In this document: positions 1 to 64,000 of the stretch, one piece after another
How positions within the stretch are numbered: the first letter of the stretch is position 1
Layout: each line of letters begins with the position of its first letter
Source: an uncultured Chloroflexia bacterium
GTDB lineage: Bacteria > Chloroflexota > Limnocylindria > Limnocylindrales > CSP1-4
DNA: 64,000 nucleotides
NCBI GenBank assembly: GCA_963712745.1
Contig: CAVQJC010000006.1
Location: 128,001-192,000 of the forward strand
Reading direction: 5' to 3'
Position numbers and translations under genes: made by a program
The notes under the pieces: generated by a model
Databases searched by the model: none
What the model was told of the DNA's origin: nothing
The model's input: the letters and a program-made list of their open reading frames with translations, nothing else

Positions 1-892
1 GAAGATGGTGGTCATGAAGTCGCGGCCGGCCGAACCGGCGAGCATGCCGAAGCCGGCGGTCATGACTGAGCCGATGAGCAGGGCCAGGACCAGCAGCAGC
101 GGCTCGAAGCCGAAGGCGCCGACCAGCAGCAGCACCAGCCCGGCCTGGCTGAAGGCCAGCAGCGTGCCGGTCAGGCCCTTGGCGCTGAGCAGGTCACCCA
201 CGCTGGCGGGCGAGGCGATGATGGCCTTGGCCGTGCGCGTCTGGATCTCGACGGCCACGAGGCCGGCCAGCGCCATCGACTCCACCAGCAGCACCATCAC
301 CGCGATCAGCGGCGTCATCCGCTCCTGCGGAGAGATCTGCGCGCCGACGCGGTCCTCACCGACCACGATGAGCTCCTGCTCGGGCTGGGACACGGGCAGG
401 TCCACGCCGGCCATGGCGTAGGTGGCCTCGCGCACGAAGGCGCTCATGGCCGTCTGCACCTCGGCGGGCACGGCGGCGTCGACGTAGATGGTCACGGTGG
501 CGGGTTCGCCGGCCGTCAGCGACCGGGCCAGCTCGTCGGGGAAGGCCAGGCCGATGGCGACGCTGTGCTTGGCGCCGTCGACCTCGACCTCGGTGCCCTC
601 GTGCGACCGCCGCCTCGAGCGCCTCCGGGCTGTCGAAGGGCAGCACGCGCAGTCCTTGATCGGCGCTGACGGCGTCGGTCTCGAAGGCCTCAGCCAACGA
701 GCCCGTGAGGCCGCGGGCGTAGACACCCACGTTGATCGACTCGTCGACCGTGCTCGGCAGCAGCCACAGGATGCCCACGTAGAACACGAGCATCAGGGGC
801 GTGAGCACCATCCACAGCCGGTCGCGACTGAACTCGCGCAGGTCCTTGGCCACGATCGCGCGGACGATCGAGGCGCGTCGTGAGAGGGTCAT
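1..892 (-). CDS. ABC-2 type transporter permease (runs off the window edge; frameshift near 605)
   Basis: N-terminus 'AIVAKDLREFSRDRLWMVL' is typical of ABC-2 permeases. After the frameshift the frame continues '...VAVEIQTRTAKAIIASPASVGDLLSAKGL', followed by hydrophobic helices. Overlaps the stop of the upstream ATPase. Confidence 0.8.
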
Positions 893-1794
893 GCTTCCAG
901 CGTCCGACCCGTCATCTCCACGAAGATGTTCTCGAGGGTCGACTCCTCGGTATGGATGGTCATGAGCCCTTCGTCGGCGACCGCCTGGCGCAGCAGCTCG
1001 CCGGCCTCAGGGTCATCGAGCGCCAGCGACTCCTCACGCACCCCGGCGCCGTCACGACGGCGCACCTTCACCGACCGCTGGCCATGCTGGAGCTTGAGGT
1101 TCTCGGGCGTGTCGATGGCGTAGATCTGACCCTCGTTGATGAAGGCGACGCGGTGGCTGAGCTCGTCCGCTTCCCACATGTCGTGGGTCGTCAGCAGCAC
1201 GGCTGCACCGCGCTCGGCCTCCTCGCGGATGATGGCGCGGATGGCCTTGGACGAGACCGGGTCGAGGCCGTCCGTGGGCTCGTCGAGGAACAGCACCGCG
1301 GGCTGGTGCAGGATCGAGCGTGCCACCATCAGGCGCTGGCGCATGCCCTTCGAATAGGAGCCCACGCGGTCTTTCGCGCGGTCGGCCAGGCCGACGCGCT
1401 TGAGGAGGGCACCGGTGTCTACGTCTCTGACGCCGTAGAGGGAACCAAAGAAGCGCAGGTTCTCCTCGCCTGACATGGCGTCGTAGAGGTTCTTCTCTTC
1501 GAAGCAGACACCGATCTGGCCCTGTGTCACCGGGTCGTCTCGACCCACATCACGGCCCAGGATGCGCACGCTCCCGCTCTTGGGCTGCAGCTGGCCGGTG
1601 AGCATCTTGATAGTGGTCGTCTTGCCTGCGCCGTTGGGGCCCAGGAAGCCGAAGATCTCGCCGGGCGCGATGTCGAAGCTGATGCCGCGCACAGCTTCGA
1701 TCTCACCGTAGCTGAAGCGCAGGTCCTCGGCGCTGATAGATGCCCTGTCGGCATCGCTCATGGCGCCCCCGGCCGCCGTGGTGGACTGGGTCAT
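889..1794 (-). CDS. ABC transporter ATP-binding protein (DrrA/CcmA-like exporter)
   Basis: Walker A GPNGAGKTT, signature YSKGMRQR, Walker B LFLDEPT, H-loop TTH. Confidence 0.92.
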   Translation of the reverse strand: MTQSTTAAGGAMSDADRASISAEDLRFSYGEIEAVRGISFDIAPGEIFGFLGPNGAGKTTTIKMLTGQLQPKSGSVRILGRDVGRDDPVTQGQIGVCFEEKNLYDAMSGEENLRFFGSLYGVRDVDTGALLKRVGLADRAKDRVGSYSKGMRQRLMVARSILHQPAVLFLDEPTDGLDPVSSKAIRAIIREEAERGAAVLLTTHDMWEADELSHRVAFINEGQIYAIDTPENLKLQHGQRSVKVRRRDGAGVREESLALDDPEAGELLRQAVADEGLMTIHTEESTLENIFVEMTGRTLEA

Positions 1795-1923
1795 GGGTCC
1801 TCCCTTCAGGGGGTCCATGTATCACGCTAGGGCTCGGGCTTCGCGACACCTAGTGCCATCAGGACCGACCGGGGCGGGTCGAAGGACGAGACCGGCAGGA
1901 CCCCGAAGGGCTAGTGTTGAAGG

Positions 1924-2793
1924 ATGGACAGCACGCAGCAGATGGCGGATTGGTTCGGCCAGAACATCGTGCTCCTGCTCATCGTGGCTGCCGGCATGGT
2001 CATCCTCTATGCATACTCGGGCCCCATCGTCGACCGCATCGTACGCAGCACGCTGCGCGCCGCCGAGGGTGGATTCGAGGACGAGGGCGTCAAGGCCGCT
2101 GAGCTGGAGAAGCGCTCTGCGACCATCGTGTCGCTGGCGACCACCCTGCTGCGCCTGGGCATCTTCGGCGTGGGCCTGCTCATCTTCGTCGGCCTCACCG
2201 GCGGCGCCTGGCTGCTGGTCATCATCGGTCTCTTCATCGCCGGCATGGCCATCGCCGGCCAGTCGATCGTGCTCGACTACCTCATGGGCGTCCTCATCAT
2301 CGTCGAGGGCCAGTTCTTCCAGGGCGACAACATCGAGCTGGGTGGCGTGCCCTGGAAGGGCACGGTCGAGAGCGTGGGCCTGCGCCGCACCGTTGTGCGG
2401 GACGTGGACGGCACGGTCTACTCCATCTCCAACGGTGAGATGCGCCTGGTCGCCAACCGGACGCGGATCTTCGCGGCGGCCGAGGTGCGTGTGCGCGGCA
2501 TCCGCCAGGGAGACCTGGGCACCGTGCGGGCGGTCATGGAGCAGGTGGGCAGAGCCGTCGCGGCCGAGCCCGAGTTCGCCGACTCGATCATCGAAGCGCC
2601 CCGGCTCACCTTCGTAGACGAGGCGGACGATCTCGGCAGCGTCGCGGTCATGCGCGGGAAGGTCGTGGCCGCCGATCGTTGGCGTATCGCGACAGAGATC
2701 AGCATGCGGCTCGACGAGGCCCTCGTGGCCGGGGGCGTGGAGCTCAATCGCAAGGCCCTGCCCAACGGCCTGCCCGGGCGCCGCGACGCCTGA
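1924..2793 (+). CDS. mscS: Small-conductance mechanosensitive channel (MscS family)
   Basis: Three N-terminal TM helices, then 'GVLIIVEGQFFQGDNIE...GTVESVGLRRTVVRDVDGTVYSISNG'. Confidence 0.85.
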   Translation: MDSTQQMADWFGQNIVLLLIVAAGMVILYAYSGPIVDRIVRSTLRAAEGGFEDEGVKAAELEKRSATIVSLATTLLRLGIFGVGLLIFVGLTGGAWLLVIIGLFIAGMAIAGQSIVLDYLMGVLIIVEGQFFQGDNIELGGVPWKGTVESVGLRRTVVRDVDGTVYSISNGEMRLVANRTRIFAAAEVRVRGIRQGDLGTVRAVMEQVGRAVAAEPEFADSIIEAPRLTFVDEADDLGSVAVMRGKVVAADRWRIATEISMRLDEALVAGGVELNRKALPNGLPGRRDA

Positions 2794-2817
2794 GTGGAGA
2801 CGCTCGACGTGTGGCAC

Positions 2818-2853
2818 TTGACGCTGGAGAGGCTTCGTGGCTACATATGGCCA
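2818..2853 (+). promoter_or_regulatory. sigma70-like promoter and putative antitoxin operator of the TA operon
   Basis: TTGACG (2818-2823), then a TACATA-like -10 at ~2842. The imperfect palindrome TGGCTACATATGGCCA (2838-2853) overlaps the -10 and the start codon. Confidence 0.5.
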
Positions 2854-3110
2854 TGAAGAGCGTCAAGATCGCCGAGCTGAAGGACCACCTCTCCCGGCAT
2901 CTGCGTGCGGTCGAGGCAGGTGAAGAGATCACCGTGACCGATCGCAACCGGCCCATCGCGCGCATCGTGCCTGTGAAGCCGCCCCCGGCAAACGTGACAC
3001 TCATCCCGGCCAGGGGCGACTTCGCCGATGTCCGCGATCGCCCACGCACACCTGCAAGCTGGACTGTCTCCTCGACCGAGTTGCTGCTCGAGGAGCGACG
3101 CGAGGATTGA
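2853..3110 (+). CDS. vapB: Type II antitoxin, Phd/YefM family
   Basis: 'MKSVKIAELKDHLSRHLRAVEAGEEITVTDRNRPIARIVP' matches the Phd N-terminal pattern. Its stop overlaps the toxin start. Alternative ATG at 2847. Confidence 0.9.
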   Translation: MKSVKIAELKDHLSRHLRAVEAGEEITVTDRNRPIARIVPVKPPPANVTLIPARGDFADVRDRPRTPASWTVSSTELLLEERRED

Positions 3111-3517
3111 ACGGGTACATCGACAGTTCTGTCGTCCTGCGGGTGGTCCTCAACGAGCCGCGCGCGCTCGAGTCGTGGCCCGAGGTCAGCCGGCCCTTCG
3201 CGAGTGAGTTGATCACCACCGAGTGCCTGCGCACCGTCGACCGTGCACGACTGCGTCTCTCCCTGGAAGAGTCCGAAGTCGCGCGTCTCCGCTCGGAGAT
3301 CCTCGAGTTGCTCGACCGGTTCACGCTGGTCCGCCTGGATGACGTGATCCTGGCGCGGGCGAGTGAGCCCTTCCCCACGCTGGTCGGCACGCTCGATGCT
3401 ATCCACCTCGCGAGTGCCAGCTATCTCCGCCGGGACGTCGAGGACCTGGCCTTTGCCACCCATGACGGGGAGCTCGCCTTGGCCGCTACAGCCCTGGGCT
3501 TCGAGCTGCTGGCATGA
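3107..3517 (+). CDS. vapC: PIN-domain toxin (VapC family)
   Basis: PIN acidic motifs 'YIDSSV', 'SELITTE', 'TLDAIHLASA', 'ATHD'. TTG start overlaps the antitoxin stop. Confidence 0.9.
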   Translation: MNGYIDSSVVLRVVLNEPRALESWPEVSRPFASELITTECLRTVDRARLRLSLEESEVARLRSEILELLDRFTLVRLDDVILARASEPFPTLVGTLDAIHLASASYLRRDVEDLAFATHDGELALAATALGFELLA

Positions 3518-6402
3518 CCGTCGCCGAGCGGCCCGCCGGCATGGTCGCCGAGGCAGGGGTCGAGGAACGCCTGCGCGAGATCCTCGGCCATCGCGTCCGA
3601 TCCGACCTCGGAGTTCGCGCCCTCTACACTTCGGACGCCTCGCTCTACCGCGTCCTCCCGAGCCTGGTGGTGGAACCGGCTGACCTGGACGAGCTGAGCG
3701 CGGTGGTACGCATCTGCGGCGAGACCGGCACCCCGCTGACCATGCGGGGCGCCGGCACCAGCATCGCCGGCAACGCGCTGGGAGCGGGTGTGGTCGTCGC
3801 CACCCGTTCCCTCGCGCGCATCGTGAAACTGGACGCCGAAGCCGGCTACGCGGTAGTCGAACCGGGTGTCGTGCTCGACGACCTCAACGCCACGGCTGCG
3901 CCGTTCGGCCTGCGCGTGGGCCCGGACCCCTCCACGCACAGCCGCTGCACCATCGGCGGGATGGTCGGCAATAACGCCTGCGGCTCGCACTCTGTCAGCT
4001 GGGGCACCACCGCCCAGAACGTCCTCGGGCTCGACCTCATCCGCTCCGACGGCTCGCGGGTGCGACTGACCAGCCCCGGCGCACCGGAGCGACCGGCCGA
4101 CCCCGACTGGCCCTCGCTGGACGGTCCCCTCGCCTACGAGCTGCGCGCCTTCACCGCTGCCAACGAGGAGCTCATCCGTCGCGAGCTACCCCCCTGGCCA
4201 AGGCGCGTCTCCGGCTACGCGCTCGACTGGCTGCTGCCGGAGCACGGCCCCGACCACGCCAAGGCCATGGCCGGCACCGAGGGCACGTGTGCGGTCCTGG
4301 CGCGTGCGACCGTGCGCCTGGTGCGCCCGCCGACGACCAGGGCTCTGCTCGTGCTCGGCTTCGACGACGACATCGAGGGCGCGAACGCGGTTCCGGCATT
4401 GCTGACCGCCGAGCCGTTCACCGTGGAGTCGCTATCGGCGGAGCTGCTGGCCCTGGCCCACGCTGGAGCGGAGGACGTGGGACTGCCCCAGGGCGGCGCC
4501 TGGTTGATGGTCGAAGCCAGGGCCGAGAACGCGGCTGGAGCTCGTGAGCATGGCGAACGACTGGCCATGGCCATCGGCCGCACGCTGGACGCGCCGGACG
4601 TCCGCCTCATCGAGGAGGCGAGCGCGCAGGCGGCGTTGTGGCAGATCCGCGAGGACGGTGCCGGACACTCGGCCCGACTGGCCGACGGCACCCGTGCCTG
4701 GCCCGGCTTCGAGGACTCGGCCGTGCCTCCCGAGCGGCTTGGCGGGTACCTCACGGATCTGCGCGCGCTGCTGGCCGAGCACGACATGCAGGCCATCAGC
4801 TACGGCCACTACGGCGAGGGCTGCATCCACTTGCGTGTCGGCTTCGGGCTGGCGGAGCCGGGCGGGACCGATCGGTTCGCCCGCTTCATGTCCGATGCGG
4901 CCGACCTGGTCGTGCGCCACGGCGGCTCACTCTCAGGTGAGCACGGCGACGGACGCGCGCGCGGGCCGCTGCTGGAGCGGCAGTTCAGTCCGGCCATGCT
5001 GGAAGTCTTCGCCGCCTTTCGGCGGACCTGGGATCCGAGCGGCGTACTCAATCCTTCGGTCATCGTCGATCCGCCGGCGGTCACGGACGACCTCCGCATC
5101 ACCACACCGACGCGACTGTCCACGGGGACCGTGCAGGCATATGCCCAGGACGGCGGGGACTTCCGCTCGGCGGTCGAACGATGCATCGGTGTGGGTCGCT
5201 GTGTCTCGACCCAGGGCTCGGCGCTGATGTGCCCCTCCTTCCGCGCCACCCGCGACGAGCAGCACTCGACGCGCGGTCGGGCCCGGCTGCTGCAGGAGAT
5301 GGTCTCCGGCAGTCTTGCCGACGATGGCTGGCGCTCCACGGAGGTGCGTGACGCCCTCGACCTATGTCTCTCCTGCCGGGGCTGCGTGTCGGAGTGCCCC
5401 ACGAGCGTGGACATGGCTGCCTACAAGGCCGAGTTCCTCGACCAGCACTACCGGCGCCGGCTGCGCCCCCTCTCGCACTACTCCCTGGGTTGGCTGCCGT
5501 TGTGGCTGAAGCTGACCGCACGCGTGCCCTGGCTGGTCAACCTCGTCACTCGCTCGCGCCTGACCCGCCGGCCCTTCACCCGGGCGGCCGGCATCGCTCC
5601 CTCTCGCGGCATCCCCCCGATCGCGCGCCGCACGTTCACGCGCGACTGGCGGCCCCGGACGCGTGATGGTGAGGCTCCGAACGGTCGAGTCGTCCTCTGG
5701 CCGGACACGTACAACGACCACCTCACGCCGGAGGTGTCGCACGACGCGGTGCGGGTGCTGGAGGCTGCGGGGTACGAGGTGGTCGTACCGGAGCGCTGGG
5801 TCTGCTGCGGCCTGACCTGGCATACGACGGGCCAGCTGGGCACGGCCAGGCGAGTGCTTCGGCGCTCGTTGGCCACGCCCGAGCTCGGAGGCGACGAGCC
5901 GGTGCTTGTGCTCGAGCCGTCCTGTGCAACCATGCTCCGCTCGGACCTGCCGGAGCTGCTGCCCGACGACCCGCGCGCCGCTCGCCTGGCCCGGCGGGTG
6001 ACGACACTGGCGGAGCTCCTCGACCGCGTCGAGTGGGTGGCGCCGGTCCCGGCGCGCGATACTCCGCCGGCCATCGCCCAGCCACACTGCCACCAGCAGG
6101 CGGTGCTGGGCCTCGAGGCCGACCGCCGCGTGTGCGAGCGCAACGGCATCGAGATCGGGGAGGAGCTCAGCGGCTGCTGCGGCCTGGCTGGCAACTTCGG
6201 TGCCGAGGCCGGGCACGAGGAAGTCAGCCAGAAGGTGGCCGAGCTGTCGCTGGTTCCAGCACTGGAGGCGGACCCTGGGGCGCCGCTGCTGGCCGACGGC
6301 TTCAGCTGCCGGACCCAGATCGAATCGCTCTCCGGCCGCCGGGCTCGTCACCTCGCCGAGGTGCTCGCGGAACGCCTCCCGCCTGCCGACCCCAAGGAGT
6401 AG
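3514..6402 (+). CDS. FAD-binding and Fe-S oxidoreductase (GlcD/GlcF fusion, D-2-hydroxyacid dehydrogenase-like)
   Basis: FAD motifs 'RGAGTSIAG', 'PDPST...TIGGMVGNNACG', 'GEHGDG'. Fe-S motifs CIGVGRC and CLSCRGCVSECP. Two CCG domains. Confidence 0.88.
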   Translation: MTVAERPAGMVAEAGVEERLREILGHRVRSDLGVRALYTSDASLYRVLPSLVVEPADLDELSAVVRICGETGTPLTMRGAGTSIAGNALGAGVVVATRSLARIVKLDAEAGYAVVEPGVVLDDLNATAAPFGLRVGPDPSTHSRCTIGGMVGNNACGSHSVSWGTTAQNVLGLDLIRSDGSRVRLTSPGAPERPADPDWPSLDGPLAYELRAFTAANEELIRRELPPWPRRVSGYALDWLLPEHGPDHAKAMAGTEGTCAVLARATVRLVRPPTTRALLVLGFDDDIEGANAVPALLTAEPFTVESLSAELLALAHAGAEDVGLPQGGAWLMVEARAENAAGAREHGERLAMAIGRTLDAPDVRLIEEASAQAALWQIREDGAGHSARLADGTRAWPGFEDSAVPPERLGGYLTDLRALLAEHDMQAISYGHYGEGCIHLRVGFGLAEPGGTDRFARFMSDAADLVVRHGGSLSGEHGDGRARGPLLERQFSPAMLEVFAAFRRTWDPSGVLNPSVIVDPPAVTDDLRITTPTRLSTGTVQAYAQDGGDFRSAVERCIGVGRCVSTQGSALMCPSFRATRDEQHSTRGRARLLQEMVSGSLADDGWRSTEVRDALDLCLSCRGCVSECPTSVDMAAYKAEFLDQHYRRRLRPLSHYSLGWLPLWLKLTARVPWLVNLVTRSRLTRRPFTRAAGIAPSRGIPPIARRTFTRDWRPRTRDGEAPNGRVVLWPDTYNDHLTPEVSHDAVRVLEAAGYEVVVPERWVCCGLTWHTTGQLGTARRVLRRSLATPELGGDEPVLVLEPSCATMLRSDLPELLPDDPRAARLARRVTTLAELLDRVEWVAPVPARDTPPAIAQPHCHQQAVLGLEADRRVCERNGIEIGEELSGCCGLAGNFGAEAGHEEVSQKVAELSLVPALEADPGAPLLADGFSCRTQIESLSGRRARHLAEVLAERLPPADPKE

Positions 6403-6406
6403 CCAC

Positions 6407-6901
6407 GTGAACCTCGAGCGCGCCCTGGTCCCGCTGGCCATCGTCGTCGGCGTCGTCGCCCTCGCCGTCTGGCTGCTGCTCGTCAATGACGTCGGCCTCG
6501 GCCCGTGGCTCCTGGCCGTGCTCGTCTTCGGCCACGGCTGGGTCCATCTCATGTTCGTCTTCCCCAAGCCGGCGAACGCCAGGCCCTATGCCGGCACCAG
6601 CGAGTATCCCTTCGACTTCGGGCGCTCGTGGCTCATCCGCCGGGCAGGGCTGGAGGCGGGCCTCGTGCGCACCATCGGCCTCGCGCTCATGGCCGTCGTC
6701 TTCGTGCTCAGCCTGCTGGCCGCGCTCTCGACCGTCGGACTGCTGGTGCCCACCGACTGGTGGGCCGGGCTGATGATGGCGGCCGCGGTGGCCTCCACGC
6801 TGATGCTGGCGCTCTTCTACTCGCCCGCGCTCGTCCTCGGCTTCTTCATCAACGCCCTGATGGTGGCGCTGGTGGTGAGCGGCTCGTGGAGCCCGAGCTA
6901 G
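6407..6901 (+). CDS. Integral membrane protein of unknown function
   Basis: GTG start after GGAG. About five hydrophobic segments and an 'HGWVH' motif. Confidence 0.65.
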   Translation: MNLERALVPLAIVVGVVALAVWLLLVNDVGLGPWLLAVLVFGHGWVHLMFVFPKPANARPYAGTSEYPFDFGRSWLIRRAGLEAGLVRTIGLALMAVVFVLSLLAALSTVGLLVPTDWWAGLMMAAAVASTLMLALFYSPALVLGFFINALMVALVVSGSWSPS

Positions 6902-7035
6902 CCGCGGGCCCATCGCCTGACCTTGCGACCGTCTCACTACACGAGCCGATCGACGATCGGCCACGCCTGGCCCGCGCGCCCGGGTAACATCCACTCTCCG
7001 ACCGCTCCAGCCATCGCAGAGGGATCTAGAGCGCT

Positions 7036-8134
7036 ATGCCCCTGGTCGCCCACAACGCGCTGCCCACCTTCGAGCGCCTACGTGCCGAAGGCGAGGACGT
7101 GCTTACCGTCGAGCGTGCCAAGCACCAGGACATCCGCGAGCTGCACGTGGGCCTGCTCAACATGATGCCGGACGCAGCCCTGCTGGTGACCGAGAAGCAG
7201 TACATGCGCCTCATCGGCGCCTGCAACCGCATCACCCAGATCTACGTCTACCCCTTCAGCGTGCCCGGGCTGGCTCGCAGCGAGGCGGCACTGGCTCACA
7301 TCGACGCCTTCTACTCCGACTACGACGAACTCAAGGCCCGCGGCCTGGACGCGCTCATCATCAGCGGCGCCAACGTGACCAACCCCTCCATCGACCTGGA
7401 ACCGTTCTGGCAGCCTCTGCAGGAGGTCATCGAGTGGGCGGCCGAGAACGTCACCAGCATCCTCTGCTCCTGCCTCGCCACGCACGCCCTGGTGAAGCAC
7501 CTCTACGGCCTCGACCGCGAGCCCTTCGGCGAGAAGCTGTGGGGCGTCTATCGCCACCGCGTCTGCGACCGTGAGCACCCGCTGACCCAGGACGTCAACA
7601 CCGCCTTCGACGCGCCGCACTCGCGCTGGAACGACATCCCGCGTGCAAAGTGGGACAGCGCCGGGCTACGGGTGCTGGCTGAGTGCGAGCGCGCCGGCGT
7701 GCATCTCGCCACCAGCGCCGACGGTTTCCGCATCGTCTACTTCCAGGGGCACCCCGAGTACGACCGCAACCGCCTGCTGAAGGAGTACAAGCGGGAGGTC
7801 GGACGCTTCCTCGCCGGTGAGCTCGAATCGCCGCCGCCGTATCCTGAGCACTACCTGACGCCAGAAGCCGACCATCTGGCACAGACCTATCTCCGCGATG
7901 CCCTCGCCGCCCAGGCCCATGGCGAAGCCGAACCGGAGTTCCCGGAGACGTCGTTCGACGCATACCTGGACAACACCTGGGGGGACACGGGCCGCGCACT
8001 CTTCAACAACTGGCTGGGGCTGGTCTACCAGCTCACCGGCCTCGATCGCCACGAGCCGTTCATGCCCGGTATCGATCCCGCACGATCCGCTGGGCCTCGG
8101 CCGCCACGCCGGACCCACGCAGCAGGCGACCTGA
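7036..8134 (+). CDS. metA: Homoserine O-acyltransferase (MetA/HTS family); frameshift at ~8080 near the C-terminus
   Basis: 'QDIRELHVGLLNMMP', nucleophile 'CSCLA', 'HSRWND', 'QGHPEY'. The expected C-terminus 'GIDPHDPLGL' lies in the frame that stops at 8134. Confidence 0.88.
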
Positions 8135-8172
8135 GGCCACCATAGCCCAGACAGGAGCAGGAGAACCCCCCG

Positions 8173-9448
8173 ATGAAAGACGAGACCCTCGCCGTCCACG
8201 CCGGCTACGAGACCGACCCCACGACCAAGTCGGTCGTGGTGCCCATCTACCAGACCGTCGCCTACGAGTTCGACGACGCCCAGCATGGCGCCGACCTCTT
8301 CAACCTCGAGGTCGCGGGCAACATCTACACCCGCATCATGAACCCCACCGCGGACGTGCTCGAGAAGCGCATCGCGGAGATGGAGGGCGGCATCGCCGGC
8401 CTGGCCCTGAGCGCCGGTTCGGCGGCTATCAACTACGCCATCCTGACCATCGCCAAGGCCGGTGCCAACATCGTCTCCGTGCCCCAGCTCTACGGCGGTA
8501 CCTACACGCTCTTCGCGCACATGCTGCCGGGACAGGGCATCGACGTCCGCTTCGCCGAGGACGACAGCCCGGCGGCGCTCGAGAAGCTCATCGACGACAA
8601 GACCGCCGCGGTCTTCCTCGAGTCCATCGGCAACCCGGCCGGCAACATCGCCGACATCGAGGCCATCGCCACGATGGCCCACAGCCACGGCGTGCCGGTC
8701 ATCGTCGACTCCACGGTCTCCACGCCGGTCCTGACCAAGCCCATCGAGTATGGCGCGGACATCGTCATCCACTCGATGACCAAGTACATCGGTGGCCACG
8801 GCAACTCGCTCGGCGGCATGATCGTCGACAGTGGCAACTTCGCCTGGGCCGAGCACCCCGACCGCTACCCCATGCTCATCGAGCCGGAGCCGGCCTACCA
8901 CGGCGTCAGCTACACCGAGACCTTCGGGCCGGCGGCCTTCATCGCCCGCGCTCGGACCGTTCCGTTGCGCAACACCGGTTCCGCCATCAGCCCATTCAAC
9001 GCCTTCCTCATCCTGCAGGGCATCCAGACGCTGCCCATCCGCATGGAGCGGCACGTCGAGAACGCCAAGGCCGTGGCAGCGCACCTGCAAGGCTCACCCG
9101 CAGGTCGAGTGGGTCAGCTACGCCGGCCTGCCGGACTCGCCGTACTACGAGCTGGCGCAGAAGTACACCGGCGGCAAGCCGTCAGGCCTCCTGAGCTTCG
9201 GCGTCAAGGGCGGCTATGAGCCCGGCGTCAAGTTCTACGACGCACTCAAGCTGTTCAAGCGCCTTGTCAACATCGGCGACGTCCGCTCGCTGGCGGCGCA
9301 CCCGGCGTCGACCACGCACCGCCAGATGACCCTCGAGGAGCAGGCCTCGGCCAAGGTCAGCCCGGACACCATCCGCCTGTGCGTCGGCATCGAGCACATC
9401 GACGACATCATCGAGGACATCGACCAGGCCCTGGCCGCCTCGGCCTAG
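8173..9448 (+). CDS. metY: O-acylhomoserine aminocarboxypropyltransferase (sulfhydrylase); frameshift at ~9090
   Basis: 'PIYQT', 'GNIYTRIMNPT', PLP lysine in 'HSMTKYIGGHG'. The C-terminal 'NIGDVRSLAAHPASTTHRQ...IRLCVGIE' is in the next frame. Confidence 0.92.
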
Positions 9449-9473
9449 CGCGTTCGCCGCGACCCTCGCGCAT

Positions 9474-9508
9474 CTTGACCGCGGTCCTGAACAGGGACCG
9501 TGGTCAAG
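9474..9508. terminator. Strong hairpin downstream of metY
   Basis: CTTGACCGCGGTCC-N7-GGACCGTGGTCAAG: a 14-bp stem with one G-U pair and no U-tract. Confidence 0.5.
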
Positions 9509-9647
9509 CGCAGGCCCGCGCGTTCGGGATGGGGTCGGCCGCTGGGTCTGATGGCGCCCGAGAGCCGGCGACGGAAGTGCGCGAGACCCCGCGACGAACC
9601 ATCCACCAGCTCCGTCGGAACGCTGCCCGGAGCCTCGATTTCCGCCA

Positions 9648-9699
9648 TTGACGCTGTGCTAACGTTCCCTCTCAGAAAGTCCGGCAGGGAACGCTGTCG
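9648..9699 (+). promoter_or_regulatory. Promoter region with two LacI-family-like operators
   Basis: -35 TTGACG at 9648-9653. TGCTAACGTTCCCT (9657-9670) and AGGGAACGCTGTCG (9686-9699) resemble CG-centred GGGAACGTTCCC-type operators. Confidence 0.5.
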
Positions 9700-9722
9700 G
9701 ACGACCGAGGAGGAGTGGTTGC

Positions 9723-10763
9723 ATGACACGACGGAAGACATACGGTTCGATCCTGCTTTCCGGACTCCTCGATGGCTGGCCTCAGCGGCACGGTCGTCGG
9801 GCAGGAGGCGGAGAACGAACTCGTCGTTCTCTGCACGCCGGAGCCCAGCTACTGTCAGGCGATGGAGGAGGCGTTCGAGGCTGCGACGGGGATCCCGACT
9901 TCGCACGAGCGCTTGTCCTCGGGCGAGTCTCTCGCCAAGCTGCGGGCCCAGGCTTCGGCACCCGACTTCGACATCTGGTGGGGCGGACCGGCCGACGGGC
10001 AGATCGCGGGCTTCGCCGAAGGCTGTGACCGAGGCATACGTCTCACCCAACGCGGCCGCCATCCCGGAGGGGCAGAAGGACCCCGACGGTTCGTGGACAG
10101 GTGTCTATGTCGGCGCCCTGGGCTTCTGTTCGAACCAGAAGCTCCTCGACGAACTCGGGGTCGAGGTTCCCGACTCCTGGGATGATCTGCTCGACCCGGC
10201 GCTGAAGGGCAACGTCGCGGTCGCGCACCCCGCCAGCTCCGGTACCGCGTACACCACCTTCTACACGCAGGTCATCCGCCTCGGCGAGCGAGGATGCCGC
10301 CATGGAGTACATGGCAGCGCTGCATCCGAACATCGCGCACTACACGAAGTCAGGCTCGGCACCCGGTCGCGAGGCGGGTACCGGCGAGGTCGCCGTGGCC
10401 ATCGTCTTCAGCCACGACTGCATCAACAACATCGAGAACGCTGGCATGACCGACTTGGTGGTCTCCTTCCCCGCGGAAGGCACGGGCTACGAGATCGCCG
10501 GCCAGGCGATCGTGGCCAACGCCCAGCACCCGAACAATGCCAGGACCTGGTACGACTGGGCGCTGACGAAGGAGGCACAGGAAATCGGCCCCACGGTCGG
10601 CGCGTATCAGCTGCCGACGAACCCCGATGCCGAGGTCAGCGACAAGGCCGTGTCGCTCTCGGAGGTCACCCTGGTCGACTACGACTTCCAGGCGGCAGGC
10701 GAAGCTCGAACGCGCCTGACCCAGCGGTTCGAGGACGAGATCGCCATCGCGCCGGTCGAGTAG
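9723..10763 (+). CDS. ABC substrate-binding protein, AfuA/FbpA family (frameshifts at ~9770, ~10025, ~10290)
   Basis: RBS GAGGAGG and signal peptide. Joined frames give 'RLSSGES', 'DIWWGGPAD', 'SWDDLLDP', 'HPASSGTAY', 'VFSHD', 'EGTGYEI'. Confidence 0.85.
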
Positions 10764-10825
10764 CGCGGCTGCATGACCCCAACGAGCGCCGGCCTGGTCC
10801 AGTGCTCGTGACTCACCGCCACACT

Positions 10826-10854
10826 GACGAGGCCGGCCCGACGCCGGCCTCGTC
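10826..10854 (+). terminator. Intercistronic stem-loop after the binding-protein gene
   Basis: GACGAGGCCGGC-CCGAC-GCCGGCCTCGTC, a perfect 12-bp stem. Such hairpins after binding-protein genes typically stabilise or attenuate the mRNA. Confidence 0.6.
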
Positions 10855-10866
10855 CTCACACTGTCC

Positions 10867-12688
10867 ATGACGGCCTCTACGCCCCGCAAGGAGCTGAAGG
10901 AGGCCGCCTACGGGCGTGCCCTGCCCGAGGGCTTCCCGGGGGACGCCCCCAAGTCGCGTCGGCGTGCGCTCGACCCCATCGTCATCGCTGCCATCGTGAT
11001 CTCGGCGCTCTTCGTCGTGGTCGCCATCGGCCTGCCGGTCCTCTCCGTCACGGGTCAAGCCTTCTCGGCCGAGGCGGTCCCCTACTTCGAGCGCTACATC
11101 ACGTCGGTCCAGAACCAGATCTTCGTCAACACGATGGTGTTGGGGGTCGCGGTCGCGACCGTGGGCACGTTCGTGGCCTTCGTGTTCGCCTACGTCCAGG
11201 TGCGCGTGCCGAAGCCGCGTCCAGTCCAGCTGCTCATCCACGTGATGGCCTTGCTGCCGATCGTCAGCCCGCCCTTCGCGCTGGCCGTGGCTGCCGTCTC
11301 ACTGTTCGGCCGCAGCGGCATCATCACCTACGACATCTTTGGCATCCGCCTGGACATCTACTCATGGCCCGACGTCCAGGTGCCGTTCGTCGGAGATCCA
11401 GCTGCCACCGCTGGGTCTGACCCTGATCATGTCCCTGACGTTCTTCCCCATCGCGTACATCATGCTGATGGGCATGATGCGTGCGCTCGACCCATCGCTG
11501 GGCGAGGCCGCGGCCAACCTTGGCGCCTCCAAGTGGCGCGCGTTCCGCAAGGTGGAGCTGCCGCTGCTCGCGCCAGGCATCGCGTCGGCCTTCCTCCTGC
11601 TCTTCGTGGAAGCGCTGGCAGACCTCGGCAACCCGCTCGTGCTCGGCGGTGACTACTGGGTGCTGGCGAGTCGCATGTACATCGCCATCATCGGCCAGTA
11701 CAACCTGACGGCCGGCTCGGTGCTGGCGGTGATGCTCCTGGTGCCCGCCCTCATCGTCTACTTCGTGCACCGCTACTACGCCAACAAGGCCTCCATCGTC
11801 TCGGTGTCTGGCAAGCCCAGCGGCAAACACGGGGAGATCCGGAGCCGTTGGGTGCGCTGGCTGTTGCTTGGCACGGTGCTCTCCATCGTCGGTGTCGTCA
11901 TCCTGCTCTACGGCACGATCGTGCTCGGCTCCGTCGTCAGGCTGCTGGGCGTGAACCACGAGTTCACGCTCGATCACTTCGACTCGGTCCTGTTCGGCAT
12001 CGGCACGAAGGCAGTGACCGACACCGTCACGCTGGCCTCCATCGCGACGCCTATCGCCGGACTGCTCGGTGTGATCGTGGCCTTCCTCGTCGTGCGCCGC
12101 CGCTTCTGGGGACGCGGCGCGCTCGACTTCGGGGTCATGCTCGGCATCGCCATCCCCGGCACGATCTTCGGCATCGGCTACCTGCTCGCGTTCAACACGC
12201 CCACGGAGGTCTTCGGTATAACCATCATCCCCAAGCTGACCGGCGGCGCAGCCATCCTCGGTGGTGCCATCGCCATCGTGATGGTCTTCGTGCTCCGCTC
12301 GGCGCCAGGCGGACTGCGCACCGGCGTCGCCTCGCTGCAGCAGATCGATCCGGCTATCGAGGAGGCCTCGACCTCGCTAGGAGCGAACCAGGCGCACACG
12401 TTCCGCAGGATCACGCTGCCGCTGATCCGACCAGCGTTCCTGGCCGGGCTCATCTATTCGTTCGCCCGCTCGATGACAGCCATCAGCGCGGTGATCTTCC
12501 TGACCACGCCGAAGGTGCGCATCATGACGGCCCAGATCCTCAATGAGACGGAGGGAGCACGCTACGGCAACGCCTTCGCCTATTCCGTGCTGCTCATCCT
12601 CATCGTCCTCGCTGCCATCGGCATCCTGTCGCTGCTCGTGGGGACGCGTACCGGGGCCGAACAGGCCACCGAGACAGGAGGCAACTGA
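10867..12688 (+). CDS. ABC permease with duplicated domains, AfuB/FbpB family (frameshift at ~11393)
   Basis: Two EAA loops: 'LGEAAANLGAS' and 'IEEASTSLGAN'. Confidence 0.88.
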
Positions 12689-13828
12689 TGACGGCGACGA
12701 CCGAAGGTAGGCGCGACGCGAGCGCGCCCGCGACCGTCCTGCTCGAACGGCTGTCCAAGTACTTCAAGTCGCCGGAGGGGGACCTCGTCAAGGCCGTCGA
12801 CGACATCACGCTCGAGCTATCCGGCGGCAGCTTCGTGACGCTGCTCGGTCCCTCCGGCTGCGGCAAGACCACGACCTTGCGCATGATCGCCGGCTTCGAG
12901 ACCCCCACCACCGGGCGCATCATGGTGGATGACCGCGACATCGCCCGCCTCACGCCGGACAAGCGCGGCATGGGCATGGTCTTCCAATCGTACGCGCTGT
13001 TCCCGCACCTGACGGTGCACGACAACGTGGCGTTCGGGGTCCAGCTGCAGGGCAAGAAGGGGGCTGAGCTCGAAGCGACAATCGACAACGCCCTCGACCT
13101 GGTCAACCTGCATGGCTTGGGCCAACGCAAGATCTCGAGAGCTGTCGGGCGGCCAGCAGCAGCGCGTGGCGCTGGCCCGGGCCATGGCCATCGAGCCACG
13201 GGTGCTGCTCTTCGACGAGCCCCTCTCGAACCTTGACGCCAAGCTGCGCGTTTCGCTGCGCTCGGAGATCCGGCGTATCCAGCAGGCGCTGGGCACCACG
13301 TCCGTCTACGTCACCCACGACCAGGCCGAAGCCATGGCCCTGTCAGATGTGGTGGTGGTCATGAACGCGGGCAAGATCGAGCAGTCCGGGCCGCCCGACG
13401 TGATCTATCGACGTCCGAATACCCGCTTCGTGGCCGACTTCATCGGCCGTGCCAACTTCCTCGGTGGTGAGGTGCTGGCCATCGGTGACGAGACCATCGA
13501 CGTGTCGCTGATGGGCGTGGTCTTGACTATCCCGGCCGGCGAGGGGCATGCCCAGGGCGGTCAGGCCACGGTCGTGGCGCGACCCGAGTCTGTGAGCGTC
13601 GGCGAGGGCGAGCTGCGCGCGGTGGTCAAGGGCAGCACGTTCTTGGGCTCGTACGTCGAGTACGAACTCGAGCTCGGCGAGGGCCAGGAGAACATGCTCG
13701 CGGTGGACGGCGAGTGGATGTCACACGGTGTCCACCAGCCGGGTGACGAGGTCGCCTGGACCCTGGTGCGCGAGCGGGCCTATGCCCTGCCGGCCGAGGC
13801 CGGGCAGGAGACCGCGACCGACGCCTAG
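12688..13828 (+). CDS. ABC ATP-binding protein, AfuC/PotA family (frameshift at ~13138)
   Basis: [40 protein letters not shown] and a TOBE-like C-terminus. Confidence 0.9.
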
Positions 13829-13915
13829 CCAGCGGGCCGCAGCCCGACCACGCCCGTGTGCGGCCGCAACCTACTGGCATGGACATCTCGGTCCACACGG
13901 CAGAGCGCCCTCGCG

Positions 13916-13967
13916 TGTGACAAAGGTCACAGATCTAGTTGCTATTCGTTTCTGGCGCCACTAGCCT
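13916..13967 (+). promoter_or_regulatory. CRP/FNR-family site plus sigma70 promoter of nirK
   Basis: Perfect palindrome TGTGAC-AAAG-GTCACA (13916-13931). TTGCTA (13939-13944), 17-bp spacer, TAGCCT (13962-13967). Confidence 0.72.
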
Positions 13968-14048
13968 CACCCTGCGCAGAGTCGAGCGCGAGGGTCGGCG
14001 GCGGCACCCCCCGTCTGCCGCGATCCTCGATAGATGAGGAGCGAACCG

Positions 14049-15155
14049 ATGCCGAGAACCACTCTACCCACGGTATGGGCGCGCCGAACGTCTGCCATCC
14101 TGGCTGCCGTCGTGCTTACCCTTTCTGGCGCAGCGACGGTCGCCGCCGCCGAGCATCCGAGCGTCATCCCCGATCTGGTGCCCAAGGCCGAGCTGCCCCT
14201 GGCGCCTGATAGTGAGGTCAACGTCTCGTACGCACCCGAGGTCCCACCCGCATCCGGCCGCACCGAGCCGGCCCTGGTCGAGGTCGCCTTCGAGGTAGCC
14301 GAGAACGTGACCGCCATCGACCCGGCGACCGGCGTCGAGTACGAGACCTGGGGCTATCGCCTGCCGGGCGACGAGGGCGCGGTCTCAGGCACGCCGGGCC
14401 CCATGATCCGAGCTCGAGTCGGCGACGTGCTCCGCTTCACCATCACCAACCCGGAAGGCAACGTGATGCCGCACAACGTGGACTTCCACGCGGTCACCGG
14501 GCAGGGCGGCGGCGCAGCCTACACCGTGGTCGCACCGGGCATGACGGCCGTCATCGAGGCCCGTCTGCTCTATCCGGGCTTCTTCATGTATCACTGCGCC
14601 ATGGGCGACGTGCCCGAGCACATCTCGCACGGCATGTACGGCGGCATCCTCGTGGACCCGGCGGAGCCGCTGCCGGAGGTCGACCACGAGTGGTACATCG
14701 TGCAGTCGGAGTTCTACACCACCTCGACCGAGCCGGGCCTGGTCGAGACAGACCGAGCCGCCATCACCGCCGAGCAGCCCACGATGGTCGTGTTCAACGG
14801 CGCGAAGGGTGCACTCACCGGTGACAACGCTCCCGTGATGCAGGTCGGCGAGCGTGCGCGGATCTACTTCGTCAACGCCGGCCTCAACCTCATCTCCAGC
14901 TTCCATCCCATCGGTTCCCACTGGGACGTGGTGTACCAGGAGGCGGCCCTGCTGAACGAGCCGTTGCGCGGCTCCCAGACGACGCTCGTGCCGGCCGGCG
15001 GAGGCACGGTGGTAGAGCTCATCGGACAGGTCCCGAGCACCATCATCCTTGTCGACCACGCGCTGGCTCGCACGTTCGACAAGGGCGCGCTCGGGATGGT
15101 CATGGTACAGGGTGAGGAGGATCCGGAGGTCTTCGAGGCCATCCCCGTCGAATAG
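14049..15155 (+). CDS. nirK: Copper-containing nitrite reductase
   Basis: Signal peptide. Cu-ligand and catalytic motifs 'PHNVDFHA', 'YHCA...EHISHGMYG', 'SSFHPIG', 'LVDHA'. Confidence 0.9.
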   Translation: MPRTTLPTVWARRTSAILAAVVLTLSGAATVAAAEHPSVIPDLVPKAELPLAPDSEVNVSYAPEVPPASGRTEPALVEVAFEVAENVTAIDPATGVEYETWGYRLPGDEGAVSGTPGPMIRARVGDVLRFTITNPEGNVMPHNVDFHAVTGQGGGAAYTVVAPGMTAVIEARLLYPGFFMYHCAMGDVPEHISHGMYGGILVDPAEPLPEVDHEWYIVQSEFYTTSTEPGLVETDRAAITAEQPTMVVFNGAKGALTGDNAPVMQVGERARIYFVNAGLNLISSFHPIGSHWDVVYQEAALLNEPLRGSQTTLVPAGGGTVVELIGQVPSTIILVDHALARTFDKGALGMVMVQGEEDPEVFEAIPVE

Positions 15156-15165
15156 GCACCGTGGT

Positions 15166-15666
15166 CTAGCGGCGGTCACCAGGGAGCGGCTCGGCCCAGG
15201 CTTCGAGCCGCTCCTGCCATTCCTCGACCAGCGCCCGGTAGATGGGCCGCTTGACCTCCCACATCTCCTCGGCCAGGTCGGCCAGATCCATCCAGCGGTA
15301 GTCCCTGAACTCCTGGCGCTCCCCCTTCGGCGGCTTCAGGTCGATGTCGTCGTCGGTCCCCAGGAAGCGATAGAGGAACCACTTCTGGACCTGACCGCGG
15401 GCGCGCTCGTCGCGACGCCGGGCCGGCGGCAACTCGTAGGCCAGCCAGTCGGGATGCTCGGCCACGAGCTCCACGTGATCTGCCCGCAACCCGGTCTCCT
15501 CCCGCAGCTCACGCATGGAGGCCTCCGCCGGCTCCTCACCCATGTTCAGGCCGCCCTGGGGCATCTGCCAGCGACCGGGCTGGTCGATGCGCTCCAGCGC
15601 CAGGACACGCCCATCGTCGCGCGCCACCGCGATGCCCACGTTGGCCCGGAAGGTCTGGCTGGTCAT
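15166..15666 (-). CDS. rppH: RNA pyrophosphohydrolase (Nudix)
   Basis: 'FRANVGI', 'WQMPQGG', Nudix box 'GEEPAEASMRELREETGL', 'RGQVQKWFL'. Confidence 0.85.
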   Translation of the reverse strand: MTSQTFRANVGIAVARDDGRVLALERIDQPGRWQMPQGGLNMGEEPAEASMRELREETGLRADHVELVAEHPDWLAYELPPARRRDERARGQVQKWFLYRFLGTDDDIDLKPPKGERQEFRDYRWMDLADLAEEMWEVKRPIYRALVEEWQERLEAWAEPLPGDRR

Positions 15667-15789
15667 GGCGTCTACTCTACGCGGCCAGGGCCAGTCACCG
15701 CGACCCGGCCCGCGGAGTAGCATCGAGCGGTGAGCCCGCGGCGCACGGACATCACCAGACGGTCAGGCCCAGGAACAGGGAGGTTCAGG

Positions 15790-16929
15790 ATGGTTCGGAC
15801 GACATTCACTCGCGTCCTGCTGGGGGCGGCATTGGTCATCACCATCCCGCTGGCCACCGCTGCCCAGGATCCGGCCGAGTCACCTGAGAGCGACGAGTGG
15901 CATCTCACCTCCTACACCCTCGATGGCGAGGCGCTGATCGTGCCCTGGTATGTCGATGCCACGCTCCTGCTCGAGGCTGGCCAGGCCGCGGGCTCCACCG
16001 GCTGCAACACCTTCAGCGGTAGCTACACACTCGAGGGCGACCAGCTGACCTTCGATCCGACCGTGACGATGACGCGCATGGCCTGCCCCGAGGAGGAGTC
16101 GGCCGTGGAGGACGGCTACATGGCGGCCCTGCCCCTGGTCGAGTTCTGGACCATGGAGGACGGTGACCTGCTGCTGGCCGACGCCGACGGTCTGCCGCTC
16201 CTCGGCTTCGAACGGTCGACCGTCGCCCTGACCGAGAGCGACGTGGTCGCCATGGCTGCTCTGTTCCGTGAACAGCAGGCGGAGATCCAGCGGCTCGACG
16301 AGCGCATCGACAGCGTGCGCATCCGCATCCTGCGTGAGCGCGTCAAGGAGCTCGAGGGCCAGGTCGAGGCCCTGAGTGCTGCGCAGGCCGCAGCCCAGCG
16401 ACAGGCGGCCACGACCTTCGCCTCGTCGGAGCGAACCCTGCTCCAGGGCATCCCTTCATCCATCCGGAGCACCTGTCGCCCGCTCCGCGCCGACAACAAC
16501 CCGGCCGGTACCTTGGCGGCCGTGCGCTGCCGGCCCGCCGATGGCCTCATCAGCGAGATGGCCTACTACCTCATGCCCTACAAGCAGGCGCGTCGCACGT
16601 TCAACACCGTCATGGCCAGGAACGATGTGCCGCAGGGGAATGGTTGTCGCTCGGGCAAGCCCGGCAAGGTCCTGACCCCGCCGCTCTTCGGCGAGGGCTG
16701 TTTCGTCAGCGGCGGGCGTGCCAATGTCCGCCTCATCGACTGGGCCGCCGGCTGCCACCAGTTGAACGTCGGTGGCACCCAGGTGGCGCAGCCGGCGATC
16801 TATGTGGCCATCGAGGGCAAGAACAGGCGCATCGCCCCGCTCATCAACTCGCTGCTCGGCGAAGGCGGGTACACGGTCACGTCGCCCATCCCGTACGGAG
16901 CGCAACCCCTCTCGCCGGGCTGCGAGTAG
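15790..16929 (+). CDS. Secreted META-domain protein with coiled coil and Cys-rich C-terminal domain (paralog 1)
   Basis: Signal peptide. META motifs 'GSTGCNTFSGSY' and 'TRMAC'. Heptad-rich middle segment. Confidence 0.75.
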   Translation: MVRTTFTRVLLGAALVITIPLATAAQDPAESPESDEWHLTSYTLDGEALIVPWYVDATLLLEAGQAAGSTGCNTFSGSYTLEGDQLTFDPTVTMTRMACPEEESAVEDGYMAALPLVEFWTMEDGDLLLADADGLPLLGFERSTVALTESDVVAMAALFREQQAEIQRLDERIDSVRIRILRERVKELEGQVEALSAAQAAAQRQAATTFASSERTLLQGIPSSIRSTCRPLRADNNPAGTLAAVRCRPADGLISEMAYYLMPYKQARRTFNTVMARNDVPQGNGCRSGKPGKVLTPPLFGEGCFVSGGRANVRLIDWAAGCHQLNVGGTQVAQPAIYVAIEGKNRRIAPLINSLLGEGGYTVTSPIPYGAQPLSPGCE

Positions 16930-17049
16930 CCGGCCCGCGGTGACGACACCGCCACGCCAGGCGCGAGCCCGCCCGGAGATGTTCGAACGGGCTCGCGGTG
17001 TACTCTCGCTCCCTGCCCTACCCGACCATCGAGCAGGGGGTGCTACTTC

Positions 17050-18297
17050 GTGATCCGTCCTCGACTCATCGGCAGCGTCTTCGCCGCCCTCCTCGTCGCC
17101 GGTCTGCCGGCGACCGCCGTGTCCCAGTCGGCCCCGCCGTCCTCGCCCGAGGGGTTCGACTGGACCCTCACGAGCTACTACGACGAAGCCACGGCCGAGA
17201 CAACGGCGGTGCCCTTCGAGATCGGCGCCACGCTTCGCCTCGAGGAGGGCGTCGCATCGGGCTTCGCGGGCTGCAACCAGTTCAGCGGCAACTACCTGCT
17301 CGACGGCAGCAGCCTGAGCCTGGGCGAGGAGATGTCGGTGACGCTCGCGCTCTGCGACGAGCCGGCACAGACGGTCGAGGACGCCTACCTGGCCGCGCTC
17401 GGCGAAGTCGACGGCTGGACCATCGACGCGGGGATGCTCGAGCTCAGTGACGACTTCGGTGACGTCGTGCTCACGTTCGAGCGGGCCTCCATCCTCTGGA
17501 CGCCCAGCCAGCTGGCCAGCCTCATGACCGCGCTGACCGAGATGCAGGGGAGCCTGGACGAGCTGCGCACCGACGTCGACGCACTGCGCGACGATGTCGC
17601 GGCCGTCCCCGTCGAGCGCTTCCGGGACCGGATCAAGGCGCTCGAGTCCGACAACCGCAAGCTGAAGGAGAGCCTCAAGGCCGTCGGGAAGACGCCCAAG
17701 CTCGACCCCGCGCCCAGGCCCGACCCCACGCCCAAGGGCGATGCTAGGGCGTACACGTCGGCGGAGACGGCCCTGCTCAGAGGCATCCCTACGCGAATCG
17801 CCAACCGCTGCCAGCCCTTGCGCTCGGCGCTGCCGCGGGGCACCCAGGCCGCCGTCACCTGCCGGCCCAACACCGACGCTGTCGCGAAGGTCGACTACTA
17901 CCTGATGGAGGGCGAAGCGGCAGCGACCGCGTTCGGCGCGGACATGGACGCCCACAATGTGACCGAGGCGACTTCGACCAAGAAGACCTGCGAGCAGGGC
18001 GTCAAGTCGCAGCGCCACCGGCTCGACAACGGCTGGCAGGCCGAGGGCTGCTACCGCGCCAACGACCTCGCCGAGGTTCGCTTCATCGATAACGCCACCG
18101 ACTGCCGCAAGCTGAAGGTCGGCGGCAAGAACCTGGCCAGCCCAACCTTCTACATCACGCTGCGGGGCACGAACAGGGACATCACCCGCGTCCACGATTG
18201 GGCCACCAAGAACCTCCCGGCCGACTCCGCCGCGCTGACAAGCATCATCCAGCCCATCCCCTCCAAGGGTGGCGTCTCGCCCTATTGCCCGACCTGA
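17050..18297 (+). CDS. Secreted META-domain protein with coiled coil and Cys-rich C-terminal domain (paralog 2)
   Basis: 'GFAGCNQFSGNY' and 'TLALC'. Same architecture and cysteine spacing as the upstream gene. Confidence 0.75.
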   Translation: MIRPRLIGSVFAALLVAGLPATAVSQSAPPSSPEGFDWTLTSYYDEATAETTAVPFEIGATLRLEEGVASGFAGCNQFSGNYLLDGSSLSLGEEMSVTLALCDEPAQTVEDAYLAALGEVDGWTIDAGMLELSDDFGDVVLTFERASILWTPSQLASLMTALTEMQGSLDELRTDVDALRDDVAAVPVERFRDRIKALESDNRKLKESLKAVGKTPKLDPAPRPDPTPKGDARAYTSAETALLRGIPTRIANRCQPLRSALPRGTQAAVTCRPNTDAVAKVDYYLMEGEAAATAFGADMDAHNVTEATSTKKTCEQGVKSQRHRLDNGWQAEGCYRANDLAEVRFIDNATDCRKLKVGGKNLASPTFYITLRGTNRDITRVHDWATKNLPADSAALTSIIQPIPSKGGVSPYCPT

Positions 18298-18355
18298 TCG
18301 CCAGGGCTTCTGCGAGGGTCTACCGTTGGGCCACAGCACGGGAGGTACACGCGCC

Positions 18356-19231
18356 ATGGGCAGCAAGAAGACGAGGGCCGCGGGCCAGACAGGCAAGACG
18401 AAGTCAGTGGCGTCCGGGAAGACAGGGGCGTCACGCGAACCAGACTCGGAGGCACCCGGCCTGTCGCGCAAGTACTACGAGCAGGAGCTGGCCAAGCTGC
18501 AGATCGAGCTGGTCAAGCTGCAGGAGTGGATCCGCGCCCGCGGCTTGAAGGTGGTCATCCTCTTCGAGGGTCGTGATGCCGCCGGCAAGGGCGGCTCCAT
18601 CAAGCGCATCACCCAGAGCCTCAACCCTCGCGTCGCCCGCGTGGTGGCCCTGCCGGCTCCGACCGAGCGCGAACGCACACAGTGGTACTTCCAGCGCTAC
18701 GTGGCCCATCTCCCGGCCGCTGGCGAGATGGTCCTCTTCGACCGCAGCTGGTACAACCGCGCCGGTGTCGACCGCGTCATGGGATTCGCCACCGAGGCCG
18801 AAGTCGAGGAGTTCTTCCGTACCTGCCCGGAGTTCGAGCGCATGCTGGTGCGCTCGGGGATCATCGTCATCAAGTACTGGTTCTCGGTCAGCGACGCTGA
18901 GCAGGAGGCGCGCTTCCAGCGACGCATCGACGATCCCACCAAGCGCTGGAAGCTGTCCCCTATGGACCTGCAGTCCCGGGCCCGCTGGGTGGAATACAGC
19001 AAGGCCAAGGACGACATGTTCCGCCACACCGACATCAAGCAAGCGCCGTGGTACGTCGTCAACGCCGACAGCAAGCGACGGGCCCGCCTGAACGTCATCA
19101 AGCACCTGCTCTCGCTCATCCCCTATGAGGACCTCACCCCCGATCCCGTGAGGCTGCCACCGCGCGAGCCGGAGAAGGGCTATGTCCGGCCGCCCATCGA
19201 GGAGCAGTCGTTCATCCCCGAGCCCTACTAG
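18356..19231 (+). CDS. ppk2: Polyphosphate kinase 2
   Basis: 'FEGRDAAGKGG', 'QWYFQRY', 'FDRSWYNR', 'WKLSPMD'. Confidence 0.95.
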   Translation: MGSKKTRAAGQTGKTKSVASGKTGASREPDSEAPGLSRKYYEQELAKLQIELVKLQEWIRARGLKVVILFEGRDAAGKGGSIKRITQSLNPRVARVVALPAPTERERTQWYFQRYVAHLPAAGEMVLFDRSWYNRAGVDRVMGFATEAEVEEFFRTCPEFERMLVRSGIIVIKYWFSVSDAEQEARFQRRIDDPTKRWKLSPMDLQSRARWVEYSKAKDDMFRHTDIKQAPWYVVNADSKRRARLNVIKHLLSLIPYEDLTPDPVRLPPREPEKGYVRPPIEEQSFIPEPY

Positions 19232-19240
19232 TCGTCAGCG

Positions 19241-20179
19241 GTGCCGAGTACGCTCGTCGTCATCAACCCCCACGCCTCGAGAGTTCGTGACAGCGGCACT
19301 CGCGATCGGCTCAAGCTGCGCCTTGACGCGGTCCTGACACGCCGGGACGGGAGCGCACCCTACATCGTCGAAACCACTGCGCCCGGTGACACGGGACCAC
19401 TCGTGGAGTCGGCGCTCGCAGACGGCGTGCGCGCCGTCGTCTGCGTCGGCGGCGACGGCAGCATGCGCGACGTGGCCGCCGCACTGAAGGGAAGCGGCGT
19501 GCCCATCGGCCTCGTCCCGGCCGGGACCGGCAACCAGGTGGCCGCAGTCCTTGGCGTCCCCACCTCCCTCGATCGCGCGGTGGCCGCGCTCTCGTCCGAG
19601 AACGCAAGGAACATCGATCTCGGCGAGGTCGATGTCCGCCTGACTGGGGGGTCGGAAGTGACGTCCATCTCCATCATCGGCTGCGGCGCCGGCTTCGATG
19701 CCCGGCTGATGGCCACGACCCCGAGCGGTCTCAAGCGGAGACTCGGCAAGTCCGCCTATCTGGCCCAAGCTGTCAGGCTCGGGCTGCGCATCGACGCCCG
19801 ACCCTTCCGCATCACCGTTGACGGGGAGCTGATCGAGATGGATGCCTCCATCGCGCTCATCGGCAACATGGGCCAGGTCCTCCCCGGCCTCATCGACCTG
19901 CGATTGCCCATCGATCCGGGTGACGGGCTGTTCGACGTCATCGCCGTCGCGGCCCGAGGCCCCATCCACGGTCTCAGGGGTCTCATCGACCAGGTGAGGC
20001 GCACGCAGCTTGGCGGAGGGTCGGGCTCGGACAGCATCCGGCTACGCGGTCGCGAGGTGACTATCGAGGCAGCCGAGCCGGAGCCGCTGGAGGTCGACGG
20101 CGACTACGTCGGTGAGGGCAGCCTGGTTGCCCGCATCCTGCCCGGAGCCCTGGATGTGCTCGTGCCGGCTCAACCCTAG
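19241..20179 (+). CDS. Diacylglycerol/lipid kinase family protein (YegS/DgkB-like)
   Basis: 'VINP', 'GGDGS', 'PAGTGN', 'GAGFDA', 'EVDGD'. Confidence 0.88.
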   Translation: MPSTLVVINPHASRVRDSGTRDRLKLRLDAVLTRRDGSAPYIVETTAPGDTGPLVESALADGVRAVVCVGGDGSMRDVAAALKGSGVPIGLVPAGTGNQVAAVLGVPTSLDRAVAALSSENARNIDLGEVDVRLTGGSEVTSISIIGCGAGFDARLMATTPSGLKRRLGKSAYLAQAVRLGLRIDARPFRITVDGELIEMDASIALIGNMGQVLPGLIDLRLPIDPGDGLFDVIAVAARGPIHGLRGLIDQVRRTQLGGGSGSDSIRLRGREVTIEAAEPEPLEVDGDYVGEGSLVARILPGALDVLVPAQP

Positions 20180-20317
20180 CCTGGCCTGTCCTCGGTAGAC
20201 GCGAGCTCTGCTCGCGCTGAGCCAGTTGGCCCCGCAGATCATCGTCCTACACCGTGGCACCGCTAACCATCGTGAGCATGAGCAGGCCGGCCGAGAGACC
20301 GGCGATCATCGAGCGCA

Positions 20318-20926
20318 TCACTCCTCCTCGACCGCCACGTCGCCGGCATCCTCAGGCGGCGGCTGCAGATGCAGCGTTTCGGCCAGGGCCAGCCAGTCAT
20401 CCTCGGCGCGCTCCACGCCCACGCACTCGAGCATGTAGCGGGCTTCGTCGGCGTCGACCAGGTAGACCGTGGTGTGGTCATCGCTGGGCGCGTTGTAGAT
20501 GACCAGTCGGTAGGCCTCGCCGGCGGGCAACGTCAGGGAGGCGACCTCGATGGGCCGCTCGACGTCGCTGTGTGTCGGCGTCATCAGAGCCTCGTAGCGT
20601 GCGGCATGGTCCGCGAGCGACAGCGGATGCGCCGGATACCACACGACCTCGCACCAGGGTGACCCGGCGTCGCTGGCATAGACGACGTTCCAGAAGACGA
20701 CCGGCTCCTCGGCGAACCCCTCGTCGAAGAGCCCCCAGTCCTCCCGCTGGCGCATCTCGATGTCGATGCTCCAGTCCGGCGGGAACGACAGTGCCAGCCC
20801 AGCCTCGGGGACCTCGACCGACTGCGACCCGGGCAGGGGCTCAGCAGTCGCATCGGCGGCCGTCGACGGCGCCGAGACGGCCAGCAGCACGAACGCAAGG
20901 GCGGTGACCCGCAGCTGCATCGCCAT
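20318..20926 (-). CDS. Secreted hypothetical protein
   Basis: Signal peptide 'MAMQLRVTALAFVLLAVSAPSTAA', an acidic body and two Cys. Codon usage is coding-like. Confidence 0.65.
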   Translation of the reverse strand: MAMQLRVTALAFVLLAVSAPSTAADATAEPLPGSQSVEVPEAGLALSFPPDWSIDIEMRQREDWGLFDEGFAEEPVVFWNVVYASDAGSPWCEVVWYPAHPLSLADHAARYEALMTPTHSDVERPIEVASLTLPAGEAYRLVIYNAPSDDHTTVYLVDADEARYMLECVGVERAEDDWLALAETLHLQPPPEDAGDVAVEEE

Positions 20927-21048
20927 TCCCCCCACGAAGACCCAGTGTTCCAGACCATCGTCCGTCCGGCGGCGACAAACGTCAAACATCGCCGACCGCC
21001 GGAGTCCTCGAGGACGGCGGCGGTCGGGAGTGGCTGGAGACCGGGATG

Positions 21049-23197
21049 CTAGGAGGCGGCCTCCACGTCAGGCCAGACGATGGTGATCCAACCGTCCGGG
21101 CCCTCGCTGATGACGCGCTCGCCGAGGCTGGCCGCGTCGGCCACTTCGGGCGCCGTCTCGATGAGCGCGAGGAACTCAGCGCTGCCGACCTCGACCTCCG
21201 GGGCATCAGTGCCGGACTCGTAGTCGTCGCGGGTCCAGGTGCCGTCGACCAGGTAGTAGGTGTGGGCGCCCACCACCTGCGAACGTTCGGTGCCCAGGCT
21301 GACGTTGCCCTCGCGCAGGTCTTCCACGGCCTTGGCGCGTTCGACAGCACCCTGGCCGGAGACCGGTGCCGCTGCCAGGGCCTCCGCTTCCTCGAAGACC
21401 GCGTCCGCCGCCACCTGACGACCGTCGCCGGCGAAGAAGTCCATGTCCGGCTCCTCCGCGAGATAGGCCGTGTACGGGGTCACGATGCCGAACTGGCTGG
21501 CGACCTCCACGATCTCTTCCACGAGTGAGTCGCGGACACCTTCGATGCGCAGCTCGGTGAGCAGGTCGGCCACGCGGCGCTGGGCCCACAGCTGGGCCAC
21601 GGTCGGGTCGGCCTCGTCGCGCTGGGGGAAGACGAGCGTCGTACTCGAACCGCTCGGGGCCCTGGGCGGAATTGCCGGTGACGGTCACGGTGGCTTCGCC
21701 ATCGCCGTCGTAGCGGCCCGCGAGCAGGGTCTGGTTGCCGGCGAAGATGCCGGGGATCTCGGCCGGGGCCAGGTCCCACGTGTCCACGCCGTCGATGCTG
21801 ATCTCGATGTCGGACAGCACCGGCGTCGAGACCTTCTCCCAGAGGCGCGCGACCTCGGTGTCGATGCGCTCTTCGGGGCTGACGTAGTGGCTCGATCCGG
21901 TGAAGGTCGAGGCCAGTGCGTCGAGAAGGACGGTGTCGACGTCGTAGCCGACGCCGAAAGCGAAGAGCTGTGTGCGCTCAGGCGCGGCCCGCTCAGCGAC
22001 CTCGAGGATGCCATCGGCCTCCTCGATGCCGACCGTGGCAAGGCCGTCGGTCAGGAAGACGACCGTGCCCGGACGGTCACCGTCGAGGAACTCCATGCCG
22101 CGCTCGAGCGCGCCGCTGATGTTGGTGTTGCCCCCCGCGCCAAGGCCGCGGACGTAGTCGATGCCGGCCTCGGCGTCCTCGGCCGAGCGCAGGACCTCAT
22201 CGAAGGTGCGCACGTAGCGGCTGAAGTCGACCACCGCGAAGCGGTCGTCCGAGCCGAGGTTGTCGATCACGTATTCGGCCGCGGCGATGGCCTGGGCCAT
22301 CTTGTCGCCTTCCATCGAACCGGAACGGTCGAGCACGACCACCACGTCGCGGGCGACCGACTCGTCCAGCTCCACGATGGGGGCAAAGAGCAGGCTGAAG
22401 TAGCCGTCGTCACCGCGTTCGCGATAGGCCAGCAGGCGGGTGTCGATGAGACCCTCGCCGCCGGTGAGGTAGAGCCGGAAGTTCGTGTCGGGCGTCCAGC
22501 TGCCGGAGGACTCCCAGCCGATGCCGATCTCGCCCTCGCCACGACGCTCCTCATCGAGGTCGAAGCTGGGGGCGATGGCCGAGCGGACCTCCCAGGGGAC
22601 GTCGACGTCGACGTTGACCTGGGCGCTGGCGGGTCGCGGTGACATGCGCGACCAGGGCACCTCCAGGACCGCCTGCTCGCCCTCGGCCAGCAGTGGGGTG
22701 GTGACGGTGAAGCTGACCGAGCGCTCCTCGCCGGCCGGGACCGGGAAGGCTCGGACCTCGTAGAGATCGCCCTCGAGCGAGCGCAGCAGGGCCGGGTCGA
22801 TGAGGCGGCGCACGATGTCCTCGTAGATGCGCGTGGCGTCGTCAGCGTCGAGGAGCTTGCCCTCGAGCGTCTCGGGCCCGCCGGAGAGGACGAGGTCGGT
22901 GACGGAGCTGCCAGCCGGGACGGGGAAGACGATGCGCCCCTCAGCACCAGGGCCGCCGTGGCGTTCGTCGGCCGGGTTGGACAGGTCGAAGCGGTAGCGC
23001 GCCACCGTCGTGCCGTCGGTGACCTCGATATCGGCTTCGATGCCGTCGAGCTGCGCCACCTGGTCGACCGGCCACCAGCAACCCGGGCAGGGCATGGGTG
23101 GCATCGGTTCGGGCTCGACGATCTGGGCAGCTGCGGCAGTCGGCAGCAGGAGCAGTGCCGCCAGCGCGGTGACGATGATCCGGGAAAGGGAGCGCAT
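21049..23197 (-). CDS. Secreted VIT + von Willebrand A domain protein (frameshift at ~21635)
   Basis: VIT-like N-terminus ('IYEDIVRRLIDPALL') and MIDAS motifs 'DRSGSM', 'GNTN', 'FLTDG'. The C-terminal 'LWAQRRV...FGIVTPYTAYL' is in the next frame. Confidence 0.85.
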
Positions 23198-23255
23198 GGT
23201 CGTACCTCTATGCGGTGTGCACGGCTATGACGCCAGCCCGCGTGTGCCGGTTCCC

Positions 23256-24101
23256 TCAGCCGGTGCGCGGAGGCCCCAGGCGGATGAAGTCGCGGATCTC
23301 GTCGAGCGACATGCGGCCAGGGTAGATGTGCTCCAGCCACCAGGTCACGCCGGCGTCCGCATAGCTGGCCGCCGACTCGGCATCGCGGACGCGGTCGCCG
23401 CTGAGCAGCCCCGCGTGGACGAGGTCGAATGGGCCTTCGGTGCTGCGGTGCTCGGCTACGAAGGCCATGGCCTCGGCCATCTCTTCGCGGGTCATCTGGT
23501 AGGTATGGCCCCCGCCCGCCCTGAGGGGGAAGACGCCGTCCCAGGCCGCGGCCCGCCGCATCGGACGCTTGTGGGGCCAGAGCCCTGCCACCCACACCGG
23601 GATACGCGGCCGCTGCAGCGGTGTCGGCAGGAAGCCCTTGGTGTGGGCCCGCAGGTGGTCGCCTTCGAACGCAAACGCCTCCCCTGACCAGAGGCCATCG
23701 AGCACGGCCAGGCTCTCGTCGAGGATGCGGGCTCGCGCCCGGCGGTCTCCCTCGTCGCCGAAGGCGGTGAACTCGCGCTCGTCTTGTTCGCCCAGGCCGA
23801 CTCCGAGGATGAGCCGGCCGCCGGATAGATGGTCGAGGGCGACGGTCTCACGGGCCAGGCTGGTCATGCGCCGGCGAGCCAGCGGCGTGACCATAGGCCC
23901 GAGGAAGATCCGTTCGGTACGCACTGCAACGGCGGTCAGCGCTACCCATGGGTCAGTCACCGGCACACGCCCCTCGGCAAGCAGGTGATCCCACAGGAAG
24001 AACCCGTCCCAGCCTGCAGATTCGGACTCGACCGCGAGATCAGCCAGCAGGCCCGGGTCGGCGAGGTCGCCGAAGATGGTCAGGTCGATTCCGAACCTCA
24101 T
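23256..24101 (-). CDS. LLM-class (luciferase-like) flavin-dependent oxidoreductase
   Basis: 'AGWDGFFLWDH', 'DPWVALTA', 'LDHLSGGRLILGVGLG', 'PLQRPRIPVWV'. Confidence 0.9.
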   Translation of the reverse strand: MRFGIDLTIFGDLADPGLLADLAVESESAGWDGFFLWDHLLAEGRVPVTDPWVALTAVAVRTERIFLGPMVTPLARRRMTSLARETVALDHLSGGRLILGVGLGEQDEREFTAFGDEGDRRARARILDESLAVLDGLWSGEAFAFEGDHLRAHTKGFLPTPLQRPRIPVWVAGLWPHKRPMRRAAAWDGVFPLRAGGGHTYQMTREEMAEAMAFVAEHRSTEGPFDLVHAGLLSGDRVRDAESAASYADAGVTWWLEHIYPGRMSLDEIRDFIRLGPPRTG

Positions 24102-24478
24102 GCGCTGCCCTGTTCAAGCAGATGGATGAACAGGCCGCGCGAAGTCTCGTCGCTGATGGGCCGGGTGACATGGCCGAGCCCGGTGAGGTCCTCGAGCAGG
24201 ACGATGTCACCAGGGTCGAGCTTCCGCGTTTCCCCGTCGCTGACCTCGACCTCGAGCCGTCCACCGAGATTGACGTAGAACTGCCGCCGCGGGCTGGGGT
24301 GCCAGTCGCCCGACCAGCCGGCCGGGAACTCGAAGAGCAGGGCGCGCTCCACCGGATAGGGGGCCGAGAGGTCAAGTGGTGGGGTCGGCGGTGCATAGGC
24401 GATTCGGGCCATCTCGACGTCGACGTCCTCGAAGTGCGATGCGCCGTCCGCGTCGTTGTAGATGCGCATGAACCTCAC
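24098..24478 (-). CDS. Cupin-domain protein
   Basis: 'DADGASHFED', 'WHPSPRRQF', 'PGDIVLLEDLTGLGH'. Confidence 0.8.
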   Translation of the reverse strand: MRFMRIYNDADGASHFEDVDVEMARIAYAPPTPPLDLSAPYPVERALLFEFPAGWSGDWHPSPRRQFYVNLGGRLEVEVSDGETRKLDPGDIVLLEDLTGLGHVTRPISDETSRGLFIHLLEQGSA

Positions 24479-24488
24479 GGGCGGTACC

Positions 24489-25199
24489 TCAGCGCTTGAA
24501 CTCGGGGTTGGACACATCGAGTATGTCGCTACGTACGGCCGCTGGCGAGGCATACAGGCCGAGCAGGGACTGCAGGTCGCGCAGCGCGCGGTCGATATCG
24601 TCAGGTGCCGCGGGGTGGTGGCCCTCGACGGTCACGAGGATCTCGGTCGTGTCGTCGACGGCCGCCGAGGCCCGGGACTGGCGCCAGCACCAGCGACGAG
24701 CGCTCACCTGCTCGTCATGGTCCGCGAAGATGACCTCGCCCGGCTCGGGGTGTTCGGCCTCACTGGAACCAAGATCGGCCCAAGTCTCGCCGCCGTGGGC
24801 CAGGCGCACCATCGTGCCGCCACTGACTGCGCGCTGGTCGAAGACCGCCACGGGCAGGGCGTAGCGGATGCTGACCAGGTTGGCCAGATCGACCAGCGTG
24901 TCGATCGAGGGTAGCTCGCCCTGCTTGGTCAGCCGACGCAGGAGCGCCTCGGCAGCCGAACGGTACTTGGTGGGGTTGACGCCGAAGCTACGGAACACAC
25001 CGCGCCAGGCGGCCAACGTGGGCAGCTCGCTCAGGGGCGTGTCGCCGATCCTCCGGCGCACGGAGGCCTGCTCGGCCAGGAACGCCGCGGTCAGCTCCGC
25101 GGGCGCCGGCCGGTTGGCCACGCCGTGCGCGTGGATGACACCACCGACGACATTGGGGAAGCGCTCGAGGATCTCGTGGTCGTAGGCGAAAAGCGCCAT
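24489..25199 (-). CDS. Stand-alone B3/4 (PheT editing-like) domain protein
   Basis: 'AWRGVFRSFGVNPTKYRSAAEALLRR', 'LVDLANLVS', 'RRWCWRQ'. Confidence 0.88.
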   Translation of the reverse strand: MALFAYDHEILERFPNVVGGVIHAHGVANRPAPAELTAAFLAEQASVRRRIGDTPLSELPTLAAWRGVFRSFGVNPTKYRSAAEALLRRLTKQGELPSIDTLVDLANLVSIRYALPVAVFDQRAVSGGTMVRLAHGGETWADLGSSEAEHPEPGEVIFADHDEQVSARRWCWRQSRASAAVDDTTEILVTVEGHHPAAPDDIDRALRDLQSLLGLYASPAAVRSDILDVSNPEFKR

Positions 25200-25257
25200 G
25201 CCACAAGTGTCGCACTCGGAGATGCAACGTTTCTCGGTGGTGTGTGCCCTTTAGGCT

Positions 25258-25567
25258 ATGAGCGTCGCCAAGATCGACGCGTCCGAAGGAAGAGGTCGAG
25301 GGCCTGGACGAAGCCGGTGTGTGCTCCGCACTGTGGCACGTCGTCAACGACGGCGGCGAGTGGATCGGCGAGTACACGACGCTGCGAACGCCTGAGCACG
25401 GCTACGCCACCAACGCCATCCGGTTGGTCGGCCACGGCGGCTACGAAGGCCTGTTCGCTGTCATCCAGGCCGACTTCCGTGATGATTGCGGCTGGCACGT
25501 CGAGGGCTTCATCCTCGACCGTGATGTACCCGCCTTCCCGGAGCCGGTGGAGCGATCGAGCAAATAG
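25258..25567 (+). CDS. Small hypothetical protein (probable frameshift at ~25288)
   Basis: Strong coding-like codon usage in 'WHVVNDGGEWIG...LVGHGGYEGLFAV...WHVEGFIL'. The ATG at 25258 joins only via a one-base shift. Confidence 0.45.
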
Positions 25568-25577
25568 GCGCTCCCAC

Positions 25578-26909
25578 CTACCAGTCGGTCCGGCCCGCCA
25601 CGAGCTGGCCGGCACCATCCGCGCCGACCGCCTGTGCCGCCAACACAGCAGCACCGAAGGCAGTCGGCTCGGGCTCGTCGACCACCGCCATGGGGCGAGC
25701 ATAGGCCGCCTTGCGCAGTGCGCGCCACAACGCCACGCGCGTTGGGTGGCCTGCGGTGAGCACGACCTGGAAAGGGCTCCCGCTGGCCAGTTCGAGGCGA
25801 TCCACGATAGCGGCCGATCGTCGCGCGAGGCCCTCGAGGACTGCGCGCATCATGGCGGCACGGTCTGCGTCATAGGGCACGGCGTCGAAGCGGGCGAGCC
25901 GGAGGTCGTCGCTCGGTTCGAAGGAAGCCCGACCCGCGTCGGCAGCCTCGACCTCCGCATACAGCTCGCTGTCAGTCGCGGCGGGGTACAGCAGCTCGCG
26001 CCACTGCCTGAAGAAGTGGCCTGAGTGGATGTTGATGTGCGCGTACCAGGTGCGTCCATCGACGTAGCAGCCCTGGTCGATCCCGCGTCCCGCGTCTCTC
26101 GGGAGCGGCGCTTCCAGCAGCGCCAGATGGGCCTCGGACGTACCGGCCGACAGGAAGAGCTCGCGCGTCGATCGGATGCCTGCCCCGTATGCAGCACAGA
26201 GGTGGTCGTGTCCACCGGCCACGAGGGCGACGTCCGGCGGTAGTCCGACCCGCTCGGCGAGTCGCCCATCGAGCCTGCCGATGATCGTTCCGCTCGGGAC
26301 CAGTCGCGGAAAGGCAAGCTCAAGACCGGCCACCCCGATGGTCTGCTCGTCCCATGATCGCTCGACGATATCGAAGGCGCCAGCGCGGGAGGCATGGGAC
26401 CAATCCATGACCAGCTCGCCACCGAACCCGTGGAGCACGTAGTCGCCGAGGTCGGTCCAGGTCGCTGCCGCCAGGATCGCCTCCGGCTCGTGCTGGCGGG
26501 TCCAAAGCAGCTTGAACAGCGAGAACGTTGGGTCCGGAGGCCACCGACGCGAGAGATCGACATGGCCACCGGGGCCGGCCAGGAAGGCCGCGGCCTCCTC
26601 GAATCCTCGGGGGTCGTACCAGGCGATGACATCGCCAAGCGGCGCGCCAGTCTCGTCGAGCAGGACGACCTCCTCGCCCACGCTGGCGACGCAGAGTGCC
26701 ACCACGGACTGGCTCGGGACGCTACTCGCCACGCGCCTGGTCAGGACCATGACCATCTCGAGGACGTCTGTGGGCCGGTGGGCTTCGCCGCGCTCGTCGC
26801 GCTGGAGCGGGGTGGGCGCCGACTCGACCGCCAGCGTCCGCCCCGTACCCGTCTCGAGCGCGAGGGCCTTCGTGTGCGTAGTGCCGATGTCGATGCCGAG
26901 GGTGATCAC
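25578..26909 (-). CDS. FGGY-family carbohydrate kinase
   Basis: 'LGIDIGTTHTKA', 'IAWYDPR', 'GGHDHLCA', 'LSAGTSE', 'RAVLEG', 'TAFGAA'. Confidence 0.88.
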   Translation of the reverse strand: MITLGIDIGTTHTKALALETGTGRTLAVESAPTPLQRDERGEAHRPTDVLEMVMVLTRRVASSVPSQSVVALCVASVGEEVVLLDETGAPLGDVIAWYDPRGFEEAAAFLAGPGGHVDLSRRWPPDPTFSLFKLLWTRQHEPEAILAAATWTDLGDYVLHGFGGELVMDWSHASRAGAFDIVERSWDEQTIGVAGLELAFPRLVPSGTIIGRLDGRLAERVGLPPDVALVAGGHDHLCAAYGAGIRSTRELFLSAGTSEAHLALLEAPLPRDAGRGIDQGCYVDGRTWYAHINIHSGHFFRQWRELLYPAATDSELYAEVEAADAGRASFEPSDDLRLARFDAVPYDADRAAMMRAVLEGLARRSAAIVDRLELASGSPFQVVLTAGHPTRVALWRALRKAAYARPMAVVDEPEPTAFGAAVLAAQAVGADGAGQLVAGRTDW

Positions 26910-27859
26910 TCCGCATCCGTCACGGCGTGCAGCGATACCTGTGGCAGCCACTCAGCTGGATCGAAGCCGGGCGGCAGCTCAGGCGGCAGGTGGGTCGCCC
27001 CGGCCGTGCCACAGGCGGCACCCAGCCCGATGGCTTCGCGTGGTGCCTGGCCGCGCTCGATGCCGACCGCGAGGCCAGCCAGGAGCAGGTCTCCCGAGCC
27101 TGTGGGGTTGACCTCATCGATCACCGGCACGCGAGCGTGGACCACGCCGGCGGCGTCGGCGACAAGTGCACCCTCGGCACCCAACGTCACCACCACGACC
27201 TCGATGCCGCGGCCGCGCAGGACCTGCATTCGCGGGGCCAGCGCTTCTGGCGCGAGCGCGGCCTCAGGATCAGGGGCGTCCACGAGCTCGAGCAGCTCCC
27301 TGCGGTTGCACTTGAGCATCCAGGGCCTGCGCGCGGCCGCGACCCGCAGCGCGTCGCTGTGGATATCGACGATGGTCCTGGCGCCCGCGGCACGGCCGAT
27401 GTCGAGCACATCCCCCGCGACATCGGGCCGGACGCTGTCTGGAAGGCTGCCCGAGAGCACGACCAGGTCGTTCGGGCCGCAGTCTGCTCGGAGGTCATCG
27501 AGGAATCGAGCGACCTCGACCGCGGACACCTTCGGGCCGGGCTCGTTGAGCACGGTCGAACGCCCGCGTCGAGGCTCGACGACGATGAAGCAGACGCGCG
27601 TGCCGGCAGCGATGGAGGTGTGGCGATCGACGACGCCATCGGCCAGGATCATCTCGCGCAGGGCCTCCCCGACGTGGCCCCCCAGGAACCCGTAGGCGGT
27701 GGCCGCTGATCCCAAACGGATGGCGGCCCGTGCCACGTTGAAGCCCTTGCCCCCGGGGACGACCTCGACCGTGGCGGCGCGGTTGACCCGCCCCAGGCTC
27801 AGCGGTGGCCAGGTGGAGATGCGGTCCATGGCCGGATTGGCACCGATGACGCGGATCAC
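26906..27859 (-). CDS. 1-phosphofructokinase/LacC-type hexose kinase (PfkB family)
   Basis: 'NPAMDR', 'GGKGFNVA', 'NEPGP', 'SGSLP', 'NPTGSGD'. Confidence 0.88.
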   Translation of the reverse strand: MIRVIGANPAMDRISTWPPLSLGRVNRAATVEVVPGGKGFNVARAAIRLGSAATAYGFLGGHVGEALREMILADGVVDRHTSIAAGTRVCFIVVEPRRGRSTVLNEPGPKVSAVEVARFLDDLRADCGPNDLVVLSGSLPDSVRPDVAGDVLDIGRAAGARTIVDIHSDALRVAAARRPWMLKCNRRELLELVDAPDPEAALAPEALAPRMQVLRGRGIEVVVVTLGAEGALVADAAGVVHARVPVIDEVNPTGSGDLLLAGLAVGIERGQAPREAIGLGAACGTAGATHLPPELPPGFDPAEWLPQVSLHAVTDAE

Positions 27860-28296
27860 GGCGCTCCGGGTTCCCAGCCAGGAGGAGCCAGCTCGAAGCC
27901 GTCGAATCGGAATGCCGGCGAGACCGTGCAGCCCACCAGCGTCCACTCCCCCAGCGTCGCCGCCGACTGCCAGTCGCCGGCGTTCACGATGAGCTGCGGT
28001 CGCTGGCCGGCCTCTAGGTCGGGGCCGAGCAGATGGCGCTGTGGTGCCTCCCGGCCAGAACCGGCGGCGACGGACAGCTCGAGGGGGTCGCCCGCGTAGT
28101 GATGCCAGGCTTCGGCCGCATCGAGGCGGTGCCAGTGCGACCGCTGGCCGGCCCGGAGGAGGTAGTAGATGGCGCTGCCGGCCGGGCGCTCGGCCGGCTC
28201 GGCCTCGGCTCGCCAGGTCTCGGCGTAGTAGCCGCCCTCCGGGTGAGGCGCCAGCCCAAGCGCAGCGATGACCGTGTCGGCGTCTGTCATCCACAC
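27856..28296 (-). CDS. Cupin_5 (DUF985/YML079w-like) protein
   Basis: 'LGLAPHPEGGYYAET', 'SAIYYLL', 'SHWHR', 'CTVSPAF'. Confidence 0.88.
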   Translation of the reverse strand: MWMTDADTVIAALGLAPHPEGGYYAETWRAEAEPAERPAGSAIYYLLRAGQRSHWHRLDAAEAWHHYAGDPLELSVAAGSGREAPQRHLLGPDLEAGQRPQLIVNAGDWQSAATLGEWTLVGCTVSPAFRFDGFELAPPGWEPGAP

Positions 28297-28299
28297 AGC

Positions 28300-29487
28300 C
28301 TATGCCGTCGGCTGCACCCCCGCCTGGCCTCGGCGGGCAAGCATGGCTCCGAGCCGCGCCGCACGCGAGGCACGCTCAGCGGACTGGGTACCGCTGACGA
28401 CGCCCGAGCGCAGGAGCTTGCGCACGAGGATCGGAGCGATGCCCGTCTCGGCGAGCACGTCGTCGGTATCGGCTCCGAGTCGCGGAGCCGGGTCGGTGAG
28501 CGGTTGGGCGAACCCGCGCCTGCACACATAGGGGTCCTCCATGGCCTCGGCCGGGGACCTCACCAGCGCGACGCAGGCGTCGTCATCGAAGCGACCAAGC
28601 CAGGTGGCTGCCCGCTGGGTCGCCATGGTCGCCCCGACCTCGGCGATGGCAGCCGGGTCGAACTGGCGGGTGACGAGGTCCGGGCGCCCTAATCCCGTAC
28701 AGAACGCACGCCAGAACTGGATCTCCAGCGCTCCCACGGCCAGCCAGCGTCCATCGGCCGTGCGGTAGGTCGCGTAGCAGGGATAGGCGCCGCTCATCGG
28801 GCCCGCAGACCGGCCGGCGCGTTCGAGGCCGGATCCGAGCGTGCCCAGCCATGACACGGGACCGTCGATGGCGGCCACGTCGAGGTAGACCCCCTGGCCG
28901 GAGACCGAACGGCCAACCAGCGCGGCCAGGATGCGCGCGGCCGCGTACGTGCCGGTGGCGATGTCGGCGAGCTGGAACCCGGGCGGTACCGGATCACCGC
29001 CGGCTGGTCCGAGCAGGGCCAGGACGCCGCTCATGGCGAGGTAGTCGATGTCGTGCCCGGGCTTGTCGCGGTGGGGTCCCGTCTGGCCGTAGCCGGATAT
29101 GGAGCAGTACACGATCTCGGGGTTGGCTGCGCGGACGGATACTGCCCCCAGGCCGCACTTCTCGAGCCGACCTGGGCGCGATGATTCGATGAACACATCG
29201 GCCGTCTCGGCGAGCGCCAGGAGAAGGTCCCGGCCTTGCGGCTTGCGGTAGTCGATCGCGACGCTGCGCTTGCCGCGGTTGAGCGCCTCGAAGACGCCGC
29301 CGAAGCCGAGCTCGGCTGGAGCCATGCGGGCGTAGTCGCCGGCCAGCGGCGTCTCCACCTTGATGACCTCGGCCCCGAGCTGCGCGAGCAGCAGCGAGCA
29401 GAACGGTCCCGGCAGGAGTCGCGAGAGATCGAGCACGCGGATGCCAGCCAGTGGAGCGTCCACCGAAGGTGTGGGTCGTGTGTCCAT
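28300..29487 (-). CDS. Family III CoA-transferase (CaiB/BaiF, AMACR-like)
   Basis: 'LDLSRLLPGP', 'GAEVIKVE', 'NRGKRS', 'GHDIDY', 'LADIATG'. Confidence 0.9.
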   Translation of the reverse strand: MDTRPTPSVDAPLAGIRVLDLSRLLPGPFCSLLLAQLGAEVIKVETPLAGDYARMAPAELGFGGVFEALNRGKRSVAIDYRKPQGRDLLLALAETADVFIESSRPGRLEKCGLGAVSVRAANPEIVYCSISGYGQTGPHRDKPGHDIDYLAMSGVLALLGPAGGDPVPPGFQLADIATGTYAAARILAALVGRSVSGQGVYLDVAAIDGPVSWLGTLGSGLERAGRSAGPMSGAYPCYATYRTADGRWLAVGALEIQFWRAFCTGLGRPDLVTRQFDPAAIAEVGATMATQRAATWLGRFDDDACVALVRSPAEAMEDPYVCRRGFAQPLTDPAPRLGADTDDVLAETGIAPILVRKLLRSGVVSGTQSAERASRAARLGAMLARRGQAGVQPTA

Positions 29488-29610
29488 GCCTGCAGCGTCG
29501 GCCTAAGCCACCGCCAGCACATCGGGTCGCGACTTAGCCGGCGGCTCAAGTGCCCTCAAGTCGCGCCCGATCGGCTGACCGGTAGCCAGGACGTGTAGGG
29601 TAATGCGCTC

Positions 29611-30915
29611 ATGATTAGCCCCCCATCAAGCGCGCACTCATCGGCTGCCCAGGTCCAGCGCGTCTACCTGCTCCTGACGTTGCTGACGACGCTCGCGGCC
29701 TCGTTCATCTGGGGCGTCAACACGCTCTTCCTGCTGGATGCCGGGCTCAACAACACCGAGGCCTTTGCCGCCAACGCCTTCTTCTCCATCGGCATGGTCA
29801 TCTTCGAGGTCCCGACCGGCGTGGTCGCGGACACGCGTGGCCGGCGCCTCTCGTTCATGCTCGGCGCGGCCACGCTGCTGCTGTCGACCCTGCTGTATCT
29901 GGCCATGTGGCAGATCGAGGCCTCGTTCATCGGCTGGGCGTTCGCCTCGATCCTGCTCGGTCTTGGGTTCACCTTCTTCAGCGGAGCCACCGAGGCCTGG
30001 CTCGTGGACGCGCTCGGCGCCACCGGTTTCAAGGGCAAGCTCGACACCGTCTTCGGTCGCGGCCAGGCCATCGCGGGCGTGGCTATGCTGAGTGGCTCGG
30101 TGCTGGGCGGCGTCGTGGCGGAGATGACGAACCTGGGCATGCCCTACGTGTTGCGGGTGATCCTGCTCGGGGTGGCCCTGTTGGCGGCCTTCTTCTTCAT
30201 GCGGGACCTGGGCTTCACACCCAAGACGGATGTCAGCACCGCGACCGCGGTCAAGGAGATCGCTCGTGGCTCCATCGACGGCGGCCTGCGCAACAGGCCG
30301 GTCCGCTGGATGATGCTGGCGGCCCCATTCACCACCGGCGTGGGCTTCTATGCCTTCTACGCCATGCAGCCGTATCTGCTCGAACTCTACGGCGAACCTG
30401 ACGCCTACACCATCGCCGGCCTGGCTGCCGCCATCGTGGCCGGGGCCCAGATCGTGGGCGGGCTCTCGGTGCCCATCGTGCGGCGCTACTTCAGCCTGCG
30501 TACCAACGCGCTCTTCCTGGCCATCGTGCTCGAGTCGCTGCTGCTGGTCGGCATCGCGGTGGTCGGCTTCAACCAGTCAGACCTGAGCAAGGATGACTTC
30601 TACCTGGCCATCGCCCTGCTGGTCCTGTGGGCGCTGGTGGGAGCCTGTGCCGGACCGATACGCCAGGCGTTCCTCAACGGCATCATCCCGTCAGCGCAAC
30701 GCGCCACCGTGCTCTCCTTCGGCTCCCTCATGGGCTCGGTCGGAGGCGCCGTCGCCCAGCCGGCATTGGGCCGCGTCGCGGATGTCTCGGGGTATGCGGC
30801 GTCCTATCTCGTGGCCGGCGTGATCAACGCCTTCGCCTTGCCATTCGTCTTCCTCGCCCGTCGGGAGGGTGCTCCCTCCGATCCCATCGACCAGGACGAG
30901 ACCATCGCCGCCTAG
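29611..30915 (+). CDS. MFS transporter
   Basis: About 12 TM segments and motif A variant 'EVPTGVVADTRGRR'. Confidence 0.9.
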   Translation: MISPPSSAHSSAAQVQRVYLLLTLLTTLAASFIWGVNTLFLLDAGLNNTEAFAANAFFSIGMVIFEVPTGVVADTRGRRLSFMLGAATLLLSTLLYLAMWQIEASFIGWAFASILLGLGFTFFSGATEAWLVDALGATGFKGKLDTVFGRGQAIAGVAMLSGSVLGGVVAEMTNLGMPYVLRVILLGVALLAAFFFMRDLGFTPKTDVSTATAVKEIARGSIDGGLRNRPVRWMMLAAPFTTGVGFYAFYAMQPYLLELYGEPDAYTIAGLAAAIVAGAQIVGGLSVPIVRRYFSLRTNALFLAIVLESLLLVGIAVVGFNQSDLSKDDFYLAIALLVLWALVGACAGPIRQAFLNGIIPSAQRATVLSFGSLMGSVGGAVAQPALGRVADVSGYAASYLVAGVINAFALPFVFLARREGAPSDPIDQDETIAA

Positions 30916-31274
30916 CGAGGGTGACTGGCTGCGGCTTCGCGCACGAAGGCAGTCACGATCGCCGGGTCGACCTCGTCTGCGGAGGTGTAGTCGATCTGCG
31001 CAGCCGTCGTGCTGCCCGGCCGAAGCAGACCGGCCGGGTCGTCGAGCTGCTGACCGTGCAGGAAGCGCAGGTTCACGGACTTGCTCGAGACGCCCACAGC
31101 CACGACCCAGGCGTGCCAGCGGGCGTCGAACGTGTAGACGAGCATCTTGTAGGTGATCTTGCGGTCGAAGCCAGCCCCCGCGGCTTCGATGGCCGCGACC
31201 AGCGTGCGCACGGTGTCGTGCGCGTCCTCGCGGACCGTGGCCAGGTACTCCTCCACGAGGACATGGTCAGTCAC
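30912..31274 (-). CDS. DUF1801 (YdhG-like) domain protein
   Basis: 'VEEYLA...RTLVAAI...ITYKMLVY...VNLRFLHGQQLDDPAGLL'. GTG start overlaps the PNP-like gene stop. Confidence 0.72.
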   Translation of the reverse strand: MTDHVLVEEYLATVREDAHDTVRTLVAAIEAAGAGFDRKITYKMLVYTFDARWHAWVVAVGVSSKSVNLRFLHGQQLDDPAGLLRPGSTTAAQIDYTSADEVDPAIVTAFVREAAASHPR

Positions 31275-32100
31275 CGGCGGACGCCATGCATCGGGATGGC
31301 CGCACGCAGGATGGTGCGGAAGTCCGGATGCGCCCTGTGGGTCAGGTCCAGCACCGGGCTCAATGTCGATGGGCGGACCGATGCCGGCCGACATCGTGGA
31401 CACGAACGTGAAGGCCACGACCTTCATGCCGGCGTGGTAGGCGGCCATGACCTCCGGCAGGAACGAGTTGGACGAGATCGAGCAGCCGGCCATCTGGGCC
31501 AGGCGGATCTCTGCCGGGGTCTCGAAGCTGGGCCCCATCCAGTAGCCGGCAACGCCGGTCGGGAGGGCGACGCCCGTGGCCTCGGCCGCCTGAGCGACCT
31601 TCTTCGTTAGCGTTGCTTCATACAGTTCCGCCATCGAGAGGTAGGGCGTATCCCAGCCGGCACCCTCACGCTCGGTAGCGAGCGGGTTGAAGCCGCTGAA
31701 GTTGAGGTGGTCAGAGAAGGCCAGGAACGACCCTGGCGGGACGTCCGCTCGCATCGAGCCGGAGTTGGCCGAGTACAGCAGCGTGCGGCAGCCCGCCCGT
31801 GCCAGCGATCGCGCCGGCAGGCCGCTCTCCTGCCAGGTGGCTCCGTCGCAGGGCAGGACCTTGGCCTTGACCGCGGCCACGGTCACGCCCGCCAGCTCGC
31901 CGACCTCGATCTCGTTGACGTGTTCAGGGATGGCGCTGGGGCGGAATCCGAGCTCCTCGAAGGGAAGGATGATGCGGTCCTCGAGCAGGTCGGTACAAGG
32001 GGCGAAGCCGGTGCGCACAGACCACGCCCACTTGCGGATCGCGGCCGGCGCGCTCGCGAATGAGGGCAGCCGCCCGGTCGGCGGCGGCGCGCGTGTCCAT
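31271..32100 (-). CDS. Divergent trimeric purine nucleoside phosphorylase-fold protein (frameshifts at ~32015 and ~31355)
   Basis: 'DHLN..GFNPL', 'GPSFETPAEIR', 'PEVMAAYHAGM' align with PNP. Several catalytic motifs are altered (see findings). Confidence 0.8.
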
Positions 32101-32202
32101 GGCCCACAGCATACGGGCGCGCCGAGGCGGCCGAGACGCCTTGCCGCCCTGGGTGCCGCGAACGTAGACTCGGAGGTGCCACCCCGTCCCAGGAGGTTCC
32201 TC

Positions 32203-33835
32203 GTGAGAAAGGCCCTACCGACCCTGCTGCTGAGCGTGCTGCTGGCAGCGGTCATGGCATCGTTCGCAGCCGTCGTCTCTGCCCAGTCCGAGCCTCAGCG
32301 TGGAGGACGGCTCGAGCTCATGGCGGCCAATGACCTGACCACGCTCGACAACAGCCAAGTCCTGGATCTCGACTACAACATGGTCGCCGGAGCCCTCTAC
32401 GAGGGGCTCTATCACTTCGACCCGCAGGGCCAGCTCGAGTCGGGCCTGGCCGACGGCATGCCCCGAGATCTCGGACGACGGGCTTATCTACACCTTCAAG
32501 ATCAAGCCGGGTGCGATGTTCGCCGGGCCCGACTTCGAGCCTCGCGAGGTGACGGCGGCCGACGTCGCCTACGGCATGACCCGGGCGCTCGACCCGGACC
32601 CGGTCGGCGCTCCGTATGCATCCTGGGGCGGCGGCTACCTCTTCCCCATCAAGGGCGCGGCCGAGTTCAACACCGGCGAGGCGGACGCTGTGGAGGGCAT
32701 CAAGGTCCTCGACGACCACACCCTGCAGGTCACGCTCACCGAGCCGGCCTCGACGTTCCTGCTGGGTCTCACCATCGCGACCAGCTGGCCGGTGCCGGAA
32801 GAAGCGGTGAAGGAACGCGGCGAGGGCTTCGCCAACCGCCCGGTCGGCGCCGGCCCGTTCTTCGTCAAGGAATGGAACAAGGGCTCCGACATCACCATCG
32901 CCCGCAACCCCGGCTACGTCGACCCCGACCTGCCCTACCTCGATGAGATCTTCGTCGACCTGGGCGTCGACGAGAACACCCAGAAGCTGCGCCTCGAGTC
33001 GGGCCAGGCGGACGGCGTCTTCGAGCAGTTCGCGCTGTCTCCCCAGTCGCTGCGTGAACTGCGCGATGTACCCACGCTGACGCTGGCCGAGTCGGTCGGT
33101 CCACGCATCTTCTACCTGGCTCTCAACAACGATGGCATCCTCAAGGACAAGGACCTGCGCCAGGCGGTGGCCCAGGCCATGACCACGGACTTCACCGTCC
33201 GCTTCGGCGGGCTGGCCAAGCCCTGGAACCAGCTCATGAGCTCGACCTCCGCGCAATCGGACCCGAACGGGACCATTACCTATGCTCACGACCCCGAGGC
33301 GAGCGGCGGCCCTTCTGGAGTCCGCCGGCTACGACGGAACGCCACTCAAGATCGTCTACGACGTGACCGACCCCTACACCACCCAGAACGCCTCCCAGCT
33401 GACGCAGGACCTGGAAGCCGTCGGCTTCGAGGTCGATGCTCAGGGGGCTGCAGAAGGTCGAGTTCTACAGCGCCATCCTTCGAGCCCGAGGCATTCGACA
33501 TCTCGTCGACCTACTGGAGCGCCGACTACCCCGACGCCCAGGACTTCATCTCCACCAACTTCATCTGCGACACGATCGGCGTCCTCAACATCTCGCGCTT
33601 CTGCGACGAGTCCATCGACAAGGCCTTCTTCGCCACCGAGCGCATGGACTTCGGCCCCAAGCGCGATGCCGCCCTGCGAGACGTCCAGCAGCGGCTCATC
33701 GACGAGCTGGCCGGGGTGCCGGTGATGGAGGTCACGCCGGTGGCCGTGTTCGGCGAGCGGGTCGGCGACATCCCCACGCTGGCCACCTACGCGCCCTTCG
33801 ACTGGAAGCGGGCCTGGGTGAAGGCCGACGCCTGA
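32203..33835 (+). CDS. Opp/Dpp-family ABC substrate-binding protein (frameshifts at ~32465, ~33300, ~33440, ~33480)
   Basis: RBS AGGAGG and signal peptide. 'YEGLY', 'YTFKIKPG', 'VTAADV', 'PVGAGPF', 'WSADYPD'. Confidence 0.88.
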
Positions 33836-33869
33836 TCCCGACGGGGCCTCACCCACGGCTTCACCATCC

Positions 33870-34831
<962 letters not shown>

Positions 34832-34835
<4 letters not shown>

Positions 34836-35689
34836 TCGGGCCCGTCCTCGCCCCGGCACGCGCGCCGGAGCCGACGCGATGGGGCCTGCGCATCGGCATC
34901 GGCCTGTTGATCGATGCTGGCCTTGCTCGTGGTGCTCTATCCGCTGGTGTCGTCCGTCGATCCCGACGTACGAGTCGGTCGCGGGCCTGACCGAGCTCGG
35001 CGAGCCCCTCGGCCCGGGCGCGGACGGCTATCCCCTGGGCACCGACCCCCGCGGCCGGGACATGCTCGCGCGGGTCATCCAGGCCGGCGGGCTGACCATG
35101 CTCACCGCGCTGTCGGCCGTCGCTCATCGCCACCCTGGCCGGCCTCGCCGTGGGCCTGCTGGCGGCCAACACCAGGCGCTTCGCGGGCTCGGTGCTGATG
35201 CGCTTCACGGACCTGGGCCTGGCCATCCCCGGCCTGCTGCTGGCGGCAGCCATCTCGACCATCCTGGGGCGGGGCACGCTCTCGCTCATCGTGGGTCTGG
35301 CCGCGGTCTTCTGGGCACCGATCGCGCGGGTGACCTACGGCCAGGCCGTGGTCCTGCGCGAGCGGGACTACGTGGAGGCCGCGCGCGTCATGGGCGGCGG
35401 GACCACGACGGTCATGCTGCGGCACATCCTGCCCCACCTGCTGCCGGTGGTCGGCGCCTACGCCGCACTGTCGGTCGGCTGGGCCGTGCTCTTCGAGTCG
35501 GCCCTGGGCTTCCTCGGAGCCGGCGTCCAGGAGCCGCAGGCGTCGATCGGCTCGATGCTCGGTCAGCACCTCATCTACTACCGCAGCCACCCCGCTCTCA
35601 TCGTCATCCCGGCCATCTTCCTGGCCGTGCTCGTCATGGCTGCCAACCTGGTGGGCGAGTCGCTGCGCACCCGCACCGAGGAGCGCTGA
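34832..35689 (+). CDS. Opp/Dpp permease, OppC-like (frameshifted)
   Basis: 'PLGTDPRGRDMLAR', 'YVEAARVMG', 'RHILPH', 'ESALGFLG'. Confidence 0.85.
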
Positions 35690-36609
35690 TGGGCTGGTAC
35701 ATCGGCCGGCGTCTGCTGGCAGCCTTGGTCACGGTCTGGATCGTGGCCACGGCCGGATTCCTGCTGGTCGAGATCATCCCCGGCGACCCGGCCCGGCAGC
35801 TGGCCGGCCCGAGCGCCTCGGCCGAGTCGCTGGCGGCCATCCGCGAGGCCTACGGCTTCGACGATCCGCTGCCGGTCCGCTACCTGGATTCTCTGGGCCG
35901 CATGGCGCGGGGCGACCTGGGTTACAGCTTCGCCAAGGCCGAACCGGTCAGGGACGTGCTCCTGCGCTCGCTGCCGCCGACGCTGCTGCTCACCGGCCTG
36001 GCCTTCCTGGTCGAGATCCTCATCGCCATCCCGCTTGCGCTGTGGGTGGTCAGCCGCGGCGGGCTGGCCGACCGCGTGCTGGTCATCGTGGCGGGCTTCA
36101 CGGCCGCCATCCCGGCCTTCCTGGTGGGCCTCCTGCTGATATACCTCTTCGCCTTCCGCTGGCGCATCTTCCCCCTGGGTGGCGCCGGCGAACCGGCTGC
36201 CTACGCGCTGCCCGTGATCACCCTGGGCATTCCCTTCGGGCTGGTGTTGGCCCGGTTGCTGCGCACGTCCCTGCTCGAGCAGCAGAGCCAGCCCTACATC
36301 ACGTTCAGCTCAGCTCTCGGGGAGCGGCCGTGGTCGGTGCGCTGGCGGCATCTGCTGCCCAACGCGCTGCTGCCCCTGCTGTCGATCCTCGCGCTCGACT
36401 TCGCAGGCCTGTTCTCCAGCGTGGCCGTGGTCGAGGTGGCCTTCTCCATGCCCGGCCTCGGGGCCGACCTGCTGCTCGGCCTCAAGCGCCTCGACACCGC
36501 GCTCATCGTCGGCATCGGCATCGTGGCCGGCCTGCTCGTGGCCGTGGTGAACCTGCTGGCGGACGTGGCCGTCATCGCCATCGACCCGCGCGTCCGGCGC
36601 AGCGACTAG
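35689..36609 (+). CDS. Opp/Dpp permease, OppB-like
   Basis: 'IPGDPAR', 'GDLGYSF', 'RHLLPNALLP', 'VEVAFSMPGLG', 'IDPRVR'. Confidence 0.9.
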   Translation: MGWYIGRRLLAALVTVWIVATAGFLLVEIIPGDPARQLAGPSASAESLAAIREAYGFDDPLPVRYLDSLGRMARGDLGYSFAKAEPVRDVLLRSLPPTLLLTGLAFLVEILIAIPLALWVVSRGGLADRVLVIVAGFTAAIPAFLVGLLLIYLFAFRWRIFPLGGAGEPAAYALPVITLGIPFGLVLARLLRTSLLEQQSQPYITFSSALGERPWSVRWRHLLPNALLPLLSILALDFAGLFSSVAVVEVAFSMPGLGADLLLGLKRLDTALIVGIGIVAGLLVAVVNLLADVAVIAIDPRVRRSD

Positions 36610-36615
36610 CCCGAC

Positions 36616-37404
36616 CTAGCCGGACCGGTCGTGCAGCATCGCGGCCAGCAGCTCCTTCGTATAGGGCTCCCGCGGGTCCTCGAAGACCTCTTCACGCGTG
36701 CCCGTTTCCACGATCCGTCCGTCGCGCATGACCGAGACGCGATGCGCGATATGGCGGACCACCGCGAGGTCATGCGCGATGAACAGGTAGCTCAGGCCGC
36801 GCTCCGCCTGCAGGTCCATCAGCAGGTTGAGGATCTGGCCCTGGACCGAGACGTCGAGGGCGGACACCGGCTCGTCGCAGATGATGAGGTCGGGCTCCAG
36901 GGCCAGGGCCCTGGCGATGCCGACACGTTGCAGCTGCCCCCCGGAGAACGAGGACGGTCGACGGTCACCCAGGACCGGGTCGATACCGACCCGCTCCAGC
37001 AACTCGTCTGCACGGCGATGACGCTCATCGCGGTCATACAGCCGGTGGATGACCCAAGGCTCGGCCACGATGTCGCGGACCCGGAAGCGCGGGTCGACCG
37101 AGGAGAACGGGTCCTGATAGATCAGCTGCATGTGCCGCCGCATCCGACGCAACGCAGCACCCTCCAGAGCGAAGAGGTCCTCACCGCGGAACGTGGCGGT
37201 ACCGGCATCGGGCTCGAGCAGCCGCAAGAGGATGCGTCCGGTGGTGGACTTGCCAGAACCCGACTCACCGACCAGGCCATGCGTCTGGCCCGCATCGACG
37301 CGGACGTCCACGTTCTGCACCGCGCGCACGACGCGCCGTTTCCTTCCCCGGCCGCTGGCGAACGCCTTGGAGAGGCCGCGCGCGTCAAGCAGTAGCTCAC
37401 CCAT
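36616..37404 (-). CDS. Opp/Dpp ABC ATPase, OppF-like, convergent on the permease operon
   Basis: GESGSGKST, 'QDPFSS', FSGGQLQR, 'DEPVSALDVS', 'HDLAVV'. Confidence 0.9.
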   Translation of the reverse strand: MGELLLDARGLSKAFASGRGRKRRVVRAVQNVDVRVDAGQTHGLVGESGSGKSTTGRILLRLLEPDAGTATFRGEDLFALEGAALRRMRRHMQLIYQDPFSSVDPRFRVRDIVAEPWVIHRLYDRDERHRRADELLERVGIDPVLGDRRPSSFSGGQLQRVGIARALALEPDLIICDEPVSALDVSVQGQILNLLMDLQAERGLSYLFIAHDLAVVRHIAHRVSVMRDGRIVETGTREEVFEDPREPYTKELLAAMLHDRSG

Positions 37405-37616
37405 GCGTCGCAGCGTAGCGTCCCCAGGCCGCAGACAGGCCGGGCCGGCGAGCCGACCCGGGCAGATGGGACTCCCGATACCCAACGACCCGGTTGCACG
37501 GTGCTCGATCTCTTCAGCCCGCCCAGCAAGAAGACGGGGGTCGATCGGACCTAGCCCCGATGGCAGGCCACGCGGCCGTCACCGCTGACGATCAGAGCGA
37601 GCCTGCCGCCCCTCTG

Positions 37617-37889
37617 TCAGGACGTCGCCGCGTCGTCGGCTTCCCCCTCCACGTCGATGGAGACGAGGCGAAGGTCGGTCGGCTCGTCGGTCTCGGTGAG
37701 ATGGAGTACGGCACCCTCGGCTGGCGTGCCAGTGGCGTGCTGTTCCCAGTGGAAGCGGAGGGCGTCCTCGGAGACGCGGGCCAGCGCTCCGGCCTCGAGA
37801 TAGACCGAGGTGACGCGAGCGGCCCCGGCCCCCGCGGCTTCTTCCACGACGATGTCCAGGATGCGGTCGACGATGCCGGCTTCGTGCAC
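37617..37889 (-). CDS. hypA: HypA-like nickel metallochaperone lacking the Zn finger
   Basis: N-terminal MHE, 'LEAGALARVSEDALRF', 'GTPAEGAVL', C-terminal 'LRLVSIDVE'. Contains no cysteine. Confidence 0.8.
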   Translation of the reverse strand: MHEAGIVDRILDIVVEEAAGAGAARVTSVYLEAGALARVSEDALRFHWEQHATGTPAEGAVLHLTETDEPTDLRLVSIDVEGEADDAATS

Positions 37890-37996
37890 GTGTACCTCCG
37901 AGAGCGGATGGATGGGGCCGGGCAGGGGCCCTTGTCAGCCGAGAGTCTCGCTGATTGACACCCGGATCGCCTCTGCCGCTGCCCGAGGCGAGGGCC

Positions 37997-38596
37997 TCAG
38001 GCGGGCACCGCCGCCTTGCCCTCGATCAGGGCCATGGCCCTGTCCACCACCTCGGGCACCGCCGCCTCCACGAGCTCGGTCATACCTCCGCCTACGGTCC
38101 AGTAGTCCCCCGCCTCGACGGCCACGATGACCAGGTCAGCCGGCACCTCCAGGCCAAGAGCACGGGCCACATCGAGCGTCTCCAGGATCCCGATGTAGTG
38201 AGGCGAGGAGCCTCGAGGACCATCGAGGTCGCTCTCCTTCAGCTCAAGCACCGTGCCCGGGTCAGCCGCCCCGGTGACGACTGAATCGATGATGATGAGC
38301 CTGGAAGCCCCCACGACCGCGTCGAGCAGGTACATGCCGGTCAGGGCAGTCTCCACGAGCTCGACCCTCCCGACCCGTGGGAGTGCGAAGGCGCGCACCG
38401 TCAACGCCGGGTCGACCGCGTCCTTCGGATCGGCCGGCGTTCCGGCGAGAGCGAGACGTCCGATGAGCGCGCGAGCCGCGACGATGCCCACGCCATCATC
38501 CGAGATCAGCTCGTTGCCCAGGCACAGTACCCGGGTAGACCCACCGACGGCACCGCTCCGCTCGGCGGTGCCGTTACTCGCGGTGGAGACTTCCAT
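37997..38596 (-). CDS. Hydrogenase maturation endopeptidase
   Basis: 'LCLGNELISDDGVG', 'IIIDS', 'SSPH'. Directly downstream of the large subunit gene. Confidence 0.88.
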   Translation of the reverse strand: MEVSTASNGTAERSGAVGGSTRVLCLGNELISDDGVGIVAARALIGRLALAGTPADPKDAVDPALTVRAFALPRVGRVELVETALTGMYLLDAVVGASRLIIIDSVVTGAADPGTVLELKESDLDGPRGSSPHYIGILETLDVARALGLEVPADLVIVAVEAGDYWTVGGGMTELVEAAVPEVVDRAMALIEGKAAVPA

Positions 38597-40127
38597 CGGA
38601 GTCGCGGCGGAGCAACGAGACTGGCTCGCCGTCCGAGCCCCGCACCGCCACGATCAGCGGCATGCTCCCAGGAAGGGAGTGAGTGGCACAGGCATGGCAG
38701 GGGTCGTACGCACGGAAGGCCATCTCCACCTTGTTGAGGATGCCCTCGGACACCGTCCCCTTCGAGATCAGCCCCTCTGCCGCCTTCTGCACGCTCATCG
38801 CGATGCGCGCCGAATTGTTCTGAGTTGCGACGATCAGGTTGGCCTTCTCGATGATGCCGCGAGAGTCGGTGACGTAGTGATGGAAGAGTGTGCCGCGAGG
38901 CGCTTCCACCACCCCGACACCCTCGTGCGGCGTCTTGGTGGGCAGGGTACGAACCTCCGGGTCGACGAGCTCCGGGTCGTCAGCCAGCTCCTTGAGGCGC
39001 TCCGCCGCGTAGAGCAGTTCCACGACCCGGGCCCAGTGGTTGGCCAGGGTATGGTGCACCGGCTTGCCGCCGAGCGTGGAGTACATCTCCTCGTACGCCT
39101 CCTGGGCCAGCGGAGTGGCCATGGCGTCAGCGGCATTCAGCCGGGCCAGAGGTGCGACCGAGTAGATGCCGCTCTCAGGACCTTCGGTGAAGCCGTTCCA
39201 GCCCACCGGCTTGAGGTAGCAGAACTTGGTGTATGACCAGGGCTCGACATGCTCCGCCACGATGTCGAGGTAGTCGGCGGCGTCGAAGGTCCTCCATTCG
39301 CTACCCTCGGGACTGACCACGCGGATGCGCCCGTCGTAGAAGTTGGGCCGCACCTGCTCGTCCATGAGTCCCATGTAGTAGGTGCGGTGGGTATAGGCGT
39401 CGGAGACGATCAGGTCGACGTATGCCGGGTTGGCCAGCACGACCGAGTGGAAGAGGTCCAGGGTAAAGCGAGCGAAATCCACCGCATCCGCGGCCGTCTC
39501 CTTGATCTGTGCCTGGTCCTCCGCCGTGACGCGCTTGGCGACGCCCCCCGGCAGCCCGAGGACAGGGTGGATGACCTTCCCGCCCGTCATGGAGATGATC
39601 TCCCGCAGGCGGCGTCGCATGGAGATCACCTTCAGCCCGGCCTCTTCGCCCACGGTGGCGATGACGCCGAGGACGTTGCGTTGGGCGGCTGGCGCCTCCG
39701 GGCCCACGACGAAGTCGGGACCGCCGAGGAAGTAGAAGTGCAGCGCGTGGTCCTCGACCATGAATGCCGAGTAGACGAGCTCGCGAATCTTCTTGGCCGC
39801 CGGCGGTGGCTCTACCTGGTAGAGCGCGTCGAGCGCCTTGGTGGCCGCCATGTGATGCGCCGTCGGGCAGACACCGCAGATGCGGGAGGTGATCTGGGGC
39901 ATGTCCTCGGCAGGGCGGCCCTGGGCGAACTTCTCGAACCCACGCAACTCCGGGACCTGGAAGTAGGCACGATCCACGTCCCCCGCCTCGTCGAGGAAGA
40001 TGTCGATCTTGCCGTGCCCTTCGAGGCGGGTGATGGGATCGATGGTGATGCGGCGTCGGGCGTAGGCAGTCTGGGCCCCCTGGGAACCTCGCTGCCATGC
40101 TTCCTGGGTGGTCATCTCATCGGGCAT
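38574..40127 (-). CDS. mvhA: [NiFe] hydrogenase large subunit, Mvh/group 3c type
   Basis: 'TRLEGH', L1 'SRICGVCPTAHH', 'EAPRG', L2 'RAYDPCHACATH' followed by a cleavable C-terminal extension. Confidence 0.93.
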   Translation of the reverse strand: MPDEMTTQEAWQRGSQGAQTAYARRRITIDPITRLEGHGKIDIFLDEAGDVDRAYFQVPELRGFEKFAQGRPAEDMPQITSRICGVCPTAHHMAATKALDALYQVEPPPAAKKIRELVYSAFMVEDHALHFYFLGGPDFVVGPEAPAAQRNVLGVIATVGEEAGLKVISMRRRLREIISMTGGKVIHPVLGLPGGVAKRVTAEDQAQIKETAADAVDFARFTLDLFHSVVLANPAYVDLIVSDAYTHRTYYMGLMDEQVRPNFYDGRIRVVSPEGSEWRTFDAADYLDIVAEHVEPWSYTKFCYLKPVGWNGFTEGPESGIYSVAPLARLNAADAMATPLAQEAYEEMYSTLGGKPVHHTLANHWARVVELLYAAERLKELADDPELVDPEVRTLPTKTPHEGVGVVEAPRGTLFHHYVTDSRGIIEKANLIVATQNNSARIAMSVQKAAEGLISKGTVSEGILNKVEMAFRAYDPCHACATHSLPGSMPLIVAVRGSDGEPVSLLRRDSDGSLHRE

Positions 40128-40140
40128 GTCTCTGGGCTCC

Positions 40141-41123
40141 TCAGGCGTCGACGGGAGTCATCTTGCGCCGGCGCAGCAGTGAACTGGCCAGGCCATAGCG
40201 GTAGAACGTGCCGATGGGGTCAGGGATGCTGTCGAGGGCGGAGTCGATATCCTCGTCCTCGAGGGCCGAGAGCATCGAAGCCACGGCCGACAGGTACTTG
40301 CCACCCTGGTCGTGCACCCTGCTGGTGGGACCGAAGCAGCCGGTACAGGGCATGTTCCCGTTGATGCACAGCTGGCCGCAGCCCGCCCTGGTGGCCGGTC
40401 CCATGCACAACAAACCCTGGGCCAGCAGGCAGGTCTCCTCGTCGATGAGGACCTCGTGGGGACGCAGGAAGCGCTCCAGGCTCAGGTCCTGCGGCTTGGA
40501 CTCGAGGCGGGGGCACTCCTCGCACAGGGAGATGTCTGGCGTCAGGACCGTCCCCGCGGGCGGCAGGTCGCCGCTCAGCAGCGTCTGGACCGCATCGGCG
40601 ATGACGTTCGGCGTGGGCGCGCAGCCCGGGATGTAGTAGTCCACCGACGTGACCTGGTCGAGGACCTGGACCGTTTGGTAGAAGCCGGGGAGGGTCAGCG
40701 TACTCGCCGTTGTGCGGCGTCTTGACCGACGGCAGGACGCCGTCCGGATTGTCGGTCGACGACGTTGTCGAGGTAGACGGCCTGGAAGATGTCATCCCGG
40801 TCCCACAGGTTGGCGAGGGCAGGGATGCCACCGAGATGGGCGCAGGAGCCGAAGGCCACCAGCACCTTCGATTTCCGCCGCAGCAGGTGGGCCATCTCCT
40901 CCTGCTCGGTGGTGCGGATGGAGCCGTTCACGAAGGCGGCCAGGATGGACCCGTCCTCCATGGCCTCCACATCGGCCTTCTTGAAGTCAAGTGCCACCGG
41001 CCAGAAGACGATGTCGACCGCGGCGACCACGTCGAGGATCTGCTCGGCGAGGTCAACGATGGCCTCTTCGCAGCCCCCGCATGAGGAGCACCAGTAGAAG
41101 GCGACCTTCGGCTTGTCGCTCAT
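40141..41123 (-). CDS. mvhG: [NiFe] hydrogenase small subunit (frameshifts at ~40700-40760)
   Basis: 'WCSSCGGC', 'AFGSCAHLGGI', 'IPGCAP', 'CEECP', 'CLLAQGLLCMGPATRAGC...C...PCTGC'. Confidence 0.9.
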
Positions 41124-41608
41124 GCCGTCACCTCCGCCAGCTCTGCGACTTCGGAGAACTCCTCGGCCGGCACTTCCACGTGCAGCGGCCCGAGCTCGTT
41201 CAGGTGCTCCACCATGTCGTTCATCACGTCGCGCAGCTTGTCGGCCTCGGCGGCGGAGATCCACTCGAGGCGGATGCGTTCCTCCTCGATGCCCATGCCC
41301 ACCAGGACCCGCTTCAGCAGCCGGAAGCGGCGCGCCGCCTTGTGGTTGCCCGACTGGTAGTGGCAGTCGCCGAAGTGGCAGCCGCCGATGAGCACGCCGT
41401 CGGCACCGTTGGCGAACGCTTCCATGACGAACTGGGGGTCGACCCGGCCGGAGCACATCACCCGGATGACCCGCGCGTTCGGTGCGTACTTCATGCGCGA
41501 GGTGCCGGCCAGGTCGGCCGCCAGGTAGGTGCACCAGTTGCAGAAGAAGGCGACGATCTTCGGCTCCCAGCCGGCGCCGTCCTGCGGCACTGCGTTCGGT
41601 TCAGACAT
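41120..41608 (-). CDS. mvhD: [2Fe-2S] hydrogenase/Hdr adaptor subunit
   Basis: 'FCNWCTY..AD.AG', 'RVMCSGRVD', 'GGCHFGDCHY', 'WISAAE'. Confidence 0.93.
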   Translation of the reverse strand: MSEPNAVPQDGAGWEPKIVAFFCNWCTYLAADLAGTSRMKYAPNARVIRVMCSGRVDPQFVMEAFANGADGVLIGGCHFGDCHYQSGNHKAARRFRLLKRVLVGMGIEEERIRLEWISAAEADKLRDVMNDMVEHLNELGPLHVEVPAEEFSEVAELAEVTA

Positions 41609-43594
41609 GTGCCAGCACCCCCAGGATCTCCTCGTAGATCTCTTCGTCCTCGAACAGGTTCTGCCGGATCGATCCGGACGGGCAGGCGGCGACGCAGACG
41701 CCACAGCCCTTGCAGAGCACCGGGTTGATCTCCGCCTTCTCGTCCACCCGGGTGATGGCCGTGTAGGGGCAGAGCGGGATGCAGGTCTTGCAGCCCGAGC
41801 ATTCCTCCGTCACCACGTACGCGGTGTTGGGCTCCATCTCGACATAGCCACGGTCGATCAGGGCCAGCGCCTCGGAGGCGGCGGCCCCGGCCTGGGCCAC
41901 GGTGTCGGGGATGTCCTTGGGCCCCTGGCAGGCGCCGGCGAGGAAGATGCCGTCCGTGAACGTGCTCACCGGAGCGAGCTTCGGGTGGCGCTCCATGAAG
42001 AAGCCGCCCGAGGCGCAGGTGATGTTGAAGGTGCGGCGAACGTCCTCGGCGTCGGCCTGCGGCTCCAGGCCGGTCGCCAGGACCAGCATGTCGACGGGGA
42101 TCTTGCGCACCCGGCCGAGCAGCGTGTCCTCCGCCTGAAGGATCACCCTCCCGGTGTCACCGTCCTCCGGGTACACGTCGCGCTACCTTGCCCCGGATGA
42201 AGTGGACCCCCTCCTCGGCGACCCGGTTGTAGAACTCCTCCATGCCCTTCCCGGCCGCGCGGATGTCGATGTAGAAGTTGTAGATCTCCGCCCCGGTCTT
42301 CTCCTTGACCAGGTGCGCCAGCTTCAGGGAGTACATGCAGCAGACACGGGAGCAGTACTCGTTGGTGTTGACGTCGCGACTGCCGATGCAGTGGACGATC
42401 CCCACCGTCTTCGGCGTCCGGCCGTCGCGCAAGGTAACGTGCCCCTCGGTCGGACCCGACGAGTTCACCAGCCGCTCCAGCTCCAGGGCGGTGTAGACCT
42501 CTGGGTAGGCTCCGTAGCCGTACGTCGGGAGTCCGCTTCGGGTCGAAGGTCTTGAAGCCGGTGGCGAGGATGACCGCGCCGACCTCGACCGTGTCGAACG
42601 TCTCCGTCTGCGTGAAGTCGATGGCGTTGCGGTCGGCGCAGACCTCCACGCAGGTCTTCTTGCAGCGACCGCTCTTGAATTCGATGCAGGCCTCCTGGTC
42701 GATGACCACCAACGGCGGCACGGCCTGGGGGAAGGGGATGTAGACCGGCTTGCGCATGCTCAGGCCGAGGTTGAACTCGTCGGGGGTCTTGCCCACCTTG
42801 TAGACGCAGGCGTCGATGCACTCGAGACAGCCGACGCAGGCGTCCTCGACGATGAAGCGCGGCTTGTGGCGCACGGTCACCGTGTAGTTGCCCACGTAGC
42901 CGTCGACGTTGTCGACCTCGGCCATCGTCCACAGCGTGATGTTGGGGTTGGAGCGCACCTCGGTCATCTTCGGAGTGAGGATGCAGGCGGCGCAGTCGAG
43001 CGTCGGGAAGGTCTTGTCGAACTGGGCCATGTGCCCGCCGATCGATGGCTCCCGTTCGACGAGGTAGACATGCTTGCCGGCGTTGGCCATGGTCAGGGCG
43101 GCGTGGATGCCGGCGATGCCGCCGCCCACGACCATCACCGCCGGCGTGACATCGACCCGCTGCCGCTCGAGCGGCTTGTGGAAGCGCACGCGGTGGACGG
43201 CGGCGCGGATGAGGTCCTTGGCCTTGAAGGTCGCCTCGTTCATGTCGATGTGGACCCAGGCATCCTGCTCCCGGATGTTCACCATCTGGAAGAAGTAGGG
43301 GTTGAGGCCGCCCTCCGATGTGGCTCGGCGGAAGGTGGTCTCGTGGAGGCTGGGCGAGCAGGAGGCGACGACGACCCGGTCGAGGCCATTGGCCTTGATG
43401 TCCTCCTTGATGAGCTCCTGGCCGGGGTCGGAGCACATGTACTTGTAGCCCCGGGCCACCGCCACGCCGGGGAGGCCCTCGGCGAACTGGCGCACCGCTT
43501 CCACGTCGACCGTAGCGGCGATGTTGGTGCCGCAGTGGCAGACGTAGACCCCGATCTTCGGCTGGCCGTTACCGTTCGTGTCGGCCCGGTTCAT
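41601..43594 (-). CDS. hdrA: Heterodisulfide reductase subunit A (frameshifts at ~42525 and ~42180)
   Basis: 'GVYVCHCGTNIA', 'YMCSDPGQ', 'NIREQ', GGGIAG, 'DKTFPTLDCAACIL', inserted ferredoxin, 'CIGSRD...YCSRVCCM', 'GACQGPKDIP', C-terminal ferredoxin. Confidence 0.93.
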
Positions 43595-45605
43595 GTGCCG
43601 CTCCTCTGCGCTGCGCCGATCGTCTCTTCCACGACCGTGGTCTCTTCCACGACCGTGGTCTCTTCCACGCCCATGGTCTCTTCCACTAGCTCCACGATGT
43701 CCCGGATGACGAGCGATCCTTCCAGCTCTGTGGTCTTGAGAGCATCACGGAACATGACGAGGTCCTTGGGGCAAGCCACGACCATGGTGGTGACCCCCTG
43801 AAGGCCGGCAGCCTCGCGGACGCGGCTCTCGGCCGGTCGCTCACCGCCGGACGCGGTGTCCTCCATCCAGATCCGCCCGCCACCGGCCCCGCAGCAGTAC
43901 GCGGACGAGCGGTTGCGCGGCATCTCCACCAGCTCGAGCCCCAGCTGCTTCAGGACGCTGCGCGGGGCCTCGTAGACGCCTCCATAGCGGCCTAGGTAGC
44001 ACGGGTCGTGGTAGGTGACCCGGGCGCCGGGGTTCGGGGAGAAGGCGAGGCGGCCCGACGAGATGAGCTCGTCGAGGACCTCGGTGTAGTGCTTGACCTG
44101 CCCATCCAGCCCGTATTCATGCTTGAGGACGAAGTAGGTATGCGGGTCCGTCGTCACGATGGTCTTGAACTGCGATGACTCGAGGGCCGCCGAGTTCTTG
44201 TCCTTCAGCATCTCGAAGAGGCCTTCTTCGCCGAGGCGGCGGATGTCGTTGCCGGCGTTCTGCTCGGCGTCGTAGAGGATCCCGAAGTCCAGGGCCGCTC
44301 GATCGAAGACGCGGGCTGCTGCTCGAGTGACCTCCTGGACCCGAGGGTCGAACGACGCGTAGTCGCCGACGTACCAGAGGTACTCGACAGGCTCCTTGCG
44401 GGCGTCGCGGACCTCGAAATCCAGGTCCCGCGTCCACTTGGGCCGACTGCGCGGCGACTGGCCGAACGAGTTGCCATAACGGGTCATGCCCATGAGCATG
44501 TCCTGGACCCCGGTCCCGACGGCCCCCTCGCCCATCAGATGCCGCCGCATCTGGACGATGAGTGGGACGTGTTCGTTGAAGACGGGGCAACGCTCCATGC
44601 AGGCCATGCACGTCGTGCAGGACCAGATGGCCTCAGGGCCTACCGTATCGATGAGACTCCCCTTCCCGTCACCGTCCGCCGCAGCGAGGACCATCCGCCT
44701 GACGTCATGGATAAGGTCCCGGGGCGAGAGCACCCGCACCGGAGGCGAACGCCGGACAGGCCCGGTCGCAGCGACCACACTCGGCACAGGCGAGGCCGTT
44801 GAACAACTCCCGCCAGGTGAAGTCCTCCAGTCGTGCGGCTCCCTCTGATGGCAGCGGCGTCATCGCCAGGGTCCAGGGAGGCAGTGAAGACGTTGAACGG
44901 CGAGGCCAACAAATGGAGGTGCTTGGAGTACGGCAGGTAGGCCAGGAAGCCCAGCACTGCGAGCATGTGCACCCACCACATCGACAGATACAGCGACTCG
45001 GCAGTCGCTGTAGAGATGCCGCCGAGCCACGAACCGATCAACTCACCGATCGGGCTCCCGCTCACGGCCTCCGGTTCGGCGGCGGCCTTCGCCCCCTGGC
45101 CGACGAGGAAGGTCACCATGAGGAGCGCGATGAGCACGAGGATGAACCCGGCGTCCCGAGACAGCGTCAGTCGCGGCGGCGGGAAAGCGAACCGGCGAAC
45201 GGCCACTCCGGCTAGTGCGACCAGGGTGGCCACGCTCAGCAACTCCATGGGGAAGGTGATCCATGGCACTTCGTCGGCGTACGGGATCGGCAGGAACGGG
45301 AACAGGCCCCGGAGGAGATTCCAGGCGAAGCTGCCCGCGTAGAAGATGAAGGTCCAGAAGATGATGAGGTGGGCCAGCCCCATCCCGAGGTTATCGAACA
45401 TGCGGCGCTGGCCCGCCACGTTGACCACGACGTTCCAGAGCCGGCGCGGGGCCTGATCCCAGCGCGGTTCAGCCCTCCCTCGGCCGACCGTGGTCAGGAT
45501 CATGTAGGCCCGCCGCCCGAAGATGACGCCAACCACCAAGGTGATCGCCCACAGGTAGACGAAGCCGGGGATGCCGAGGTAGGTCGTCGTGGTCGGATCC
45601 GGCAT
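43591..45605 (-). CDS. Membrane cytochrome b / 2x[4Fe-4S] / CCG oxidoreductase (FadF/DUF224/HdrF-EMO type; frameshifts at ~44855 and ~44740)
   Basis: TM domain with His motifs 'GLAHLIIFW', 'WWVHML', 'SKHLH'. Fe-S motifs CAECGRCDRACP and CTTCMACMERCP. 'YHDPCYLGR' and 'CCGAGGG'. Confidence 0.85.
43622..43686. repeat. 18-bp tandem repeat (about 3.6 copies) encoding VEETxx units at the C-terminus of the membrane FeS protein
   Basis: GTCTCTTCCAC recurs at 43622, 43640, 43658 and 43676. Confidence 0.9.
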
Positions 45606-45610
45606 CGGTG

Positions 45611-46598
45611 CTACCCCTTCCGCTTCCTGACCGCCTCCGCCAGCGCCTCCAGGACGTCGGTGGCATCCTCGACGTAGCCGTAGTGCGCGACCGAGAAGAT
45701 GGGGGCATCAGGGTCGGTGTTGACGGCGATGATCGAGATCGGCGTCTCGCATGCCCTCGACGTGCTCGGGAGCGCCGCTGATGCCTGCCGCGACGTACAG
45801 TCGCGGTTTCACGGTCACGCCGGACTTCCCGACCTGGCGCGCGAGTGGGAGCCACGCCTGGTCGATCACCGGCCGCGAGCCACAGACGGCCCCGCCCAGC
45901 ACATCGGCCAACTCCTGGGCGACTTCGAGATTGGCCTCCATGCCGATGCCTCGGCCTACCGAGACGAGGACATCCTGTTGGGCGATGTCGACGTCGCCGA
46001 CCTCTGGGGCTTCGAACTCGAGCAGGCGTACGCGGGAGTCATCGGCCAGCTCGACCGACACATCCTCCACCACAGGCTCGGTGGTACCTCGGCCTGCATC
46101 GGGTGGTCTCGTCCCGGGCATGACAGCGAACACCGTGGGCGCGGACTCGGCCGTCACCGTCACGGCCATCTTCCCGCCGTACAGCAGGCTGGTGGCCTGT
46201 AGCACACCGTCGACCACCGCGACGTCCTGGCAGAAGTTGACGAATGGGGCCTCGAGTCGCCCAGGCAGCAGCCCGAGCAGGTCCCAGCTGACGTTCGTGG
46301 CCGGTACCAGGAGTGCTGCAGGGGTGCGGTCTGCAGCCAGCGAGGCGAGCGCGCGGCTGGTCTGTTCGCCGGTGGCATCGGCGAGGACGGCATGGTCGAC
46401 GTAGAGGACCGCATCGGCCACGCCCAGTGACGCGGACAACTCTCGTATCCCGTGGCCGAGCAACGTGGCCTCGAGACGCACGCCAAGCGAATCGGCCAGC
46501 TCGCGCCCGAGCGCCAGGGTCTCGTATGTGACGTCCGAGATCTCACCCTTCCAGTGATCGACCACCACCCATACGTTGCCTGTCATGTGCATCTCCAT
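45611..46598 (-). CDS. etfA: Electron transfer flavoprotein alpha subunit (frameshift at ~45740)
   Basis: 'VSVGRG', 'GSRPVID..W', 'QVGKSG.TVKP..Y.AAGISGA..H..GM'. Confidence 0.92.
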
Positions 46599-47379
46599 CA
46601 GAGCAGACCCCGGTCAGCCAGGAGGTCGGCGACCTTCTCGGCCACGTCCGGCACCGATCCCTCGAGCATCTCTGCATGCCCGGTCACGGTGGGCTTGGCC
46701 ATGGCCGTGACCCGGACCGCATCCGCTGACTGTTGCGCTCACGGCTGTGGCGTCCTCGATGCCCCCCGAAGCCATGGCGGCTCGGACCTTGGCGATCGGG
46801 ACATAGCGCGGTGGCTTCTCACAGCCCTGGACGCCGATGAAGGCAGGAAGGGCGATCTCGAAGCGTCCCATCACGCCGCCGGCGTATTCCTTGGACGCGA
46901 CGGCCACCCCGGCGCCGGGTGCGACCGCGATGCGACTGACCAGGCCCAGGTATGGCAGGTCGAGCGCCGAGGCGAGGAGCGGCGCCGTGAACCCGTCGAG
47001 ATCGTCGATGGCCTGGCAGCCGCTGAGCACCATGTCCGCTGGGAGCGACATCGGGGATGCTGGGGAGCGTGGCGGCCAGCGTGGCGGCCAGGGAGCGGGA
47101 GCCCGCGCCGTCGGCGGCCCCCGAGACTTTGACTACGCGGTCGGCGCCCTTGGCCAGCGCGGTATAGAGCACGTCATCGACCTCGGGCGCTTCCGGCGCC
47201 ACCACGGTCACGTTCGCCTCCAGGCGATCCTTCAGGAGCAGCGCCTGCTCCAGGGCATAGTCGTCGCGCTCGTTGACGATGAACCGCAGGTACTCCTGGT
47301 CGAGCGAGGTGCCGTCACCGGCGACCTCCAGCTCCTCCACGATGTCGGGCACCATCTTCATCAGGACTAGGATCTTCAT
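46598..47379 (-). CDS. etfB: Electron transfer flavoprotein beta subunit (frameshifts at ~47050 and ~46720)
   Basis: 'MKILVLMKMVPD', 'NERDDYALEQAL', 'ALAKGAD', 'GCQAIDD', 'PRY'. Confidence 0.9.
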
Positions 47380-47427
47380 GGCGCCAGCACTTCCTCCTTG
47401 CGCGGCCTTGCCTCGGATCTTGGTCGG

Positions 47428-48627
47428 TCAGTCATCTAGTGCCTCGGCGACCAGCTCCATCACGTCCCGTACTACCATGCGGTCGTCGTACCCAAGCACC
47501 TTCAGGGAGTCCTCGAAGCGGGGAACCTCGTAGGGGCAGGACACCGCCAGCACGTCCGCGCCTGTGGCGATGGCCTCTGCCACCCGGCGGTCGGACAGAC
47601 GAGGATGTCCCTTGGCCTTGTAGTGGGTGTCGAGCCACATCCCGCCACCGCCACCACCGCAGCAGATGGTGTCGTCCCGGTTGTGGGTCATCTCGACGAG
47701 GCTCACGCCGGGCAGGGCCTCTAGGATGCGGCGCGGCTCATCGTGCATGTGGTTGTGCCGGCCAAGCACGCAGGAGTCGTGGTACGTGATCCGGTACCCG
47801 AGCTCCCGGGTAAGGCGCGGCTTGAGGGCGTCGAGATGGTTCGCCAGGAACGGTGTGGTGTGGTGCACGGGGCGATCCAGCCCGAGGGCCGGATACACGT
47901 AGCTGAAGGCATCGAAGGCGTGCGGATCCGAGGTGAGCAGCGAAGCGTACGCGTACTTCCCGAAGGTGGCCATGTTCTGTTCCCGCAGGGTGTCGAACAG
48001 GCCTCGCTCGCCCGCCAGGCGGGCACACTCCCCGGCGCACTTCTCCTCGGCCCCCAGGATGGCGAAGTCGATCCCGAGGGTAGCCAGGACCCGTGCGGTG
48101 GCCCGTGCGTTGTCCTGGCCGCGCGGGTAATACGCGGCGTAGCACTCGACGACCCACAGCACGTCGACTGGCCGACCCAGGTCGCGCAGGATAGGGACCG
48201 GCACCTCCGCGCTTTCTGTCCAGGCCGCCCTCTTGCGCGGCGATTCACCCATCGGGTTGCCGTAGCGCATCGTGTTCGAGAGCGCGCTCTGCAACTCCGC
48301 GGGCACCTCGGGGAGCTGGATCAGCAACTGCTCCTTGACCACGGGTAGGAGGACATCGGTGAGGTGGAGACCACGAGGGCACTTGGCCCAGCAGTCATAG
48401 CAGGTGACGCAGCTGAGCAGGTCGTCGCTGTTGATCACCTCGTCGATGAAGCCCTCCCGCAGCATGCCGATGAGGCGGCGCGGGGTGAAGTGCATCACGT
48501 CGCCATAGGGGCATGCGCCGGCGCAGGTCCCACACTGGATGCAGCTCAGCAGCGGCCGGCCCTCGGGCGAGGAGAGGAGACCGTCGAGCGTGAGGTCCGG
48601 GGTCTCAAGCATGGTCGCCGTTGCCAT
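47428..48627 (-). CDS. Soluble HdrD-like protein (2x[4Fe-4S] plus CCG domains)
   Basis: CIQCGTCAGACP, CVTCYDCWAKCP, 'YHDSCVLGR', 'CCGGGGG', 'SCP'. Start inferred at 'MATATMLET'. Confidence 0.85.
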   Translation of the reverse strand: MATATMLETPDLTLDGLLSSPEGRPLLSCIQCGTCAGACPYGDVMHFTPRRLIGMLREGFIDEVINSDDLLSCVTCYDCWAKCPRGLHLTDVLLPVVKEQLLIQLPEVPAELQSALSNTMRYGNPMGESPRKRAAWTESAEVPVPILRDLGRPVDVLWVVECYAAYYPRGQDNARATARVLATLGIDFAILGAEEKCAGECARLAGERGLFDTLREQNMATFGKYAYASLLTSDPHAFDAFSYVYPALGLDRPVHHTTPFLANHLDALKPRLTRELGYRITYHDSCVLGRHNHMHDEPRRILEALPGVSLVEMTHNRDDTICCGGGGGGMWLDTHYKAKGHPRLSDRRVAEAIATGADVLAVSCPYEVPRFEDSLKVLGYDDRMVVRDVMELVAEALDD

Positions 48628-48920
48628 CGGTCGCTCCCCACTGTTCATCGATCTGGGCCGGCCGCCGCTCACGCGGGCTTGATGACCGTCCCGTTCTATC
48701 AGGGCGAACCTGCCGATCCGTTCTCGACCGACCAGGGCGCCGGTTGCGGTAACTTGGATTGCGCGGGGGGGAACGTATCGAGTCTCAGTGGCGCTGCACG
48801 GCTGCAAACAGTGCCGATAGGACCTCGTGGCCCGGGCCGAAGGCAACGGGAAGGTCGATCCGCCCATGATGGCCGCCGGAACCGATCGATCGGACTCGCC
48901 ACATGAAACGTCGCCACCAC

Positions 48921-48954
48921 GGTTGGCACCCTCACCGGGGTTGGCATCCTCATC
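48921..48954. promoter_or_regulatory. Tandem direct repeat in the divergent promoter region (putative regulator site)
   Basis: GGTTGGCACCCTCACC (48921-48936) and GGTTGGCATCCTCATC (48939-48954), 18-bp period. Confidence 0.45.
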
Positions 48955-49081
48955 AGGCTCCGTCGCGTCGTCGGCGTATAGTGGAGCGAGGTCGTCGACA
49001 TGGCTGTCCTCGACGACGCGACGGGGGTACTGGGCCGCATCGCGTATGCGTGGCCCGACATCACCAGAGGGGGGTCCGTGA

Positions 49082-49348
49082 ATGCATGAAGCCGGCGTGA
49101 CCGAACGCATCCTGGAGATCGTCCTCCAGCACGCGAAGGAAGCCCACGCCACACGGGTGACCGACGTCTACCTGGAGGTGGGCGAGGAGTCGGGTATCGA
49201 CACCGACTCCGTCGAGCTCCACTGGCCGCTCCTCGCGGAAGGCTCCGTGGCCGAGGGCTCGATCCTGCACTTCGACACCAAGGAGGATGAGCCGTTCTCC
49301 TTCCGACTGACCAGCATCGAGGTCGACGAGGCAGTCGTCGCCGGCTGA
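49082..49348 (+). CDS. hypA: Second HypA-like protein lacking the Zn finger, divergent from the operon
   Basis: 'MHEAGVTERILEIVL...LEVGEESGID..S.ELHW...GSVAEGSIL...FRLTSIEV'. Contains no cysteine. Confidence 0.8.
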   Translation: MHEAGVTERILEIVLQHAKEAHATRVTDVYLEVGEESGIDTDSVELHWPLLAEGSVAEGSILHFDTKEDEPFSFRLTSIEVDEAVVAG

Positions 49349-49431
49349 CACGACTGGGCGCGTCTCCCCTGCGCCCGGCTGAAGGACCGCAGAAGCAGCC
49401 CCTCGGGCCGGCCCGCGGGGCTCGTCCATGC

Positions 49432-51273
49432 CTAGGGTTCGGACTCCCTGGGCAGCGGCACGAAACGAACCGCATCGAACGCCACGCGCCGGCCGAGCGA
49501 GCCACTCTCGCCGGTCTTGTCGATGAGCTGGACGACCGAGGTCGGGGTCAGCTGGTGGACGCCCAGGCCGACCCAGCGGCCAGCACCCTTCTGCTGGTCA
49601 CGGGTCCTCCTGACCCAGCCGTCGGGTGTCCTGATCTTGTAGGTGGCGCTGCGAGTGGCAGCGTCCTGGCGTGGGATGTGGGCGAGGACCTGGTAGCGGC
49701 CGGCCGGCAGCTCCGGCCTCCAGACGGCATACCGCTCCCGAGTCCCGACCCTCGTGGGCGCCCAGAAGTGATGATCGGCGTAGCCGCTGGTCGCCTGTCG
49801 CCAGCCCGATCCGTAGCGGCGGAACCCTGGGTCGAGATCGTCGACATAGACCGTCACCGGCTCCGGAGCGCAGCGCTCTGCGAGCGCGCCCGCGTCGAGC
49901 CGTCCTCCACTCACGGTCAGTCCCGCCAGCGAGTCCGTGGCCGCAGCGGTCTCGATGAGCCGCGCGTGGATCTGACGCGCCGTCAGGGCCGGGTCGAGGC
50001 TGGCACACAGGGCCGCGGCTCCACTGACGTGAGCCGCGGCCATGCTGGTGCCGGTGTAGCCGGCGTAGCCCTCGACCCCATCGGGGTGAGTGCTGCTGAT
50101 GCCCGTGCCCGGCGCGCCCAGGTCCACGCCCGCTGCACCCCAGTCCGAGTCGGGACGCCGAGCTCCGTCCGGCTGCAGGTTGGCCACGGCCATGAGGCAG
50201 TCCCAGCCGCGGTCGCTGCCGTCGGCACGTGTGGCACAGCGGTAGGCCGCCGGATACACGGGCGCGCGGTCGATATCCCGGCCCTCGTTCCCGGCCGCGG
50301 CCACGAACAGGATGTCGGCATCGCCGGCACGGGCGATGGCGTCGGCAAGCGCCTCACTGTGGCCACCTCCGCTCCAGCTGTTGTTGGTGGCCACGACACG
50401 CAGGCCGTGACGCAGCTTGAGGTCGGTGATGTAGTCGAGCGCCGCGATCGCGTCGCTGATGTACCCACCGCCGGGGCCCATGAACCTGGCCGGGATGAGC
50501 GTCACGCGCCAGCTCACGCCGGCCACACCGCGGCCGTTGCCGCCTCGAGCGCCGATGGTGCCCGCCACGTGAGTTCCGTGATCGTCGGCCGCACCGTGGT
50601 AGACGGTGGCGTCGCCGCCGAGGAAGTCCCAGCCATGGATGTCGTCGATGTAGCCGTTGCCATCGTCGTCGCGTCCGTTGACGGACTCCCATGGGTTGGT
50701 CCAGACGTTCGGCTCGAGGTCCGGGTGCGTGATCTTGACACCCTCGTCGACGATGCCCACGTGGACCCCGGCCGAGCCGATGCGACCGTCCGCCCAGGCT
50801 TCGCCGGCGCCTGTACCGAAGGCGTTGGCGTGCGGCACGGTCCCGTCGCCGTACATGCCCCAGAGATCGCCCCTGGCGTACCACGGGTCGTCGGCGGTAG
50901 CCGCCGGCCACACCCGGTAGTCCGGCTCCACCCATGCGACGCCCCGGCGTGCGCCGATGCTCAAGAGGGCGGAACCCACGGAGGTACCGCGCACCAGGCG
51001 CACCACCGCCGTGTCCTCCGCCAGGGGCGAGACCGGTCGCCCGGCCGAGGTGCCGGCGGCTGAGACGGCGAGCTTCCTCTTCGCCTTGGAGGCTCCGGCC
51101 TTGAACCCGACGATGACGCGATCGGGAGCGTGTGGTCGGGCCAGGGCCCTGGCCACGCCGGCGTCGTCAGCGCTGGCCACAGCGGCTGCTGCCACCGGGG
51201 CAGCCAAGGCGACCAGCAGGAGTCCGGCCAGGAAGGGACGGCGAGCGTGCGGCCGCGTGGCAGACGTGTCCAT
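49432..51273 (-). CDS. Secreted S8 subtilase with a C-terminal golvesin/CBM-like beta-sandwich
   Basis: Catalytic triad 'GIVDEG', 'HGTHVAGTI', 'GTSMAA' and oxyanion 'AAAGN'. C-terminal 'GRYQV...WVGLG...AFDAVRF'. Confidence 0.9.
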   Translation of the reverse strand: MDTSATRPHARRPFLAGLLLVALAAPVAAAAVASADDAGVARALARPHAPDRVIVGFKAGASKAKRKLAVSAAGTSAGRPVSPLAEDTAVVRLVRGTSVGSALLSIGARRGVAWVEPDYRVWPAATADDPWYARGDLWGMYGDGTVPHANAFGTGAGEAWADGRIGSAGVHVGIVDEGVKITHPDLEPNVWTNPWESVNGRDDDGNGYIDDIHGWDFLGGDATVYHGAADDHGTHVAGTIGARGGNGRGVAGVSWRVTLIPARFMGPGGGYISDAIAALDYITDLKLRHGLRVVATNNSWSGGGHSEALADAIARAGDADILFVAAAGNEGRDIDRAPVYPAAYRCATRADGSDRGWDCLMAVANLQPDGARRPDSDWGAAGVDLGAPGTGISSTHPDGVEGYAGYTGTSMAAAHVSGAAALCASLDPALTARQIHARLIETAAATDSLAGLTVSGGRLDAGALAERCAPEPVTVYVDDLDPGFRRYGSGWRQATSGYADHHFWAPTRVGTRERYAVWRPELPAGRYQVLAHIPRQDAATRSATYKIRTPDGWVRRTRDQQKGAGRWVGLGVHQLTPTSVVQLIDKTGESGSLGRRVAFDAVRFVPLPRESEP

Positions 51274-51383
51274 GACCCAAACGGTACGCAGCGGCCCTTA
51301 TGCGCCGGTTCACCCGGCTGTGGATAGCGAGCCGGGGCGCGTGCACCCCTGCAGCGTCGGCCGAGATGGCCTAGCGTCAGGGC

Positions 51384-52472
51384 ATGGCACATCTCGCCGA
51401 CGCAGCGCACCCGGGGATCGTGGCCCGCGCCCTCGGCGGCGCCGTCCGCGGTTTCAAACGTGTGCTCATGCGCGTCATCATGCAACCCACGTTCCGGCTC
51501 GAAGATGACCTCGCTGCCCGGCCCGGGGTCGTCCACGCCGCGCCCGTGTCGCCCCGTCGCATCGAGATCGTCCGGGAGTCGATGGAGGTCGAGGGATTGC
51601 ACCGGCCCATGCCGGGCTTCCCACGCTCCATGCCACACGTGCTCTCGAGCGCCCGCAACATCGCCGCCTCGCTGCGGGAGGTCGACGACAACCCGGCCGA
51701 CCCGCGCACCACGATGGATGAGCAGGAGCGCGCAGCGTTCGAGACCTTCATGCGCGCGGTCGGCGTCGATACGTATGGCTACACCAAGGTGCCGCCGGAG
51801 CTCGTCTTCGAGGGCAAGGCCGTGCTCCACCCCAACGCCGTCGTGCTCGCGATGGAGATGGACAAGGCGCGCATGGACCACGCGCCCAGCCCGGACACGG
51901 CGGTGATGGTCCACGAGACGTACAACGAGCTGGGCATCGCCGCCAACCGCATCGCGCGCCACCTGCGCGAGCTCGGCTACTCCGCCCAGGCCAGCCACCC
52001 GCTCGGCGGGTTGACGCTCTACCCACCCCTGGCCGAGGCCGCCGGGCTCGGCCGCCAGGGCATGCACGGCCTGCTCATCACACCCGAGTTCGGCCCACGC
52101 GTGCGCCTCGCGGCCGTGTTCACGAGCATCGAGGACCTGCCCGACACGGGCACCGACGAGCACGACTGGATCGACGACTTCTGCCGGGAGTGCACCAAGT
52201 GCGTGCGCCGCTGCCCACCTGCGGCCATCCGCTCCGAGCCGCTCCGTCACGAGGGCGGACGCGTCAGCTGCGTCGACCCCGAACGTTGCCTGCCCTACTT
52301 CGTGCGCAACAACGGCTGCTCCATCTGTATCGCTGTCTGTCCCTTCCACCTGCGCGACTACGGATGGCTCCGCGAGCGCTGGCAGCGGCATGGCCGGCAC
52401 GCGAGCGCCCTGCGCGAGAACCCGCCGGGCAACTTCCCGGAGCACCTGCGCCAGGGCCCGCCGTTGTCATAG
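51384..52472 (+). CDS. RdhA/QueG-superfamily 2x[4Fe-4S] protein (putatively cobalamin-binding)
   Basis: 'AEAAGLGRQGMHGLLITPEFGPRVRLAAVFT', FCRECTKCVRRCP, 'C...GCSICIAVCPF'. Confidence 0.8.
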   Translation: MAHLADAAHPGIVARALGGAVRGFKRVLMRVIMQPTFRLEDDLAARPGVVHAAPVSPRRIEIVRESMEVEGLHRPMPGFPRSMPHVLSSARNIAASLREVDDNPADPRTTMDEQERAAFETFMRAVGVDTYGYTKVPPELVFEGKAVLHPNAVVLAMEMDKARMDHAPSPDTAVMVHETYNELGIAANRIARHLRELGYSAQASHPLGGLTLYPPLAEAAGLGRQGMHGLLITPEFGPRVRLAAVFTSIEDLPDTGTDEHDWIDDFCRECTKCVRRCPPAAIRSEPLRHEGGRVSCVDPERCLPYFVRNNGCSICIAVCPFHLRDYGWLRERWQRHGRHASALRENPPGNFPEHLRQGPPLS

Positions 52473-52483
52473 GCTTCTGGCCC

Positions 52484-52759
52484 ATGGCGAGCTACACAGT
52501 GATGTCCTGGCGGGGCATCCCCTCACAGGTCAAGGTCAGCGACGAGACGGGCACCACGGTGAGCAGGCAGCTGCCCCCATTCTTCCAACAGCAGATCGAC
52601 CGGGTGGCCATGACCGAAGGGATCATCGAGTCGGACGAGTATCTGGAGGCCTGGGCCTGGTCGGACGAGCGGACCCGCGAAGGCTCGGCCGAGGACGTGG
52701 CGTCGGTCCTTGTCGACGAACTCGCGGACGAGTGGAGGCGGGCGAACCCGTCGGCCTAG
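52484..52759 (+). CDS. 'Virulence factor' domain small protein (CvfC N-terminal-like)
   Basis: 'WRGIPSQV', 'LPPFFQQQIDRVAM', 'DEYLEAW'. Confidence 0.75.
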   Translation: MASYTVMSWRGIPSQVKVSDETGTTVSRQLPPFFQQQIDRVAMTEGIIESDEYLEAWAWSDERTREGSAEDVASVLVDELADEWRRANPSA

Positions 52760-53511
52760 CCTCGTTCGAGATCGCCGGATACCACGATCTCGTCGGCGCC
52801 CATCGACACCGACCGGGCCACGAACCGGAGCTGAGTCCCGTCGCCCAGCTCGACCGAAGCCGGCAGCAGCGTCACCGCCTGCTCCCCTGCCCCGCCATCG
52901 GGCAGATGGTCGAAGAACCGTCTGCAGGCGCCCTCGGCGAAGAGGCTAGTCTCCACGCCCTGCTCGCCGCTCGCGATCACGGTCCCACTCTCGGCGTCGA
53001 CGGTGAGTGCGTCATCGATCCAGCAGGTGCCGTTGGGGATGTCCAGCGGTCCGGCGAAGACGAGCGTCGTGCGCAGCCGCGCCTCGGCGGGGAACCACTC
53101 GAGGTCCACGCTCGATGCGATGCCCGGGGTGGTCGGCGCTTCGGCCAGCATGCGGTCGGCGCCGGCCTCCAGGAAGGCCCGGTCGAAACGGGCGGTCCAC
53201 TGGTGTCCTGGCTCCAGACAGGCCGCGGCGATGCCTCCGCCGGTACCTGCGTGTCCGGCCCGCACATCGATGCGCCCGGGGCTCTCGCGGTCCATGGTCG
53301 GCTGTGGGAACAACGCCGTACGCGCCGAGACAGCCGATCCGACGGCGGACTCGAGGGCGTCGAGCTCGGCCTCTATGAGCACGCCGGCGACCACCTCCAG
53401 GCAGACGTCGGCCGGCTCGCCGGGGGCGGACGCGGCGGGCCCTGCCACCGACAGCAAGGCCAGCGCGAGGCTCCCGCTCAGCGCCAGCCCTGGGATCGGC
53501 CAGCGGCTCAT
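52756..53511 (-). CDS. Secreted hypothetical protein
   Basis: Signal peptide 'MSRWPIPGLALSGSLALALL' and four Cys. ATGA overlap with the upstream gene. Confidence 0.6.
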   Translation of the reverse strand: MSRWPIPGLALSGSLALALLSVAGPAASAPGEPADVCLEVVAGVLIEAELDALESAVGSAVSARTALFPQPTMDRESPGRIDVRAGHAGTGGGIAAACLEPGHQWTARFDRAFLEAGADRMLAEAPTTPGIASSVDLEWFPAEARLRTTLVFAGPLDIPNGTCWIDDALTVDAESGTVIASGEQGVETSLFAEGACRRFFDHLPDGGAGEQAVTLLPASVELGDGTQLRFVARSVSMGADEIVVSGDLERG

Positions 53512-53933
53512 CCAGGCACCGGGACCGTGACCACCCGACCACCGAAGCCGTTGGCCTGGTCCCGACCCTCCACGGTGACCTCGTCGATGCCGGCGGGGAC
53601 GTGGAGCCCGCGCTGGGTCCGCGTGAACGGCTGCTCGGAGGCATGGTCGTGCATCAACGTGTGCGTCCCGAGCACGTTGCCCTCCGGGTCGAGGACCCGC
53701 CAGCCATCGGCATACCGCTCCGGCGTGTCGTAGGGCGATGACATCGTCACGGCCACGTCGTAGGTGCGCTCGCCGGCCGGCCGCAGCTCGACCGCCAGCA
53801 CGTCGGGGAATCGGTCGGAAGCGGGTGAAGCGGGTTCCGGAGCCATATCCACCATGACCTCCTCCAGCGCGGCGCAAGCGCCCAGCGCGAGCACGAGGAG
53901 CGCTCCCAGCGACAGACGCAGCAGGACACGCAT
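53508..53933 (-). CDS. Conserved hypothetical lipoprotein
   Basis: Lipobox LGAC and motif 'YADGWRV...LG...LMHDHASEQPFTR'. Confidence 0.72.
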   Translation of the reverse strand: MRVLLRLSLGALLVLALGACAALEEVMVDMAPEPASPASDRFPDVLAVELRPAGERTYDVAVTMSSPYDTPERYADGWRVLDPEGNVLGTHTLMHDHASEQPFTRTQRGLHVPAGIDEVTVEGRDQANGFGGRVVTVPVPG

Positions 53934-53996
53934 GAGGCGCACATCGTACGGTGTGGGCACAAGTCAACGACACCCCCAATATCGGAGGCTCGAACG

Positions 53997-54311
53997 ATGA
54001 GCAGCGAGATCCCTTCCGGCGTCAGGGTCGAGACCGTCTATCTGGTCGAGGCGCAGTACACGCCCGACGCGGCCGAGAAGCGACCGGCTGTCCGCATCGA
54101 GCACCTTACGCGCGTAGCCGAGCTGCGCCGAGCCGGCACCATCATCGAGGCCGGCGCCTATGCCGACGCCCTGACATCCTCGGTCCTGCTGGTCCAGGCC
54201 GAGGACGAGGCCGCGGCTCGGGCCATCGCCGAGGCCGACGTCTACGTCAAGGCCGGCGTCTGGAGTGGCATCACCGCCCGCCCCTTCGGGCGTGTCGTCA
54301 CGGACTCCTAG
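53997..54311 (+). CDS. YciI-family protein
   Basis: 'RPAVRIEHL', 'IEAGA', 'ADVYVKAGVW'. Confidence 0.78.
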   Translation: MSSEIPSGVRVETVYLVEAQYTPDAAEKRPAVRIEHLTRVAELRRAGTIIEAGAYADALTSSVLLVQAEDEAAARAIAEADVYVKAGVWSGITARPFGRVVTDS

Positions 54312-54332
54312 TCGCCACCCGTTGGCGTCCGC

Positions 54333-55403
54333 TCAGGCGGCGGCATCCAGAGCGGGTCGCACCGGCGGGTAGTGCTCGAGGCGGAATCGCTGCCGGGCCC
54401 GGCTCGGCAGTGCGCCGGTCCGGTACTCGACCGGCTTGCCGTGCACGTTGGGCTCGGGCGGCCGGTCCTCGGCCATGTCCGCGGCCAGCTCGCGAAAGTA
54501 GCTGTCGCCAGTCATGCGGCTGAGCAGGCGCAGCTGCCAGATGTGGATCTGGTGGTACTTGTAGTGGTTCGTGCGGCTGCGCAGGCCATAGATGCTCACG
54601 CGGCCCTCACGCCGGTACTCGTCGGCGCGGTCCCGCATCGTGGTCAGCGCCCCCTCAAGAAGCTGGCGTGCCTCGACCGAACGTGTGTGCTGCCAGTACT
54701 CGTAGAGACCGTTGAGCGAGTGCAGGTGGGCGTTGAGCACATGGTCGGGCCGCGCATTGGGGTAGTGCTCCAGCCAGAGGTAGCCGCCGTCGGCGACGTA
54801 GGCGATCCAGGGTCGCCCCTCTCCACCCTGTCGCCGGCCCAGTCGCTGGTAGCTGCGGAAGATGGACTCGGCCGCCTCGAGATGCGCAGGGTCGCCGGTC
54901 ACACGATGGAGGCGCACGAAGAACGACAGCGCCAGCCCCTGGGACATGGCGTTGAACCATGGCGCCGTAAGGCCCTCCGGCGGATAGTCGAACCAGAACG
55001 GCAGCCACCACGCGCCGTCCTCTTCGATGCGCATGTCACGAAGGGCTTGCGCCTGCACGAGCGCCTGCGCCAGTTGGGCCCGGTCGCCGGTGTCGCGGTA
55101 GGCGTCGATCCGCTTCATGCCGTTGATGGCCAGCGAGCCGGGGCGGTAGTAGAGCCCGCCGTCGATCCAGCGAAAGAGCGCGATGTTGCGGTCGTCGACG
55201 GGAGGTGGCACCTCGAGCGACGGCGGCTTCTCGCTGGTCCAGGGCAGGCGGTCGTAGGGCAGATCCTGGAGGTCGAAGTGGCGAGCGTGATACGGCGGCG
55301 GCTCATCGGTCTCATTCGCGACCGCCGGGGGCGGCCAGAACGACCCGGCGGCTGCCGTCACGAGAGCGAGGGCCAGCGCGGGGAGGCGAGCGCGTCGTTC
55401 CAT
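54333..55403 (-). CDS. Secreted D-glucuronyl C5-epimerase family protein
   Basis: 'WFNAMSQGLALS...R...TGD', 'WLEHYP', 'HVLNAHLHSLNGLY', 'YHQIHIWQL'. Confidence 0.8.
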   Translation of the reverse strand: MERRARLPALALALVTAAAGSFWPPPAVANETDEPPPYHARHFDLQDLPYDRLPWTSEKPPSLEVPPPVDDRNIALFRWIDGGLYYRPGSLAINGMKRIDAYRDTGDRAQLAQALVQAQALRDMRIEEDGAWWLPFWFDYPPEGLTAPWFNAMSQGLALSFFVRLHRVTGDPAHLEAAESIFRSYQRLGRRQGGEGRPWIAYVADGGYLWLEHYPNARPDHVLNAHLHSLNGLYEYWQHTRSVEARQLLEGALTTMRDRADEYRREGRVSIYGLRSRTNHYKYHQIHIWQLRLLSRMTGDSYFRELAADMAEDRPPEPNVHGKPVEYRTGALPSRARQRFRLEHYPPVRPALDAAA

Positions 55404-55505
55404 CCACTTCTCCGGTCGCGCGGCACTGCACCGCATCGGGCGTGAGCCTACCCCGGGCTGGCAGTTCGCGCGACGGCGGGCTGGTAGGGGGTCACTGCCG
55501 ATGGC

Positions 55506-55690
55506 GCCTGGTCGAAGGTCGGAGGATCGTTCGGCGTGGACGTCCACACGCTGCGCCAGGCGGACAAGGGAACGCGCCGGGGGCCAGGAGGAGGAAGAGG
55601 GCCCTCGACGCGTTCCAGATGGGGGAGAAAGAGTGTGGTCGGAGCGCCCACAAGGGGCGCCGGAACGTGCCCGACCACCTCGTCCTCTTA
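55506..55690 (-). ncRNA. Candidate structured sRNA or leader with anti-Shine-Dalgarno loops
   Basis: Hairpins at 55635-55678, 55569-55616 and 55506-55561. G-U pairs favour the minus strand. Loop sequence CUCUUCCUCCUCCU. Confidence 0.5.
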
Positions 55691-55740
55691 CCTACAGAGA
55701 GGCTCCGGGCAGCGGAATCGTTCCATCCTCGCGCGTCCGG

Positions 55741-56493
55741 TCAGTCGGCAGAGGCCGGGTCGCGCGGGTTCCGGGCCATCAGCTCGGTGGCAAGAGCGAC
55801 CTCGACAAGGCCTACGAAACCACCGACCACGGCCGACACCAGCCAGGTAGCGCCGAGCTCGATCCAGAAGGCGTGATGATGCGTCGCCTGGTGGACGACT
55901 TCATGCACGGCGAGCTCGACCACGATCAGCGCCACCACCAGCAGGAGGATCATCGGCCAGGCGGTGCGGCTGAGCAGCATCGTCCTTCGGAAGCCATCAC
56001 CGATGCCGTGGCGCTCCTGGACGATGACCGGCCCCACGAGGGAGAACAGGGTCATCCACATGAGACCGGGGATGACGAAGAGGGCCAGGCCGACGGCGGC
56101 GCCGATGATGAGGATGAAGTCCGCCACCACGAGCCGGACCCAGGGCAACGTCTTCAGCACCGAACGGAAGTGGACTCGTTGTCCCCCGAAGTACTCGTGG
56201 CCGACCGCCTCGTCGAGATAGCCGGCGTAGACGACCGGGCCCATGAGCCGGATGAGCGTGACCATGAGCAAGCCGAGAAGATAGCCGAGGCCGCGAACCA
56301 GGCCCGGGTCGGACTCGAGTGAATCGCGCAGCCCACCCAGCATGGCTGCCAGCAAGGGTGGCGGCACGAACACGATCAGAGCCACCAAGGCCACGCGCCG
56401 GTAGTGGTGGCGGAGCATGCCCCAGGCCTCATGCAGGACACGTCCGTAGCCGAGCGGCCCCTCTCCAGCAACGTATCGACGTGTCTCGGTCAC
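55741..56493 (-). CDS. Integral membrane protein of unknown function
   Basis: About six TM segments. 'GLALFVIPGL...GPVIVQE..GI.DGFRR' is a pattern common in membrane hypotheticals. Confidence 0.75.
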   Translation of the reverse strand: MTETRRYVAGEGPLGYGRVLHEAWGMLRHHYRRVALVALIVFVPPPLLAAMLGGLRDSLESDPGLVRGLGYLLGLLMVTLIRLMGPVVYAGYLDEAVGHEYFGGQRVHFRSVLKTLPWVRLVVADFILIIGAAVGLALFVIPGLMWMTLFSLVGPVIVQERHGIGDGFRRTMLLSRTAWPMILLLVVALIVVELAVHEVVHQATHHHAFWIELGATWLVSAVVGGFVGLVEVALATELMARNPRDPASAD

Positions 56494-56556
56494 AGCAGAA
56501 AGGCTACAGGGGCCAGCCGGGGTCAGGTGCGGCGGCGTGTCAGGCGCGGCGGCGTG

Positions 56557-57291
56557 TCAGGCGCGGCGTCGCAACGTGAGGTAGCTCAGGGCCAGGGCAA
56601 CGACGCACCAGGTGGACAGCAGGAGGAACGGGCCCGCGGTGAGGGCGAAGGTGTCAGCGGCGAGAGATCCGCGGATGACCTCGCCCATGGCCTGCACAGG
56701 CAGTATCGCGTGGACGTCCTGCATCCATCCGGGCAGTCGCTCGGCCGGGAAGTTGATGGGTGAGAACACGAGCACGCCGATGACCAGCACCTGTGTCAGC
56801 AGCATGGCCACCATCGGCGGCAGCAGCGTGGCCATGGCGTAGCCGATCGCAGCCGCGGTGGTGGCCACCAGAAGCACCGCGGGAACGATGGCCAGGCTGA
56901 TCGAAAGCGCCAGGTCCAGCGCCCAGGCTCCGACCGCCACCGCGAAGACGACGCCCGGCAGGACGATGGCCAGCCATACCGTCAGGTCAGCCATGAGATA
57001 GACCATCCGCGGTACCGGCAGGCTGCGCATGTACTCCAGTGTGCCTTCGAGCTTGGCCTGGGCCACCACCTGCGGCAGCGCCACCAGGCCCATGGTGATG
57101 AGCGTGATGGCCGGCGCGCCCGTGGCCAGGAAGAGCACGGTCATCTCGTCGATCTCGGGAAAGAGCAACGGATAGCCAACCACGATGGCGAAGGCGAAGA
57201 GGATCTGGACCACGATGGCCAGCGGCAGGAAGGACTTGAGTCGAAGGGCTTGCCATCGGATCAGCAGTGAGTAGCTACGAAACGTGTGCAT
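56557..57291 (-). CDS. ABC-2 exporter permease
   Basis: Six TM segments, 'YMRSLPV', 'FSPINFPAERLPGW'. Confidence 0.88.
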   Translation of the reverse strand: MHTFRSYSLLIRWQALRLKSFLPLAIVVQILFAFAIVVGYPLLFPEIDEMTVLFLATGAPAITLITMGLVALPQVVAQAKLEGTLEYMRSLPVPRMVYLMADLTVWLAIVLPGVVFAVAVGAWALDLALSISLAIVPAVLLVATTAAAIGYAMATLLPPMVAMLLTQVLVIGVLVFSPINFPAERLPGWMQDVHAILPVQAMGEVIRGSLAADTFALTAGPFLLLSTWCVVALALSYLTLRRRA

Positions 57292-58273
57292 GGCTGAACT
57301 CCGTGGTCGACGCCAACGTCACTCCATCAGCGGCGTCGGTGAGCTTGGGGGAGACCAGGTCGACGTAGACATCCTCGAGCGAGGCCGGTGTCAGCGAGAA
57401 CTCGCCTACGATCTTGCCGGCGCGGAGCGCCTGAGCCCAGTCGATGGCAGCGGCGGCGTGCTCGGCGTCCACGATGGCGCGAGCCCGCGTGCCATCGGCT
57501 GCGTACCGAAGCACGAAGGAGGCGGCCGGCGGCGCGGGCCGGCCGGGCTCGAGAGACAGATCCAGATGAAGCTCGTGGTCCAGGCCCGACTTGAGCCGTG
57601 TCGGTGTGCCTTCGGCCACGACGCGACCTTCGTCGAGGATGGCGAGGCGGTCCACGGCGCGCTCGGCGTCGGCCACGTTGTGCGTGACCAGCAGCACCGC
57701 GGACCCTTCGTCTGCGAGCGCGCGAACCGCATCCCACAGGAGTCGCCGCCGCACCGGGTCGACGTCGTTGGTCGGTTCGTCGAGTACGACGACTCGGCCG
57801 GGTACGACCGCGGCCATCGCGAACGAGACCAGTCGCTTGACGCCGCCTGACAGTCGCTCACCGTCGATGTCAAGCCACTCACCGATGTCGAGCGCCTCTA
57901 CCAGCTTCTGGCGGCGGGCCTCGACGCCGGCCTTGGCGCCACCGCGCAGCCGACCGAGCAGGTCGATAGCCTGACGCGGTGTCAGGCCGTTGATGGGCAG
58001 CTGGGCCTGTGGCTGCAGCGAGCATACCTGGCGGGCATGGGCCGGGTCGGCTACAAGATCGATGCCGTCCACGTGGATCGTGCCCCCATCGGGCTTGAGC
58101 AGTCCGACGACCTGGTTGACGAGCGTCGTCTTGCCCGCTCCGTTGTGACCGAGCAAGCCATAGACCTGGCCTCCGTCAGCCCGAAGCGAGATGCCGTCAT
58201 TGGCGCGCACGCCATCCCCGCTTCGAAGGCGTTTCCGGTAGGTCTTCCTGACATCCTGGATCTCAAGCAACAT
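57275..58273 (-). CDS. ABC exporter ATP-binding protein
   Basis: GHNGAGKTT, LSGG, VLDEPT, VTH. Confidence 0.9.
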   Translation of the reverse strand: MLLEIQDVRKTYRKRLRSGDGVRANDGISLRADGGQVYGLLGHNGAGKTTLVNQVVGLLKPDGGTIHVDGIDLVADPAHARQVCSLQPQAQLPINGLTPRQAIDLLGRLRGGAKAGVEARRQKLVEALDIGEWLDIDGERLSGGVKRLVSFAMAAVVPGRVVVLDEPTNDVDPVRRRLLWDAVRALADEGSAVLLVTHNVADAERAVDRLAILDEGRVVAEGTPTRLKSGLDHELHLDLSLEPGRPAPPAASFVLRYAADGTRARAIVDAEHAAAAIDWAQALRAGKIVGEFSLTPASLEDVYVDLVSPKLTDAADGVTLASTTEFSHAHVS

Positions 58274-58314
58274 GGTTCCTGTTCCTCGCGAATGCGTGGA
58301 TGCGTCGGCATCCA

Positions 58315-58384
58315 GATACCAGTCAGTATCCACATACTTCTCAGCATGTCAATACCGAGTAGTATCTACATACCAGATGGTATC
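58315..58384. promoter_or_regulatory. Array of four TetR-type palindromic operators
   Basis: nATAC-N6-G(T/C)ATn units begin at 58315, 58333, 58351 and 58369, an exact 18-bp period. Confidence 0.8.
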
Positions 58385-58393
58385 CTGACCCGC

Positions 58394-59215
58394 ATGCCAC
58401 GCGACTCGACACCCGACAGGGCCATCCGCGACGCCACCGATGAGATCCGGCGGGAGACGCGAGCGGCCGCCAGCGAGATCAGGATCGAGCTGAGCGCCGC
58501 CAAGCGAGAGACTGGCGAGGCCTTGCGCGAGGCCATGGCCGAGGTTCGAGCGGCCCTGAGCGGGATCTGGGAGCCGGAGGAGCCTGAGGCAGTCGGCGGT
58601 GGGAGCGGGCGGATGTCCCGCGCCGAGCGCAAGGAGATGACGCGCGAGCTCCTGCTCGACTCGGCTATCGATGTCTTCGCCGAGAAGGGTTACCACGGTG
58701 CATCGCTCGATGACGTGGCTGAGGCCGCGGGCTTCACCAAGGGCGCCGTCTACTCCAACTTCACGCGCAAGTCGGACCTGTTCCGGGCACTGCTCGAGCG
58801 CGAGGCCGGCCGGGCCGCAGCGGTGCGGCGGCGGGCTATCGAGACAGCGCCGCTCGAGTTGCTGCCGGACGTGGCCATGGAGCTGGCCCGGCAGCCGGGG
58901 TCCGATCCGGAGCTGGAGGTCCTGCTGGTCGAGTTCTGGCTGGCCGCAGCGCGCGACCCCAGCCTGAGGGCCCCGTTGCTGGGTACGAGCGAGGCCATGG
59001 GCAAGGCACTCGGCGAGAAGTTGGCGGCCTCCAGCGGTGCTGCGGACCTCAGCGGCCGTGAGCTGGGAATCATCTTCGACGCGCTCATGAACGGACTGAC
59101 GATGCACCGGGTGCTGGCGCCGGACGGCGACCAGCCGGTCCTCCTGGCCAAGGCCATGCACAAGCTGCTGGCGGCCGAGCCTGAGCCCGATGGTGGGCCG
59201 GAGGCGGGACCCTAG
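58394..59215 (+). CDS. TetR/AcrR family regulator with an N-terminal helical extension
   Basis: HTH 'FAEKGYHGASLDDVAEAAGFTKGAVYSNF..K'. Divergent from the ABC exporter. Confidence 0.92.
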   Translation: MPRDSTPDRAIRDATDEIRRETRAAASEIRIELSAAKRETGEALREAMAEVRAALSGIWEPEEPEAVGGGSGRMSRAERKEMTRELLLDSAIDVFAEKGYHGASLDDVAEAAGFTKGAVYSNFTRKSDLFRALLEREAGRAAAVRRRAIETAPLELLPDVAMELARQPGSDPELEVLLVEFWLAAARDPSLRAPLLGTSEAMGKALGEKLAASSGAADLSGRELGIIFDALMNGLTMHRVLAPDGDQPVLLAKAMHKLLAAEPEPDGGPEAGP

Positions 59216-59841
59216 CCGGTCGAGCCTCGGGCGGCTCGGGTCATGGTCAGCACCTCCCACTCGTCGGTCATAGGGACGGTGTCAGCGACGACGAATCCAA
59301 GGCGCCCGTAGAACCGTTCGTGTGAGGGCCTGCCGGGGTCCGCCCAGCGGATGGTCTCGAGGTAGGCCTCGATGCCGTCCTGGTCACAGCCCTGGTCGAA
59401 GGCTTCCATCAAGGCACGGCCCACGCCCTGGGCCTGGAAGGGGGGCGACACGCCGATGGTGGGCAGGTGTCGATGTGGTCTCCTTGGGTGGACGCGCTCG
59501 ATGCGACCGAACATGCGCATCGTCCGGATGATGCGCGGCCCGGCGATGCGGATGAACCGGACGATGCGTCCGGCGCTCATGGTCGAACAGACCGGTGTGT
59601 CCATGTAGGTGAGCGCACCCACCAGTCGGCCGTCGACCTCGGCCGCCAGGGCCATGGCCCCGGAGTCGGGCTCGAACTCCATGGCGAACAGGCGCTTCAG
59701 GCGGTCCCGCGCATCGGCGTCGGTGCCGGCCATGACCTGCAGGGCGGGGAAGTCGAGGAAAGCATCGGCGAAGATATCGACGGCTGTGACCGTCTCGGCC
59801 GGACGCAGTTCGCGGACGGTGACGTCGCCGGGGAGCAGCAT
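59212..59841 (-). CDS. GNAT N-acetyltransferase
   Basis: 'IGVSPPFQAQGVGRALM', 'AYLET', 'FYGRLGF'. Confidence 0.85.
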   Translation of the reverse strand: MLLPGDVTVRELRPAETVTAVDIFADAFLDFPALQVMAGTDADARDRLKRLFAMEFEPDSGAMALAAEVDGRLVGALTYMDTPVCSTMSAGRIVRFIRIAGPRIIRTMRMFGRIERVHPRRPHRHLPTIGVSPPFQAQGVGRALMEAFDQGCDQDGIEAYLETIRWADPGRPSHERFYGRLGFVVADTVPMTDEWEVLTMTRAARGSTG

Positions 59842-60150
59842 CGCGCGGAGGGTAGCATCGGCCACCGCCGGCCGAGCCGCGACCGCGCATACCGTGCCCA
59901 TGAACGCTGGCCGACTGCTCCACATGCCCACCCTTCGCCGGGCCGTCGAGGAGTACCAGCCGCAGGTGGCCGATGTCATCGTCTCGCTGCAGGACGGTCG
60001 CGACATCGGCGAGGAACTGCAGCAGCACTAGACCCTCGGCGCAGGGATCGCCACCATCGGCGAGTCTGTCACCGGCGTCGGCGAAGCCATGGATGCGCCC
60101 GAGTCACGCCTTCGCGGGCGCTCCCCCGACGAGCGCACGTAGTCCGGGAT

Positions 60151-60807
60151 CTACTCCTCGGAGAGTTCGGGGTACGAGGGTGTCTGCAGGATGCCCAGGC
60201 GGTCGAGGGGGAAGAAACGCAGCCAGGCACGGCCGACCACGTAGTCGGTGTCGACGAAGCCCACCGTCTCGTTGCGGGAGTCGGTCGAGCCCTGGCGATG
60301 ATCGCCTAGCACGAACAGCTGCCCTTCGGGTACGTCCCACTCGGACGCGCTGCGCTTGGCGAACGTGGCCTCGTTCTCGCCGGTGACGGGGTCGTCGTAG
60401 GTGTAGCCGGACTCATCGATGCGCACGCCATCGATCCAGACGGCACCGTCCTTGATATCGACATGCTCGCCACCGACGGCGATGACCCGCTTGATGTACG
60501 GCGTCTCGCCGGTCCGACCCTTGGGGTGGAAGACGATGATGTCGCCGCGGGAGTAGTCGTCCACACGGGGCGTGATCTTGTCGATGAGCAGGTGCTCGCC
60601 GGGCTGCAGGGTGTCGATCATCGACCGCTGCTCCACCCGGAATGTCTGCACGATGAAGGTCGTGATGATGAGGTAGAGGACGACCGCGAGGCCGACGGTC
60701 GTGGCGATCTCGATGACCGCGTCCACCAGCTTGGAACGCTTGCGTGGTTGGTCCTTGGCCTCGGGCATCTCGGGGGCGGCGGGATAAGGTGCGGGCTCGC
60801 CCGTCAC
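60151..60807 (-). CDS. lepB: Signal peptidase I
   Basis: TM helix, catalytic 'SMIDTL' and 'YIKRVIA', and 'LGDHR..S.DSR'. Confidence 0.93.
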   Translation of the reverse strand: MTGEPAPYPAAPEMPEAKDQPRKRSKLVDAVIEIATTVGLAVVLYLIITTFIVQTFRVEQRSMIDTLQPGEHLLIDKITPRVDDYSRGDIIVFHPKGRTGETPYIKRVIAVGGEHVDIKDGAVWIDGVRIDESGYTYDDPVTGENEATFAKRSASEWDVPEGQLFVLGDHRQGSTDSRNETVGFVDTDYVVGRAWLRFFPLDRLGILQTPSYPELSEE

Positions 60808-60880
60808 GTGAACTCCTCTGGGTGGGCAGTCGCCGTCGCGCGGCGTAGAAACTCAAGATTAGCCGTTCTGCCCGTTCCGC

Positions 60881-62098
60881 TCAGGGAAGCGGGCTGGGGG
60901 TGGCCTCCATGACGACCTCGGGAGAGGTCAGCGAGCCGGGCTCGGCGCTCAGGTCGGGTGATGCTGCGACCAGTGCGGGAGCACGGTCGACGAGTTCCCA
61001 GACGTCATCCTTGGCGGTCTTGCCCTGGCCGCCGAAGAGCAGCAGCCGCCCGCGCTCGGCGTCGGTGATGAGCGTGCCCGCGTAGCGAGCCGCCGGACCG
61101 TTGCCCTCGACCCGGAGCCGCCTGAACTCGAGCGTCTCGCGGTCGACTCGCCAGAGGTCATCGAACGCGCTGTTATCCTCCCCCGCCCCACCGAAGACAT
61201 AGGCGTACGGGCCGGCCTCGGTGACCGCGTACAGCCGTCGAGCCTTGAGCTGCGGGTCGGGCTGCCGGTCCCAGCTGCGGTCGCGGCCCATGACCCACAG
61301 GTCACCCAGCGCGAAGGCGCCATCGTCCTGGCCGCCGTACAGCACCAGCTCGCCAGAAGCCGAGGTGAAGCAATCGTGCAGGCAACGCTCGCCCGGCTTG
61401 CGACCGTCGGGCGTGATCGAGGCCCAGCGCTTGCGATCGAGGTCGTAGGCGCGGGTGTCGTCGAAGCGCCCGGCCGTGGTGAAGCCATGGCTGATCCAGA
61501 GCCGGCCATCAGGACCCGCGACCATGCACGAGCCGTAGCGCGGCTTGGGTACGGAGCCCTTGGCCGGCAGCTTGCGCCACGTACGCGCCTCCGGCCGATA
61601 GACCCACAGGTCGTCGAAGAAGTCCGTGCCCTTCTGACCGGCGAAGACGACCAGGCCGTAGCCGTCGACCCAGACCGCACTGTGCCCGAAGCGCGGCTGT
61701 GGTCGCTTGCCCTTCGGAGACAGCTTCTTCCAGGCGTCACGCTCGAGGTCGTAGCGCCACAGGTCGCCGTAGTCACGTTCGCCGTCGCGGCCGCCGAAGA
61801 GGTAGGCGAAGCGACCGTCACCGTCCACGGTCCAGGTGTGGTCCTCGCGGGAGGCCGGTCCGCGCGCGGACGTGATCTTGCGCCAGTCGGGATCGCTGAA
61901 GGCGAGCCCGGGCTGGGGGACCGAGGGCACCGTGAGCGCCTCGACCGAGGGTTCGGGCAGGGCCGAGGGATCGGCTGCTGCCGGGGGCTGGGGCGACATC
62001 GATGGGTCGGGCTCGGGCTCCGCCTGGGCGAGCACAGAGCCCCCCAGCGCGGAGACCGTGAGGACCAGCGCGAGGCTGGTGGCGATCATCCTACGCAT
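60881..62098 (-). CDS. Secreted Kelch-repeat beta-propeller protein
   Basis: Signal peptide, Pro-rich linker and six repeats of the pattern 'P..R..H....(F/Y)GG....DLW'. Confidence 0.85.
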   Translation of the reverse strand: MRRMIATSLALVLTVSALGGSVLAQAEPEPDPSMSPQPPAAADPSALPEPSVEALTVPSVPQPGLAFSDPDWRKITSARGPASREDHTWTVDGDGRFAYLFGGRDGERDYGDLWRYDLERDAWKKLSPKGKRPQPRFGHSAVWVDGYGLVVFAGQKGTDFFDDLWVYRPEARTWRKLPAKGSVPKPRYGSCMVAGPDGRLWISHGFTTAGRFDDTRAYDLDRKRWASITPDGRKPGERCLHDCFTSASGELVLYGGQDDGAFALGDLWVMGRDRSWDRQPDPQLKARRLYAVTEAGPYAYVFGGAGEDNSAFDDLWRVDRETLEFRRLRVEGNGPAARYAGTLITDAERGRLLLFGGQGKTAKDDVWELVDRAPALVAASPDLSAEPGSLTSPEVVMEATPSPLP

Positions 62099-62218
62099 GT
62101 TCCGATGCTGGCGAACACACGTGACGGCGCGATGACGCGTTCTATCGCGGCCTGCCACCGGTGTAGGCTGCGGCCAACACCCGAGACGCGGGCATCGCCC
62201 GCCCAAAGGAGGGAAGGC

Positions 62219-62596
62219 ATGATCAAGGAGCTCCGCGAGTTCATGTTCCGCGGCAACGTCGTGGATCTGGCCGTCGCGGTGGTCATCGGAGCCGCATTCG
62301 GCGTCATCGTCACCTCTCTGGTCGAGGACATCCTCACGCCCCTGCTGGGCATCGTCGGCATCCCCGACTTCTCGACCTGGGTCATCGAAGTCGGTGATGC
62401 AGAGATGCGCATCGGCCAGTTCCTCAACGCGCTCATCTCGTTCGCGCTCATCGTCGGCGCCATCTTCTTCCTGGTGGTCAAGCCCATGCAGCGAGTGCAG
62501 GCCGCGTTGGCGACCGAGCAGGCCGAGGAGGAGAAGGGGCCCACTGAGGTCGACCTCTTGACCGAGATCCGAGACGAGCTACGCAAGAGCGCATAG
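62219..62596 (+). CDS. mscL: Large-conductance mechanosensitive channel
   Basis: 'EF...GNVVDLAVAVVIGAAFG', 'LLTEIRDEL'. Confidence 0.95.
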   Translation: MIKELREFMFRGNVVDLAVAVVIGAAFGVIVTSLVEDILTPLLGIVGIPDFSTWVIEVGDAEMRIGQFLNALISFALIVGAIFFLVVKPMQRVQAALATEQAEEEKGPTEVDLLTEIRDELRKSA

Positions 62597-62620
62597 GCGG
62601 AGTGCCCGCCGGTGGGCACG

Positions 62621-62654
62621 AACGAAGAAGCGGGCGCCCCCGACGGGCGCCCGC
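62621..62654 (-). terminator. Intrinsic terminator of rplY (possibly bidirectional)
   Basis: Stem GCGGGCGCCC-N5-GGGCGCCCGC, followed on the minus strand by UUCUUCGUU. Confidence 0.7.
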
Positions 62655-62701
62655 GTTCTGATTCTCTGTTGGGCCGGGGGGTTGTGCCGGCCGGTGGTCG
62701 G

Positions 62702-63391
62702 CTAGCCGGCGCCCTCGCCAGCTTCGCCACCCTCGGCGGCTGAGCCAGCCTCGGCGGCGTCCTCGCCCTCGGGGACCTCGGCGCCTTCCTCGATCTCCTC
62801 GCCCTCGAGGCCGGTGACCGGCTCCTCCTCGACACGCGGCGGCTGGACGCGGGCCAGCGGCTCTTCGGGGTCGGTGAGGATGGTCACGTCGTCGGGGACG
62901 ATGAGGTCACTGACGTGCAGGACCGCGTCGAAGGAGTCGAGCGGTGTGATGTCGAGATCGATGGCCTGGGGCAGGGCCGTGGCCAGGGCGCTGATGGAGA
63001 CGCTCTCGCGCAGGTGGAGCAGCGTGCCGCCAAGCTTGTCAGCCGCGGTCGAGTCACCCATGTAGTTGACGGGCACGTCGATGGTGATGGCCTCGGTCAT
63101 GGACACGACCTGGAAGTCGACGTGGACGGGATTCCGGCGGACCGGGTGCTCGTGGACGTTCTGTAGGAGCACCGGCGTAGCCCGGCTCTTGCCGATCTTC
63201 AGATCGACGAGCGTGTTCCGGTTCGTGTGACGCATGAGCACGTCGAACTCGCGGGCATCGAGCTGGATGTTCTCCGACTCCCTGCCCGCACCGTAGACCA
63301 CGGCGGGGAGGATGCCCTGCCGACGCAGGGTGCTGACCTTCTTGCCGACGACCTCACGCGGTTCGGCGGACACGACCGGACGGGTGCTCAC
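62702..63391 (-). CDS. rplY: 50S ribosomal protein L25/Ctc
   Basis: 'GKKV..LRRQGILPAVVYG', 'HPVRRNPVHVDF', Ctc domain and acidic tail. GTG start. Confidence 0.95.
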   Translation of the reverse strand: MSTRPVVSAEPREVVGKKVSTLRRQGILPAVVYGAGRESENIQLDAREFDVLMRHTNRNTLVDLKIGKSRATPVLLQNVHEHPVRRNPVHVDFQVVSMTEAITIDVPVNYMGDSTAADKLGGTLLHLRESVSISALATALPQAIDLDITPLDSFDAVLHVSDLIVPDDVTILTDPEEPLARVQPPRVEEEPVTGLEGEEIEEGAEVPEGEDAAEAGSAAEGGEAGEGAG

Positions 63392-63489
63392 TGGGTGACC
63401 TCTAGAGAAATCGTTGGTCCGTACTGGGCGCACGGTCCATCCGTGCTGGCGGGCAGTCGGAAGAGTCCGTACTGGGTGGACGGCCGTAA

Positions 63490-63498
63490 ATCGTAGCA
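63490..63498 (-). promoter_or_regulatory. Extended -10 promoter of rplY
   Basis: The minus strand reads TG-C-TACGAT about 100 bp upstream of the start codon. Confidence 0.55.
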
Positions 63499-63540
63499 CG
63501 AGAAGCCGGATCTTCCCAGCCATGTACCATCGGAGGTCGT

Positions 63541-64000
63541 ATGTCAGCAACCATCCTCATCGTCGAAGACGAGTACGCGGTCGCGCGCGGCATCCAGTAC
63601 GCCCTCGAGCAGGAGGGCTACCAGGTGACCGTCGCGGGGTCCGGGGAGGAGGCCCTGGAGGTCGCCGCCGACCTCGCTCCCGATCTCGTCGTGCTCGACG
63701 TGCGCATGCCCGGCATCGACGGCTTCGAGACGCTGCGCCGACTGCGCAGCGAGGGTTCGAAGGCGCCGGTGCTGATGCTGACCGCGCGCGACGAGGAGAT
63801 GGACAAGGTCATCGGGCTGGAGATGGGCGCTGACGACTACATGACCAAGCCCTTCGGGCTACGCGAGCTGCAGAGCCGCATCAAGGCCCTGCTGCGGCGG
63901 GCCTACGGCGACCTGGCCGACGCCATGGGCGGCCGGCTCATCCGCCATCGCGACCTTGTCATCGATCTGGACCGCAGGCGCGTGCAGCGTGGAGACAGGC
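63541..64000 (+). CDS. OmpR-family response regulator (truncated by the window edge)
   Basis: 'MSATILIVEDE', 'LDVRMPGIDG', 'MLTAR', 'GADDYMTKPF'. RBS GGAGG. Confidence 0.93.
   Translation, partial: MSATILIVEDEYAVARGIQYALEQEGYQVTVAGSGEEALEVAADLAPDLVVLDVRMPGIDGFETLRRLRSEGSKAPVLMLTARDEEMDKVIGLEMGADDYMTKPFGLRELQSRIKALLRRAYGDLADAMGGRLIRHRDLVIDLDRRRVQRGDR

Follow-up and report, generated by a model that had tools for sequence, protein, structure and literature searches.

A conserved bacterial operon that joins an Mvh-type hydrogenase and HdrA to an electron-transfer flavoprotein and an EtfD-type membrane protein

In methanogens, the MvhADG-HdrABC complex (PDB 5ODC, 8RVU) is an electron-bifurcating system that uses H2 to reduce CoM-S-S-CoB and ferredoxin. 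Other Hdr-type modules are connected to the membrane. QmoABC and HdrDE couple a cytoplasmic Hdr-type module to the quinone or methanophenazine pool via a NarI-like cytochrome b, and in QmoABC an HdrA-like module is attached to this cytochrome. EtfD (PDB 9OJN), which is also called EMO or FeS oxidoreductase/DUF224, and HdrF in other bacteria, has a structure described as a wire from the electron-transfer flavoprotein (ETF) to menaquinone; it is homologous to HdrBC and HdrDE and overlays on a model of HdrDE (PMC13083937). In EtfABCX and FixABCX, a mid-potential donor, NADH, reduces both ferredoxin and quinone, with ETF on the path to quinone (PMC10734219). Finally, genes for ETF-QO, ETF beta, ETF alpha and HdrD have been reported beside a group 3c hydrogenase in the Chloroflexi supergroup (bioRxiv 10.1101/2021.08.23.457424). 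This association of hydrogenase, Hdr and ETF genes has thus already been noted in passing; the main text of the 2021 preprint gives it one paragraph and a figure, without cofactor analysis, cross-phylum survey or mechanism.

We analyzed a neighbourhood of this same kind in an uncultured Chloroflexia bacterium (Limnocylindrales; CSP1-4), within a window of 64,000 nt (GCA_963712745.1, contig CAVQJC010000006.1, positions 128,001-192,000). The operon consists of ten minus-strand genes (37617-48627) in the order hdrD-like, etfB, etfA, EMO (the EtfD-type membrane protein), hdrA, mvhD, mvhG, mvhA, hycI and a short hypA, and Pfam assigns all ten. This is the content, order and orientation given in the original prediction, and the junctions listed there also hold in the sequence. 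Base 46598 is common to the etfB stop and the etfA start, and overlaps join EMO to hdrA (4 nt, 43591-43594), hdrA to mvhD (8 nt, 41601-41608), mvhD to mvhG (4 nt, 41120-41123) and mvhA to hycI (23 nt, 38574-38596); these four overlaps argue for a single transcript. What had gone unmentioned is that etfB, etfA, EMO, hdrA and mvhG are each frame-broken in the assembly rather than single open reading frames (ORFs). The operon's hdrD-like gene starts at 48627; the claimed end at 49348 is that of another short hypA paralogue, which lies on the plus strand. The 454-nt non-coding spacer between these divergent genes (48628-49081) gave no coding signal in its GC3 profile or in HMM searches and no match in a consensus promoter scan; we presume that it is the operon's promoter region. 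As had been predicted, the cluster contains neither a CCG-domain HdrB nor an acyl-CoA dehydrogenase, and no match to the latter family at E<=1e-8 was found in the 42 window ORFs scanned outside it.

The hydrogenase half resembles the methanogen system, with MvhA, MvhG, MvhD and a full-length HdrA encoded in the order hdrA-mvhD-mvhG-mvhA. The methanogen-type hdrA (41601-43594) has Pfam FAD and Fer4 matches, and its orthologue from an intact locus, L036, aligns with HdrA 8rvu_a over residues 11-658 (3e-216). The [2Fe-2S] adaptor gene mvhD (41120-41608) is intact (Pfam FlpD, 2.9e-54), mvhG (40141-41123) encodes the hydrogenase small subunit (Pfam Oxidored_q6), and their L036 orthologues match NCBIfam VhuD (5.2e-40) and VhuG (5.8e-61). 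The intact mvhA (38574-40127; Pfam NiFeSe_Hases) encodes a [NiFe] large subunit of group-3 Mvh/Vhu type whose translation contains RICGVCPTAHH and DPCHACATH, together with a C-terminal extension for proteolytic maturation. Among solved structures, MvhA is closest to a bifurcating NiFe hydrogenase (7t2r_D, 1.7e-111) and to methanogen MvhA (5odc_F, 3.8e-109), followed by the NAD-reducing 5xf9_D (1.7e-96), and it matches NCBIfam VhuA at 3.7e-121, which is below the curated cut-off. A HycI-type maturation protease follows (37997-38596; Pfam HycI, 9.2e-12; TIGR00072, 86.1 bits, above the cut-off of 47.45), and then hypA_s1 (37617-37889; 90 aa; Pfam HypA, 6e-15), which covers only the N-terminal two-thirds of HypA (profile positions 1-67 of 112) and has no Cys.

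The other half differs from MvhADG-HdrABC in having a fused HdrC/HdrB-like protein, an ETF and a membrane EtfD-type protein. The fused protein is encoded by the intact hdrD-like gene (47428-48627; 399 aa) and comprises an HdrC-like domain with two [4Fe-4S] clusters, followed by two CCG domains (Pfam CCG, 2.8e-21 over two stretches, plus Fer4 families). It is 85.9% identical to its L036 orthologue in a single frame and, by its sequence, is an HdrC-plus-HdrB-type fusion. Both this protein and EMO are most similar to mycobacterial EtfD; for the HdrD-like protein the match to 9ojn_A is 2.2e-49, compared with ~1e-15 for HdrC. Among 64 orthologues, the eight Fer4 Cys, H236, C286, C322, C323, C364 and E367 are invariant, and C162, C197 and C201 are kept in 62. 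The CxxC motifs are incomplete in both CCG domains, a feature that speaks against the wiring proposed below.

EMO (43591-45605) is predicted to combine a heme-b transmembrane domain with two [4Fe-4S] clusters and one functional CCG site. Its Pfam matches are Fer4, CCG and, weakly, Nitrate_red_gam, and the gene contains an in-frame tandem repeat (18 nt x3.6, 43622-43686). The C-terminal half matches 9ojn_A at 5.7e-57, and full-length L036 EMO matches it at 2.7e-66 with transmembrane and soluble domains both covered, which supports the earlier assignment to an EtfD/EMO-type ETF:quinone module. Like EtfD, EMO has both heme-ligand His (H79, H213), both [4Fe-4S] motifs (eight Cys) and a CCG domain with D2-site ligands: the His, the eight Cys, H471 and D597 are kept in 63/63 orthologues, as are three of the four D2-site Cys, with the fourth kept in 62/63. 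Also like mycobacterial EtfD, EMO has etfBA immediately upstream. However, EMO is shorter (635-653 aa, versus 1042 aa), and all four Cys of EtfD's outermost cluster, the linear [3Fe-4S] cluster D1, are replaced by D, N, D and T/A/S in 63/63 sequences, EtfD C712 being Asp. Its genomic setting also differs, in that EMO and hdrA are translationally coupled and the linked genes encode a hydrogenase rather than beta-oxidation enzymes.

The ETF is encoded by etfB (46598-47379; small subunit) and etfA (45611-46598; large subunit; Pfam ETF_alpha, 1.4e-29, and ETF, 1e-24). Bifurcation by the ETFs of T. maritima, A. woodii and R. palustris requires an Arg in contact with N5 of the bifurcating FAD (PMC10734219). 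The corresponding EtfA motif here is ATSLLYGGK, with no Arg at that position, and the Arg occurs in 0/70 motif-matched orthologues, where the column, placed by matching residue numbers by hand, holds Ser, Cys or another small residue; one further orthologue gave no motif match. The missing Arg fits a role as a plain carrier. A second, housekeeping-type EtfA is encoded elsewhere in the genome (C11, 27% identity), so the operon's ETF is a dedicated copy.

Conservation was surveyed in 80 loci found through EMO, which carry about nine phylum labels (Chloroflexota, Actinomycetota, Acidobacteriota, Verrucomicrobiota, Gemmatimonadota, Eisenbacteria, Zixibacteria, Ignavibacteria and Bacteroidota). Directly upstream of EMO is etfB-etfA in 70/70 loci with 2 kb or more of flanking sequence, and downstream is hdrA (42 loci) or hdrD-like and then hdrA (23 loci), together 65/67 loci with at least 1.5 kb. 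Where at least 9 kb was visible on both sides (38 loci), hdrD-like was present in 38/38 and mvhA in 36/38. The predicted order of hdrD-like, etfBA, EMO, hdrA and mvh genes is therefore kept far beyond the source genome, and we are highly confident that the operon is a real, conserved functional unit. The absence of HdrB and HdrC is another matter: this claim holds for the source genome as assembled and fails as a general trait, being true of one variant only, since hdrC-hdrB is found as well in 27 of the 38 clusters, frequently accompanied by genes for a Cache sensor kinase and a response regulator. In most lineages, then, HdrD-like, ETF and EMO add to HdrBC and do not replace it. In the acidobacterial form, hdrA occurs twice, once beside the ETF module and once beside hdrCB-mvhDGA, so the ETF module could have a HdrA to itself and function separately from the hydrogenase.

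The source lineage itself appears to have exchanged one arrangement for the other. In all eight same-genus relatives, the ABC ATPase and S8 peptidase genes that flank this site enclose hdrC-hdrB-hdrA-mvhDGA-hycI-hypA; the S8 peptidase is orthologous, and the HdrA proteins of these relatives form a separate long-branched clade (SH-aLRT 100). With the canonical cluster at the same site, our operon, which is inverted relative to its own closest relative (G006), looks like a cassette swap, in which HdrD-like, ETF and EMO stand where close relatives have HdrCB. The second short hypA (hypA_s2, 49082-49348, plus strand; Pfam HypA, 4.3e-14) is 77-92% identical to the hypA ending the canonical cluster in 8/8 relatives, versus 44-50% for hypA_s1, and on this similarity it is a relic of that cluster. 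The operon's own copy is hypA_s1, to which a hypA that follows hycI in five Chloroflexota-labelled orthologous loci is 67-75% identical. We searched the rest of the 84.6%-complete genome for hdrB and hdrC and found neither, nor any other CCG-type HdrB, although they could lie in the missing part.

Given these components, we tentatively propose that the operon encodes a reversible flavin-based bifurcating H2:ferredoxin/menaquinone system wired via HdrD-like, ETF and EMO. This reading keeps to the electron path suggested in the original prediction and is the one that we favour, with slightly less than even weight. In this scheme, H2 would be oxidised by MvhAG, and electrons would pass via MvhD to the FAD of HdrA. 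One electron would go uphill through the ferredoxin-like domains of HdrA to ferredoxin; the other would go downhill into the soluble HdrD-like protein, entering at its HdrC-like clusters and leaving from its CCG-domain clusters to the FAD of the dedicated non-bifurcating ETF, and then pass through EMO (CCG cluster, two [4Fe-4S] clusters, heme b) to menaquinone. Unlike in EtfABCX/FixABCX, H2 would serve as donor and HdrA would supply the bifurcating flavin, and the quinone reductase is of EtfD type, not FixC/ETF-QO. The data show which genes are present, their homology, the conservation of cofactor ligands, the synteny and the swap of cassettes at this locus, and from these we infer the protein contacts, the use of ETF as go-between, quinone as acceptor and the direction. 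It is important to note that the missing D1 cluster, which bears on how ETF would dock on EMO, counts against this wiring.

It might instead be that the operon encodes two enzymes that share only their regulation, namely a soluble bifurcating Mvh-HdrA (or Mvh-HdrA-HdrD-like) hydrogenase, which reduces a thiol/disulfide or other soluble acceptor, and an ordinary ETF/EtfD pair that links some dehydrogenase to quinone. Mycobacterial ETF/EtfD suffices alone as a route to menaquinone (PMC13083937), and an etfAB-hdrF pair without a hydrogenase is described in Desulfobacterium autotrophicum (PMC2702500). The retention of hdrC-hdrB in most clusters and the two acidobacterial hdrA copies are also consistent with separate enzymes, which the sensor kinase and response regulator could co-regulate. 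However, no ETF-reducing dehydrogenase was found in the operon or the 18 flanking ORFs scanned (four related loci), the operon's ETF is distinct from the housekeeping type, and EMO and hdrA overlap. Moreover, whatever the rearrangement among those observed, hdrD-like, etfB, etfA, EMO and hdrA remain grouped (70/70, 65/67 and 38/38). We consider two separate enzymes unlikely.

Another possibility follows the precedent of Qmo, in which HdrA-like flavoproteins are bound to a membrane cytochrome b/FeS subunit, QmoAB docking on QmoC. Here, HdrA would dock on the cytoplasmic FeS domain of EMO and exchange electrons with the quinone pool, and HdrD-like and ETF would form a side branch that takes electrons from another redox partner or delivers them to it. 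The position of hdrA directly after EMO, with the overlap here and direct adjacency in 42/67 loci, points in this direction, and the neighbouring HdrC-like protein of L036 matches QmoC best (7.4e-20). On the other hand, the HdrC-like clusters of EtfD face the heme, with D4 ~7 A from heme b (PMC13083937), and this side corresponds to the one that faces the FAD of HdrA in HdrABC, so the docking surface is probably occupied. Further, hdrD-like lies between EMO and hdrA in 23/67 loci, and the invariably linked ETF is left without a role. We regard direct docking as distinctly unlikely. As a unit, the operon differs from QmoABC and HdrDE in containing an ETF and a hydrogenase and in having no APS reductase or heterodisulfide context.

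Bifurcation by the ETF itself, in the manner of EtfABCX or Fix, seems very improbable. NADH would be oxidised at EtfB, one electron would reach quinone via EMO, and the low-potential electron would reach the hydrogenase via HdrD-like and HdrA, so that H2 is evolved. An ETF with a quinone reductase is able to bifurcate in EtfABCX (PMC10734219), and the best solved relatives of EtfA include two bifurcating ETFs (5ol2_A, 159.9 bits; CarE, 153.4 bits). Yet the score of the non-bifurcating W3A1 ETF is only slightly lower (146.2 bits), this ETF is also the best match for the EtfB N-terminus, the required Arg is missing from every motif-matched orthologue, and the complete bifurcating architecture of HdrA would be redundant.

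All of these readings take the operon to be functional in its host, and here the frame shifts must be considered. Comparison with intact L036 orthologues by tblastn places nine frame changes in the five broken genes: etfB (near 47038-47054 and 46729-46743; three segments in three frames, with the Pfam ETF domain split over two ORFs at profile positions 9-88 and 89-163), etfA (near 45733-45735; two segments), EMO (near 44865-44893 and 44720-44736), hdrA (~42527 and 42169-42181) and mvhG (40760 and 40699). Four of the nine, in hdrA (42529, 42181) and mvhG (both), could be compared with intact G006 genes, and all four were resolved as one-base (+1) insertions. The extra base is missing from near-identical short-read contigs at 40698/40699 and 40760 (in several runs), 42526 and 46728; these contigs are 99-100% identical over 230-410 nt, although their depth is low (3-12) and they may derive from related strains. 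Four further sites lie within short-read pieces that have 0-19 mismatches and a single gap; such pieces include 46815-47227 in etfB, 45574-45802 in etfA (no mismatches) and 44463-44855 and 44591-44864 in EMO. The site at ~44865-44893 has no cover among the short-read contigs listed. On either side of every break, GC3 in the shifted frames stays at 0.85-0.97. Frame shifts affect other window genes about as often (at least five in ~12.5 kb), an ABC_tran domain is split over two frames, and the assembly has 20 contigs, 84.6% completeness and 5% contamination; a bin of few contigs that is yet incomplete and contaminated is typical of unpolished long-read data. The short-read contigs and the breakage outside the operon make the shifts look like assembly errors of long-read style, and in the organism itself the operon is most likely undamaged. 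Decay into five pseudogenes, for which one could cite nine changes within 11 kb, the inverted orientation and the loss of hdrCB and of the kinase and regulator genes with which the cluster occurs elsewhere, is extremely unlikely against this evidence.

We return to the proposed H2:ferredoxin/menaquinone system and its host. The original prediction knew of no characterisation of this exact unit; the gene association, as noted above, had been reported in the 2021 preprint. Unlike methanogens, the host is bacterial, and its genome encodes a heme-copper oxidase and nirK; no CoM/CoB metabolism is known in it. In our reading, the high-potential outlet would be the quinone pool, not a heterodisulfide. 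A quinone-pathway search, which covered MqnA only, found no match. The oxidase, together with two 2-oxoacid:ferredoxin oxidoreductase-type genes, indicates that a respiratory chain and ferredoxin-dependent enzymes are present. The net reaction would be 2 H2 + Fd(ox) + MQ -> Fd(red) + MQH2 + 2 H+, which we estimate from standard potentials to be near equilibrium at roughly 10 ppm H2, so that it could also run backwards and evolve H2. If the proposal is correct, this organism would couple H2 at once to ferredoxin and to the respiratory quinone pool.

Pfam assigns ten minus-strand genes between 37617 and 48627 to the identities and order given in the original prediction, namely hdrD-like, etfB, etfA, an EtfD-type membrane protein (EMO), hdrA, mvhD, mvhG, mvhA, the hycI protease and hypA, and these genes form a tightly packed unit. 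We set gene starts and junctions by using intact orthologues as queries. The hdrD-like gene (Pfam Fer4 and two stretches of CCG, a cysteine-rich HdrB-type domain) starts at 48627 and is followed by etfB (start 47379, after a 48-nt gap), etfA (46598, overlapping etfB by 1 nt), EMO (45605, after a 5-nt gap; Pfam gives a weak NarI-like match, Fer4 and CCG), hdrA (43594, 4-nt overlap with EMO), mvhD (41608, 8-nt overlap with hdrA; Pfam FlpD, 2.9e-54), mvhG (41123, 4-nt overlap with mvhD; Pfam Oxidored_q6), mvhA (40127, after a 13-nt gap), hycI (38596, 23-nt overlap with mvhA) and a short hypA (hypA_s1, 37617-37889, start 37889, after a 107-nt gap). The end at 49348 that had been proposed for the operon instead belongs to a plus-strand gene for a HypA-like protein of 88 aa (hypA_s2, 49082-49348), which is divergent from the operon. 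The operon is flanked by its own copy, hypA_s1 (90 aa), and by hypA_s2 (88 aa), which are inverted relative to each other. Each matches the HypA profile at positions 1-67 of 112 only, and neither contains Cys, so the zinc-binding part is missing. In 37300-49400, a consensus scan found no promoter-like sites (0.8 expected) and a scan for terminator-like sites found 2, neither of them on the operon's strand but on the plus strand, against 2.9 expected; these counts are uninformative. The G+C content of the window is 68%, and the genome consists of 4.2 Mb in 20 contigs, with 84.6% completeness and 5% contamination.

Five of the operon genes are split over several reading frames, with nine frame changes in all, when they are aligned by tblastn to the intact proteins of locus L036 in another genome. 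By this analysis, etfB falls into three segments, etfA into two, EMO and hdrA into three each, and mvhG into two, between which residues 118-141 are unmatched. The shift sites lie at approximately 47045, 46728, 45734, 44880, 44728, 42527, 42181, 40760 and 40699, and the GC3 signal stays high across every break. In the closest same-genus relative (G006; 87% DNA identity, assembled in 520 contigs), hdrA and mvhG are single ORFs, and compared with this genome the window carries one extra, uncompensated base (+1) at each of 42529, 42181, 40760 and 40699. Near-identical contigs from four public metagenome runs lack one base at 40698/40699, 40760, 42526 and 46728, and other shift sites are covered by contig pieces that each have exactly one gap (44463-44855 with 2 mismatches, 44591-44864 with 3, 45574-45802 with 0, 46815-47227 with 3 and 42095-42495 with 19); the depth of the metagenome contigs is low (3-12), many of the aligned contigs belong to other organisms at only 90-95% identity, and the site at approximately 44865-44893 has no listed cover. 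Frame breaks also occur outside the operon. Single ORFs of G006 fall in two or three window frames at approximately 603, 10010, 10290, 11392 and 13140, i.e., at least 5 breaks in roughly 12.5 kb of comparable sequence, and ORFs 12688-13236 and 13112-13828 each hold only part of one ABC_tran domain. Because G006 has single ORFs, the metagenome contigs do not have the extra base and breaks are found outside the operon as well, we conclude that the frame shifts are assembly errors. The operon's frame shifts are therefore artefacts, and fragmented gene calls are to be expected throughout this assembly. We also considered a GC3-based HMM as proof of an assembly-wide fault. It reports 226 frame-shift candidates genome-wide, a rate in coding sequence of 0.74 per 10 kb, but it also gives 0.46-0.57 per 10 kb in control loci, taken from short-read-style contigs and from same-genus relatives, so the detector is not discriminating and we rejected this line of argument.

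The original prediction had called for a search for conserved synteny. We scanned one genome per species with the C-terminal half of EMO, kept the best 80 of 208 relatives' loci and determined gene neighbourhoods using the intact L036 proteins as queries. The surveyed loci are all on MAG contigs and were chosen through EMO, so the counts describe the EMO subfamily, not EtfD-like proteins at large. The best 80 of 208 carry the labels Chloroflexota (including Candidatus Limnocylindrales), Actinomycetota/Acidimicrobiia, Acidobacteriota, Verrucomicrobiota, Gemmatimonadota, Eisenbacteria, Zixibacteria, Ignavibacteria and Bacteroidota. Among these 80, etfB-etfA is immediately upstream of EMO in every one of the 70 loci that extend at least 2 kb in that direction. 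Where at least 1.5 kb is available downstream (67 of the 80 loci), EMO is followed by hdrA in 42 cases and by an hdrD-like gene and then hdrA in 23; the two exceptions are locus L056, where hdrC-hdrB-hdrA comes next, and locus L090, where nothing matched. The etfBA-EMO-hdrA synteny is strongly conserved among these EMO-selected loci (70/70 and 65/67), and the observation is real.

For 38 of the same best 80 of 208 loci, at least 9 kb is available on each side. An hdrD-like gene is present in 38/38 of these, mvhA in 36/38, and hdrC together with hdrB in 27/38. Several architectures recur, e.g., hdrC-hdrB-hdrD-etfBA-EMO-hdrA-mvhDGA-hycI in 7 loci, and the window's form, without hdrCB, in 5 loci and in 1 more that lacks a hycI match. 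An acidobacterial form has a second hdrA behind hdrC-hdrB, verrucomicrobial forms have hdrD between EMO and hdrA or mvhDGA upstream, and in a further form mvhG and mvhA are separated by an insertion of a kinase, a regulator and hdrCB. Many clusters come with a response regulator and a Cache-domain histidine kinase; they occur with hdrC and hdrB at L036:432-5645 and in many of the loci L030-L108. The compound that the Cache sensor binds might indicate which signal the system senses.

The MvhA translation contains RICGVCPTAHH and DPCHACATH, the N- and C-terminal CxxC metal-binding motifs. Its best PDB matches are the large subunit of a bifurcating NiFe hydrogenase (7t2r_D, 1.7e-111) and methanogen MvhA chains (about 1e-109), while group 3d (1.7e-96) and F420-reducing enzymes (1e-29 to 1e-31) match less well. 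The VhuA model gives 404.6 bits, which is under its 800-bit equivalog cut-off. By these comparisons, MvhA appears closest to the Mvh/Vhu type. The L036 orthologues of MvhG and MvhD, both encoded beside hdrA, match VhuG (5.8e-61) and VhuD (5.2e-40). The L036 HdrA is 89-94% identical to the window's three hdrA pieces, and residues 11-658 of its 663 align with the methanogen HdrA 8rvu_a (E 3e-216), so that the full-length protein includes the N-terminal FeS, FAD, inserted ferredoxin and C-terminal ferredoxin domains. MvhA, MvhG, MvhD and a full-length HdrA are thus common to this cluster and MvhADG-HdrABC. However, the latter has a separate HdrB with two complete CCG motifs and a separate HdrC, which we did not find in the window's 84.6%-complete genome.

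The absence of hdrB and hdrC from the cluster held for the genome as well, at its 84.6% completeness: tblastn at 1e-5 to 1e-6 with HdrB queries from a same-genus relative and from L036 detected no hdrB, and the hdrC, hdrB, kinase and regulator genes that go with the cluster elsewhere have no orthologues here. However, the absence marks only one variant of the cluster, given that most loci in full view (27/38) do have hdrCB. CCG-domain matches in this genome number only four, of which the hdrD-like gene accounts for two, and EMO and a YdiJ-like fusion for one each. This last gene (3514-6402, plus strand) encodes a 962-aa fusion of an FAD-linked oxidase, Fer4 and CCG, whose YdiJ-like match (2.4e-115) is below the cut-off. 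A second Hdr-like region is located on contig C17 at approximately 320.9-326.4 kb, with several HdrA-like pieces (34-47% identity), an MvhD-like piece and an HdrC-like piece; no HdrB match was found in this region. Further homologues of the [NiFe] large subunit are encoded on contig C20 at approximately 545 kb (38%) and on C17 at approximately 301 kb (26-33%).

Comparison with 24 same-genus genomes gives a close match to MvhA only in G006 (90%); nine others have full-length matches at 55-57%. In 8/8 of these relatives, the locus reads hdrC-like, hdrA, mvhD, mvhG, mvhA, (hycI) and hypA, with no match to etf or EMO. The canonical cluster of one such relative (G010) begins with hdrC (213 aa), hdrB (333 aa) and hdrA (679 aa), followed by the rest. 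The window and these relatives have common flanks, namely an ABC ATPase (36616-37485, 79-86% identity) and an S8 peptidase (49432-51273, 58-65% identity). In addition, the relatives' hypA is 77-92% identical to hypA_s2, versus 44-50% to hypA_s1, and directly behind the ETF-type operon of G006 there are a second hycI (77-83% identity to the relatives' hycI) and hypA_s2. The common flanks, hypA_s2 and the second hycI of G006 lead us to conclude that the ETF-type operon displaced a canonical hdrCBA-mvhDGA cluster at the same site, and hypA_s2 is a relic of the displaced cluster. The ETF-type operon is in opposite orientations in the two genomes. On contig C70 of G006 (L011/L012), it points towards hypA_s2 and the S8 peptidase, with the canonical-type hycI between; in the window, it points away from both, and the canonical-type hycI is gone. 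This difference reflects either an inversion with loss or two independent insertions, although a misassembly may also account for it.

We also built an HdrA tree of 73 sequences, which left out frame-broken HdrAs and those outside 600-720 aa. All HdrAs of ETF-type clusters group together in a single clade (SH-aLRT 100), and the eight canonical HdrAs from the same genus lie far from it. Within the tree, Chloroflexota-labelled HdrAs (L030-L048; 83-90% protein identity to the window) nest in a clade labelled Actinomycetota/Acidimicrobiia, and one contig of the nested group, L031, is labelled Alphaproteobacteria. The nesting suggests a recent transfer across phyla, or else bins with wrong labels.

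The HdrD-like protein is 34% identical to EMO and matches EtfD at 5.6e-50, and its N-terminus is HdrC-like (about 1e-14). It is a soluble paralogue of the cytoplasmic part of EMO. Its two [4Fe-4S] motifs are complete in 64/64 orthologues. The first CCG domain has three conserved Cys, with the CxxC replaced by [D/G/C]-P-H-A; the second keeps four Cys, while the position of the motif's last Cys is an invariant Glu (64/64). An invariant His, H236, lies between the two domains. While the HdrD of HdrDE has two complete CCG motifs (C...CC...CxxC), neither is complete here.

For the ETF, EtfA scores about equally against bifurcating ETFs and one non-bifurcating ETF. An Arg adjoining the bifurcating FAD is reported, in passages of one article, as essential in several enzymes (PMC10734219). 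We placed this column by matching published residue numbers, and the Arg of the TRPAFGG motif (5ol2_A, 6fah_A) then aligns with Ser135 of the L036 EtfA. The position is S, C, A, V or N, and is Arg in 0/70 motif-matched orthologues; the window's motif, ATSLLYGGK, likewise has no Arg. Bifurcating (group 2) ETFs have this large-subunit Arg at FAD N5, whereas the operon's ETF does not.

EMO is an EtfD-family protein, as judged by the PDB match of its L036 orthologue. The mycobacterial EtfD structure has been solved and the protein assayed, and passages of the structure paper give its cofactor ligands (PMC13083937). The heme b ligands H79 and H213 (EtfD His78 and His241) are kept in 63/63 EMO orthologues, and the N-terminal piece of the window's EMO contains GLAHL and SKHLHLL. 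All eight Cys of the cubane [4Fe-4S] clusters D3 and D4 are also kept in 63/63. Among the ligands of FeS cluster D2 (EtfD Cys637, 672, 673, 709 and His583), three Cys and the His are invariant and the fourth Cys is present in 62/63, while a fifth Cys (EtfD Cys712) is Asp in 63/63. In place of the Cys of the linear [3Fe-4S] cluster D1 (EtfD Cys503, 538, 581 and 584), 63/63 orthologues have D, N, D and T/A/S, and the window's EMO also lacks these Cys (VGDYAS, EQNAGND, TDPHTY). EMO therefore resembles mycobacterial EtfD in its heme His, its D3 and D4 Cys and the adjoining etfBA (70/70 loci and the window), but differs in lacking the D1 ligands and the fifth D2 Cys. The EMO gene has 3.6 in-frame copies of an 18-nt unit near its 3' end (43622-43686), which give the C-terminal tail TVVEET-type repeats; the L036 orthologue has none.

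Given these parts, the most economical reading of the gene set, and one that can reasonably be inferred from the sequences, is that electrons would pass from MvhADG-HdrA to the HdrD-like protein, to ETF, to EMO and to the quinone pool. In this wiring, MvhAGD-HdrA would be the usual bifurcating core, the HdrD-like protein would occupy the place of HdrC on HdrA, and electrons would exit through ETF and EMO to quinone. ETF may act as a shuttle between two EtfD-like FeS modules; this role is plausible because EtfD is known to work with ETF and the two FeS modules both resemble EtfD. The HdrC-like clusters of EtfD face the heme, according to passages of the structure paper (PMC13083937). By analogy, EMO is probably unable to bind HdrA in the canonical mode, which would explain the need for a second, soluble copy. 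The standard potentials are -414 mV for H2, about -450 mV for ferredoxin and -74 mV for menaquinone. With these values, the coupled reaction would be near equilibrium at about 1e-5 atm H2 and so could run either way. The genome carries a heme-copper oxidase, two 2-oxoacid:ferredoxin oxidoreductase-type genes and nirK for copper-containing nitrite reductase, which was correctly recognized in the window (14034-15155, plus strand; TIGR02376, 300.6 bits versus a cut-off of 296.3). Family searches for MqnA and RuBisCO gave no match in this genome (84.6% complete). Several observations count against the proposed wiring, namely that most related clusters have hdrCB, that the acidobacterial form has two hdrA genes and that neither CCG protein retains an unaltered ligand set.

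Parts of the unit have precedents. Passages of a preprint on the Chloroflexi supergroup describe group 3c hydrogenase genes preceded by hdrABC and sometimes by ETF genes, and propose that these could bifurcate (bioRxiv 10.1101/2021.08.23.457424), and an hdrF-etfAB pair is mentioned for Desulfobacterium autotrophicum (PMC2702500, in part). The clusters Bcd-EtfAB-EMO and FdhB-MvhD-HdrABC of an anaerobic-digester preprint differ from the operon. Full-text literature searches retrieved no biochemical or structural characterization of the whole unit. The unit is a novel combination variant assembled from known modules.

Mvh-type (group 3c) hydrogenases and HdrA are common in non-methanogenic soil and sediment bacteria. 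To our knowledge, heterodisulfide is not available as a substrate in these bacteria, which raises the question of what accepts the electrons of the high-potential branch. The cluster offers a concrete answer, namely a path through ETF and an EtfD-type protein to the quinone pool. This answer is testable in that sister genomes with a canonical hdrCB version at the same locus provide a natural comparison, about nine phylum labels share the conserved gene set, and mutagenesis and structural studies can be directed at the specific positions where the sequence departs from the solved EtfD. More broadly, and only tentatively, the cluster may encode a widespread H2:menaquinone/ferredoxin bifurcating hydrogenase, found under at least nine phylum labels, in which the Mvh-HdrA core has had its heterodisulfide branch swapped for a three-part wire, and which would here be seen for the first time within a tractable comparative framework. 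A dedicated ETF would be the swinging flavin link in this wire, between a soluble HdrBC-like module on HdrA and a heme b-anchored one in the membrane, and the hosts would be respiring bacteria of soil, sediment and freshwater. If the enzyme does bifurcate, it would give such bacteria reduced ferredoxin from low H2, or a means of disposing of electrons as H2 once oxygen is gone. If this proposal is true, it would explain the role of Mvh-Hdr in organisms without CoM and CoB, and the enzyme would belong to a new bifurcating class in which H2 is linked directly with the quinone pool.
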